Source: an uncultured Myxococcales bacterium (GTDB taxonomy: Bacteria > Myxococcota_A > UBA9042 > CAIXZC01). From it: 39,887 nucleotides of DNA. The notes beneath the pieces were generated by a model. That model saw nothing but the letters and a program-made list of their open reading frames with translations, did no database searches and was not told the origin of the DNA. How positions within the stretch are numbered: position 1 is the first letter of the stretch; every line of letters starts with the position of its first letter. The position numbers and the translations under genes were made by a program. This document shows, in pieces, positions 1 through 39,887 of this stretch. Where the stretch lies: the NCBI GenBank assembly GCA_903923815.1, contig CAIXZC010000007.1, forward strand, positions 1-39,887, written 5' to 3'.

Positions 1-4
1 GGAC

Positions 5-274
5 GGCGCGCCCCCCCAGAATGGACATGATGGACATGATGGACGCCATGGACCCCATGGACTGGAAGACGACCGAGCCGGGGGGGCGCGCCATGGACAA
101 TGGACAAAGGCAACCCCAGCCGGCTCGGCCGTTTGTCCTTTGTCCATGGCAGCAACGCGCCGCTTTGCGGCGCGTTGCTGCCGGTCCATTGTCTTGGCGC
201 GCCCCATCCCGTCCATCGTGTCCATGATGTCCATGATGTCCATTGTCCATCCTGTCCATTGCCCCTGGCGCGCC
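5..274. repeat. Composite palindromic repeat element (ATGGAC/GTCCAT arrays, GGCGCGCC palindromes, internal hairpins); REP/BIME- or MITE-like
   Basis: ATGGAC at 21, 30, 39, 48, 57, 93, 100. Its reverse complement GTCCAT at 142, 184, 211, 220, 229, 238, 245, 254. GGCGCGCC at 5, 85, 196, 267. Perfect 16-bp stem 148-163/167-182. Confidence 0.75.
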
Positions 275-345
275 TGCTCCAGCGGTAGCGTGGGTCGCTT
301 GTGCACGCGTCCCACCTTTGCGCATGCATCCCCCCTCCAACATTT

Positions 346-373
346 TTGACGCCCCCCAACACACGCTTAGTAT
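346..373 (+). promoter_or_regulatory. Putative sigma70 promoter for ftsEX
   Basis: TTGACG (346-351), 16-nt spacer, TAGTAT (368-373). GGAGG SD precedes ATG 392. Confidence 0.4.
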
Positions 374-391
374 GGTCCCCCGGGAGGTTCC

Positions 392-1061
<670 letters not shown>

Positions 1062-1075
<14 letters not shown>

Positions 1076-1973
1076 GCGCCTCTTCTACTTCCTTCGCCGG
1101 GGCCTCGCCAACCTGGTGGCCTCACCCCTGCTGGCCGTCATCACCGTCATGACCGTGGCCATGTCCCTGGTCCTGGTGGGCTTCATGGTCTTCGTCCTGT
1201 TGCGCGCTGACAGCGTCCTGGAGGAGGCCGGCGGCGGCTTCAAGATGACCGTCTACATGGACCCCACCCTGACCGTTCAGGAGTGCGAAGAGCTTGCCCG
1301 CGTCGTGCGCGAGCAGTTCCCCGAGGTGGACAGCGCCAGGGTCTTCTCGGCCCGGGACGACCTGGAGCGCAACCGCGCCCTGTTGCCCCCCGAGATCCTT
1401 GAAGGCCTGGAGGAGGACCTCATCCCCGCCCAGCCCTACCTGGAGGTCACCACCGACATCCGGCGCCTCAAACCCGAGCGCCTGGAGAACATGGTCGTCT
1501 GGTTCCGCTCCCTCAAACAGGTGGAGGGCGTGGACGAGATCCTGCTGGGCTCGGAGAAGCTTCGAGTGGCCTTCAGCCTCCTGGACTCCTTCCGCTACAC
1601 GGCGGTCTTCGTGGCCCTGGTGGTCACCCTCTCGGCCCTCTTCTTCATCTTCGCCACCATCCGCCTGTCGGCCCACGCCCGCCGGGAGGAGATGGACATC
1701 ATGCTGCTCATGGGCGCCTCCCGGGACTTCGTGCGCCTGCCCTTCTACATCGAGGGCGCCCTGGAGGGCGTCCTTGGCGGGGTCATCGGCTGGCTCATGG
1801 TGGCCGCCATGGAGCACCGCATGATCACCCGCCTGCGCACCGAGAACCTGCTGAACATCGACGGCACCATCATGCCGGGGCAGATCTGGGTGCTGTTCCT
1901 GCTGGGCGGCCTGCTGCTAGGCGTCCTCGGGGCCGCCATGGGGGTCGGCAAGTACCTCCGGCTCCAGTCATGA
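1062..1973 (+). CDS. ftsX: Cell division permease FtsX
   Basis: Start taken at ATG 1062 (MQLIERLFYF). Four-TM layout with a large loop after TM1. Motifs TIRLSAHARREEMDIMLLMGAS and VRLPFYIEG. Confidence 0.9.
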
Positions 1974-3082
1974 AGACGCTGCTGTTACTGGTGCTCATGC
2001 TCTGCTCCCAGGGCGAGCCCGCGCCCCCCCCGGTCCCCCCCCCTCACAGCCTGGGTGACGGCCAGTCCCTCCTGCTGATGGAGGTGATGGACATGCTGGC
2101 CGCGGAGGTCAAGCGCCTGGAGGAGGAGCGGCTGCGGCTGACCTCATCCCACGCCAAGGTCCAGGCCCGGCTGGCGGACATGGACTCCCACATCGAGGGG
2201 CTGGACCGCAAGGTGGCCGAGCAGCGGGACAAGGTGCGCAAGCTGATCCGCGCCGCCGTCCGCATGCGCGAGCCCTCCGAGTTGAACCTGCTGCTGTCTG
2301 CGGGCCGCTACCAGTCCTCCATGGTGTACCAGCGGGCCATCCGCAAGCTGCTGTCCCGGGTCCAGCACCGCATCGAGACCGTGGCCATCCAGAAGAAGCG
2401 CTGGGAGAACGCCAAGGCCAAGGCCGTGCGGGAAGCCCAGATCCTTCGCCAGGACGAGACCGAGGCGGCCCTGCGCCTGGCCGAGACCGAGAAGGCCCTG
2501 GAGAAGAAGAAGCGGCGCCTCAAGGAGCGCCAGGACAGCATAGCCGCGGTGTCCACGCTGTTCATGCTGGGCACGCTGGACGACGCCACCGGGCTGACGC
2601 CTCTTGCGCCCCCGGCCCCCGCCGGCGGCAGCGAGTTCGCCGAGCTGAAGAACCGCCGCCAGCTCAAGCTGCCCATCAGCCCCGGTCGCATCGCCAAGCA
2701 GTACGACCGCGCCCCCTCGGACGAACTGGGCACCGAGAAGATGGCCCGGGGGTGGATCATCACTCCCTACGTGGAAAAGGGGCGGCCCGTTCCCGACAAG
2801 GCCGCCATTCGGGCGGTTTTTGACGGGGTGGCGGTGTGGCAAGGAGAGATCCCTGGGTTTGGCATGACCCTGGTCCTCAAGCACGGCCCAATTCACCACA
2901 GTGTTTATGCAAATCTCTACAAGCTCTACATCGCCAAGGGCGCCCAGGTAAAGGCCGCCGACGAGATCGGCATGGTCAAGAGCCTGCGCAAGGGCAGCCC
3001 CCCTTACCTGTACTTCGAGGTCCGCGAGGATCGGGCCGCCGTGGACCCCAAGGGCTGGTTCCGGCTCCGCCCCATGAAGTAA
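1970..3082 (+). CDS. EnvC-like murein hydrolase activator (coiled coil + degenerate M23/LytM domain)
   Basis: Signal peptide, then coiled coil, then LytM-like C-terminus (IRAVFDG, GFGMTLVLKHG, SVYANL, YLYFEVR, AVDP..W). The HxxxD/HxH zinc ligands are absent. ATGA overlap with ftsX. Confidence 0.75.
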   Translation: MKTLLLLVLMLCSQGEPAPPPVPPPHSLGDGQSLLLMEVMDMLAAEVKRLEEERLRLTSSHAKVQARLADMDSHIEGLDRKVAEQRDKVRKLIRAAVRMREPSELNLLLSAGRYQSSMVYQRAIRKLLSRVQHRIETVAIQKKRWENAKAKAVREAQILRQDETEAALRLAETEKALEKKKRRLKERQDSIAAVSTLFMLGTLDDATGLTPLAPPAPAGGSEFAELKNRRQLKLPISPGRIAKQYDRAPSDELGTEKMARGWIITPYVEKGRPVPDKAAIRAVFDGVAVWQGEIPGFGMTLVLKHGPIHHSVYANLYKLYIAKGAQVKAADEIGMVKSLRKGSPPYLYFEVREDRAAVDPKGWFRLRPMK

Positions 3083-3107
3083 TCGTCCGACCCCCCCTCG
3101 CATAATT

Positions 3108-3136
3108 TTGACAGACGCCCAAGGCCATAGGATTAT
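3108..3136 (+). promoter_or_regulatory. Putative sigma70 promoter for pilMNOPQ
   Basis: Perfect TTGACA (3108-3113), 17-nt spacer, GATTAT (3131-3136). Confidence 0.45.
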
Positions 3137-3209
3137 TGCCCGCGAGAATGGGCAGGATTGTCGCAGCCAGGGACCACCCTTCTCTTGGCTTCGTTCCGGA
3201 GGGACTGAC

Positions 3210-4268
3210 GTGCTGGGAAACAAGAATCTGGTAGGTGTGGACATTGGCTCCCACTCCATCAAGATCTGTCTCCTGCGGGAAACGGCCAAGGGCCTGCATC
3301 TGCAGCGCTTCGACTTTGCGCCCCTGCCGCCGGAGGCCATGGTCGATGGGGCTGTGATGAACTTTGGCGCCGTGGTGGACCGCCTCAAGGACCTGGTCCA
3401 GGCCAACAAGCTGGGCGGCCACAAGGCGGCCCTGTCCGTGTCGGGGCACTCGGTGATCATCAAGAAGATCTCCCTGCCCGAGATGACCGACGAAGAGCTG
3501 GCCTCCTCCATCATGTGGGAGGCGGAGCAGTACATCCCCTTCGACATCAAGGAAGTGCACGTGGACGTACAGGTGCTGGACCCCAAGGCGGGCCAGGGCC
3601 AGATGGACGTGTTGCTGGTGGCCGCCAAGAAGGAGGTCATCAACGACCACGTCTCCATCGCCATGGAGGCGGGCCTCAACCCCGTCATCATGGACGTGGA
3701 TACCTTCGCCGTGCAGAACGTCTTCGAGCTGAACTATGGCTTCCCCCCCGCCGAAACCGTGGGCCTCATCAACATCGGCGCGTCCATGATCAACATCGAC
3801 GTGGTCAGCAACGGCATCCTCCAGTTCACCAGGGACATCTCCATGGGTGGCAACCTGCTGACCGAGGAGATCCAGCGCGAGCTTGGCGTGGGCTTCGAGG
3901 AGGCCGAACACTACAAGACGGGCGTGGGTGAGAGCGTCTCCTCCTCTGCCATCTTCCGCGAGGTCCAGCGCCTGGCCGAGCGCGTCTCCCACACCCTGGT
4001 CACGGAGATCCAGCGCTCCATCGAGTTCTTCAAGGCCACGTCCCTCTCCGGGGACTTGAGCCGCGTCTATCTGTCCGGCGGCTCCTGCCAGATTCCCGCC
4101 ATCATCAAGACCCTGGAGCAGCGCCTGGAGGTCAGCGTCGAGCTGATCAACCCCTTCAAGAACATCGTCATCGATACCAAGCGTTTTGACATCGCCATGC
4201 TGCAGCGGCTGGCCCCCTCCGCCGGGGTCTCCGTGGGTCTGGCCCTCAGAAGGAGGGGCGACAGATGA
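3210..4268 (+). CDS. pilM: Type IVa pilus assembly protein PilM
   Basis: GTG 3210 follows a GGAGG SD. FtsA/actin-like motifs VGVDIGSHSIK, EAEQYIPFDI, VLLVAAKKE, INIGAS, YLSGG, VGLALR. Confidence 0.93.
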   Translation: MLGNKNLVGVDIGSHSIKICLLRETAKGLHLQRFDFAPLPPEAMVDGAVMNFGAVVDRLKDLVQANKLGGHKAALSVSGHSVIIKKISLPEMTDEELASSIMWEAEQYIPFDIKEVHVDVQVLDPKAGQGQMDVLLVAAKKEVINDHVSIAMEAGLNPVIMDVDTFAVQNVFELNYGFPPAETVGLINIGASMINIDVVSNGILQFTRDISMGGNLLTEEIQRELGVGFEEAEHYKTGVGESVSSSAIFREVQRLAERVSHTLVTEIQRSIEFFKATSLSGDLSRVYLSGGSCQIPAIIKTLEQRLEVSVELINPFKNIVIDTKRFDIAMLQRLAPSAGVSVGLALRRRGDR

Positions 4269-4966
4269 TTCGCATAAACCTCCTCCACGGCGACAAGAAG
4301 AAGGCCAAGAAAGTAGCCGGGTCGAACAGCTCCCTTGGGGCCATGATCGTGCGGGTGCTGGTGCTGGAGATCATGGGCCTCTACTACTGGGGCCAGGTCA
4401 AGTCCTCCGCCCTGGAGGAGCAGCAGAAGATCCTCACCCAGGCCGAAAAAGAACTCAAGGAGACCGCCGAGCTCAAGAAGCAGCAGGAAGAGCTGCAGCT
4501 CAAGATCGACGAGCAGGAGACCCAGAATCAGATCTTCGAGACCCTGAAGAACGGCCGCGTGGGTGGCGCCAACCTGTTGCTGTATATGTCCTACATGCTG
4601 ACCAAACCCTCCCTGGAAAGCCGTGATGAGCGCGTGGTCCAGGAGCAGCTTGGCTGGACCACTGGCTGGGACACCGAGCGGGCCTGGTTCAACGGCATCA
4701 AGAACTCGGGCAGGGGCAGCATCGTCATCTCCGGTGAAGCCCTCACCCACAAGGACACGGATGAGGTCCTGAAGCGCCTGCGGGCCTGCATCTACCTGCA
4801 GAACCTGCGGCTGGTGGTGTCCGTCAAGAAGATCAACCGCGAGGAGTCCCCCGAGACCATCGCCTTCCGCTTTGAGGCCGTCCTCAACTACGACCCCAAT
4901 GTCGGCAAGGATCCCGAGGCCGAGGGCGACGGGGCCAGCAGCAAAGCCCCCACGGGGAGAGGTTAG
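4265..4966 (+). CDS. pilN: Type IVa pilus assembly protein PilN
   Basis: N-terminal MIRINLL PilM-binding motif, single TM, coiled coil. ATGA overlap with pilM. Confidence 0.85.
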   Translation: MIRINLLHGDKKKAKKVAGSNSSLGAMIVRVLVLEIMGLYYWGQVKSSALEEQQKILTQAEKELKETAELKKQQEELQLKIDEQETQNQIFETLKNGRVGGANLLLYMSYMLTKPSLESRDERVVQEQLGWTTGWDTERAWFNGIKNSGRGSIVISGEALTHKDTDEVLKRLRACIYLQNLRLVVSVKKINREESPETIAFRFEAVLNYDPNVGKDPEAEGDGASSKAPTGRG

Positions 4967-4968
4967 CC

Positions 4969-5616
4969 ATGGATAAGTTCAAGGCGCTCAAACCCGAACA
5001 GAAGCTCATTGTGGCGCTCCTCACGCTGGGCCTGCTGGCGGGCCTCTACTACGTCGCCGTCATCATGGACACGGACACCGAGCTGGCCACCGTCATCAAC
5101 GACATCTCCCGCAAGACCGCCGAGCGGGCCAAGTTCAAGGACTTCAAGGGTGCCTCCGAGGTCGAGGCCCTGAAGAACCGCTACGCCCTGGTCATGGCCC
5201 AGATTGAAGAGAACAAGAAGATCCTGCCCACCGAGGACCTGCTGGCCGAGTTCATCCACGGCCTGGAGAGCGACGCCGAGGACGCCGGGGTGCAGATCAT
5301 CTCCTACGAACCGGAGAACAAGGTCACCAAGGATTACTACGAAGAGATTCCCGTCCAGATGGAGATCCGGGGCACCTTCGTGGAGGTCGTGCGCTTCTTG
5401 AAGCTCATGGCCCTCCCGGGCAAGCGCCTTACGAATGTGGCCTCCATTGAGCTGTCCGTGGAGGAGAACAAGAAGAACCGTGAGGAGAGGCAGCGGCTGT
5501 TCCTGTTGGGTGCCGCGTCTCCCGAGCAGGAGACCATCCTGATCGCCAAATTTGTCACCACGGCCTTCACCTACACGGGCCTGGTCTCGGATCCGAAGAA
5601 AAAGAGGATGGAGTGA
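4969..5616 (+). CDS. pilO: Type IVa pilus assembly protein PilO
   Basis: N-terminal TM, KILPTE, DYYEEIPVQMEIRGTFVEVVRFL. Lies between pilN and pilP. Confidence 0.88.
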   Translation: MDKFKALKPEQKLIVALLTLGLLAGLYYVAVIMDTDTELATVINDISRKTAERAKFKDFKGASEVEALKNRYALVMAQIEENKKILPTEDLLAEFIHGLESDAEDAGVQIISYEPENKVTKDYYEEIPVQMEIRGTFVEVVRFLKLMALPGKRLTNVASIELSVEENKKNREERQRLFLLGAASPEQETILIAKFVTTAFTYTGLVSDPKKKRME

Positions 5617-5632
5617 GAGGAGGTAGCTCAAG

Positions 5633-6355
5633 GTGACGCCAAAACTCAGACGGGCCCTCCTGGTGCTTCTTCCCCTCGCACTCCTGGCGGGTTGCGGAGG
5701 CGAGGAGGCCAAGCCCATGACCATGGACCAGGCCCAGGGCACCCCTGCTGCCGCTGCCCCCGCCACCAAAAAGGGCGAGAACAAGCGCAAGGGTGATGGG
5801 GACTTCAAGGCCAACCCAGCCTGGGATAGGATCGCTCCACATTTCTTCGTGTTCGTTGGCACGCTTGACCGCGAACTCCACACGCGCAGCATGGAATGGA
5901 AGGCCCGGGATGCCTTCAAGAACAACTACGAGATCTTCTTCCCCCCCGAGCCCCCCAAGCCCACGGCCGCGGCGGAGAACAAGACCGACAAGCCGGAGGA
6001 GAAGAAGGGCCTGGTGATGGGCTTCTTCGACGCCATGAAGAAGGCCGGCGAGAAGCCCATGGAGCTTGAGTTGGAGGCCCGCAAGGCCAGCGAGGATCCC
6101 CTGGTGAAGAGGCCCCTGAAGGACTACCGCTTCCAGATCATCATGTCTGGGGTGGCCAACCCCGAGGCCCTGGTGGTGGACTCGGCAGGAATTACGCACA
6201 TGCTGCATGTGAACGACCGGATCGGTTCCGAAGGTGGCTTCGTCCAGGACATCCTCAAGAATGAGGTCCTGGTGAAGTTGCCTGAGGCGGAGGCGCCCGA
6301 GGTCATCTCGTTGGCACCCCCGGAAATGCCCGCTCAGCTGCGGTCTGCGCAATGA
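5633..6355 (+). CDS. pilP: PilP-like lipoprotein
   Basis: GTG start after GAGGAGG, lipobox LAGC, RDAF motif. C-terminal beta domain (DPLVKRPLKDYRF, ALVVDSAG, VNDRIGSEGGFV). Position between pilO and pilQ. Confidence 0.8.
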   Translation: MTPKLRRALLVLLPLALLAGCGGEEAKPMTMDQAQGTPAAAAPATKKGENKRKGDGDFKANPAWDRIAPHFFVFVGTLDRELHTRSMEWKARDAFKNNYEIFFPPEPPKPTAAAENKTDKPEEKKGLVMGFFDAMKKAGEKPMELELEARKASEDPLVKRPLKDYRFQIIMSGVANPEALVVDSAGITHMLHVNDRIGSEGGFVQDILKNEVLVKLPEAEAPEVISLAPPEMPAQLRSAQ

Positions 6356-6371
6356 GCGCTGGAGGAGAACC

Positions 6372-9300
6372 ATGAAAACGGTTCAATTTGCGATTCTGGC
6401 CATGTTGTTGCTTCCCCTGGCCCTGCAGGCGGCGCCGGACAACCGGCTCAAGGGCATCAGCGTGGAGGAGAACACCGAGGGCACCCTCATCACCATCGAG
6501 GGTTCGGGCACTCCCACCTTCAGCGCCTTCCGGCTGCAGGATCCCCCCAGGCTCCTGGTGGACATCGCCGGGGCTGAGGTGACGGGCCGGCAGGGCACCG
6601 TGGAGGTGTACAACGGGGTGGTGGCCCAGGTGGGCACCATCGCCTTCGGCAGCGGCGACAAGAAGACCGTTCGCGTCATCGTGACCTTCGAGAAGGATTC
6701 CCCCTACGACGTGCGCGCCGTGGGTCAACGGTTGCTGATTCTGGTGGATGGTGAGGGGCGCCGGGGAGCCGGTGGCGATACCCAGGTGGCCCAGCGCGAG
6801 AAGGAACACCTGGACAAGGCCATCTCCCGGGAGAAGACCCTGCTGGCCCAGCTTCAGACCGCCCGCGAAAAGGAAGAGACCCTGCGGGGCGAGGCCCAGA
6901 AGGCCCTCACCGAAGAGAAGAAGCTGCTGGACAAGGTGGCCGAAGAGAAGAAGCGCCTGGAAGAACTGCAGATGCAGGCGCGCCTGTCCCTGGCCAAGGA
7001 GCAGGAGCTGACCGAGCTGGCGAAGAACGCCACGGCCATGGCCGAGGAGCAGCGTGTCGCGGCGGCCCGGGCGGCGGAGTTGGAGCAGCAGAAGGTTGTG
7101 GCCCTCCAGGCCAAGCGCGTGAAGATTGAGGCCCTGAAGGCCGCCCTGGACAAGGAGCGGCTGGCGGCGGAAGAGGCCCGCGTGGCCCAGGAGAAGGCGG
7201 AAGAGTTGGCCCGCGCCCGGCGCCAGGCCATGGAGCAGGAGGCCAGCAAGGCCGAGGAGCTGCGCCAGGCCTCGGAGGAGGCCCTGCGGGAGCAGCAGAA
7301 GAAGCTGGAGATCGCCCGGCGCGAGGCGCTGCTGGCGTCCAATGAACAGGACGCGGCGGCCAAGTTGCGGGCCGAAGAGGAGCGTCAGCTCAAGCTGCTG
7401 GCCGAGGCGCGCAAGCAGCAGGAGGCCTTGCTGCAGCAGGCCACGGCGGCCCGGGAGGCTCAGGAGGCCACGGCTGCCAAGCTGCAGGACGAGAACCGCA
7501 AGATCGCCGAGCTCAACGAGCGCGTGAAGAGTGACTCCCAGCAGGTCGAGGCCAAAAAGCTTCGGGCTGAGGCGGAGGCCCGCAAGGCCACCCTGGAGAA
7601 GGAACAGCGCGAGCGGGAGGCCGAGGTGGCCCGGCTTGAGCGTCAGAAGGAAGAGGCGGCGGCCCGCGCCATCGAACAGGAAGCGGCGGCGGAGACGGCC
7701 CGGCTGGATGCCACCCGTACGGCGTCTGAGCGGGAGCAGGAACTGCAGGCCCAGGCCCTGGAGAAGCGGCGCAACGAAGAGGCCCTTGCGGCGGCCCAGC
7801 AAAGGCAGCTTGCGGCCACCGAGGCCAAGCTGGCGGCGGCCCGGGAGGCCCTGTCCAGCGAAGAGGCTCGGCGCAAGGTGCTGGCCGAGGCGGTGGAGCT
7901 TGACGCCAAGCGCGCTGAGGCGGCGGAGTCTGTGGCCAGGCTGCGGGCCGAGCACGACCACGCCATGGCCGAGAAAGAGCGCATCGAGCGCGAGGTCACC
8001 GAGACCAGGATCCAGTTGGACACCCTCAAGAAGGAGAAGTCCGAGCTGGAGGCCATGGTGGCCCAGCGCAAGTCCGAGGAGGCCAACCTCCAGACCATCC
8101 AGACGGACCGGAACAAGCTGGAGGAGGAGCGCTCCAAGCTGGAAGACGAGCGGGCCATGCTGGCCTTCCAGATCGACGAGAGCCGCATGAAGCTGGGCGA
8201 GTTTGACAAGGCCCGGGAAGCCAAGCGTCAGGAACTGAGCCGCATCGACGAGCGGATGAACCTGTCCTCCAAGGCCATCGACGAGGTCAATGCCCAGTTG
8301 GTGCTGGAGCAGGAGAACCTGCGGCGCATGGTGGATCAGCGCAAGGAAGAGGAGAAGCGGCTGGAGACCCTGCGGGAGAACATCCGGCAGCTTCAGGCCA
8401 ACAAGACCGCCTCGGACAACGAGACCGTGGGCAAGCTGCAGGGCGAACTGGCCACCAAGGAGCAGGCCCTGGCCGAGCGGGACAAACGTCTGGCCGAGCT
8501 GGAGACCCGCCTGGGCCGCCTGTCCGGGGAGCTGGACAGCACCCGCAAGCAGGCTGGCACCGAGTCCGACGAGACCGCCAAGCTGCGGTCCCGATTGGAA
8601 GAGCGCACCCGCGACTACGAGCGGCTGGACCGGGAGTACCGGGATGCCACGCGCCGTCTGGCCGAGCTGAAGGCCGGCCGGGACGAGGGCATGCGCAAGG
8701 CCGGGGAGCTGGAGACCAGACTGGAGGACAGCGTCCGGCGCATGGACGAGATCAACAAGGAGTACAACGGCCTGCTGGCAGAGCGCGAGCGCTGGGCCGA
8801 CATGAACAAGGCCGAGAAGCAGGAAGTCTCCAGGCTGAAGAAGGACCTGGCCAAGGGCCAGACCGAGTACGCCAAGCTGCTCAAGAGCAGGGAGGCCATG
8901 GAGAAGAAGCTGCTGGTCCTGTCCCGGGATCTGGCCCGCGCCGAAGAGGAGAAGGCCGGCCTGGAGCGTGGGCTGCAGGAGGCACAGCGGCAGTTGGAGG
9001 GCCAGCGGGGCGCCCTGACCGAGGCCCGGAAGCGCAGCGACGAACTGGAGCAGACCAGACAGGCCCGCGGCGAGGATCTGTTGAAGATCCAGGCGGACCT
9101 GGATGCCAGCCGGCAGGCCCTGGCGGGCTACGAGGCTGAGGTGGCCAGGCTGCGGCAGTCCGAGCAGCTTGGAGAAGCAGACAAGGCTCGCCTTGCGGAG
9201 ACCGAGCAGCAGCTGGAGGCCGAGAAGGGCCGCGGGTCCCAGTTGGACACCGAGAAGGACAAGCTGCAGCAGCTCATCGCGGCCCTGGGGGCCCAGCGTG

Positions 9301-12300
9301 AGGCGGAGAAGAACGAAGTGGAGCGGTTGGCGTTCCGGGTCAAGGAGCTGGAGGTCACCGGCAGCCAGGCCGACAAGGCCCTGCAGGACAGCGCCAAGAA
9401 GTTGGGCTCCCTGAAGGAGCGGCTGGACAAGGAACAGGCCCTTCAGGTGGAGCTGGTGGCCAAGATGGAGGCCAGCAAGGCCGAGGCCGCCGAGTGGAAG
9501 AACCGCTACGAGCAGCTGGTCGTGGCCAGCCAGAAGAATGATCAGGAAAAGAAGAACACCGAGGCTGAGGTCACGCGGCTGCGCGCGCACCTGGAGCAGC
9601 AGCGCAACGACCTGGACGCCCTGCGGCAGGTGACGGACCGCAACCGGACCTCCGGGGCGGAGACCACCGCCAGGTTCGAAGAGCTCCAGTCCCAGGTCGC
9701 CAAGGAGCGGGACCGGGCGGAGGCCGAGCGCAAGAATTCCGAGGCCCTCCAGGCCGAGCTGGCCAGCACCCGGGAGACCCAGGCCAAGGCCCAGATCGCC
9801 TGGAAGAACGAGCAGGCCCGCACCCTGGCCGAGTTGGAGACCCTGCGGGCCGCCGGCATGGCCCAGGAGTCCAAGATCAGCGAGCTGAAGGCCCAGTTGG
9901 CCAAGTCAGAAGAGAACCGCAACGGCGCCGAGGCCGAGGCTGAGGCGTTGGCCAAGGCCAAGACCGAGTACGAGCAGAGCCTGAAGGCCCGGGAGCAGGA
10001 AGTGGCCCGCCTGAAAGCGGAGCGCGACCTCGAGGCCCAGGCCGCCAGGGAGGCCCAGGACAACGCCCAGAAGGCCGACCAGGAGGAGCAGAACAACCTC
10101 CAGGCGCGGGAACGGGAGCTGGCCCGGTTGAAGGCCGAGCGCGACGCTGAAGCCAAGAGCGCCAAGGAGGCCCGGGAGAACGGCAAGCTGAGCCGCGAGC
10201 AGGAGACCAAGTACCAGGCCGAGCTGAAGCGCCGGGACCGGGAGCTCTCCCAAATGGAGGCCCAGATCGCCGACCTCAAGGCCAGCCAGGCGGCCCAGGA
10301 CAAGAAGAAGCAGGCCGAACTGGCCTCCCTCAAGAAGGAATATGACCGGACCCTTCAGGACCGGGAGAAGGAGATCGCTCGGCTGAAGGCCGACCGTGAC
10401 GCCGAGAGCGCCAAGGCAGCCAAGGCCCGGGACGGTGGCAAGTTGAACAAAGCCCAGGAGGCCAAGTTCCAACAGGAGCTCAAGCGCCGGGACGAGGAAG
10501 TGGCCAAGGCCGAGGCCGAGGCGGCCGCCCTCAAGGCCAGCTTTGAGGAAGCCAAGGCCCAGGCCCAGGCCGCCAAGGAGGAAGAGCTGGAGGCCGTCAA
10601 GACCGCCAAGGACGGCGAACTGCGGGCCCGAGAGGCCGAGATCGAGGTCCTCAAGGCCAAGCTGCTGGCGCAGAAGGTGGCGGAGCCCAAGTCCGCCGTG
10701 AAGGCCATAGACTTTGACGGCAGCAAGGGCCGCGCGGTGCTGAAGATCTCCGTGGACGGGCAGCCCAACTATCAGGTGGAGGCCCGCTCCGACAAGGACT
10801 ACCTGATGATCTTCGATGGCACCAGCATCCCCGCAGCCCTGCAGCGCACCCTGGACACCCAGGAGTTCGCCAGCCCCGTGGCCTGGGTCAGCAGCTACGA
10901 GGACCCGGGCCGCAAGGGTCGGACTGTGGTCTCCGTGCACCTCAAGGAGCCCGCCTCCAACAGCGTCATCAGCACCAATGGTTCGGTGCAGTGGTCCTTC
11001 AAGGGTGGGTCCGAGGCCGAGGGCACGGCATCCGCCGCGGCCCCCAGCGCCGGCGCCCAGACCGCCGTGGTGGGGCAGGCCAAGGGTGGCCCCCAGACCA
11101 ACGCCGCCGTGGTGACCGCTGGTCTGGCCAACCCCCAGAACCCCTTCGCCGTGGTGAACCCCAACCCCGGAAAGAAGAAGAAGAAGTACAGTGGCAAGCG
11201 CATCAACCTGTCCATCAAGGACGCGGACATCCAGCACGTGCTGGCCTTCCTGTCCCGGGTGGGTGGCGTAAACATCGTGACCAGCGAGGGCGTCCGCGGG
11301 AACGTGTCCTTCTACCTGGAGGACGTGCCCTGGGACCTGGCGCTGGACATGATCCTCAAGAGCTCCGGCATGGACTACGTGGCTGAGGAGGGCATCTATC
11401 GCGTGGCCCCCCAGGCAGAGATCCAGAAGGAGTACGAAGTCGCCCTGGACAAGCAGAAGAAGATCACCGAGCTCAAGCAGCTCCAGGTCAAGCTGATCCC
11501 CGTGAACTACGCCGACGCCGACGAACTGGCCAAGCAGGTCAAGAGCATCCTCAGCGACAAGGGCCAGATCAGCGTGGACAAGCGCACCAACACCCTTATC
11601 GTCAAGGACATCGAGGAGCACGTGGCGGCCCTGGATGATCTGGTGCGTCGCCTGGACGCCCAGACCCCCCAGGTCCTCATCGAGGCCCGCATCGTGGAGG
11701 CCTCCAACGACTTCACCCGTGAGGTGGGTGTCCAGTGGGGCGGCAGCCTCCAGGCCTCCCCCGAGTACGCCAACCAGACGGGCCTCATCTTCCCGTCGTC
11801 GGTGGGTCTGGCCGGTGGTTCTTCGGACCAGTCCTCCACCACCAACGGCCTGTTCCTCAACGGCAACCCCAACTACGCCGTGAACCTGCCCGCCGCCGCC
11901 GGCCAGGGCACCGGTGGTTCTATCGGCCTGAGCCTGGGCAGCGTGGGCGGGGCCGCCAACCTGTACCTGCGCCTCTCCGCCGCCGAGGCCGAGGGCGTCG
12001 TGAAGATCATCTCGGCGCCGCGCATCTCCACCGTGGACAACACCGCGGCCACCATCCAGCAGGGCGTGTCCTTCCCCGTCAGCGTGGTCTCCGCCCAGGG
12101 CGTCAACACTCAGTTCTTCGACGCCAACCTGAAGCTGGACGTGGTGCCCCACGTGACCCAGGACGGCAACATCCAGCTCAAGATCGACATCACCAAGAAC
12201 GAGCCGGACTTCTCCCAGGTGGGCGCCAACGGCAACCCCACCATCCGCAAAAAGGAAGCCCACACCGAGTTGCTGCTCAAGGATGGCGATACCACCGTCA

Positions 12301-12488
12301 TCGGCGGCATCTTCACCCGCAGCTCGTCCAAGAACTTCAAGAAGGTGCCGTTCTTTGCCGACATCCCCCTGCTGGGCTGGTTCTTCCGGTCCAACAAGGA
12401 GGCCGATCAGCGCTCCGAGATGCTGATCTTCATCACCCCGCGCATTGTGAATCGTCAGGCCGCGAGGGTGGACACCGTGGTGGACTGA
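6372..12488 (+). CDS. pilQ: Giant type IVa pilus secretin PilQ (AMIN - ~1300-aa coiled coil - AMIN - N0/N1 - secretin)
   Basis: Signal peptide. AMIN-like FRLQDPPRLLVDI. N0 motifs YSGKRINLSIKDADI and VPWDLALDMIL. Secretin motifs PQVLIEARIVEA, LKDGDTTVIGGIF, VPFFADIPLLGWFF, EMLIFITPRIV. Confidence 0.93.
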   Translation: MKTVQFAILAMLLLPLALQAAPDNRLKGISVEENTEGTLITIEGSGTPTFSAFRLQDPPRLLVDIAGAEVTGRQGTVEVYNGVVAQVGTIAFGSGDKKTVRVIVTFEKDSPYDVRAVGQRLLILVDGEGRRGAGGDTQVAQREKEHLDKAISREKTLLAQLQTAREKEETLRGEAQKALTEEKKLLDKVAEEKKRLEELQMQARLSLAKEQELTELAKNATAMAEEQRVAAARAAELEQQKVVALQAKRVKIEALKAALDKERLAAEEARVAQEKAEELARARRQAMEQEASKAEELRQASEEALREQQKKLEIARREALLASNEQDAAAKLRAEEERQLKLLAEARKQQEALLQQATAAREAQEATAAKLQDENRKIAELNERVKSDSQQVEAKKLRAEAEARKATLEKEQREREAEVARLERQKEEAAARAIEQEAAAETARLDATRTASEREQELQAQALEKRRNEEALAAAQQRQLAATEAKLAAAREALSSEEARRKVLAEAVELDAKRAEAAESVARLRAEHDHAMAEKERIEREVTETRIQLDTLKKEKSELEAMVAQRKSEEANLQTIQTDRNKLEEERSKLEDERAMLAFQIDESRMKLGEFDKAREAKRQELSRIDERMNLSSKAIDEVNAQLVLEQENLRRMVDQRKEEEKRLETLRENIRQLQANKTASDNETVGKLQGELATKEQALAERDKRLAELETRLGRLSGELDSTRKQAGTESDETAKLRSRLEERTRDYERLDREYRDATRRLAELKAGRDEGMRKAGELETRLEDSVRRMDEINKEYNGLLAERERWADMNKAEKQEVSRLKKDLAKGQTEYAKLLKSREAMEKKLLVLSRDLARAEEEKAGLERGLQEAQRQLEGQRGALTEARKRSDELEQTRQARGEDLLKIQADLDASRQALAGYEAEVARLRQSEQLGEADKARLAETEQQLEAEKGRGSQLDTEKDKLQQLIAALGAQREAEKNEVERLAFRVKELEVTGSQADKALQDSAKKLGSLKERLDKEQALQVELVAKMEASKAEAAEWKNRYEQLVVASQKNDQEKKNTEAEVTRLRAHLEQQRNDLDALRQVTDRNRTSGAETTARFEELQSQVAKERDRAEAERKNSEALQAELASTRETQAKAQIAWKNEQARTLAELETLRAAGMAQESKISELKAQLAKSEENRNGAEAEAEALAKAKTEYEQSLKAREQEVARLKAERDLEAQAAREAQDNAQKADQEEQNNLQARERELARLKAERDAEAKSAKEARENGKLSREQETKYQAELKRRDRELSQMEAQIADLKASQAAQDKKKQAELASLKKEYDRTLQDREKEIARLKADRDAESAKAAKARDGGKLNKAQEAKFQQELKRRDEEVAKAEAEAAALKASFEEAKAQAQAAKEEELEAVKTAKDGELRAREAEIEVLKAKLLAQKVAEPKSAVKAIDFDGSKGRAVLKISVDGQPNYQVEARSDKDYLMIFDGTSIPAALQRTLDTQEFASPVAWVSSYEDPGRKGRTVVSVHLKEPASNSVISTNGSVQWSFKGGSEAEGTASAAAPSAGAQTAVVGQAKGGPQTNAAVVTAGLANPQNPFAVVNPNPGKKKKKYSGKRINLSIKDADIQHVLAFLSRVGGVNIVTSEGVRGNVSFYLEDVPWDLALDMILKSSGMDYVAEEGIYRVAPQAEIQKEYEVALDKQKKITELKQLQVKLIPVNYADADELAKQVKSILSDKGQISVDKRTNTLIVKDIEEHVAALDDLVRRLDAQTPQVLIEARIVEASNDFTREVGVQWGGSLQASPEYANQTGLIFPSSVGLAGGSSDQSSTTNGLFLNGNPNYAVNLPAAAGQGTGGSIGLSLGSVGGAANLYLRLSAAEAEGVVKIISAPRISTVDNTAATIQQGVSFPVSVVSAQGVNTQFFDANLKLDVVPHVTQDGNIQLKIDITKNEPDFSQVGANGNPTIRKKEAHTELLLKDGDTTVIGGIFTRSSSKNFKKVPFFADIPLLGWFFRSNKEADQRSEMLIFITPRIVNRQAARVDTVVD
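9981..10665 (+). repeat. Degenerate in-frame repeats inside the PilQ coiled coil
   Basis: ARLKAERD/ARLKAERD/ARLKADRD units near 10002, 10119 and 10374 (39- and 85-aa spacing). The last two extend to ...GKL..QE.K[YF]Q.ELKRRD.E. Confidence 0.7.
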
Positions 12489-12514
12489 AGGCCAGTGGAA
12501 TTGGGAGGTCTGCG

Positions 12515-13345
12515 ATGAAAAAGATGATGCTGATGCTGGCGCTGCTTCCGGTGCTGTACTCCTGCGCCCCGGAGGGAGTGAGCCAGTCCTTCGTGGTCAC
12601 CGGCTGCACGCTGGTGGACTACCGAAACCAGTGCAAGCTGTCCACCACCGGCAACGTGACGGAGCTGCGCTCGGTGGGCATCCTGGACCTGCTGTTCACC
12701 AATAAGTACTGGGTGGCCCCGGTCATCATGAATGACACCAACCCGCCCACCGATGGCTCCACCATTGGCGGCAAGGGCATCTCCGTCCTGGGGGCGCACC
12801 TGTCCTACCAGATCGGTCAGCTTGGCGGGCAATACGACACCAAGAAGGTCATCAAGCCCTACAAGGTCTTCATGCCCGCGTCGGGCTTCATCAAGCCCGG
12901 CGAAATCACCACCATCATGTTGGAAGGCATCCCCGCCGAGATCGGCGCCCTTCTTGACCGCGACATGGCCTTTGACGAGCGCTACTCCGGCGGCTACATC
13001 GCCGTGACCATCCAGCTTGAGGGCGTCATGACGGACGGTACCAGCGTCATGTCCAACAAGTTCGTGTACCCGATCCAGCTTTGCCGTGGATGCCTGCTGT
13101 ACTACCCGATCCCGCTGTCCCAGTGCTGCAACGGCACCATCGGCGAGGTCTACATCTGCTATCCCGGCCAGGACGACGGTATCCCCTGCGACCTGGGCTG
13201 CTCGGTCATGGACATGTACGACCGCTACGCGGAGAAGAAGGCCATGCTGCTGGGCACGATAGACTCCCTGGCGGACCCCATCCCCAAGATGCACCTGCTG
13301 GAAGGCCAGTCCGACGAATTCGGTATCATCCAGGGCCAGCCCTGA
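12515..13345 (+). CDS. Cys-rich lipoprotein of unknown function downstream of pilQ (276 aa)
   Basis: ATG 12515 after GGGAGG. Signal MKKMMLMLALLPVLYSC with lipobox-like LYSC. Cys cluster YPIQLCRGCL...CYPGQDDGIPC. Confidence 0.75.
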   Translation: MKKMMLMLALLPVLYSCAPEGVSQSFVVTGCTLVDYRNQCKLSTTGNVTELRSVGILDLLFTNKYWVAPVIMNDTNPPTDGSTIGGKGISVLGAHLSYQIGQLGGQYDTKKVIKPYKVFMPASGFIKPGEITTIMLEGIPAEIGALLDRDMAFDERYSGGYIAVTIQLEGVMTDGTSVMSNKFVYPIQLCRGCLLYYPIPLSQCCNGTIGEVYICYPGQDDGIPCDLGCSVMDMYDRYAEKKAMLLGTIDSLADPIPKMHLLEGQSDEFGIIQGQP

Positions 13346-14279
13346 GCCACGCCCTGAGGCTGGTCTTGGCCAGCCCCTCTGCCCCCAACCCCACCGCCAA
13401 TGCCCCCGCAGGCCCCCAGAGCCTGGCCTTTGCCAGCAGGTTCGCTGCGTTGTGGGCCACCGGCCGGGAGGAGCTGTGCAGCAACTCTTCCAGGGCCCGC
13501 TGGGCCAGCAGCAGGCAGGACACCAGGTCCTGGCGGTTGTGCTCCATCATGGCCTCCAGGCTGGCCTCGTCCCGGGTGTTCAGCCAGGAGAACCAGGCCG
13601 CCGGCATCAGCGCCCCCTCCAGCTCCCCCGGCCCCCGCGCCAGGCCCAGCAGCTCGCCCTCCAGGGTCCCCAGCCGATGGTTGGTCAGGGTGCCCTTCCA
13701 AAGCGCACGGCCGGTGTGCAACAGATCCAGGTGGGGCAGGGTCCGGGGCTCGGCCTCGGGGGCGGGCAGCAGGCCATTGATGATGAGACGGTTGCGCAGC
13801 ACCGCCAGGTCGTAGCTTTTTCCGTTATACGAGATGAGCAGGGGGCGGGACTCCAGTTGGTCCAGGAAGGCCTGCAGCAACTGGGCCTCCAGCCCCAGCG
13901 TCCGCAGAAAATATTGCTCCAGCACCACGGCGTCCGGGCCCAGGCGCACCATCCCCAGCAGGAACACCAGCGTGCCCGCCCCCCGGGACAGCCCCGTGGC
14001 CTCCACGTCAAACAGCAGCGCCCCTCGGTGGCCCTCCTGGGGGCTTCGCCGCAGCATGGCCCGCAGCACCGGCGGCAGGCCCCCAGCCTTCCGGGTACAG
14101 CCAAGCAGGGCCTTGAGGAGCCCCAGGTCCAGGTCCAGCACCTCCCGCCGCACCAGACACGGGTCTTCCTGGTGGGTCTTGGGAGGGGGCGCGGGGGGAG
14201 GGGTCATGGCGTTACCAGGCCCGGGCCCACCGGGGGCGCCGGCCAGATGGCCCTCCAGGCGTTTCAGCAGTCGACTCAC
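13326..14279 (-). CDS. YprB/MrfB-like RNase H-fold (DEDD) exonuclease
   Basis: GTG start overlaps the helicase TGA (GTGA). Motifs FDVEATGL, SYNGKSYD, HLDLLH, LGTLE, HNRQD. Confidence 0.82.
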   Translation of the reverse strand: MSRLLKRLEGHLAGAPGGPGPGNAMTPPPAPPPKTHQEDPCLVRREVLDLDLGLLKALLGCTRKAGGLPPVLRAMLRRSPQEGHRGALLFDVEATGLSRGAGTLVFLLGMVRLGPDAVVLEQYFLRTLGLEAQLLQAFLDQLESRPLLISYNGKSYDLAVLRNRLIINGLLPAPEAEPRTLPHLDLLHTGRALWKGTLTNHRLGTLEGELLGLARGPGELEGALMPAAWFSWLNTRDEASLEAMMEHNRQDLVSCLLLAQRALEELLHSSSRPVAHNAANLLAKARLWGPAGALAVGLGAEGLAKTSLRAWLRAGPG

Positions 14280-16582
14280 GGGCGGTGCTCCAGGCGCTGG
14301 CCCAGCAGGCGCCCCAAGGTGAGGCTCAGCTCTTTGCGTTGGGGCCCCGCCCCCCCGGCCCCCGCCCCGATACAGGAGGGACAGCCCTCTGCGCAGGGGC
14401 AGTCCGCGATGAGGGTGCAGGCGTCCTCCAGGACCTCTGGAAAGAGGGTCCAAAGCCGGGGCGACAGGCCCACTCCGCCGGGGCGCCAGTCGTAGAAGTA
14501 CATGGCGGGGCTGAACTGGTCCGGGCTGGTGGCCAGGTCCGGCAGTTCGTGATGATCCACCACCGTGCTGCCCAGGTCCCGCAGGTCGCACATGAGGCGC
14601 AGCGAGGCCATGGCCTTGAGCACCCGGGTCAGGCCCCGCAGGGTGTCCATGACCAGGTCCGGGGTGCAGGGGAGGGTGGCCAGCAGGTCGGCGGGGGGCT
14701 GGAGCCAGGTGGTGGTGGTGTGCATGGTCAGCTCGGGCAGGTTGACCTCGCCGTAGCCGACGTTCTCGTTGGAGTAGAAGCGGATCTTCTTGTAGCCCAC
14801 TACGCGCTCGGTGACGGAGGCCTCGCCGTGGCCGCGCAGGGCCGGGCCTTCGTCTTCCCGGGAGAGGAGCTTGACCTCCACGTGGGTCTCGGCGTCCGTG
14901 TAGTAGTCGGTGACGGAGCGCTCTACGTAGGCCTTGCGGCCCGGGTAGTCCAGGCGCTTGACCAGGTACTGTTCGCCCTCGACGTTGTGGATGGCGCCCT
15001 CGTGGAGGACCGTGTGGGCGCTGACGAAGTCCACCTCGGCGACGATCTTCTCGCGGTCCTGGTCGATGACCACGAAGTTCTCTCCGGGGATGTTGCGCAG
15101 GCTGACGCTGGCCGCGGGGAAGACGTCGGAGGTCCAGGTGAAGCGGCCCCCGGAGTGGTGCAGCAGGCCCCCGCGGCGCAGCAACTCCAGCATGTCGGAG
15201 GTCTCCTGAACTTGATGGGGGCCGAAGCGGCTGCCGTCGTGGAAGGGCAGCTCGAAGGCGGCGCACTTCAGGTGGTCCATCAGGATGTAGGGATTGTCGG
15301 GGTCGATGAGGGCCAGCTCGGGGCGGCGGCCCAGCAGGAAGTCGGGGTTGCCCAGCATGAACTGGTCCGTGGCGGCGGAGGAGCCCACCAGCACGGACAG
15401 GCTGTCCGACAGGCGGCGGCCCGCCCGGCCCCACTGCTGCCACAGGCCCGCCTGGGTGCCCGGGTAACCCACCACCAGGGAGAGGTCCAGGCTGCCGATG
15501 TCGATGCCCAACTCCAGGGCGTTGGTGGTGACCACGCAGCGGATGGCGCCCTCACGGATGCCCTTCTCGATGGCGCGGCGGCGGTCCGGCAGGTAGCCCC
15601 CGCGGTAGGACTGGACCCAGGCCGGCGGCAGGCCGCGCTTCTCGGCCTCCTCCCGAAGGTACTTGAGCAGCAGCTCGACCTTCAGGCGGGAGCCCGCAAA
15701 GACGATGCTGGACAGGCCCGCCTCCAGGGCGTCCATGGCCAGGCGCCTGGCGTGGGTGATGGTGCTGCCCCGAAGGCCCAGCTCGCGGTTCACGATGGGC
15801 GGGTTGTACAGCAGGACGTGGCGCAGGCCCGAGGGCGAGCCGTTCTTGTCCACCAGGACGACGTCGTCGTCGATGAGGCCGGCGGCCAACTCGGCGGGGT
15901 TGCCGATGGTGGCGGAGCACAGGATGAAGACCGGCTTGCTGCCGTGGAAGGCGGCGATGCGCTTGAGGCGCCGCAGGACGTTGGCCAGGTGGCTGCCGAA
16001 GACCCCCCGGTAGCTGTGGACCTCGTCAATTACCACGTAGCGCAGGTTGGAGAACAGCTTCATCCAGGTGGCGTGGTGGGGCAGGATGCCGGAGTGCAGC
16101 ATGTCGGGGTTGGTCATGACCGCGTTGCCGTGTTCTTTCACCGCGGCGCGGGCGGCGGAGGGGGTGTCCCCGTCGAAGGTGTGGACCTTGGCGGGGATGC
16201 CGGCGGCCTCGGCCAGGCGCAGGAATTCGTGGTACTGGTCCTGGGCCAGGGCCTTGGTGGGGAACAGGTACAGGGCCCGGGCGCCGGGGTCGTCCGCGAT
16301 GGCCTTGAGGATGGGCAGGTTGTAGGCCAGGGTCTTGCCGCTGGCGGTGGGGGTGACCAGGCACACGTTGCGCCCGGCCCGGGCGGCGTCTGCGGCCTCC
16401 CGCTGGTGGGACCATAGCTGGGAAATACCGCGGGCTTCCAGGGCTAGGGCCAGCCCCTCGGGGGTCCAGGAGGGCAGGGGGCTGACGCTGGCGTCCCTGG
16501 CAGAAACGGTCCGATAGGCGCAAAGATTTGGCGCAACGGCCTTGTTGCTCCACCAGCGCTGCATCAGGTCTTGGGTCTTCAT
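14276..16582 (-). CDS. YprA/MrfA (Hrq1-like) DEAD/DEAH-box helicase with DUF1998 C-terminus
   Basis: TPTASGKT, FPTKALAQDQ, TNPDMLH, DEVH, SAT, TNALELGIDIG, QQWGRAGRR, C-terminal CPCAEGCPSC. Start uncertain (ATG 16582 or 16594). Confidence 0.9.
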   Translation of the reverse strand: MKTQDLMQRWWSNKAVAPNLCAYRTVSARDASVSPLPSWTPEGLALALEARGISQLWSHQREAADAARAGRNVCLVTPTASGKTLAYNLPILKAIADDPGARALYLFPTKALAQDQYHEFLRLAEAAGIPAKVHTFDGDTPSAARAAVKEHGNAVMTNPDMLHSGILPHHATWMKLFSNLRYVVIDEVHSYRGVFGSHLANVLRRLKRIAAFHGSKPVFILCSATIGNPAELAAGLIDDDVVLVDKNGSPSGLRHVLLYNPPIVNRELGLRGSTITHARRLAMDALEAGLSSIVFAGSRLKVELLLKYLREEAEKRGLPPAWVQSYRGGYLPDRRRAIEKGIREGAIRCVVTTNALELGIDIGSLDLSLVVGYPGTQAGLWQQWGRAGRRLSDSLSVLVGSSAATDQFMLGNPDFLLGRRPELALIDPDNPYILMDHLKCAAFELPFHDGSRFGPHQVQETSDMLELLRRGGLLHHSGGRFTWTSDVFPAASVSLRNIPGENFVVIDQDREKIVAEVDFVSAHTVLHEGAIHNVEGEQYLVKRLDYPGRKAYVERSVTDYYTDAETHVEVKLLSREDEGPALRGHGEASVTERVVGYKKIRFYSNENVGYGEVNLPELTMHTTTTWLQPPADLLATLPCTPDLVMDTLRGLTRVLKAMASLRLMCDLRDLGSTVVDHHELPDLATSPDQFSPAMYFYDWRPGGVGLSPRLWTLFPEVLEDACTLIADCPCAEGCPSCIGAGAGGAGPQRKELSLTLGRLLGQRLEHRP

Positions 16583-16591
16583 GGGCGGCCC

Positions 16592-16641
16592 CATACTGAA
16601 CAAGTTTTCAGTATGCTAGCGCCACGATTTGCCGCTGGCAA
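16592..16641 (-). promoter_or_regulatory. sigma70 promoter overlapped by a LexA/SOS-box-like palindrome upstream of the helicase
   Basis: Minus strand TTGCCA (16641-16636), 17-nt spacer, TAGCAT (16618-16613). Perfect inverted repeat CATACTGAA-N6-TTCAGTATG (16592-16615), i.e. TACTG-N10-CAGTA. Confidence 0.7.
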
Positions 16642-16689
16642 GTTGTTTGAAAGTCAGCCCCGTAAGGGAGCCCCAGTGGCGCTTTCGGC

Positions 16690-16953
16690 TCAGGCCCGGC
16701 CTCCGCGCCCGGCGTTGATGGCTTTGCGAGGATCGGCCCCGCAGTGGGGACACTTCATGATGCCCCCGGCGATGGGCTTGTTGCAGGCGGGGCAGAGCGC
16801 CCGTTTATCCGGGCCCAGCGCCACGATGATCCAGGCCAGGGGGCCAAGGATCATGCCCGACAGCGCCCCGAAGCCTGCGCGGCCCTTGCGTTCCCCGAAG
16901 ATGGCGCCGACAAGAGCCCCAATCACGATCCATCCAAGAATCAGCTTGTTCAT
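16690..16953 (-). CDS. Small membrane protein with C-terminal zinc ribbon (87 aa)
   Basis: AAGGAG SD, two hydrophobic segments, G...GF...ILGPL motif, CPAC-x10-CPHC. Confidence 0.75.
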   Translation of the reverse strand: MNKLILGWIVIGALVGAIFGERKGRAGFGALSGMILGPLAWIIVALGPDKRALCPACNKPIAGGIMKCPHCGADPRKAINAGRGGRA

Positions 16954-17168
16954 GACGATACACTCCTTTGTTTGCAAACACAGTTTTAATTGACTCCAAC
17001 GACCAACTGCCATTCATACAATGATTCATTTTGTTTACTCCATTTACTCATTTACGGAGGCGCCCGAACGAGGAGCCCCATTGAGCCCGCAGGATAGGAA
17101 CGCCCGGTGCGTCAATGCAAGGGCTTTCGAAGGCCCCCCGGGGAAAAACCGCGATCCGCATGCCGGAC

Positions 17169-17197
17169 TTGACCGGTGCCCCGGGGCGGGTTAGGCT
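17169..17197 (+). promoter_or_regulatory. Putative sigma70 promoter for the FHA-GGDEF gene
   Basis: TTGACC (17169-17174), 17-nt spacer, TAGGCT (17192-17197). Confidence 0.45.
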
Positions 17198-17220
17198 TCG
17201 AACCCTGGAGTAGCCGCACC

Positions 17221-18159
17221 ATGAAGAAGATGACCGACGATACCACCAGGGTAACAGCCATGCACAACCTGTCGGATGGCGCATCCGACGCGGTTGATTG
17301 CCTGGTGCAGATCTATGGCAAGGCCCTGGGCAAGAAGTACGAGATGTTCGAGCCCCTGGTGACCCTGGGCCGGGATCCCCAGAACTCCATCGTGTTGGAT
17401 TCGGACTCCGTCTCCCGGCGCCACGCGGTGGTGGAGATCACCGACAAGGGCCGGGTGCTTCGGGACCTGGACTCCACCAACGGCACCTACCTCAATGACA
17501 TCCAGATCAAAAGCGCCGTCCTGTCCCAGAATGACCTGGTCAAGATCGGCGATACCATCTTCAAGTTCCTCAGCGGCAACAACATTGAGTCCCAGTACCA
17601 CGAAGAGATCTACCGCATGACCATCTGGGATGGCCTCACCCAGATCGCCAACAAGCGGCACCTCATGGATCACCTGGACAAGGAGTTCGCGCGCTGCCAG
17701 CGCTACAACCGCAACCTGTCCCTGGTGATGTTCGACATCGACTTCTTCAAGAACGTCAATGACACCTACGGGCACCTCACGGGGGACTACGTCCTGAAGG
17801 AGCTGTCCGATCTGCTGCGCAATCGCATCCGCCGCGAGGAACTGTTCGCTCGCTACGGCGGCGAGGAGTTCGCCATCGTCCTGCCGGAGTCCGACACCAA
17901 GGTTGCGTCCCGCTTTGCGGACATCATCCGGGCCAAGGTGGAGGACCACGTCTTTGAGTTCGAGGGCCAGCAGATCAAGGTGACCATCAGCCTGGGCGTG
18001 GCCTCCATGAACCTGGCCATGAAGACCGTCTCCGAGTTCATCGGGCAGGTGGACGCCGCCCTCTACGAGGCCAAGCGCCTTGGCAGGAATCGGGTGGTGG
18101 TGGCAGGAAACGTGGACGAACCCTCAGCGCCCATCAATCTGGACGAGCTTCACCCCTAG
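17221..18159 (+). CDS. FHA-domain diguanylate cyclase
   Basis: FHA motifs LGR, VSRRHA, DLDSTNGT. GGDEF domain with DGLTQIANKR, DIDFFKNVNDTYGH, ARYGGEEF, ALYEAKRLGRN. Confidence 0.92.
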   Translation: MKKMTDDTTRVTAMHNLSDGASDAVDCLVQIYGKALGKKYEMFEPLVTLGRDPQNSIVLDSDSVSRRHAVVEITDKGRVLRDLDSTNGTYLNDIQIKSAVLSQNDLVKIGDTIFKFLSGNNIESQYHEEIYRMTIWDGLTQIANKRHLMDHLDKEFARCQRYNRNLSLVMFDIDFFKNVNDTYGHLTGDYVLKELSDLLRNRIRREELFARYGGEEFAIVLPESDTKVASRFADIIRAKVEDHVFEFEGQQIKVTISLGVASMNLAMKTVSEFIGQVDAALYEAKRLGRNRVVVAGNVDEPSAPINLDELHP

Positions 18160-18164
18160 ACGGC

Positions 18165-19367
18165 TCAAACCTCATCCAACAGGTGCCCCAGCTTGTCCTT
18201 CTTGGTCTTCAGGTAACGCTGATTGCTGTCCTGGGGGGCGATCTCCAGGGCCACCCGCTCGACGATCTCCAGGCCAAAGCCCCGGATGCCCACCAGCTTG
18301 CGGGGGTTGTTGGTCAGCAGCCGCACCCGGGTCAGTCCCAGGCGGCGCAGGATCTGCGCCCCCACGCCGTAGTTTCGCAGGTCCGCCGGGAAGCCCAGGC
18401 TGAGGTTGGCCTCCACCGTGTCCTGGCCCTGGTCCTGCAACTCGTAGGCCTTGATCTTGTTCAGCAGGCCGATGCCCCGGCCCTCCTGGCGAAGGTACAG
18501 GATGACCCCCCGTCCCTCGGCCTCAATCAGCTGCTTGGCCTTCTCCAGTTGCTGGCCGCAGTCGCAGCGGGCGGAGTGGAACACATCCCCCGTGAGGCAC
18601 TCGCTGTGGACCCTCACCAGGATGGGGCGTTCCCCCTCCAGCTCCCCCAGGATGAACACGGGGTGGCTGGTGCCGTCCATGGGGTTCTCGAAGACCCGCA
18701 CCTGCCAGCTGGCGTGCTCCGTGGGCAGTTGGGCGACGGCGGCCTCCCGCACAAAGGACTCGTGCTTCATGCGGTAGTCGATGAGGCTGGCGATGGAGAC
18801 GATCTTCAGGCCGTGCTGCTGGGAGAACAGCGTCAGGTCCTTCATGCGCGCCATGGAGCCGTCGGGGTTCATGATCTCGCAGATGACCCCCGCGGGTTCC
18901 AGGCCCGCAAGGCGCGCCAGGTCCACCGACCCTTCGGTCTGGCCAGAGCGCACCAGCACGCCTCCGTCCCTGGCGATGATGGGGAACACGTGCCCCGGGG
19001 ACACCAGATCCTCGGCCTCGGCGTTGGGGGCGATGGCGGCCCGGACGGTGATGGCGCGGTCCGCCGCGGAGATGCCCGTGCTGACCCCCTTGCGGGCCTC
19101 CACCGAGATGGTGAAGGCGGTCTCGAAGCGGGACTGGTTGTTCCGGGTCATGAGAGGAAGCTGCAGCCGCCGGGCGCGGTCCGCGGTGATGGTCATGCAG
19201 ATGAGGCCGCGGCCATAGGTGGCCATGAAGTTGATGTGCTCGGGGGTGACGAACTGGGCGGCCATGCACAGGTCCCCTTCGTTCTCCCGGTCCTCGTCGT
19301 CCACCAGGATGATCATCCGGCCGTTGCGGATGTCTTCAATCGCTTCTTCGATGCGGGCGAAAGCCAT
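18165..19367 (-). CDS. ribBA: Bifunctional DHBP synthase / GTP cyclohydrolase II
   Basis: [57 protein letters not shown]. Confidence 0.96.
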
Positions 19368-19402
19368 TGCCCACCTCCTTGAGTTGCTGTGTTGAGGAGT
19401 CT

Positions 19403-21619
19403 TCAGATTCTGCGGCGGGAGGACACCCGGAGGGTCGCCAGGCCCAGCAGCGCCAGGGCCAGCAGGAGGCCCGTGCTGGAGGAGGGCTGGGCCGCGGTGC
19501 TGCAGGAGCTGCCGCCCTTGCCACCGGTGGAGCTGCCCACGTCCTGGCCGCCCGTCTGGTCGCCCGTGGAGTCCGCGCCCTGGGAATCCGCCAGGCCGTC
19601 CACGCCATCCTTGTCCAGGGAAATATCGTCTCCGGGGCCCGCGCCATCGGGCGTGTTGATGGCGTCCTCACCTTCGCTGGTGTCGGTGGGCAGGACGGGG
19701 TCGATGCACTGGCCGTTCTCGCACTCCAGGCCCTCGGCGCAGGTGCCGCAGGAGAAGCCGCCGCCGTTATCGCCGCACTGCAGGCCAGCGCAGCCGGGAG
19801 GGAAGTCAAACTTGGGGTTGGTGCAGTCCTTGGGTTTGGTGCCGTCGGGGGCATTGCCCGAGCCACCGCAGCCGTACCAGCCGTCGGTGGACAGCCAGCC
19901 GCAGACACCGTCGCATTCGGTCACCACAAGGGTCTCTTCTTCGCAGTAGATCTCCACGTTGCCAAAGCAGCAGCCGTCGTAGGTGATGCCCACGCAGGGG
20001 TCCGCCACGCAGGCGCCCAGGGAGCACACGGTGCCGTTGCCGCAGGCGCAGTCCGTGGGGCAGCTGCTGCAGCTCTCGTCGTCGGAGCACTCGTCGTCGC
20101 CGCAGTTGTCCACCTTGCACACGCCGGCGCTGCACACCTGGCCGTCGCCGCAGCCGCAGTCCTGGGCGCAGTTCTGGCAGTTCTCGCCCTCGCCGCAGGT
20201 GTCGTCGCCGCAGCCGTTGGGCATGGGACAGGCACTGCAGTCGTTGCAGGCGCACTCCCACTTGGGGCCCCAGCAGCCGGGATCGGGCTGTTTGTCGGAG
20301 ATGCAGGCGCCGGTGTAGCCGCCCTCAGTGTTGTTGCAGGACCCGCCCACGCAGGTGCCATCCGGGACCCACTTCTCCAGGGGCAGGGCGGGGATGGTGC
20401 GGCTGATGCAGTGGATGGCGCCGGAATACAGCGAGATCTGATCCGAGTTGATACCCACGTGGGTCCAATCGGGCATGGCCTGCTTCCACACGGCCAGGGC
20501 CTGGGCCTCCCGGTCCTTGTCCACGGAGTAGATGGGCCAGAGGTTCAGCTTGGTGGTGCCGTCCGCGCTGACATACAGCGTGGAGTTGATGAAGGTGCGG
20601 GGGATCTCGCCGTAGCCGGGGTCGTCGCCGGGGTTGGGCATGACCATCCGGTACACCGTCATGGTGACGTCCTCGCCCAGGTCGATGCTCTTCAGCAGGG
20701 CCTCGTTGTCATCCATGCGCTTGGCGTTCTCCGAGTCATCCGCCACGTCGAAGTCGCCCAGGACGGCGCCATCCCTGGCGTAGAGCTTGAAGAACATGTC
20801 GATGTGGCCGGTGCCGTCGTTGGTGATGTCCTTGAGGATGATGGTCTTGTCGCAGGCGTAGTAGTCCTTGAAGATCTTGGACAGCTCGTCCCGGGAAAGG
20901 CCCGTGTTGGTCAGTTCCCGCTGGGTGGTGTAGCAGCGGCCCTCGCCGTCGGCCTGGAAGTTGCCGCCCTCGAGGGAGATGGGGGAGCGATAGGTGCTGG
21001 CACCAACCAGCCCGCCCAGGCGGGAGGGGATGGCGTCATCCAGGATGCGCTCGGGGTAGTAGACGAAATCGGCAAAGGCCACCTGATCGTCGTCGTTCAC
21101 CAGGGGCAGGGGGGCGTAGTCGATGGTCCAGATGGCGTCGTTGGGAAGCGTGAAGAACTTCAGCCTCTCGTCGATGGTGGCCTGGGAGGCCCCCAGGGTC
21201 TTGACCTTGCTGATCAGCGAATTCTTGACGGCGGTGCCCTCGTGGATGACCCATACCTCGCCGGCGGCCAGCGCGCCGTTGACCAGCTTGGCTTGGGTGT
21301 TGAAGACCTGGGCGTCGTCGGGCAGGTAGTCCGAGGCGGTCACGATCATGGCCTGCATGGGCTCCCACTCCTTCATGGCGCGGAAGGTGCCCGGGGCCGG
21401 CGGCTCGGTGATGGCGTACCACTGGGAATGGGAATCCCGATAGTCGCTGTAGTAGTCGGCCTTCTGGGCGGTCAGTTCACCAGCGGGCAGGGCGGTGGCG
21501 GGAAGGAACCCGGGTACGCGGCCGCCGGTAGCCACGGCCTCGCCGGGGGCATAGGCCTGCTCGGCACAGGACGCCAGCAGCAGAACGGCGCAGATGGAAT
21601 ACAGGGCAACGAGCTTCAT
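19403..21619 (-). CDS. Secreted agmatine/peptidylarginine deiminase-family protein with Cys-rich repeats and MYXO-CTERM-like tail
   Basis: Lipobox LASC. Family motifs [32 protein letters not shown]. Repeats like [20 protein letters not shown]-terminus GGSSCS + hydrophobic helix + RRR. Confidence 0.82.
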
Positions 21620-21824
21620 GGGACCTCCCACCTTTTCGGGGCTGTTCTTCAAACGCGCGCAACACTAACTAGCGTGACCCGCTTTGGCAATAGATTATTC
21701 CCGGCGCGGCCCGTGGCCTGCCACAAGAAAGTCCTTGCCTTTTTGGGCTAGAAAAAGATACTTACCCGCGGTCTGCCGTCATCTGGCGGCACAGGAACCG
21801 AGTCAGATTGGAAGGAGTCAAACG

Positions 21825-21998
21825 ATGGCCAACACCAAGACCCTCACCCGCGAAGAGCGGAAGGCCAAGAAGCGGGTTCTCCGCCGTGGCTTGAAAGATT
21901 TCTACACGACCTTCACCGCCGTGGATCGCAAGAAGTTCCGCAAGGCCGTCAAGGGCGGGCTGCGCGGCTTCAAACTGGGAACCAACCAGGAAGATTGA
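21825..21998 (+). CDS. Small highly basic protein (57 aa), function unknown
   Basis: AAGGAG SD before ATG 21825, host-like C/G-ending codons, 18 of 57 residues K/R. Ends 7 nt before galU. Confidence 0.7.
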   Translation: MANTKTLTREERKAKKRVLRRGLKDFYTTFTAVDRKKFRKAVKGGLRGFKLGTNQED

Positions 21999-22005
21999 TG
22001 ACCCC

Positions 22006-22836
22006 ATGAAAGCGGTCATACCAGCGGCCGGTCTAGGCACTCGTATGTTTCCGCTTTCTCTGGCCTGTCCCAAGGAGATGCTGCCGTTGGGCAGGAAGCC
22101 CGCGCTGCATCATGTTGTGGAGGAGGCCGTGGATGCGGGGGTGGATACCCTCGTGCTCATCACCGCGCCCTCCAAGACCTCCATCACCAAGTACTTCTTC
22201 GAACCCCTGGAAGCGACGCTCCCGGCGGGCTGCCCGCGGGAAGCCATGGAGGAGATCCGCCGCCTCACCGACAAGCTGGACATCGTCGTGATCCATCAAA
22301 AGGGCGCCAAGGGCCTGGGCCACGCGGTCTGGTCTGCCCATTCGGTGGTGGGTGACGAGCCCTTCCTGGTCATGCTCCCAGACGACATCATCCGGCCCGC
22401 CATCACCAAGGACATGGTAGCCCTCGGGGGCGCCTCGGGCTTGGGCGTGCTGGTGGTCAAGGAGGTTGCCGAGGACGAGGTCAGCCGCTACGGCATTGTG
22501 GAATGCAGCGGCGACCAGCAGCCCCTTCGGATCACCGGTGCCATTGAGAAACCCCCGGTGCAGTTGGCCCCCTCGCGCAAGGCCATCCTGGGCCGCTACC
22601 TGCTGCCCGCCGGGACCATGTCCATGCTGGGCGGGGTGGGCACGGGGCACGGCGGCGAGATCCAGCTGACCTCCTGCCTGGATCTGATCGCCAAGCGAGA
22701 CGGGCTCCTGGGCATCACCCTGGATCCTGGCCGCCACCTGGACCTGGGCACCATGGAGGGCTACCTTGAGGCCAACACCCGCGTGGCCCTTGAGGAACCT
22801 GAGTTGCGTCGCAGACTGGGCCTCTCACTTCACTGA
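22006..22836 (+). CDS. galU: UTP--glucose-1-phosphate uridylyltransferase
   Basis: KAVIPAAGLGTRMFP, PKEMLP, KGLGHAV, EPFLVMLPDD, IEKP, GGEIQLT. Confidence 0.85.
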   Translation: MKAVIPAAGLGTRMFPLSLACPKEMLPLGRKPALHHVVEEAVDAGVDTLVLITAPSKTSITKYFFEPLEATLPAGCPREAMEEIRRLTDKLDIVVIHQKGAKGLGHAVWSAHSVVGDEPFLVMLPDDIIRPAITKDMVALGGASGLGVLVVKEVAEDEVSRYGIVECSGDQQPLRITGAIEKPPVQLAPSRKAILGRYLLPAGTMSMLGGVGTGHGGEIQLTSCLDLIAKRDGLLGITLDPGRHLDLGTMEGYLEANTRVALEEPELRRRLGLSLH

Positions 22837-22852
22837 CCAGTACGGAGAAACC

Positions 22853-23980
22853 ATGGTTGAGGGCGTATTTGAACGCATAGCGAACCTGCGTGAGCGGATT
22901 GGCGCCCTGGACGAGGCCTTCGATCTGCAAGGCAAGCTTCGGGAACTGCAGCGCCTGGAGGACCTCAGCCAGGAGCCCGGCTTCTGGAACGACGCCGCCA
23001 CCGCCGCCAAGACCCTCAAGCACCAGGCCGCTCTGAAGCGTGTCGTGGCCGACCTGCGGACCACCCGGGGCCTGATGGATGACGCTGAGGTCCTGGCCAC
23101 CATGGCCCAGGAGGAGGGCGATCACAGCCAGGACGAGGAGATCGGCGGGCTGGTGGAGAAAAGCGAGGCCTCCGTCAAGCGCCTGGAGTTGCAGCGCATG
23201 CTGTCGGGCGAGAACGACGCCGGCAACGCCTTCCTGGTCATCAACGCCGGGGCCGGTGGTACCGAGTCCCAGGACTGGGCCAACATGCTCATGCGCATGT
23301 ACCTGCGCTTCTGCGATCGGCAGGGCTGGAAGTCCTCCATCTACGACGAGCAGGCGGGGGAAGAGGCGGGCATCAAGTCCGCGACGATCCTGGTGGAGGG
23401 CGAGAACGCCTTCGGGTTCCTCAAGGCCGAGATCGGCATCCACCGGCTGGTGCGCCTCTCGCCCTTCGATGCGGCCCATCGCCGCCACACCTCCTTCGTG
23501 GGGGTCTTCGTCTATCCCCAGGTGGACGACGACATCGACATCGTGATCGAAGAGAAGGACCTGCGCATCGACATCTTCCGGGCCAGCGGCGCGGGCGGCC
23601 AGAAGGTCAACAAGACCTCCTCCGCCATCCGCATCACCCACATCCCGACGAACATCGTGGTCCAGTGCCAGAACGAGCGCTCCCAGTACAAGAACAAGGA
23701 CATGGCCATGAAGGTCCTCAAGGCCCGGCTGTATGACCTTGAGCAAAGCAAGAAGGACGAAGAGAAGAGCAAGCTGGAGTCCACCAAGCAGCGGATCAAC
23801 TTCGGCTCCCAGATCCGCTCTTACGTGCTGCAGCCCTATCGTCTGGTGAAGGACCACCGCACGGGCCTGGGCATCGGTAACGCCGACGCCGTCCTGGATG
23901 GCGACCTCACCCCCTTCATCCAGGCCTTCCTGATGCGCCGCGCCGACGACCCCATCCCCACCGATACCGACGATTTCTGA
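22853..23980 (+). CDS. prfB: Peptide chain release factor 2
   Basis: GAGGTESQDWA, HRLVRLSPFD (SPF), SGAGGQ (GGQ), FGSQIRSY. Single ORF from ATG 22853 after a GGAG SD. Confidence 0.96.
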   Translation: MVEGVFERIANLRERIGALDEAFDLQGKLRELQRLEDLSQEPGFWNDAATAAKTLKHQAALKRVVADLRTTRGLMDDAEVLATMAQEEGDHSQDEEIGGLVEKSEASVKRLELQRMLSGENDAGNAFLVINAGAGGTESQDWANMLMRMYLRFCDRQGWKSSIYDEQAGEEAGIKSATILVEGENAFGFLKAEIGIHRLVRLSPFDAAHRRHTSFVGVFVYPQVDDDIDIVIEEKDLRIDIFRASGAGGQKVNKTSSAIRITHIPTNIVVQCQNERSQYKNKDMAMKVLKARLYDLEQSKKDEEKSKLESTKQRINFGSQIRSYVLQPYRLVKDHRTGLGIGNADAVLDGDLTPFIQAFLMRRADDPIPTDTDDF

Positions 23981-23984
23981 AAGC

Positions 23985-24047
23985 CAGCCCCCTCCCTTGC
24001 GGTCCGCACCCGGGCACCCTTTGGGCGCAGCCCCCTCCCTTGCGGTC
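23985..24047. repeat. 20-bp perfect direct repeat (2 copies) between convergent prfB and hflX; REP-like
   Basis: CAGCCCCCTCCCTTGCGGTC at 23985-24004 and 24028-24047. Confidence 0.75.
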
Positions 24048-24072
24048 GGGGTTCGGTTAATGTTTGGGTGGG

Positions 24073-25773
24073 TTACTCGTCCTCATCCAGGTCGGGCACC
24101 AGCTCCAACTGGGGCGGGCCCAGGGGCCTATCGGAATACTCCGGGAAGAATTGCAGGCGTTCCAGGGTCTCCTCCAGCAGCTTCACCAACGGTCGCAAAG
24201 TGGCCGGATCCCGGGCGCTGATGCCTATGCAGTCCTCGTCCAGAGGCAGGTTCATACCCTGGGCCGCGGGTTTGTCCAGCTTGTTGAACACGGTGAGGCG
24301 CGGCGTGGCCTCCAGCTCCAGGTCCTCCAGGATCTGCTCCACCGCCGCCTGCTGCTCCTCCCAGTGGGGGTTGGACACGTCCACCACGTGGAGGAACAGG
24401 TCCGCCTGGGCCAGCTCCTCCAGGGTCGCCGTGAAGGCCTGCAGGAGGGTCCGTGGCAGGTTCCTGATGAAGCCCACGGTGTCCGTGATTACCAGCTCCC
24501 GATCCCTGGGGAAGCGCAGCCGCCGACTGAAGGGATCCAGCGTGGCAAACAGCTTGTCCTCGGCGTCCGCCGTCGCCCCCGTGAGGCTGTTCAGCAGGGT
24601 GCTCTTGCCCGCGTTGGTGTAGCCCACAATGGAGACCACCGGCACCCCCGTGCGCTGGCGCCGCCGCCGCCGGGTCTCGCGCTCCGAGGACAGGGCCTCA
24701 AGCTGCTTCTCCAGCCGCAAGATGCGCTCCTTGATGCGTCGCCGGTCGATCTCCAGCTTGGTCTCCCCGGGGCCCCTCCCGCCGATGCCGCCCATGAGCC
24801 GACTCATGGCCAATCCCGCTCCCACCAGCCGGGGCAGGATGTGCCGCAGTTGGGCCAGCTCCACCTGGATGCGTCCGTCGTTGGACCGGGCCCGCTGGGC
24901 GAAGATGTCCAGAATCAGCTGGGTGCGGTCCATCACCCGCACCTCCGCCAGCCGCGAGATGTTGCGCACCTGGGCTGCGCTCAGCTCGGGGCTGAACACC
25001 AGCAGGTCCACGCCCTTGTGCATGGCCTCCTGGATCAGCGCGTTCAGGCGCCCCGAGCCGATGAAAGTCGCGGGGTCCGGCCGCCGCCGCTGCACCACCG
25101 TGTCCACCACGTCGATGCCGGCGGACCTGGCCAACTCCTGAAGTTCCGCCACGTCCCAGTCCCCGTGCCGGGAGTTGCCGTGGTCCAGGTGCACCAGGAA
25201 GGCCCGCTCACCCCGGTTGTTCTCTGGGCGCCGGTCCCGGGTCTCCAGTTGATCGTCCAGGTCTCCCATCAGCGCGGCGAAGTCCACCTTCACGTCTGCC
25301 ACGGGGCAGCGGGGGTGGACCTCAAACTTCTTCCCGGCCGGGTTTTCGGGCAGCACGTGGGCCCAGGAGATGGTGGTGGGTCGGCTGGGGGGCGCGGGGG
25401 GCCACAGCACCGCCACGGCGTCCAGATACAGCAGCCCCAGATCGGTGAAGTCGTCGTCGTCCAGCTCGTCCCCCGGCGCATGGACATGCACAAAGCGCAC
25501 GCCCCGCAGCTTCCCGGGGGCCCGGCGGAAACGGTCGAACTCGGGCAGCTTGATCCCCCGCGCGTCCCCCAGCACCACGTACTGCACTTGCCCCTTGCGG
25601 TCCAGCACCAGCCCCACCTGCCGGCCCAGCAGGGTGGAGGCCGCGGCCAGTTCGTCGGCCAGTTCGGGGGGGATCAGGGCCTCGGGCTGGCAGCGACGGC
25701 GGTACAGGCGCTCCAGGGCGGCGGCATGGGAGGCCTTCAGACCAGTGGTTTCTCCATAGATTCGGCGGGTAAT
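24073..25773 (-). CDS. hflX: GTPase HflX, long form with N-terminal extension
   Basis: DRTQLILDIFAQRA, GIGGRGPGETKLE, G1 GYTNAGKST, LFATLD, DTVGF, NKLD. N-terminal IYGETTGLK domain. Start uncertain: ATT 25773 (good SD) or TTG 25797. Confidence 0.92.
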   Translation of the reverse strand: MTRRIYGETTGLKASHAAALERLYRRRCQPEALIPPELADELAAASTLLGRQVGLVLDRKGQVQYVVLGDARGIKLPEFDRFRRAPGKLRGVRFVHVHAPGDELDDDDFTDLGLLYLDAVAVLWPPAPPSRPTTISWAHVLPENPAGKKFEVHPRCPVADVKVDFAALMGDLDDQLETRDRRPENNRGERAFLVHLDHGNSRHGDWDVAELQELARSAGIDVVDTVVQRRRPDPATFIGSGRLNALIQEAMHKGVDLLVFSPELSAAQVRNISRLAEVRVMDRTQLILDIFAQRARSNDGRIQVELAQLRHILPRLVGAGLAMSRLMGGIGGRGPGETKLEIDRRRIKERILRLEKQLEALSSERETRRRRRQRTGVPVVSIVGYTNAGKSTLLNSLTGATADAEDKLFATLDPFSRRLRFPRDRELVITDTVGFIRNLPRTLLQAFTATLEELAQADLFLHVVDVSNPHWEEQQAAVEQILEDLELEATPRLTVFNKLDKPAAQGMNLPLDEDCIGISARDPATLRPLVKLLEETLERLQFFPEYSDRPLGPPQLELVPDLDEDE

Positions 25774-25966
25774 GGTGCACCTCCCCGGGCAGGACAAGCG
25801 GACCCCCTGGAGCCCGCGCGGCGCATCTTACTCCCACCCCCGCTGAATGCGCAACGGCGCGCCGCGTCAATGCATGACGGCGATGCAAGATTATTAGTTC
25901 CCGCGCTCGTCCCCAAGGTCCCATTTGGAGCCCTATCTCAAGTAGCCGCCACGCAAAAGTATTTGC

Positions 25967-25995
25967 TTGACAGGTCAGACCCCTTTCTCTAAAAG
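25967..25995 (+). promoter_or_regulatory. Putative sigma70 promoter for the barrel/metalloprotease operon
   Basis: Perfect TTGACA (25967-25972), 17-nt spacer, TAAAAG (25990-25995). Overlapped by an imperfect palindrome. Confidence 0.45.
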
Positions 25996-26066
25996 GGAGT
26001 CTGCAAATCCGGAAGAGCCTGCATTTTTATGCAAGCCTTTGAAAGGTCTTTCGGGGGGAGGGATAC

Positions 26067-27095
26067 TTGAGAAACGCCAGATTTTTCTTTGTGGTGGCCC
26101 TGCTTCTAGCGTGCCCCGGACGGCTGTTTGCCCAGTCCAATGCATATCCATTAGCTCTTACCGAGGAGGAACGCATACTCCAGGAGGCCGAGAGCTACCA
26201 AGCGCCCTTCGGCGTGTCGGTGGGGCTGGGACAGACGCTGGGTGCGGCCACCTTCAACGACAACGCGGGCGTCCGGCGCCCCTCCCTGGACATGAGCATC
26301 TCCGTGTCCCCCTACTGGCGCCTCACCAAGCTGATGCGACTGACGGCGGGCATAGGCACCTCCGTGGCCCTCGTGGAGAGCTATGACACCAACACCACCA
26401 AGCAGCATCAGTGGTACCTGTCGGATCTGTCCTTGGGCCTCAGCCACGCGCAGCTTGCCAAGATTCCGGGGGCGGACATTGGCGTCAGCGGCCAGGTGTC
26501 CCTGGGCTTCCCCACCAGCCTCCAGAGCCAATACCGCGAGTTGATCATGGCCATGCGGGCAGGTCTGGGCTTCTCCCGTGCCTTTGGCCCCGTGTACGTG
26601 TCCTACGGCATCGGCGTGTTCAAGAACCTCAATCGCTACACCTCCCCGACCCTCAGCCGCGAGGAAGTGGGCGATCATGTCATCCTGTCCCACTACCAGG
26701 GCAACGAGAACCTGACCTCCGACCTGGTGGCCCTGGGCGGCAACAACACCAGCTTCGGCATCAGCAACAGCCTGCTGGTCAGCTATTACATCATTGATCC
26801 CCTGTCGTTCACCGTGGCCTACACCCTGTCCAACTCCTGGACCTACCGCTCCTACTCCAACGACGAGTACGCCTCGGAGTACGCCGACGGCGGCCGCGGC
26901 CAGCGGGACAGCCACTCGGGCGTGGTGGACATCACCTACCAGTTCAATGATGTGTACTCGCTGGGCCTGGGCGTCCAGACGGTGGCCGCCCCGCGGACGG
27001 CCGACAACAAGGGATGGACCTTTCCGTTCCTGAACTTTTCCAATGACTACCGCTCGAACACGGGAATCTATCTCGGGTTCAACGCGGCGTTTTAG
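26067..27095 (+). CDS. Putative outer-membrane beta-barrel protein, family unknown
   Basis: TTG start after GGGAGG, signal peptide, many alternating amphipathic strands rich in G/S/Y/F. C-terminal GIYLGFNAAF ends in Phe (BAM beta-signal-like). Confidence 0.72.
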   Translation: MRNARFFFVVALLLACPGRLFAQSNAYPLALTEEERILQEAESYQAPFGVSVGLGQTLGAATFNDNAGVRRPSLDMSISVSPYWRLTKLMRLTAGIGTSVALVESYDTNTTKQHQWYLSDLSLGLSHAQLAKIPGADIGVSGQVSLGFPTSLQSQYRELIMAMRAGLGFSRAFGPVYVSYGIGVFKNLNRYTSPTLSREEVGDHVILSHYQGNENLTSDLVALGGNNTSFGISNSLLVSYYIIDPLSFTVAYTLSNSWTYRSYSNDEYASEYADGGRGQRDSHSGVVDITYQFNDVYSLGLGVQTVAAPRTADNKGWTFPFLNFSNDYRSNTGIYLGFNAAF

Positions 27096-27146
27096 TCCGG
27101 TTGGGGCTTTCATTGGCGACAACGGTTTTCTTCAGGAGGTAACTTG

Positions 27147-30100
27147 ATGAGGCGGGCAGGCTTTTTGACTTACGTTGCTCCGTTCCTCGCCGCCATGCTG
27201 TGGCTGACTTCTTGCGCCACAGAGGTGGGAGACATCGACCGGACCGATCCCAACAAGATCAAGAAGGCCGATCTGAGAGGCGTGTGGTACTACGTCTCCA
27301 CGGTCATCGATTCCCCCAACCCTTCGCCCTTCACCTTCAATGGTGAGATGAACTTCGGCGGCGGCTTGAAGGTGATCTTCGATGTCCAGGAGGACTACCT
27401 GGTGGCCTACCCCGTCACCGAGACCACCGCCGTGGGCGCGGAAGAGGGCTGGCACATCAGCACCATCCGCAACTACTGGGACGAGGGCAAGTCCGACCAG
27501 TTCATGGAGATGTACGTCGGGCAGCCCGTGGCGGCCTTCAAGATCGAAAAGCATTTCGATGTGATCCGCCAGTACAACCCCCAGACCGGCGAGCAGAGCA
27601 ACGTCATCGTCGAGGACACCGCCGACAAGCTCTGGTTTGAGCGCAGCTACCTGCGCGTCAACTGGACCGAGAACAGGGTCAAGGACCTGATGTTCCTGGC
27701 GGCCATCGAGGGTTCTCCCACGGACTACTACGTCCAGGAGTACGAAGAGGACAACCCCGATGCCTTCGAGATGACCGCGGACTCGATCAACTTCGTGAAC
27801 CGCATCTTCGCCCAGCCCGTGGGGCCCGAAGCCTGCAACATCTACGGCATCGGCGCGGCGGACTGCGCTGGCGCGGTCATCAAGATCCGCCACAGCTTCC
27901 GCAAGGCCGACCCCAACAACGACTACGTGGCGCTGTACTACCCGGAGACGGATCAGCAGGACAAGTTCGGCTTCTTCCTCACCGAGCACTACGGCTACGA
28001 CTACGACCACGGCGTGCTGCTGTCCAACAAGGTCTACCTGATCAACCGTTGGAACCTCTGGAAGAACAGCCGCGACGTGCAGGCCATCACCGACGCTGCC
28101 ACCGGCGAGAATGTCCCCTGCAAGGTCGACGCCGACTGCAAGGACCTGGCCCCCGAGGGCATCCACAACACCCACTGCTGGGTTGACAACGGCTGGTTCT
28201 CGGACGGCCACTGCGTGACCTGGGACTCCCTGGCCTACAAGGACCGGGAAGTGCAGCCCGTGGTCTACCATGTGTCGGCCCAGTGGCCCAAGGAGTTGGA
28301 GCGGGCCATCTACACGACCAACAACCAGTACTCCGAGGCCCTCAAGGACACCGCCGCGTGGCTGAAGCTTTACTCCGAGAAGGGCATCGCCGACCTGCGC
28401 TACTGCGACACCAACGCCGACTGCGCCGCCCACGCCCTCATCGACACCGAGATCGCCCACACCCACGGCCGCGTCTGCGCTGACGACGCTGCCTGCCAGG
28501 TGGGCGTGTCCGCTGACCAGAAGGCCCTGTACTCCTGCCCCGCCGGCTACTGCGTGAAGGCCGTGGCCTGCTCCGCCACCGCCCCCTGCGCCCTGGGCCA
28601 GACCTGCACCGCTGGCGTCTGCAAGGATGCCCAGGCTGCCTTGGTCGTGAACGAGGTGAAGGACACCGGCGCCTATACCTTCTATATGAACGTCGGCACG
28701 GACGGTGCCTTGAAGACCCAGGTCTCCGAGGACGACTCCTACCCCAAGATTCCTTCTGGCAAGGCCCTCATCCGCGTGGTCAACCTGAACACCGCCGTGG
28801 GCCCCGTGACCCTCAGCGACGAGAACGGCCCCCTGTGTGACGTGGACGTGCCCTTTGCCGCCACCGACGACGACTACCTGGTCCCCGGCAACTGCAACCT
28901 GGGCACCGCCACCACCATTCGCAACATCCAGGTCAAGGACCAGAGCGGCGCCCTGGTGGGCACCGTCAACGGCGTGCGCATCGCCAAGGACGCCATCATC
29001 ACCGTGGTGGTCTCCGGCAACGCCACCCTCAAGGGCGTCATGGCCTTCAGCATCACCGTCAAGTCCCTGGGCACCAAGGGCATCCGCTTCGTGCATGCCT
29101 TCCCCGGCAAGAGCGGCGTGGACTTCGCCCTCAACGGCGGCCTGCGCTCGTCTGACCTGCGCTTTGGCATGGCCAGCCCCTACACCGGCATGCGCAAGGG
29201 CAACAACCGCATCACCGTCATCAACCACGGCGAAGCGGGCGACGTGACCTGCTACAACAACAAGGGTGTGGGCACCTGCACCGGTTGGAGAACCGAACTG
29301 GACGACAAGGACCTCGCCCGGGTCAAGGAGATCAAGGCCACCCTCCCCGAGATGTTCGTGGTCTGCGACAACGTGTTCACCGGCGACGCCTGCGACCCCA
29401 ACGAGGCCGCCGCTGGCGCCCCTACGGGCAACGAGCAGGTGGACCGCGAGGCCCGCAATGACTGCCGTTACTGGTGGTTCGACAAGGCCGTCTCCAGCTG
29501 GCGCAACCCCTGCAAGGAAGTCCCCGGCGCCTACGACATCAAGAAGCACGGCGACATTCGCTACTCGTTCATCTACTGGGTGGGCGAGAACCAGGCCGCC
29601 TCCCCCCTGGGCTACGGCCCCTCCGCGGCGGACCCCAAGACGGGTCAGATCTACCACGCCTGCGCCAACATCTACGGCGCCGACATGCTGACCTACGCCC
29701 AGTACTCCCGGGATCTGCTCAAGCTCTCCACGGGCGAGCTGACCACCGAGAACATCGCCACCGCGGATTACATCAAGGAATACATCGAGAACAACCCCCC
29801 CGATAACGGTTACGGCAGCCTCTACGCGCCGCTGCTGGACAAGGCCCTGATTGACAAGAAGGCTGGGGAGAATCTGGCCAAGCGCCCCAACATGAAGCGC
29901 TTCTGGATGACCCCCGCCGAGCAGACCCGCGTCCTCCAGCAGATCAATGATCCGGTGGTGAAGCGCATGGCCATGGACCCCAAGTTCGCTTGGAAGAAGG
30001 CCGTGGACTCCCTGGTGGACGGGTTCAGCCCCGCCGCCGCCATCGCCCGCATGGGCCTCATCAAGGGCACCTGGCTGGAGAAGCTGCTGATCAACGAAGA

Positions 30101-32690
30101 AGTGAAGGCCGCCGTGGCCGGTGGCAGCAGCCTGCTGCACAACCACGATGCGGAGGATGCCGCCGCCGACAAGATGTCCCCCCTGTACTGGGGCAACCGG
30201 GACTTCAGCCGCAGCGAGCGTCAGCGCCTGGTGAACCTTGGCGAGAAGAGCTACTGCATGTCCGACAGCGACGAGCCCAACGTCCTGGGGTCCGCCCTGC
30301 GCATCGCCGAGTGGTGCAAAGACGAGGCCAACCGCGTGGACTACGGCGGGGATGAGGAGAACTGCATCTACTGGGAGATCACCCAGGAGATGTTCGAAGG
30401 CACCCTGCTGCACGAAGTGGGTCACACCGTGGGTCTGCGGCACAACTTCACCGCCTCCACCGACGTGTACAACTACTTCGACCCCTACTACACGAAGCGC
30501 GACCTGGACTACAAGAAGTGCACCATGGAGGGCTCCTACGGCTGCCTCTTCTTCGACCAGATCTGCAAGCTGATCTGCGCCTCCAATTCGGACTGCTACC
30601 AGCCCGGCAGCGTCTGCAAGTCCGTCGAGGTTGAGGGCCAGACCGTGAAGGCCTGCGTGGACGCCCGCGGCGACCTGGCCGGCACCTGCATGGACAAGGT
30701 CAAGGAGCGCAAGTACTGCAACACCTCCTCCGAGTGCGTCGATGCCCTCGGCCTGGAGGCCAAGAACGTCACCTGCCAGAAGGGCCCCGAGCAGGCCTCT
30801 GGCCTGTGCGCCACCCGTGGCGTACCCATGACCTTTGGTGGCACCTGCCCCCAGAACCAGATTGAGAAGAACGGCTACTGCCTGAAGAACGACAAGTGCG
30901 ACACCGCCGCCGGGGTCTGCGAGAAGGAAGGCGGCCAGGCCTGCGCCAAGGACGACGACTGCCAGATCACCTGGACGCTCTGGGAAGGCCCCGAGCAGAC
31001 GGTCCCCGTGAAGGGCTACATGCCTCGCCCCTACCTGACGGACAACGAGGCCAGCAACGGCCGCGTCGAGTACCAGTACTCCTCCCTCATGGACTACGGC
31101 GGGACCATCAACTTCGACCTTTACGGCCTGGGCAAGTACGACACCGCCGCCCTGCGCTTCGGTTACGGCGAACTGGTGGACGTCTACACTGACAAGCGCC
31201 ACCTCGAGCAGGCCCTGGTGAAGGTCCAGCGCGTGTGGTCCGGTGACACCCTGGAGCAGACCTCCAGCTTCGTGTACGACACGGAAGTCCACAGCCAGCT
31301 CATCTTCTCGCCCTACATGACCCTGTTCGACTTCATCGGCATCAAGGAGAACCTCTCCCGCGTGCCCGCGCCCTACCGGCAGGCCCGCCTGGAGAAGACC
31401 ATGAACCTCTCCAACGACCGCGGCCTCTACGACTCCACCTTCCTGATGGTGCCCTACAAGGCCAAGTACGACGGGTGGATGGGCTCCTTTGAGACCTACA
31501 TCTTCGACATCGGCGCGGACCTCACCGAGATCGTCGGTCACTCCTGGTCCAAGCTGCACGACTACTACGTCTACGATGCCTTCAAGCGGGACCGCCTCCA
31601 GGCCTTCCGCTACGGCAACCCCCTGGGCTACTACACCCGCATCCTCGAGCGCTGGCTGCCCCCCATGCAGGACGCCGGCCGCTTCTACGCCCTGTACTAC
31701 AACTCCCTGCGCGCCTATGCGGACGCCCGGGACCTGTACTTCAACAACATCCTGGCCTTTGGTCACCTGAAGGTGGCGTCGGACTACTCCGTGCAGAAGC
31801 TCACCGAGCTCATCGCCTCCCCGGCCCCCGGCTCCTACGCGTTCATGGACGACGGCGAGGGCGACCCCCGGTACGTGAACTTCAGCTTCAAGTCTGCCCA
31901 GCCCGGCAGCGAGCTGGACATCCCCATCGGCGACGGCAAGTTCCCCTTCACCACCTACTACGCCGACGCGGGCTACAACTACTTCTCCCACGCCGAGTGG
32001 ATCGGCTCCTTCTGGGAGAAGCTGGCCGCCACCCAGATCCTGACGGACTCCACCGGCTACTTCATCGGCGACTACATCGGCGAACAGATCGATGTGGGCG
32101 TGGGCGCCAGCGTGGGCTTCAACACCGTCTACTACACGGAGCTGACCAACCTGTTGGCCGGCATGATCGTGGGCGACCGCAACCGCTTCTCTCCCTACGT
32201 GGAAGACGGCCAGCTCAAGCCCTTCGACGTGCTGCACCCCTGGGAAGCCGACGGCAAGCCCCGGGTGGAGACCTCCATCGAGTCCATCACCATGAAGGCC
32301 TACCTGGCCCTCTACGGCTACGTGTTCATGGGCGGCGGCTTCGACCCCGGGTTCATCGACTCTCTGTACCTGTGCATCAAGGGCAGCGGCGACTGCTACG
32401 ACATCTCCACGGGCGCCCTGGCCCCCGAGGTCATCGAGTTCACCGACCCCTGGAGCAAGAAGACCTATCAGGCCCGCACGGCCAACTACGATCCCGCCCG
32501 CGTCAACGCCTCCTACGACTTCCTCACGAAGCTCAACGCCATCAAGGCCGAGTACGAGCAGTGGGAATGGGGCGAGTCCGCCGACACGGACGCCCAGAAG
32601 GCTACGCTGGAGAAGAAACTTCACGAACAGATTGAGCTGCTGGACCTCATGGTCTCGTTCAATCGCATGTTCGGCAACCTGAACTACTAG
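27147..32690 (+). CDS. Giant zinc-dependent metalloprotease lipoprotein, paralog 1 (metzincin-like) with Cys-rich and DUF4397-like inserts
   Basis: AGGAGG SD, lipobox LTSC, HEVGHTVGLRH (from 30411), Met-turn SSLMDY, GYGP...DPKTGQI motif. Confidence 0.85.
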   Translation: MRRAGFLTYVAPFLAAMLWLTSCATEVGDIDRTDPNKIKKADLRGVWYYVSTVIDSPNPSPFTFNGEMNFGGGLKVIFDVQEDYLVAYPVTETTAVGAEEGWHISTIRNYWDEGKSDQFMEMYVGQPVAAFKIEKHFDVIRQYNPQTGEQSNVIVEDTADKLWFERSYLRVNWTENRVKDLMFLAAIEGSPTDYYVQEYEEDNPDAFEMTADSINFVNRIFAQPVGPEACNIYGIGAADCAGAVIKIRHSFRKADPNNDYVALYYPETDQQDKFGFFLTEHYGYDYDHGVLLSNKVYLINRWNLWKNSRDVQAITDAATGENVPCKVDADCKDLAPEGIHNTHCWVDNGWFSDGHCVTWDSLAYKDREVQPVVYHVSAQWPKELERAIYTTNNQYSEALKDTAAWLKLYSEKGIADLRYCDTNADCAAHALIDTEIAHTHGRVCADDAACQVGVSADQKALYSCPAGYCVKAVACSATAPCALGQTCTAGVCKDAQAALVVNEVKDTGAYTFYMNVGTDGALKTQVSEDDSYPKIPSGKALIRVVNLNTAVGPVTLSDENGPLCDVDVPFAATDDDYLVPGNCNLGTATTIRNIQVKDQSGALVGTVNGVRIAKDAIITVVVSGNATLKGVMAFSITVKSLGTKGIRFVHAFPGKSGVDFALNGGLRSSDLRFGMASPYTGMRKGNNRITVINHGEAGDVTCYNNKGVGTCTGWRTELDDKDLARVKEIKATLPEMFVVCDNVFTGDACDPNEAAAGAPTGNEQVDREARNDCRYWWFDKAVSSWRNPCKEVPGAYDIKKHGDIRYSFIYWVGENQAASPLGYGPSAADPKTGQIYHACANIYGADMLTYAQYSRDLLKLSTGELTTENIATADYIKEYIENNPPDNGYGSLYAPLLDKALIDKKAGENLAKRPNMKRFWMTPAEQTRVLQQINDPVVKRMAMDPKFAWKKAVDSLVDGFSPAAAIARMGLIKGTWLEKLLINEEVKAAVAGGSSLLHNHDAEDAAADKMSPLYWGNRDFSRSERQRLVNLGEKSYCMSDSDEPNVLGSALRIAEWCKDEANRVDYGGDEENCIYWEITQEMFEGTLLHEVGHTVGLRHNFTASTDVYNYFDPYYTKRDLDYKKCTMEGSYGCLFFDQICKLICASNSDCYQPGSVCKSVEVEGQTVKACVDARGDLAGTCMDKVKERKYCNTSSECVDALGLEAKNVTCQKGPEQASGLCATRGVPMTFGGTCPQNQIEKNGYCLKNDKCDTAAGVCEKEGGQACAKDDDCQITWTLWEGPEQTVPVKGYMPRPYLTDNEASNGRVEYQYSSLMDYGGTINFDLYGLGKYDTAALRFGYGELVDVYTDKRHLEQALVKVQRVWSGDTLEQTSSFVYDTEVHSQLIFSPYMTLFDFIGIKENLSRVPAPYRQARLEKTMNLSNDRGLYDSTFLMVPYKAKYDGWMGSFETYIFDIGADLTEIVGHSWSKLHDYYVYDAFKRDRLQAFRYGNPLGYYTRILERWLPPMQDAGRFYALYYNSLRAYADARDLYFNNILAFGHLKVASDYSVQKLTELIASPAPGSYAFMDDGEGDPRYVNFSFKSAQPGSELDIPIGDGKFPFTTYYADAGYNYFSHAEWIGSFWEKLAATQILTDSTGYFIGDYIGEQIDVGVGASVGFNTVYYTELTNLLAGMIVGDRNRFSPYVEDGQLKPFDVLHPWEADGKPRVETSIESITMKAYLALYGYVFMGGGFDPGFIDSLYLCIKGSGDCYDISTGALAPEVIEFTDPWSKKTYQARTANYDPARVNASYDFLTKLNAIKAEYEQWEWGESADTDAQKATLEKKLHEQIELLDLMVSFNRMFGNLNY

Positions 32691-32702
32691 GAGGTTGGGA
32701 CC

Positions 32703-35700
32703 ATGAGGACCTTTGGAAAGCTTGTGATGAGAATCCTCCCGACCGTTGCCCTGCTTGGCCTGGTGGCCTCCTGTGCTCAGGATGTTGGGGAAATCGACCG
32801 GACCCAGAACAACATCGTCCAGAAGCAGGACCTGGAGGGCGAGTGGTACTTCCGCCAGACCACGGTGGAGACGCCCTACTCGTCTGCCTACTCCTTTGAG
32901 GGCGACACCTCCAAGATGGAGCGCGGCGTCTTCGAGATGCAGGAGAACAACCTGTTCTTCTACCGGACCTACGAGTTCCAGTACAACACCGAGACCATCG
33001 GTATGAAGGGTGACACGGACACCCCCTACCTGGGGTGGCTGCCCGGCGAGACCGCCAAGTACACCCCCAACCCGTACCAGTCTCGGGACCGCAAGTTCGC
33101 CGTGGGTCTGGAGGCCAAGGATGGCGAGGGCAACACCCTGGCCTGCGGCACCCAGAAGACCCCCCACGACTTCTGCCAGTCTGAACTGCGGGACCAGTAC
33201 CTCTACTGTGGCCATGCCTCCACCGCGGCCGCTGCCGACCGCACCAAGGACAACGCAGTCTGCGTGCACCCCACGCGCTTCGTGTACCGGGGCGCCCCCC
33301 TGGCCATCTTCCCCATCCAGGGCCACATCGACGTCATCTGGGAGTACAACCCCTCCACCGGTGAGAAGACCAACGTCCTCACCGAGAACTCCTCTGACCG
33401 CTTCTGGTACGAGCGGGACTACATGCGGGTGAACTGGGCCGAGACCCAGATCAAGAACTTCTCCATGACGCTCGCCTCTGTGCTGGACGAAGTTGCCATC
33501 ACCGTCTACGAGGGCGACGCCGCCCCCGAGGGCGAGAACTACCGGATGTTCCGGGATGATTCCGACAGCCCCAACTACTTCGACTACGTGGCCAAGTACA
33601 TCTTCACTGCGCCCACCATGGCCCTGGAGGGCTGGGGCGACGTGCCCATCTGCCTGTTCTACCCCTGGTACGTGGGCGGCATCTACGAGTGCACCTCCGA
33701 GCAGATCAAGATCCGTTCGGCCTTCCTGAAGGTTGACCAGAACGACACCTACCGCCCCTGGGACTACGACGACCACCTGCTGGGCAAGTTCGGCTACTTC
33801 CGCACCGAGCGCGCCAACTTCGACGACCGTTACGACGTCACCTACGGCGGCGTGTCCAACTACATCGACCGCTACGACCTGTGGAAGACCCACGTCTACA
33901 AGGCCGACGGCAGCGAGGACTTCGCCGCCATGGAGCCCGCCCCCATCGTCTACTACCTGTCCAAGGACTTCCCCCGGGAGTACGTCCCCGAGGCCATCGC
34001 CATCGGCAAGGCTTGGTCCAAGCCCTTCGAGGACACCGTCAACTTCCTCAAGCCCGGCGCGGCCGGCGCTGACAAGCCCATGTTCGTGGTTTGCGAGAAC
34101 AACAACACCGAGGCTCAGGTTGCTGCCGACGCGGGCCAGCCCGTGGCCGAGACCAACGCCGCCCTGTGTCGCGACATGGACTACGCCAAGCTGGCCGGCG
34201 ACCTTCGCTACAGCTTCATCGTGGCCATTGAGCGCCCCATGAGCGCCGGCCTGCTGGGCTACGGCCCGCCGTCCCCGGACCCCCTCACGGGCAAGATCAT
34301 CTCCGGCAACGCCCACATCTACATCGCCCCCATGACCCGTCAGGCCAACAGCGCCGCGGACCTCATCGAGTACGTCGTGGGTGCCAAGGACTACTCCTCC
34401 GTGGCCGAGGGCCTGGACAAGGCCGAGACCTTCTACGCCGACATGATCGGCGTGAACGCCAACCCCCCGCCCAAGGACGTGGCGGCCGCCCGCCAGCTCA
34501 TCGCCGGCTCCATCAAGCCCCAGACCCGGGCCCAGTTGCTGGCCAATGGCATGAAACCCCAGGACAGCGACTGGGTGTCCATGCGCATGGGCCTCATCTC
34601 CAGCAATCCCCAGCTTGAGGCCTCCCTCATCCTGCCCTGGTTCCGCTCCCTCTTCCGTGACCCCACGGTGGGCACCACCGAGACCCTCACCGGCGAGCGC
34701 GCCGAGGAGATGTCCCTCAAGAACTGGGCCAACTACAAGGGCTTCGAGCGCCAGATGGACCGCATCCGCTTCTACGCCAAGAACTTCATGACCCGCGAGG
34801 AGTTCATGGATGGCGCCATCATGGACGTGGTCAAGCAGTGGGAAGGCCGCTACAACGAGGGCATCTGCTCTGCCGTGGAGAACGCCATCGCTGACGGCAC
34901 CGAGCTGTCCTTCGACATGGCCGAGTTCGACATGGTCAAGGACGCCTGCACGGCCGCCGAAGAGGGCGCCGTCCGCCAGCGCGAGGACTACCCCATTCTC
35001 AGCAACGTCAAGCCCTACAACGCCGGCGTGGCCATGGCGGGCGACACCTGCCTCAAGGTCGAGCAGGGCGACGTCAACGGCTACTACTGGGTGAACACCT
35101 GCACCGTGGAGAAGCTGGGCCGTCAACTCTCCGCCCGCATCCTCGAGGCCGAGCAGTGGTCCTCCTACGCCTACTGGCCCCCCGCGGCCTGGTACTACAG
35201 CGTCAAGGAACCCAAGATGGCCGCCACGCAGAAGTTCATGAAGGATCAGTTTGAGGCCCTCCGCAAGGAGGTCATTGCGGACATCATGTCCCGCGAGTTC
35301 GACTCCCTGACCATTCACGAACTGGGTCACACCCTCGGTCTGCGCCACAACTTCGAGGCCACCACCGACGCCATGAACTTCCCCAAGGAATACTGGGCCC
35401 TGAAGCTGCCCGCCGAGGCCGGTGTGCCCGTGGACATCTTCGGTGCCGAGAAGACCTACCAGCGGGAAGGCGGCATGCGGGGCCTGCAGTACAGCTCCAT
35501 CATGGACTACGGCGCCAAGTTCAACTCCCTGTGGCATGGCCTGGGGCTCTATGACCACGCCGCCATCAAGTTCGGCTACGGCGGCATCATGGAGGTCTTC
35601 ACCGAGGCCCCCGACCTCAGCACCTACCAGGACTACCTGGCGGAGCCCGAGAACACCGGCACCCCCTGGCAGGTCCCAGCCGTCCGCCAGGATGAAAGCA

Positions 35701-37190
35701 AGATCGCGGCCCTGTTCAAGACCGTCCACTACACCAAGATCCCCGAGGTCTTCGGCGGCGTGGACAAGGTCTATGCCCGTAAGGATCTGCCCTGGACCGA
35801 CGTCGTCGGCAACCTGTGCAGCAGCGACGCGGACTGCGTCACGGACGGCGGCTGCGAGGGCTGCACCGTGTGCCGCGCCCAGCTTGGCAAGTCCTACTGC
35901 GGCGCCCCCGACAAGGTCGAAGTGCCCTACCGCTTCTGCTCCGACGAGTACGCCGGCCGCACCCCCCTGTGCAACATGTGGGACGAGGGCGTGGATCCCT
36001 ACGAGATCACCCGCAACACCCTGGAAGATTACTGGTGGTACTGGCTGTTCTGGGGGCACTGGCAGCAGAACCTGCTGTTCCACTATGAGAACTACTCCTG
36101 GCGCGTGATGTTCGCCTTCACCCGCGTCAAGCAGCAGTTCCAGTGGTGGGCCGTGAACTACGTGCGCTACAACACCGCGGACTTCTGGCAGAAGCGCTTT
36201 GGCATGCCCTGGGAAGAGGACCTCAACGGCGGTCTGGTTGGCGCCGTGGCCTCTCTGGAGGGCTTCAACGCCCTGATGTCCGTGTTCGCCATTCCCGATG
36301 GTGTCTACCCCGACACCCGGTACTACGGCTTCAACGCGGACAACAACCGCTATGAGACCATGACCGACTACAACCGGGACGCCCTGTCCAAGTTCTTCGT
36401 GTTGGAAGAGAACGCCGGCCGCTTCGGCGCCCGTCCCCTCTACCCGTCCTACATCTTCTATGGTGAGATGATGCAGCCCGTCACCGCCGGCGCCATCTAC
36501 GACCGCCTCAACGCCCTCACGGTGCTGTGCGATCCCATGACCAACTTCCTCAACATCGACGAGTTCCCCGATCACCGCAGCTACCTGGTGAACTACTACA
36601 ACTTCTTCCCCGACAAGATGATCCGCCTGCTGGGCGGCCTGACCACCCACCGCGCCGAGAACTACGCCCCCTGCGTGGTCGAGGACAACGCCGGCAACCC
36701 CCTGCGGCTGTCCCTGCGCACCTGGCAGAACATGGATGACGAGAACTTCTGCGCCTCTGGCCACTACCTCGAGCCCGAGCCCGTGGACTACGACTTCCCC
36801 ACCACCTGGTACCGTATCCCCATGCTGGCCGCCTACTTCGGCATGAGCCTCATGGTGAACAACTACGACCACCGGTTCCTGGACACCACCCGGATCTTCC
36901 TCAAGGGTCACGAGGACGCCATTGACATCCCCGCGGATGCCGAGGTCGTCGAGTTCCCCGATCCCTTCAGCGGCAAGACCTACGTGGCCTACAAGACCGG
37001 CGACAAGGAGACCTTCGACACGGCCTTCTACTTGGTCACTCAGGCCCTGGATCTGTTCTCCCAGTACAAGAACGTGGAGGACCTCCAGCAGGCCTACCAG
37101 TTCGAAGGCTACCTGCAGCGCATGGTGGGCCTGCTTGAACTCATCCGCTCCATGCACGCCGCCTTCGACTACACCAACATCGTTCTCTAG
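32703..37190 (+). CDS. Giant zinc-dependent metalloprotease lipoprotein, paralog 2
   Basis: SD AGGAGG overlaps the upstream TAG. Lipobox VASC, HELGHTLGLRH (from 35316), Met-turn SSIMDY, YRFCSDE, GYGP...DPLTGKI. Confidence 0.85.
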   Translation: MRTFGKLVMRILPTVALLGLVASCAQDVGEIDRTQNNIVQKQDLEGEWYFRQTTVETPYSSAYSFEGDTSKMERGVFEMQENNLFFYRTYEFQYNTETIGMKGDTDTPYLGWLPGETAKYTPNPYQSRDRKFAVGLEAKDGEGNTLACGTQKTPHDFCQSELRDQYLYCGHASTAAAADRTKDNAVCVHPTRFVYRGAPLAIFPIQGHIDVIWEYNPSTGEKTNVLTENSSDRFWYERDYMRVNWAETQIKNFSMTLASVLDEVAITVYEGDAAPEGENYRMFRDDSDSPNYFDYVAKYIFTAPTMALEGWGDVPICLFYPWYVGGIYECTSEQIKIRSAFLKVDQNDTYRPWDYDDHLLGKFGYFRTERANFDDRYDVTYGGVSNYIDRYDLWKTHVYKADGSEDFAAMEPAPIVYYLSKDFPREYVPEAIAIGKAWSKPFEDTVNFLKPGAAGADKPMFVVCENNNTEAQVAADAGQPVAETNAALCRDMDYAKLAGDLRYSFIVAIERPMSAGLLGYGPPSPDPLTGKIISGNAHIYIAPMTRQANSAADLIEYVVGAKDYSSVAEGLDKAETFYADMIGVNANPPPKDVAAARQLIAGSIKPQTRAQLLANGMKPQDSDWVSMRMGLISSNPQLEASLILPWFRSLFRDPTVGTTETLTGERAEEMSLKNWANYKGFERQMDRIRFYAKNFMTREEFMDGAIMDVVKQWEGRYNEGICSAVENAIADGTELSFDMAEFDMVKDACTAAEEGAVRQREDYPILSNVKPYNAGVAMAGDTCLKVEQGDVNGYYWVNTCTVEKLGRQLSARILEAEQWSSYAYWPPAAWYYSVKEPKMAATQKFMKDQFEALRKEVIADIMSREFDSLTIHELGHTLGLRHNFEATTDAMNFPKEYWALKLPAEAGVPVDIFGAEKTYQREGGMRGLQYSSIMDYGAKFNSLWHGLGLYDHAAIKFGYGGIMEVFTEAPDLSTYQDYLAEPENTGTPWQVPAVRQDESKIAALFKTVHYTKIPEVFGGVDKVYARKDLPWTDVVGNLCSSDADCVTDGGCEGCTVCRAQLGKSYCGAPDKVEVPYRFCSDEYAGRTPLCNMWDEGVDPYEITRNTLEDYWWYWLFWGHWQQNLLFHYENYSWRVMFAFTRVKQQFQWWAVNYVRYNTADFWQKRFGMPWEEDLNGGLVGAVASLEGFNALMSVFAIPDGVYPDTRYYGFNADNNRYETMTDYNRDALSKFFVLEENAGRFGARPLYPSYIFYGEMMQPVTAGAIYDRLNALTVLCDPMTNFLNIDEFPDHRSYLVNYYNFFPDKMIRLLGGLTTHRAENYAPCVVEDNAGNPLRLSLRTWQNMDDENFCASGHYLEPEPVDYDFPTTWYRIPMLAAYFGMSLMVNNYDHRFLDTTRIFLKGHEDAIDIPADAEVVEFPDPFSGKTYVAYKTGDKETFDTAFYLVTQALDLFSQYKNVEDLQQAYQFEGYLQRMVGLLELIRSMHAAFDYTNIVL

Positions 37191-37204
37191 TCAGACCCCC
37201 TAGA

Positions 37205-37224
37205 CCCCGGCCTTCGGGCCGGGG
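37205..37224 (+). terminator. GC-rich hairpin with cUUCGg tetraloop after the metalloprotease genes (terminator or 3' stabiliser)
   Basis: CCCCGGCC-TTCG-GGCCGGGG, perfect 8-bp stem. No U-tract follows. Confidence 0.45.
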
Positions 37225-37243
37225 GATCTCGCAGGAGTCAAAC

Positions 37244-38974
37244 ATGCGTTTTTCCCGTTATCACATCCCCACCTTGAAGGAAGCCCCCCGCGACGCCGAG
37301 TTGGCTTCCCATGTCTTCCTGGTCCGCGGCGGCTACATGCGCATGATGGCCGCGGGCATCTACGACTTCCTGCCCCTGGGCCAGCGGGTCCTGCGCAAGG
37401 TGTCGGAGATCATCCGTCAGGAGCTGGACCGTGCCGGCGCCCTGGAGGTCCTGCTGCCCGCTGTGCAGCCGTCGGATCTGTGGGTCGAGTCGGGCCGCTG
37501 GGAGAAGTACGGCCCCGAGCTGCTGCGCTTCCGGGACCGTCACGACCGGGAGTTCTGCCTGGGCCCCACCCATGAAGAAGTCATCACCGATCTGGTGCGT
37601 CGGGACGTGCGCTCCTACCGGGACCTGCCCCTCAACCTGTACCAGATCCAGTTCAAGTTCCGGGATGAGATCAAGCCCCGCGGTGGCCTCATGCGTGGGC
37701 GAGAGTTCATCATGAAGGACGGCTACTCCTTCGATAAGAACGCTGACAGCGCCAAAGAGACCTACTGGGCCATGTACCACGCCTACGAGCGCATCTTCCG
37801 GCGCTGCGGGCTGCAGTTCGCGGCAGTCGAGGCCGACACCGGCAACATCGGCGGCACCATGTCCCACGAGTTCCAGGTCATGGCCGACACGGGCGAGGAC
37901 TACGTCTTCCAGTGCAGCTCCTGTGGCTTCACCGTGAACCAGGAACTGGCGCCCCTGCCCGAGGTGCCCCTGGCCCCCGCGCCCGCCGGGCTGCCCGCTT
38001 TCTCCAAGGTCTCGACCCCCGGCGCCCACACGGTTGAGCAGGTGGCCGAGTTCTTCAAGATTGCCGGCTCTGACCTCATCAAGACCCTCATCTACAACGT
38101 GGACGGGCAGGCCGTGGCGGCCCTGGTGCGTGGAGATCAGGAGGTTTCGGAGGTGAAGCTGCGCCGGGCCCTGGGCGCCTCCACCGTGGAGCTGGCCGAC
38201 GAGGCCACCATCCTCAAGGTCACCGGTGCCCCCGTGGGCTTCGCTGGTCCCGTGGGCCTGACCATCCCCATCATTGCAGACTTTGGCTTGACGGGCAGCG
38301 GCGCCATGGTCGTTGGCGCCAACGCCGACCAGCACCACCTGCGGGACACGGTCCTTGGCCGGGACTACCAGCCCAGCCGCTTCGCCGACATCCGCGAGCC
38401 CGTGGACCAGGACCCCTGCCCCCGCTGTGGCAAGGGCCTGTACCGCCTGTTCCGGGGCATCGAGGTGGGCCACGTGTTCTTCCTGGGCACCAAGTACTCC
38501 GCCCCCATGAACTGCAACTTCCTGGACGAGGACGGCAAAGAGCAGCACTGCGTCATGGGCTGCTACGGCATCGGCGTGACCCGCATCATGGCCTCCGCCA
38601 TCGAGCAACGACACGACGCCAAGGGCATCTGCTGGCCCGAGGCCATCGCCCCCTTCCAGGTCACCATCCTGCCCATGCAGATGAACGAGCCCCGCGTGGT
38701 GGAGGCAGCCGAGAAGCTGACCGCCGACCTGGAGGCTCTGGGCCTGGAGGTCCTGCTGGATGACCGGGATCTGCGCCCCGGCGTGAAGTTCGCCGATGCG
38801 GATCTGGTGGGCATTCCCTGGCGCATCATCATTGGCACCAAGCGCCTGGACGCCGGCGAGGTGGAACTGGTCCGCCGCCAGGGCGCCGAGGCCTCCGTGG
38901 TGTCCCTGGCCGAGGTCGCCGCGCTGGTGAAGGCCAACGTGCAGGCAGCCCTGGACGCCGGCCGCAGCGCCTAG
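37244..38974 (+). CDS. proS: Proline--tRNA ligase (bacterial type with INS editing domain)
   Basis: LGPTHEE, FRDEIKPRGGLMRGREFIMKDGYSF, IEVGHVFFLGTKYS, MGCYGIG, C-terminal anticodon-binding domain. Confidence 0.97.
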   Translation: MRFSRYHIPTLKEAPRDAELASHVFLVRGGYMRMMAAGIYDFLPLGQRVLRKVSEIIRQELDRAGALEVLLPAVQPSDLWVESGRWEKYGPELLRFRDRHDREFCLGPTHEEVITDLVRRDVRSYRDLPLNLYQIQFKFRDEIKPRGGLMRGREFIMKDGYSFDKNADSAKETYWAMYHAYERIFRRCGLQFAAVEADTGNIGGTMSHEFQVMADTGEDYVFQCSSCGFTVNQELAPLPEVPLAPAPAGLPAFSKVSTPGAHTVEQVAEFFKIAGSDLIKTLIYNVDGQAVAALVRGDQEVSEVKLRRALGASTVELADEATILKVTGAPVGFAGPVGLTIPIIADFGLTGSGAMVVGANADQHHLRDTVLGRDYQPSRFADIREPVDQDPCPRCGKGLYRLFRGIEVGHVFFLGTKYSAPMNCNFLDEDGKEQHCVMGCYGIGVTRIMASAIEQRHDAKGICWPEAIAPFQVTILPMQMNEPRVVEAAEKLTADLEALGLEVLLDDRDLRPGVKFADADLVGIPWRIIIGTKRLDAGEVELVRRQGAEASVVSLAEVAALVKANVQAALDAGRSA

Positions 38975-38990
38975 TTATAGGAGGTTCCCC

Positions 38991-39734
38991 TTGCGTCTCA
39001 GTGTGGATGGCCTTTCCCGGGTCCTGGAGTGTCTGGCTGCCGGCGCCGGTGGCCTGGGTGCCGTGGTCATCTGCGAGGGTGCCCTCTCCCGGGAGGAACT
39101 CCAGCGCCTGGAGGGCCAGGCCCAGCACGCCAAGGTGCCCACCCAGGTCCTGCCCCGGGACCGCTTCCTGGCCCACCCTGCCTGCCCCGCCGGCTGCCGC
39201 AGCACCTTTGCCCTGCTGGACTACGAAGAGACCGAAGGGCTGGACGACCTGCTGGAACTACCCGTCGCCAACCGCGGCATCCTGGCCCTGGACGGCATCA
39301 CCGATCCGGGCAACCTGGGTGCCATGATCCGCTCGGCCGTCTGGTTCGGCATCACCGATCTCATCCTGCCCAAGAACAACGCCGCGGCCCTGAACGAGGC
39401 CGTGCTGCTGCGCTCCGCCGGGGCCCTGGCCCACGCCCGCATCTACCGGGTCAACAACCTGGTTCGGGCCCTGGAACAGCTCAAAGAGGCTGGCTACTGG
39501 ATCCTGGGCACCTCCCTGGGCGCCAAGGAAGAGCTGGCCGGCGCGGACCTGTCCGGCCCCCTGGTCATGGTCATCGGCAGCGAGGGCAAGGGCATGCGCC
39601 GCCTCGTCGAGCAAAGCTGCGACCGGTTGGTCAAACTCGGCGCCCCCCAGTCCCCCATCGGGTCCCTGAACGCCTCCGCCTTCACCGCCGTGCTGCTGTA
39701 CCAAAGATGGCTGTCATGCGCCGGCAAGAAATAG
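38991..39734 (+). CDS. TrmH/SpoU-family RNA methyltransferase (RlmB-like)
   Basis: TTG after AGGAGG. Motifs LDGITDPGNLGAMIRSA, VIGSEGKGMR, SLNAS. The N-terminal domain looks divergent. Confidence 0.85.
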   Translation: MRLSVDGLSRVLECLAAGAGGLGAVVICEGALSREELQRLEGQAQHAKVPTQVLPRDRFLAHPACPAGCRSTFALLDYEETEGLDDLLELPVANRGILALDGITDPGNLGAMIRSAVWFGITDLILPKNNAAALNEAVLLRSAGALAHARIYRVNNLVRALEQLKEAGYWILGTSLGAKEELAGADLSGPLVMVIGSEGKGMRRLVEQSCDRLVKLGAPQSPIGSLNASAFTAVLLYQRWLSCAGKK

Positions 39735-39747
39735 AACTTACTCATTT

Positions 39748-39872
39748 GGCCGTCCAAGCCGCGCACGTAGCGCAGCAGTGGAGACGACGGCGCGAGGCCG
39801 TCCAAGCCGCGCACGTAGCGCAGCAGTGGAGACGACGGCGCGAGGCCGTCCAAGCCGCGCACGTAGCGCAGC
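39748..39872. repeat. 48-bp perfect tandem repeat (about 2.6 copies), REP-like
   Basis: GGCCGTCCAAGCCGCGCACGTAGCGCAGCAGTGGAGACGACGGCGCGA at 39748 and 39796. Third partial copy at 39844-39872. Confidence 0.85.
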
Positions 39873-39887
39873 GCAGTAAGCGGATCC

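Follow-up and report, generated by a model that had tools for sequence, protein, structure and literature searches.

In an uncultured freshwater Myxococcota MAG, the one type IVa pilus secretin PilQ is a 2038-aa protein encoded by one intact open reading frame; between its two AMIN domains lies a tract of about 1300 residues with the heptad pattern of a coiled coil. The window, the whole stretch of DNA that was analysed, is 39,887 nucleotides long. The protein is of a known kind, the PilQ secretins, and what is new is the coiled-coil form of an uncultured group; no published characterisation of a giant coiled-coil PilQ was found in the literature covered, which left most subscription journals outside. 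In our preferred reading, to which we assign a probability of roughly one half, a long helical tether holds a conserved, distal, wall-binding AMIN domain (AMIN1) far from the secretin, laterally along the wall.

The first-pass annotation had proposed an intact reading frame encoding a signal peptide, an AMIN domain, the long tract, a second AMIN domain, a linker and the N0, Secretin_N and Secretin domains. This arrangement was confirmed, with N0 as a probable domain and the domains placed by Pfam, our own AMIN HMM and TIGR02515 (Table 1). The GC3 of the reading frame is 0.91, which matches the coding-frame expectation at the 65% GC of the contig. The Pfam AMIN model matched two stretches of the product (57 bits, above cut-off, best at aa 29-119), and a genome-wide AMIN search with PF11741 returned nt 6456-6731 and 10704-10979 (40.3 and 27.8 bits, both above cut-off), in agreement with the approximate placements at 6440-6750 and 10695-11000 of the first-pass annotation. 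Over aa 1614-1681 the STN model (25.5 bits, cut-off 28.4) and the GspD N0 model (19.9 bits, cut-off 27) both fell just short, and the same region aligns to the N0 domain of solved PilQ and GspD fragments (e.g. 4ar0, E=2e-14). The AF2 pLDDT was below 50 over the modelled part of the linker, aa 1546-1560.

Table 1. Features of the pilQ locus (nucleotide positions in the window)
Feature	Position	Strand	Basis or remark
pilM	3108..4268	+	PF11104 PilM_2, 244.6 bits
ORF at pilN position	4265..4966	+	PF05137 PilN E=0.025, 15.1 bits, below cut-off
pilO	4969..5616	+	PF04350 PilO, 57.1 bits
ORF at pilP position	5633..6355	+	no Pfam or NCBIfam match
pilQ, whole ORF, 2038 aa	6372..12488	+	ATG start, no internal stop
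Sec-type signal peptide, aa 1-20	6372..6431	+	read by eye, no Cys lipobox
AMIN1 (distal, predicted wall-binding), aa 25-127	6444..6752	+	Pfam AMIN aa 29-119; own AMIN HMM aa 25-127
Helical heptad tract, aa 139-1435	6786..10676	+	no Pro/Cys; period-3.5 z=20.2; AF2 helices
Conserved coil island, aa 600-710	8169..8501	+	spans AF2 helix break aa 677-679; ortholog tiles and jackhmmer
About 3 degenerate ~85-aa protein repeats, aa ~1190-1420	9939..10631	+	self-match diagonals
AMIN2 (proximal), aa 1442-1545	10695..11006	+	own AMIN HMM; PF11741 27.8 bits; AF2 beta strands
Ala/Gly/Pro-rich linker, Lys run at its end, aa 1546-1607	11007..11192	+	sequence
Probable N0/STN domain, aa 1614-1681	11211..11414	+	sub-cut-off Pfam; TIGR02515 coverage; alignment to solved PilQs
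Secretin_N domain, aa 1706-1767	11487..11672	+	PF03958, 49 bits, above cut-off
Secretin domain, aa 1870-2026	11979..12449	+	PF00263, 160.2 bits, above cut-off

Assignment to PilQ is carried by TIGR02515 (IV_pilus_PilQ), whose score of 421.9 bits over aa 1608-2027 exceeds the cut-off of 284.35 and whose model was covered in full (positions 1-428); the GspD, SctC, MshL and HofQ models all stayed below their own cut-offs on the product. The closest solved structure is that of Myxococcus xanthus PilQ (3jc8, E=2.4e-154), with query aa 1419-2030 aligned to residues 317-896. The pilMNOPQ operon read from the sequence at first pass held for pilM (244 bits) and pilO (57 bits), but the reading frames at the pilN and pilP positions have no family match above cut-off; tblastn found counterparts of both in two related loci (L013 and L020), with the order unchanged. 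PilB (788.5 bits) and PilT (464.9 bits), both above cut-off, are encoded by the same genome on contig C234, and the only other secretin match in the genome, about 32% identical, adjoins a GspE-like ATPase on contig C445. PDB entries of solved PilQ relatives contain 12-15 chains, and by homology the giant PilQ would likewise form a gated outer-membrane channel of 12-15 subunits.

Could the gene be a chimera, an unrelated coiled-coil gene joined in silico to an ordinary pilQ? The source MAG is fragmented, with 482 contigs and 7.5% contamination, and one public contig of run X4 skips 433 bases at 7442-7876. Against this, the joint in that contig rests on only 21 letters on one side, with 37 foreign letters between, and public contigs of four runs, drawn from three studies, tile pilQ and bridge both AMIN/coil junctions. 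Record 10 of run X2 spans 6358-8021, and so the start codon, AMIN1 and coil, while the junction of coil and AMIN2 is crossed by X2 record 13 (10100-10908) and X4 record 22 (10395-10761). Runs X1 and X2 each covered 30 of 30 bins, with no indels reported. We consider a chimera extremely improbable, and misassembly was rejected on the strength of the bridging contigs and of 108 independently assembled proteins with the same AMIN-spacer-AMIN architecture. The pattern at the X4 joint is typical of other organisms or of repeats.

The absence of Pro and Cys from the tract, noted at first pass, extends further: the stretch between aa 111 and 1439 lacks Pro altogether (1327 residues; chance about 6e-29 at the 4.8% Pro found outside the run), and Cys is absent from the entire protein. 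The composition of aa 140-1435 is A 17.8, E 17.5, L 11.4, R 10.7, K 9.9, Q 8.3 and G 2.4%. The heptad signal at period 3.5 has z=20.2 relative to 200 shuffled sequences, the spectrum has its global peak at exactly 3.5, and the core positions are hydrophobic (position a L31/A12/V9/I7%, position d L33/A15%). There are 25 register shifts in the tract, the unbroken heptads extending over 262, 199 and 116 aa. No single-alpha-helix salt-bridge signal was found in the tract (62 observed, 59 +/- 6 expected). Attractive g-to-e' charge pairs showed no excess (26 against 27.7 +/- 4.2 in shuffled sequences), so a parallel in-register dimer is unsupported by that test.

AF2, run on the single sequence without an alignment, in which an E/K/R/A/L-rich sequence comes out helical almost by default, predicted aa 139-1435 to be helical, with seven breaks of 1-6 residues and a coil pLDDT mostly of 60-89. 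The predicted helices are 139-676, 680-799, 781-996, 998-1093, 1099-1179, 1186-1269, 1275-1354 and 1360-1435. The tract is therefore predicted to be helical, with a heptad pattern that suggests a coiled coil, and not disordered, as had been raised as an alternative. The single continuous helix of ~190 nm that was first proposed is an upper bound only, in view of the seven breaks and of the last ~340 aa of the coil, which are modelled as four helices of ~80 aa, ~12 nm each. These could pack together into a compact bundle of helices, and the reach would then be smaller. Helices 1186-1269, 1275-1354 and 1360-1435 coincide with the ~85-aa repeats (diagonals of 25, 22 and 20 matches in 40, shuffled maximum 17), with Gly-containing breaks between them; no DNA tandem repeat matching these protein repeats was found.

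The architecture is not a one-off. A total of 518 database PilQs matched, with lengths of 1120-3567 aa, and among 121 proteins examined 108 have exactly two full AMIN domains around a spacer of 406-1914 aa; the spacer in the window is the 13th longest of these 108. Many homologs carry comparable inserts. The heptad z exceeded 5 in 91 of the 108 spacers and was no higher than 5 in 17, and the median Pro content of the spacers was 0.43 per 100 aa, compared with 4.8 in the window's PilQ outside its Pro-free run. Hundreds of long-spacer proteins are already in databases under the name PilQ, a name that can conceal a 1300-residue module and calls for caution in annotation.

Within the same class every untruncated PilQ has at least 1123 aa. 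In our survey of the phylum, the open frames in 23 of the 26 rows from this class, the window's own genome included, were 1123 aa or longer; among the exceptions, one shorter frame is, judging from its coordinates, truncated by the start of a contig, and that of genome G159 is split into two frames. Only 9 of the 102 genomes of other classes with a match had frames that reached 1200 aa, and spacers across the phylum measured 19-1914 aa. In one genus belonging to the window's class (genome G169) the spacer is 337 aa long, Pro-rich and non-heptad (16 Pro, z=0); with the 17 spacers of low z, this indicates that a helical rod is not obligatory. The cultured Bradymonas sediminis (G052), of another class, has a PilQ of 1014 aa (WP_162687416.1, letter-for-letter identical to the NCBI record) with the same AMIN-coil-AMIN-secretin plan, a secretin part ~53% identical and a coil about one fifth as long (278 aa, 2 Pro, heptad z=21.6, ~41 nm); no paper discussing this coil was found. 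The AMIN-coil-AMIN plan has been inherited across the whole class, with shorter forms in other Myxococcota.

The coil itself changes rapidly. It shares 28-35% identity with the coils of 13 orthologs and 27-33% with the same coils after shuffling, whereas the C-terminal part is 56-75% identical to the same orthologs; in all 13 comparisons AMIN1 (39-63%) is better conserved than AMIN2 (24-40%). Protein pairs otherwise 100% identical carry coil indels of 50, 50, 50, 50, 175, 32 and 56+39 aa, and one 99.9%-identical pair has a 32-aa difference in coil length. Coil length shifts fast by in-frame indels, and the sequence drifts freely outside two conserved stretches. A precise ruler, one of the functions first proposed, is unlikely, since it fits poorly both with the 19-1914-aa range of spacers and with differences of 32-175 aa between otherwise identical proteins. 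The other functions first proposed, a lateral scaffold, a pole capture arm and an adaptation to an expanded periplasm, are hypothetical. The coil indels, the background similarity of the ortholog coils and the Pro-rich linker of G169 would also be expected of a mostly neutral runaway expansion, in which a helical low-complexity linker changes by slippage or recombination, its length has no function and only foldability and export are selected. We think this improbable: heptad phase, Leu at a and d and the near-absence of Pro persist over deep divergence, the class has no untruncated frame below 1123 aa, only ~230 aa of the window's PilQ are recognisably repeated, with no tandem repeat in the DNA, and it is expensive to export 1300 more residues with every one of 12-15 subunits.

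Two parts of the coil are conserved: its beginning, which adjoins AMIN1, and an island of ~105 aa at aa 600-710. In each of 5 orthologs, tiles of the island at aa 608 and 638 scored above the reversed control, and jackhmmer with the island matched 75 of 124 proteins, with no match in the reversed database. At 60 bits or more there are 24 distinct island sequences (65-102 bits), from proteins only ~54-68% identical to the window's PilQ from AMIN2 to the C-terminus; in more distant carriers the island scores 16-40 bits or has no match. Lying 181-473 aa from AMIN1 and 104-841 aa from AMIN2, it keeps no constant geometry. Its conservation is suggestive of a specific partner or of a hinge, beyond what a plain tether would predict. 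The island could belong to a scaffold between machines, in which coils of neighbouring secretins pair antiparallel or the island recruits a periplasmic protein, giving a polar lattice and not individual anchors. Conservation of the island in a coil otherwise drifted to background, together with the missing charge signal of a parallel dimer, would suit such a scaffold; its variable distances to both AMIN domains and its weakness or absence in distant carriers speak against it, and we give it little weight.

The order of parts is that of SlpA, which, according to PMC9388160, has an N-terminal wall-binding domain, a coiled coil and a C-terminal outer-membrane barrel. SlpA, OmpM and Omp-alpha are described there as connectors or spacers of Deinococcus-Thermus, Negativicutes and Thermotogae, with a predicted coil of 45 nm in Omp-alpha. 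Those proteins combine SLH with a trimeric porin-like OMBB and have coils that span the periplasm, whereas the giant PilQ combines AMIN with a secretin and has a coil several-fold longer. A Pfam search found no SLH domain in the giant PilQ, and with a secretin as its barrel membership of this connector group was rejected; the likeness is functional only. The giant coil might similarly stand perpendicular, as a spacer between outer membrane, wall and inner membrane that folds back several times or spans an unusually wide periplasm and sets the envelope distance. The order of parts shared with SlpA, the ~12-nm helices near the end of the coil and the shortest coils, such as that of G052, which approaches the predicted Omp-alpha length, lend this some appeal. 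However, aa 139-1093 are 955 residues with only two breaks of one to three residues, and the absence of Pro, with no Gly in aa 174-608, leaves few turn sites. The register shifts are not mirrored around aa 677-679, the 262 aa after it being unbroken and the 262 aa before it holding several. The ~100-fold range of length in the phylum and the differences between otherwise identical proteins fit poorly with a fixed envelope dimension, and a perpendicular spacer seems to us rather unlikely.

In the preferred reading, the lateral tether, the tract would form a coiled-coil rod, probably paired with neighbouring protomers of the 12-15-mer. Since the coil far exceeds what could stand across a periplasm, it would have to lie sideways along the wall. 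The secretin would be held by AMIN2 to the peptidoglycan just below it, and AMIN1 would attach to septal or polar peptidoglycan as far as ~150-190 nm away, giving each pilus machine a radial set of long guy-lines. Such lines may trap the machine in the polar zone and distribute or cushion the force that retraction puts on the outer membrane, with selection acting on helicity and approximate reach and not on exact length. A more elaborate version is speculative: the 12-15 arms of each ring, ~150-190 nm long, alone or paired and tipped with AMIN, might lie in the periplasmic plane as a cytoskeleton-like polar "spider-web" of elastic guy-lines, with the island docking a partner and reach tuned from strain to strain by coil indels. 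Machines would then be positioned over the polar cap and mechanically coupled to the sacculus during retraction. To our knowledge, no longer coiled coil would then be known from a periplasm, and the protein would be the first secretin to carry a long-range tether of its own.

The polar placement of type IV pilus machines, and how an outer-membrane pore meets very large retraction forces, are active questions, and current models are built on PilQs with AMIN domains next to the ring. Throughout one bacterial class, the two AMIN domains are instead set apart by the equivalent of 60-280 nm of helix, with lengths that vary between strains. This variation is a natural experiment on AMIN-wall contact, be it for capture radius, load spreading or machine spacing, and with the shorter coil of the cultured B. 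sediminis the question becomes accessible to genetics and cryo-ET.

In M. xanthus, the AMIN domains of PilQ bind septal and polar peptidoglycan and recruit it to the poles by diffusion and capture, according to PMC10653833, in which the word "coiled" does not occur. That protein (901 aa; 3jc8/3jc9) shares N-terminal AMIN domains followed by N0 (probable in the giant PilQ), N3, beta-lip and secretin domain; it has three AMIN domains on flexible linkers, whereas the giant PilQ has two, with a ~1300-aa heptad helix between them. De Souza et al. (2008) described proteins of delta-proteobacteria combining AMIN with TolA-like charged helices and listed separately, as the only PilQ architecture, AMIN + STN + Secretin_N + Secretin; a coil inside a secretin goes unmentioned. 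The first-pass view that the protein is unusual beside studied PilQs is borne out by PDB PilQ chains of 571-901 aa. Those of Pseudomonas aeruginosa, Vibrio and Neisseria (571-761 aa) have zero to two AMIN domains, short linkers and about one third of the giant PilQ's length, and their N0/N3/secretin core aligns to query aa ~1600-2030 with E of 1e-56 to 1e-78.

With a GC3 of 0.91, the reading frame under study is recognisable as the coding one, and we confirmed that its product truly belongs to the PilQ family. Against TIGR02515, the PilQ model for the secretin of type IV pili, it scored 421.9 bits (cut-off 284), and it fell under the cut-off of each of the GspD, SctC, MshL and HofQ models. Among the Pfam families, AMIN was matched over its cut-off in two stretches (57 bits), as were Secretin_N and Secretin, and the STN and N0 matches at residues 1614-1681 were just under theirs. 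The closest solved structure is that of the M. xanthus PilQ (3jc8, E=2.4e-154), with an alignment that spans the proximal AMIN domain (AMIN2) to the C terminus. A genome-wide search of the 3.49-Mb MAG found no AMIN domains beyond these two. PilB and PilT, both over cut-off, are encoded elsewhere in the same genome, and the sole other secretin match there is about 32% identical and adjoins a GspE-like ATPase. The reading frame, Pfam domains, AMIN positions and composition agree with the first-pass annotation, whose coordinates and description of this gene were correct.

Features of the window, with positions in nucleotides unless residues (aa) are given
Feature	Position	Strand	Remarks
ftsE	392-1075	+	upstream of pilM
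ftsX	999-1973	+	upstream of pilM
Coiled-coil M23 peptidase	1970-3082	+	weak EnvC-like matches; directly upstream of pilM
pilQ ORF	6372-12488	+	ATG start, 2038 codons, no internal stop
AMIN1 of PilQ	6456-6731		AMIN search across genome
Conserved island of the coil	8169-8501		aa ~600-710
AMIN2 of PilQ	10704-10979		AMIN search across genome
Secretin_N of PilQ	aa 1706-1767		Pfam, over cut-off
Secretin of PilQ	aa 1870-2026		Pfam, over cut-off
FHA and GGDEF diguanylate cyclase	17176-18159	+	4.7 kb downstream of pilQ
749-aa ORF	19403-21652	-	lipoprotein-like N terminus; Porphyromonas-type peptidyl-arginine deiminase domain
Giant lipoprotein-like ORF 1	27144-32690	+	1848 aa; short Met-zincin DUF4953 match and DUF4397 match
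Giant lipoprotein-like ORF 2	32703-37190	+	1495 aa; short Met-zincin DUF4953 match

A fusion of a coiled-coil gene with a normal pilQ during assembly would produce the same arrangement. Public assemblies from four lake or freshwater metagenome runs, belonging to three studies, tile window positions 6000-12900 at 95% identity or more and without indels. One contig (6358-8021) crosses the start of the gene, the distal AMIN domain (AMIN1) and the beginning of the coil, and two others (10100-10908 and 10395-10761) cross the junction of the coil with AMIN2. The best-matching runs may be the source sample itself; two later studies contain the sequence too. A single joint in one run (X4) skips 433 bases, and it was discounted because one side consists of 21 letters and 37 foreign letters lie between. 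No chimeric join was accepted, and the contigs that bridge both junctions make a chimera very unlikely.

The tract between the two AMIN domains is rich in Ala, Glu, Leu, Arg, Lys and Gln. There is no proline between residues 111 and 1439 and no cysteine in the entire protein; at the 4.8% proline found elsewhere in the sequence, the chance of a 1327-residue proline-free run is about 6e-29. Hydrophobic residues recur with a period of exactly 3.5 (windowed heptad signal against shuffles, z=20.2). Once the register was assigned, the composition came to L31/A12/R11/V9/I7% at position a and L33/A15% at position d, with charged residues or Ala at positions b, c, e, f and g. The 25 register shifts include one each 30-50 residues in the N-terminal third (residues 130-560), and the middle of the tract contains unbroken heptad runs of 116, 262 and 199 residues. 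A single-alpha-helix (SAH) domain was rejected, there being no i-to-i+4 acid-base excess and a clear hydrophobic seam. The g-to-e' charge pairs of a parallel in-register dimer were not enriched in the coil.

AlphaFold2, run on the tract without an alignment (coil pLDDT mostly 60-89), predicted helices at residues 139-676, 680-799/781-996, 998-1093, 1099-1179, 1186-1269, 1275-1354 and 1360-1435. Together, the heptad period, the composition of positions a and d and these predicted helices indicate, as had been proposed, that the tract is helical and heptad-patterned rather than disordered. The length of about 190 nm originally estimated for a continuous helix, at 0.15 nm per residue, is better taken as an upper bound; in the prediction about 140 nm (residues 139-1093) is nearly continuous, and the final ~340 residues form four helices of about 80 residues with Gly-containing breaks between them. 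Internal repeats were sought by a diagonal identity scan instead of self-BLAST, because shuffled coils gave matches of about 200 bits from composition alone. The sole recognisable repeat consists of roughly three degenerate ~85-aa copies overlapping the last three of the ~80-residue helices. Tandem Repeats Finder detected no DNA repeat corresponding to it and only two arrays of 21 bp x ~2.3, so this coil did not arise by a recent expansion of DNA repeats.

The architecture extends well beyond this window. Residues 1440-2038, from AMIN2 to the C terminus, were used to search proteins 1120-3567 aa long, and 518 matched at E<=0.001; being restricted to long proteins, this search gives no share among all PilQs. 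The named matches carry the annotation PilQ and are assigned to MAGs of Myxococcota, Myxococcales or Deltaproteobacteria, so that the AMIN-coil-AMIN arrangement is plainly visible in public databases already. We examined 121 proteins, the query and the 120 matches listed. Exactly two full AMIN domains occur in 108, and the remaining 13 are fragments starting inside the coil or AMIN1. Among these 108, the spacer measures 406-1914 aa (median 748, with that of the window's PilQ the 13th longest), bears a heptad signal of z>5 in 91, and has a median of 0.43 Pro per 100 aa; only four spacers lack proline entirely. Homologs with a comparable insert are thus numerous.

The gene was present in 41 of 41 whole genomes of relatives and matched in 128 of the 151 genomes of a phylum sample. 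The same class accounts for 26 rows of that sample, our own genome included, and in 23 of them the open frame is no shorter than 1123 aa and reaches up to 2668 aa. One of the shorter frames is cut at a contig start, judging by its coordinates, and another pilQ (G159) falls into two frames (1000 and 844 aa), whether through a frameshift, a stop or an error in sequencing. In other classes, only 9 of the 102 matching genomes reach 1200 aa. Among the 14 loci cut out for inspection, the same class shows a spacer of 1914 aa (G164, z=19) and, in one genus (G169), a Pro-rich, non-heptad spacer of 337 aa with no coil; a genome of another family (G055) has a PilQ of 729 aa with a spacer of 19 aa. Outside the class, coiled spacers of 278 aa (z=21.6), 416 aa and 682 aa occur in G052, G046 and G050, respectively, the first in a protein identical to the NCBI PilQ of the cultured Bradymonas sediminis. 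The giant coiled-coil spacer is a class-wide lineage trait. In the ortholog from the same genus (locus L013), a run of N, rendered as X in the translation, separates AMIN1 from where the coil starts, and the ortholog's length of about 2089 aa from Met is provisional.

Across 13 orthologs, the C-terminal part is 56-75% identical, and the coil, at 28-35%, is no better than the orthologs' shuffled coils (27-33%). AMIN1 (39-63%) exceeds AMIN2 (24-40%) in all 13 comparisons. Conservation within the coil is seen in two parts, the initial ~60 residues past AMIN1 and a ~105-aa island. Tiles of the island outscored a reversed control in five of five orthologs, and jackhmmer with the island matched 75 of 124 proteins; 24 distinct island sequences reached at least 60 bits, and the reversed database gave no matches. 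The island covers residues 677-679, where the first 950 residues have their sole predicted helix break, and could be a hinge or docking site. Its distance to AMIN1 and to AMIN2 varies among homologs. A symmetric hairpin that turns at the island was rejected, since the arms of the homologs are very unequal and the register shifts are not mirrored.

AMIN2 lies about 60 residues from N0, and the better-conserved AMIN1 caps the distal tip of a helical rod that would be many times longer than the width of any periplasm. We infer as the mechanism, and as the simplest reading of the coil, a lateral tether or guy-line. Such a tether would widen the radius of capture and distribute or cushion the load that the wall bears, and selection would favor helicity and rough reach rather than exact length. 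Seven otherwise 100%-identical pairs differ only by in-frame coil indels (50, 50, 50, 50, 175, 32 and 56+39 aa), and the 99.9%-identical pair P0023/P0026 by 32 aa; the length variants are P0037-P0043, P0013/P0014, P0086/P0087, P0109/P0110 and P0023/P0026. Each such difference reflects either a strain-level length allele or a repeat that collapsed in short-read assembly; the latter could account for some of them. A ruler was entertained in the first-pass annotation; a precise one fits poorly because coil length is polymorphic, by 32-175 aa in otherwise identical proteins. Instead of a tether, the coil may be a spacer that stands perpendicular, in the manner of SlpA or Omp-alpha as these are presented in passages of PMC9388160, a scaffold between machines or for a partner, at which the conserved island hints, or the product of largely neutral expansion.

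The pilMNOPQ setting originally assigned to the gene holds in part: Pfam places pilM and pilO directly upstream, and no family confirms the ORFs that occupy the pilN and pilP positions (PilN, E=0.025; no PilP match). Locus L020 contains pilMNOPQ, and in the same-genus locus L013, which is cut at the M23 gene, the end of that gene precedes pilM. In three family-level relatives (L015, L016 and L018), a tblastn search of the ~4 kb preceding the giant pilQ found no match to PilM, PilN, PilO or PilP. The ftsEX-envC-pilMNOPQ synteny is therefore not universal, and pilQ does not always lie within a pilMNOPQ cluster in the family. In the window, a septal-wall remodelling module (392-3082) adjoins the gene of a secretin whose AMIN domains supposedly read the septal wall.

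No description of a secretin with an internal coil was found, by title, abstract or passages, in literature on PilQ, AMIN, secretins, Myxococcota, Anaeromyxobacter and Bradymonas lying outside subscription journals and supplements (including those of PMC6060248 and PMC10653833), in keeping with the earlier claim of novelty. The 2008 AMIN paper treats the combination of AMIN with TolA-like helices, listed for delta-proteobacteria, as an architecture distinct from that of PilQ. In a 2018 survey of myxobacterial type IV pilus systems, every gene is drawn to the same length, and the word "coiled" is absent. Passages of a 2023 M. xanthus paper (PMC10653833) describe the linkers as flexible. The architecture is confirmed: a PilQ whose giant coiled-coil spacer is undescribed and occurs class-wide. 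It is striking, testable and common to many relatives; its function is putative.

Farther downstream, the two giant lipoprotein-like ORFs are tandem paralogs. A 3341-aa ORF on the opposite strand (27132-37157, -) was rejected as an antisense shadow, with a GC3 of 0.57 versus 0.92-0.93 for the real frames.

Follow-up and report, generated by a model that had tools for sequence, protein, structure and literature searches.

How lipoproteins come to be placed on the cell surface in Gram-negative bacteria beyond Bacteroidota and Neisseria is, to our knowledge, largely an open question. The DUF5118-DUF5117-DUF4953 "Met-zincin" proteins, about 850 aa long and found in Bacteroidota and others, are all uncharacterised. 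In the Slam or type 11 secretion system, a barrel gene stands beside the gene of the lipoprotein that it serves, and the report on Slam gives 185 of 353 cases in which a Slam gene adjoins its own lipoprotein cargo (PMC5449769). VolA, a surface lipoprotein of Vibrio cholerae, is described as co-expressed with the FadL barrel (PMC3656444), and FapF, the amyloid exporter of Pseudomonas, is described as requiring the protease FapD for secretion (PMC5557850). Here we compare with these systems a myxobacterial locus in which an outer-membrane barrel gene precedes the genes of two giant, paralogous metzincin lipoproteins.

Results

The window, that is, the whole 39,887-nt stretch of DNA that was analysed, carries three same-strand genes at 26067-37190 (plus strand), a barrel gene followed by paralog A and paralog B. 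The features referred to below, read from the sequence and its open reading frames, are as follows.

26067..27095, plus strand: barrel gene, open reading frame whose 342-aa translation is a secreted outer-membrane barrel protein
27134..27139, plus strand: AGGAGG before the start of A
27144..32690, plus strand: paralog A, open reading frame of a 1848-aa metzincin lipoprotein; likely start ATG at 27147
27204..27215, plus strand: lipobox of A, LTSC (Cys24), followed by the conserved motif ATEVGDIDRT
29082..29234, plus strand: DUF4397 beta-sandwich region of A, residues 647-697, the best of two stretches
30411..30443, plus strand: zinc motif of A, HEVGHTVGLRH, residues 1090-1100
31083..31097, plus strand: Met-turn of A, SLMDY, residues 1314-1318
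32690..32694, plus strand: GGAGG before B, overlapping the stop codon of A
32703..37190, plus strand: paralog B, open reading frame of a 1495-aa metzincin lipoprotein
32763..32774, plus strand: lipobox of B, VASC (Cys24), followed by AQDVGEIDRT
35316..35348, plus strand: zinc motif of B, HELGHTLGLRH, residues 872-882
35496..35510, plus strand: Met-turn of B, SIMDY, residues 932-936
37205..37224, plus strand: GC-rich hairpin, CCCCGGCC-TTCG-GGCCGGGG, between the stop of B and the start of proS at 37244

The trio is a real operon. The coordinates of the reading frames agree with the three co-oriented genes of the preliminary description and with its gaps of 51 nt (27096-27146, barrel to A) and 12 nt (32691-32702, A to B). 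That description had also bounded the operon by a promoter and a UUCG hairpin, and of these two only the hairpin stood. The 59-nt stretch around it has a folding energy of -26 kcal/mol (z -2.44); the hairpin is without a T run and is missing from the output of the terminator scan. The promoter scan gave 1 site where 1.4 were expected, which is no better than chance, and this site ends on the start codon. A cargo gene was found neither in the operon nor, by neighbour comparison, conserved beside it, no inner-membrane peptide transporter is linked to it, and a Pfam scan of the other open reading frames in the window named no Fap families.

The order barrel-A-B is maintained in 34 of 40 related genomes, and the trio loci that were fetched have identical order and strand in all 19 cases, the lipobox cysteine lying a median of 137 and 114 nt after the preceding stop codon. 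Orthologs of A are present in 40 of 41 genomes; in one genome (G016) the barrel, A and B are all absent together. The A-B pair of family f8 stands without an adjoining barrel; the barrel is located elsewhere in the genome in G019, G026 and G033, and none was found in G037. Across 151 sampled genomes of the phylum, both families occurred in 68, the barrel only in 1, the protease only in 11 and neither in 71. Of the 69 genomes with the barrel, then, 68 also carry the protease family, and 11 of the 79 with the protease lack the barrel. Co-conservation of the barrel with the pair, on which the preliminary description had staked its proposal, is borne out by these counts.

The link between barrel and protease is not obligate. 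Barrel and listed protease are unlinked in five genomes (G046, G052, G057, G067 and G087), many of the single myxobacterial proteases of 1230-1400 aa have no adjoining barrel, and among short members of the protease family the barrel was next door in 0 of 18 examined. Around barrel-less proteases no gene cluster occurred in more than 2 of 20 loci. On the other hand, a barrel lies directly upstream of a protease on the same strand at 35 of the 79 loci surveyed, including loci of Bdellovibrionota, Vibrio, Aeromonas, Photobacterium, Ferrimonas and Motilimonas; the protease gene is a single one in Bdellovibrionota and in the four genera from Vibrio to Ferrimonas. Likewise, paralogs of the barrel adjoin other paralogs of the protease (for example G002:C36, G012:C241, G009:C703 and G013:C8). 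What is conserved across phyla is the barrel together with a protease; the A/B pair is a lineage-specific elaboration. The candidate system first proposed, a barrel with two paralogs, holds for the trio and was drawn too narrowly, since the barrel with a single protease recurs across phyla. As for the tandem pairs, one duplication behind all of them was rejected from the tree, the tested group having been named after the tree was viewed.

The barrel protein begins with a signal peptide that ends LFA|QS and finishes in Phe; in its family, 28 of 28 members end in Y, F or L. The family comprises 1347 clusters at 50% identity (E up to 0.001). That the first reading frame would fold as a barrel had been supposed from its sequence, and the AF2 model agrees, predicting 12 strands with a helix (residues 33-43) ahead of strand 1. 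The nearest solved folds to the model are FapF (5o65) and the COG4313 channel Pput2725 (4rl8), in a statistical tie and at 9-11% identity; CymA and OmpG come within 1.5 Z units of these top matches, so that the fold class of the barrel can be assigned but not its family. A search of the PDB with the barrel profile returned nothing at E up to 10. Unlike the COG4313 channels, none of the 28 members matches PF13557 at E up to 1. Toluene_X (PF03349) is matched weakly in 2 of the 28 only, and the barrel shows neither the PF03349 match nor the 14-stranded barrel with a hatch that would make it a FadL/Toluene_X protein. Slam combines a TPR domain with a 14-stranded DUF560 barrel, whereas Pfam scans detect neither domain here and 12 strands are modelled. 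FapF has a long periplasmic coiled-coil and a linker before its plug, in contrast to the 11-residue helix alone in the present barrel, and, unlike the FapF system, the operon has just its three genes, with no fap gene recognised by the Pfam scan. Exact look-up returned generic names ("membrane protein", "outer membrane receptor protein", "Transporter", "zinc-dependent metalloprotease") and, for the Myxococcota modules L124 and L125, no names.

A and B had been read as collinear paralogs from end to end that keep HExxHxxGLxH and a Met-turn and carry different inserts, and each part of this reading proved correct. BLASTP aligns them in six collinear blocks that extend from signal peptide to C-terminus (E 2e-27 to 5e-8, 26-52% identity), and ten of the ten motifs quoted for the two proteins are found in their translations, as are both catalytic motifs. 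The zinc motif and the Met-turn are 224 residues apart in A, across a Cys-rich insert, and 60 apart in B, and DUF4397 is matched in A alone (E 1.9e-11, 45 bits against a cut-off of 30.6). The cysteine and motif of the A lipobox were recognised by pattern in 18 of 20 A orthologs and by eye in the remaining two (L110 and the window). Both paralogs retain their catalytic motifs at 21 of 21 loci: HExxHxxGxxH is intact in every A and every B sequence (21 of each), the Met-turn pattern [ST]xM[DE]Y is present in all 42, and M934 and Y936 of B are invariant in alignment A2. These sequence patterns suggest that A and B are catalytically competent.

The AF2 model of B residues 25-1200 (pLDDT 79.3, pTM 0.80) predicts a metzincin catalytic domain interrupted by an insert, helical and about 300 residues long, and flanked by a large beta-rich N-terminal and a helical C-terminal region. 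A and B carry the extended zinc motif and the Met-turn of metzincins, to which the model adds the predicted fold of the catalytic domain. The modelled core of B resembles the solved metzincins MMP-9 (8k5v), EcxA (4l6t; the ECX AB5 toxin's A subunit), MMP-2, serralysin, snapalysin and astacin in fold (Z 10.7 to 8.9, 131-191 residues aligned over model residues 338-948); it differs from them in sequence (12-20% identity), in being interrupted and in its large flanking regions. Foldseek with the 1176-residue model returned nothing at E up to 0.001, a search that scarcely probed the beta-rich N-terminal part (model residues 1-330) or the helices at the C-terminus. PDB searches with the single sequences of A or B gave nothing at E up to 1, and with the B profile 14 matches, all at E 0.64 or worse. 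B is absent from the Atlas, and the homologue P0053 has no Atlas model.

The search for the protease family collected 852 proteins at E up to 0.001, and 80 long rows were aligned with hmmalign. The DUF4953 profile (PF16313) was matched at 35 and 37.4 bits against a cut-off of 24.2, over about 29 of 316 positions (7-36), and TIGR03952 (metzin_BF0631 lipoprotein) gave 13.9 and 14.0 bits, below its cut-off of 208.1. A and B have in common with the DUF5118-DUF5117-DUF4953 proteins the zinc site HExxHxxGLRHNF and the Met-turn, and hhalign joins B 361-534 to residues 284-420 of a Flavobacterium protein (L095) with a probability of 97.9% and E 6e-13. In contrast to those proteins, which they exceed in length 1.7- to 2.2-fold, A and B are lipoproteins that travel with a barrel and have the helical insert of about 300 residues in the catalytic domain.

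Discussion

We found no publication for DUF4953, DUF5117, DUF5118, PF16313, metzin_BF0631 or TIGR03952, and for a cassette of barrel and protease neither a curated family nor, in the titles and abstracts of the matches listed, a publication. Likewise, we found no studies testing the function of the barrel-plus-protease core that recurs in myxobacteria, Bdellovibrio-like predators and some vibrios. The reading that we put forward, tentatively and at somewhat less than an even chance, is that of a vertically inherited envelope operon in which a barrel of the FapF/COG4313 class would be the dedicated partner of two competent metzincin lipoproteins anchored in the outer membrane. The two proteases would have arisen by an old tandem duplication. 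The Lol pathway would bring A and B to the outer membrane, and the barrel would let them reach the cell surface or keep them there; on the surface A and B, perhaps paired, may degrade extracellular or prey protein, in keeping with a lifestyle of proteolysis or predation. The arrangement follows Slam in setting a barrel gene beside the gene of the lipoprotein served (PMC5449769), with another kind of barrel.

What, then, does the barrel do for the proteases? Whether it displays or anchors them or takes up their products is the weakest step of the explanation. COG4313, one of the two nearest solved folds, imports hydrophobic molecules, an observation that runs against the explanation. So does the narrowness of a 12-stranded pore, and the many Cys-rich inserts in the proteases, if oxidised in the periplasm, would block threading through it. 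The barrel might act as a lipoprotein translocon or display device of the outer membrane that has so far gone unrecognised, of FapF/COG4313 fold and unrelated to Slam, whose lateral seam would pass the lipid-anchored N-terminus of a giant protease to the outer leaflet; we consider this unlikely.

A different use of the same parts, rather unlikely in our estimation, is surface digestion coupled to uptake, in which A and B would cut proteins or lipopeptides and a COG4313-like barrel would import the (hydrophobic) products. The analogy is with VolA and FadL, where a lipoprotein hydrolase is likewise found with an outer-membrane barrel (PMC3656444), with the difference that VolA is a lysophospholipase and FadL is 14-stranded. 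The lack of any PF13557 match in the barrel family, the usual entry of peptides through general porins and the lack of a linked inner-membrane peptide transporter speak against uptake. So does the near absence of barrels without the protease family, together with the pairing of paralog with paralog, which argues that the coupling is specific to a protein and not to a solute.

Alternatively, A and B may face the periplasm, since the facing of an outer-membrane lipoprotein cannot be read from sequence, and may serve a FapF-like export channel by processing an unlinked cargo or the channel itself, or may remodel envelope proteins. FapF is the best structural match and is described as working with a protease encoded in its own operon (PMC5557850); that protease, FapD, is however a small C39 cysteine peptidase unrelated to A and B. 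Given also that no cargo gene lies in the operon or is conserved beside it, that the barrel has a short helix in place of the long coiled-coil, and that the giant, Cys-rich, DUF4397-bearing architectures of A and B resemble extracellular enzymes, such periplasmic service seems quite improbable. The proteases and the barrel could also be co-inherited neighbours with no functional link, as the loss of adjacency in family f8 and in the five genomes with unlinked genes might indicate. We judge this very improbable, because the genes are neighbours in three phyla, a barrel immediately preceding the protease at 35 of 79 loci, because the association also holds at genome level (68 of 69), and because one genome is without all three genes together.

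The cassette would make the question of surface placement testable, in that the cassette links a small barrel genetically to a single family of giant protease lipoproteins, and its carriers include predators (Myxococcota, Bdellovibrionota) as well as the culturable and genetically tractable Vibrio and Aeromonas. Two unannotated families, that of the barrel and that of the protease, would gain a role, and surface proteases could be identified that are relevant to predation or to how particulate protein is turned over in lake and sea water. Should the barrel indeed be a translocon, Myxococcota, Bdellovibrionota and some vibrios would possess a route of their own for equipping the surface with proteases, and selection for heterodimeric enzymes would lie behind the repeated duplication of the protease in tandem.

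Results

Barrel, A and B are encoded in that order on one strand of the window, between two housekeeping genes that flank the operon:

24073-25797, minus strand, hflX, housekeeping flank
26067-27095, plus strand, barrel gene, ORF of 342 aa
27144-32690 (ATG start at 27147), plus strand, A gene, ORF of 1848 aa
32703-37190, plus strand, B gene, ORF of 1495 aa
37244-38974, proS, housekeeping flank

Taking ATG 27147 as the start of A, the intergenic gaps are 51 and 12 nt, as the preliminary description had it, and all the motifs it quoted are present. AGGAGG (27134-27139) lies ahead of A, and GGAGG (32690-32694) ahead of B, sharing bases with the A stop codon. The operon had also been described as bounded by a promoter and a UUCG hairpin. 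The hairpin (37205-37224) is real, the 59-nt stretch spanning it folding at -26 kcal/mol (z -2.44), but it has no T tract and is absent from the terminator scan listing; the promoter is not confirmed, as the promoter scan gave one site against 1.4 expected, which is not above chance. The source genome, a 3.49-Mb MAG in 482 contigs, holds a single locus of this kind. Close DNA matches to the window come from lake-water or freshwater runs only, and no RNA runs are among the listed runs with DNA close to it.

Elsewhere in the window, a pilM...pilO...pilQ cluster includes a PilQ-type secretin of 2038 aa (6372-12488, plus strand) with AMIN (29-119), Secretin_N (1706-1767) and Secretin (1870-2026) domains; between the AMIN and secretin N domains lies a ~1,450-residue insert of coiled-coil-like appearance with a high content of E, K, A, R and Q. 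Usual PilQ proteins are far shorter. On the minus strand, an ORF of 749 aa (19403-21652) contains a peptidyl-arginine deiminase domain of the Porphyromonas type (PAD_porph, E 4e-31). At 13326-16603 on that strand, a DEAD-box helicase that resembles MrfA and has an MZB zinc domain adjoins an RNase_H_2-superfamily ORF; these last two frames overlap as listed, hence their start codons are uncertain.

A and B, each with a lipobox Cys24, are collinear paralogs end to end, as first proposed: six BLASTP blocks (E 2e-27 to 5e-8, 26-52% identity) span the signal peptides through the last 230 residues. After the lipobox both carry a conserved segment, C-A-x-x-[VI]-G-x-I-D-R-T...K...G-x-W-Y, which a pattern search recovers in most orthologs (18 of 20 for A, 19 of 20 for B); the missed A rows are L110 and the window, where the segment is visible by eye, and the missed B row, L109, is truncated at the start of its open frame. 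Pfam hits are limited to DUF4953, over ~29 of its 316 positions near the zinc site, and, in A, to DUF4397; scores against the NCBIfam metzincin-lipoprotein model are far under cut-off. By hhalign, B 361-534 corresponds to the segment that separates DUF5117 from DUF4953 in a Flavobacterium protein of 856 aa (probability 97.9%). This link makes A and B greatly expanded relatives of the uncharacterised DUF5117/DUF4953 superfamily. The window and 20 relatives give 21 loci, drawn from 12 family codes of the class. Every A (21/21) and every B (21/21) among them retains both HExxHxxGxxH and the Met-turn [ST]xM[DE]Y, and judged by sequence neither paralog looks like a dead enzyme. The two do carry different inserts: 127-270 residues separate zinc motif and Met-turn in A, a stretch that holds a Cys-rich insert, versus 59-69 in B.

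For B residues 25-1200, an AF2 model (pLDDT 79.3, pTM 0.80), read together with its secondary-structure string, shows a catalytic domain split in two. The alpha/beta subdomain (model residues 391-535, B 415-559) is separated by a mostly helical insert of ~300 residues from the long active-site helix (model residues 813-853), which carries H872, E873 and H876 of B. Foldseek with this model returned zero matches at E up to 0.001.

The signal peptide of the 342-aa barrel protein is of AxA type, and the protein lacks a conserved lipobox Cys; the C-terminal residue is Y in 18, F in 8 and L in 2 of 28 aligned homologues. No curated family fits the 28 members searched, of which 9 match OMP_b-brl weakly, 3 DUF6029 and 2 Toluene_X, and none PF13557. 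Represented at 50% identity, the family counts 1347 members at an E cut-off of 0.001 and 338 at 1e-30. A barrel fold had been supposed for this ORF, and its AF2 model (pLDDT 72.7, pTM 0.70) predicts one of 12 strands, with helix 33-43 preceding strand 1; a separate Atlas model (pTM 0.74) gives TM 0.58-0.61 to PF13557-bearing clusters. The predicted structure agrees with the published accounts of FapF and COG4313: the FapF barrel has 12 strands, a helical plug and conserved PTG motifs, including one in loop beta5-beta6, and its nearest solved relative is Pput2725 (PMC5557850); mature COG4313 proteins have 270-320 aa, their lumen is occluded by an N-terminal segment, and they share a conserved cluster made up of Asp92, Thr94, Pro119-Thr120-Gly121 and Tyr123 (PMC4493636). 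D120 of the window's barrel is invariant, and immediately past strand 5 stands P149-T150-S151, with P149 and S151 invariant and T150 shared by 90% or more of the sequences. We take these residues as a sign of membership in the FapF/COG4313 fold class, in neither family. Barrels of some families (P0034-P0043 of the barrel alignment) have a long low-complexity Ala/Pro/Glu-rich extension from signal peptide to barrel, in place of which the window's family has a short conserved helix motif, TEEER..EEAK.

The barrel is co-conserved with the A/B pair, as the reading in the preliminary description required. Among 40 same-class relatives, 26 have barrel, A and B in order on a single contig and strand, and 8 (G001, G005, G008, G012, G021, G028, G032, G034) show the same arrangement interrupted by contig ends. 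In the four genomes of family f8, A and B stand without an adjacent barrel; three hold a strong barrel ortholog on a separate contig, and no barrel was found in G037 (95% complete). All three genes are absent from G016 (95% complete), and the A/B pair from G040. Order and strand are identical in 19/19 trio loci compared, and the median distances from upstream stop to lipobox Cys codon (20 loci), 137 nt for barrel to A and 114 nt for A to B, imply short intergenic gaps once the signal peptide is subtracted. In an even phylum sample of 151 genomes, given as counts without a test statistic because related genomes are not independent, the barrel family occurs in 69 and the protease family in 79: both in 68, barrel alone in 1 (the weakest barrel match, E 7e-7), protease alone in 11 and neither in 71.

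Solitary barrel orthologs occur in family f8 at L102 and L103 (G019:C149, G033:C70), distant from protease genes, and in a complete 5.0-Mb f21 genome at L126 (G052:C1:358044-359129), beside unrelated neighbours (DUF547, a TPR protein). Larger relatives (G002:C36, G012:C241, G009:C703, G013:C8) have a second module, a divergent barrel paralog adjoining a single protease in a frame of ~1,140-1,930 aa; the window's small genome has the trio only.

Barrel plus protease is a more ancient and more widespread unit than the trio. A survey of 79 loci, one genome per species, yielded barrels in 27 with the first-round profile and in 37 after iteration within the set. The iterated E-values relate to a small ORF set; position is the stronger argument: 35 of the 37 barrels immediately precede the protease on the same strand, one (L043) lies immediately downstream, and one (L065) is divergent. 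Barrel-bearing loci include single proteases of ~1085-1540 aa in Bdellovibrionota, Photobacterium, Ferrimonas, Aeromonas, two Vibrio species and Motilimonas. In public records the barrel from Vibrio and the protease from Aeromonas carry generic names, and Pfam and NCBIfam find nothing in them other than the zinc site. No barrel lies near any of 18 short family members (~840-1025 aa; Bacteroidota, Planctomycetota, Gemmatimonadota and others), and many myxobacterial single proteases (1230-1400 aa) have neither an adjacent barrel nor another common conserved neighbour.

In two trees (FastTree; IQ-TREE quick, 44 rows by 1080 columns) the A orthologs group apart from the B orthologs with full support for each clade, and the branching order inside one clade matches that inside the other, which places the A/B duplication before the diversification of these lineages. 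Grouping all 15 'first' and all 15 'second' genes separately, a constraint chosen after the tree was seen, was rejected (log-likelihood difference 220.5, AU p 8e-38); without the pairs at L045 (a Myxococcaceae MAG) and L037 (a Myxococcota MAG) it was not (p 0.28). In these two pairs the members are mutual closest relatives (support 98 and 100), which suggests that they duplicated independently or underwent gene conversion. Given the constraint tests, either tandem pairs arose at least three times or gene conversion homogenised L045 and L037.

Discussion

Taken singly, neither part of this system is new in kind: one is a metzincin, the other a small 12-stranded barrel of the outer membrane. What the open-access papers searched, supplements aside, do not describe is the conserved coupling of the two, the giant architecture with its split domain, or the twin arrangement; no papers were found on DUF4953, DUF5117, DUF5118, PF16313 or TIGR03952, and none among the matches listed for metzincin lipoproteins and outer-membrane barrels in operons deals with such a cassette.

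What the analysis shows is the set of components and how they are coupled genetically, and from this we infer a mechanism. Our tentative preference, held at somewhat under even odds, is a dedicated partnership in which the barrel would deliver the protease lipoproteins to the surface or hold them. It is favoured because genomes with the barrel family practically always have the protease family too, because barrel paralogs adjoin protease paralogs, and because FapF, one of the two nearest folds, exports a polypeptide. Slam is a precedent: barrels encoded beside lipoprotein genes can be those lipoproteins' translocons (PMC5449769). The narrow pore, the Cys-rich inserts of the proteases, the unlinked barrels of family f8 and of complete genome G052, and the 11 genomes with protease family and no barrel all count against it.

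The other nearest likeness of the barrel, to COG4313, suits the main rival, by which it might take up the products of the proteases after the logic of VolA-FadL (PMC3656444); we consider this unlikely, at about one chance in four. An arrangement like FapD/FapF, with the proteases facing the periplasm, is improbable, and that barrel and proteases are mere neighbours is the least likely reading. As for the two proteases, an A+B heterodimer is a reasonable guess, given that they strictly co-occur, that a 12-nt junction separates their genes and that duplications recur. Under the dedicated partnership that we prefer, the barrel would carry these lipoprotein proteases to the cell surface, or retain them there.
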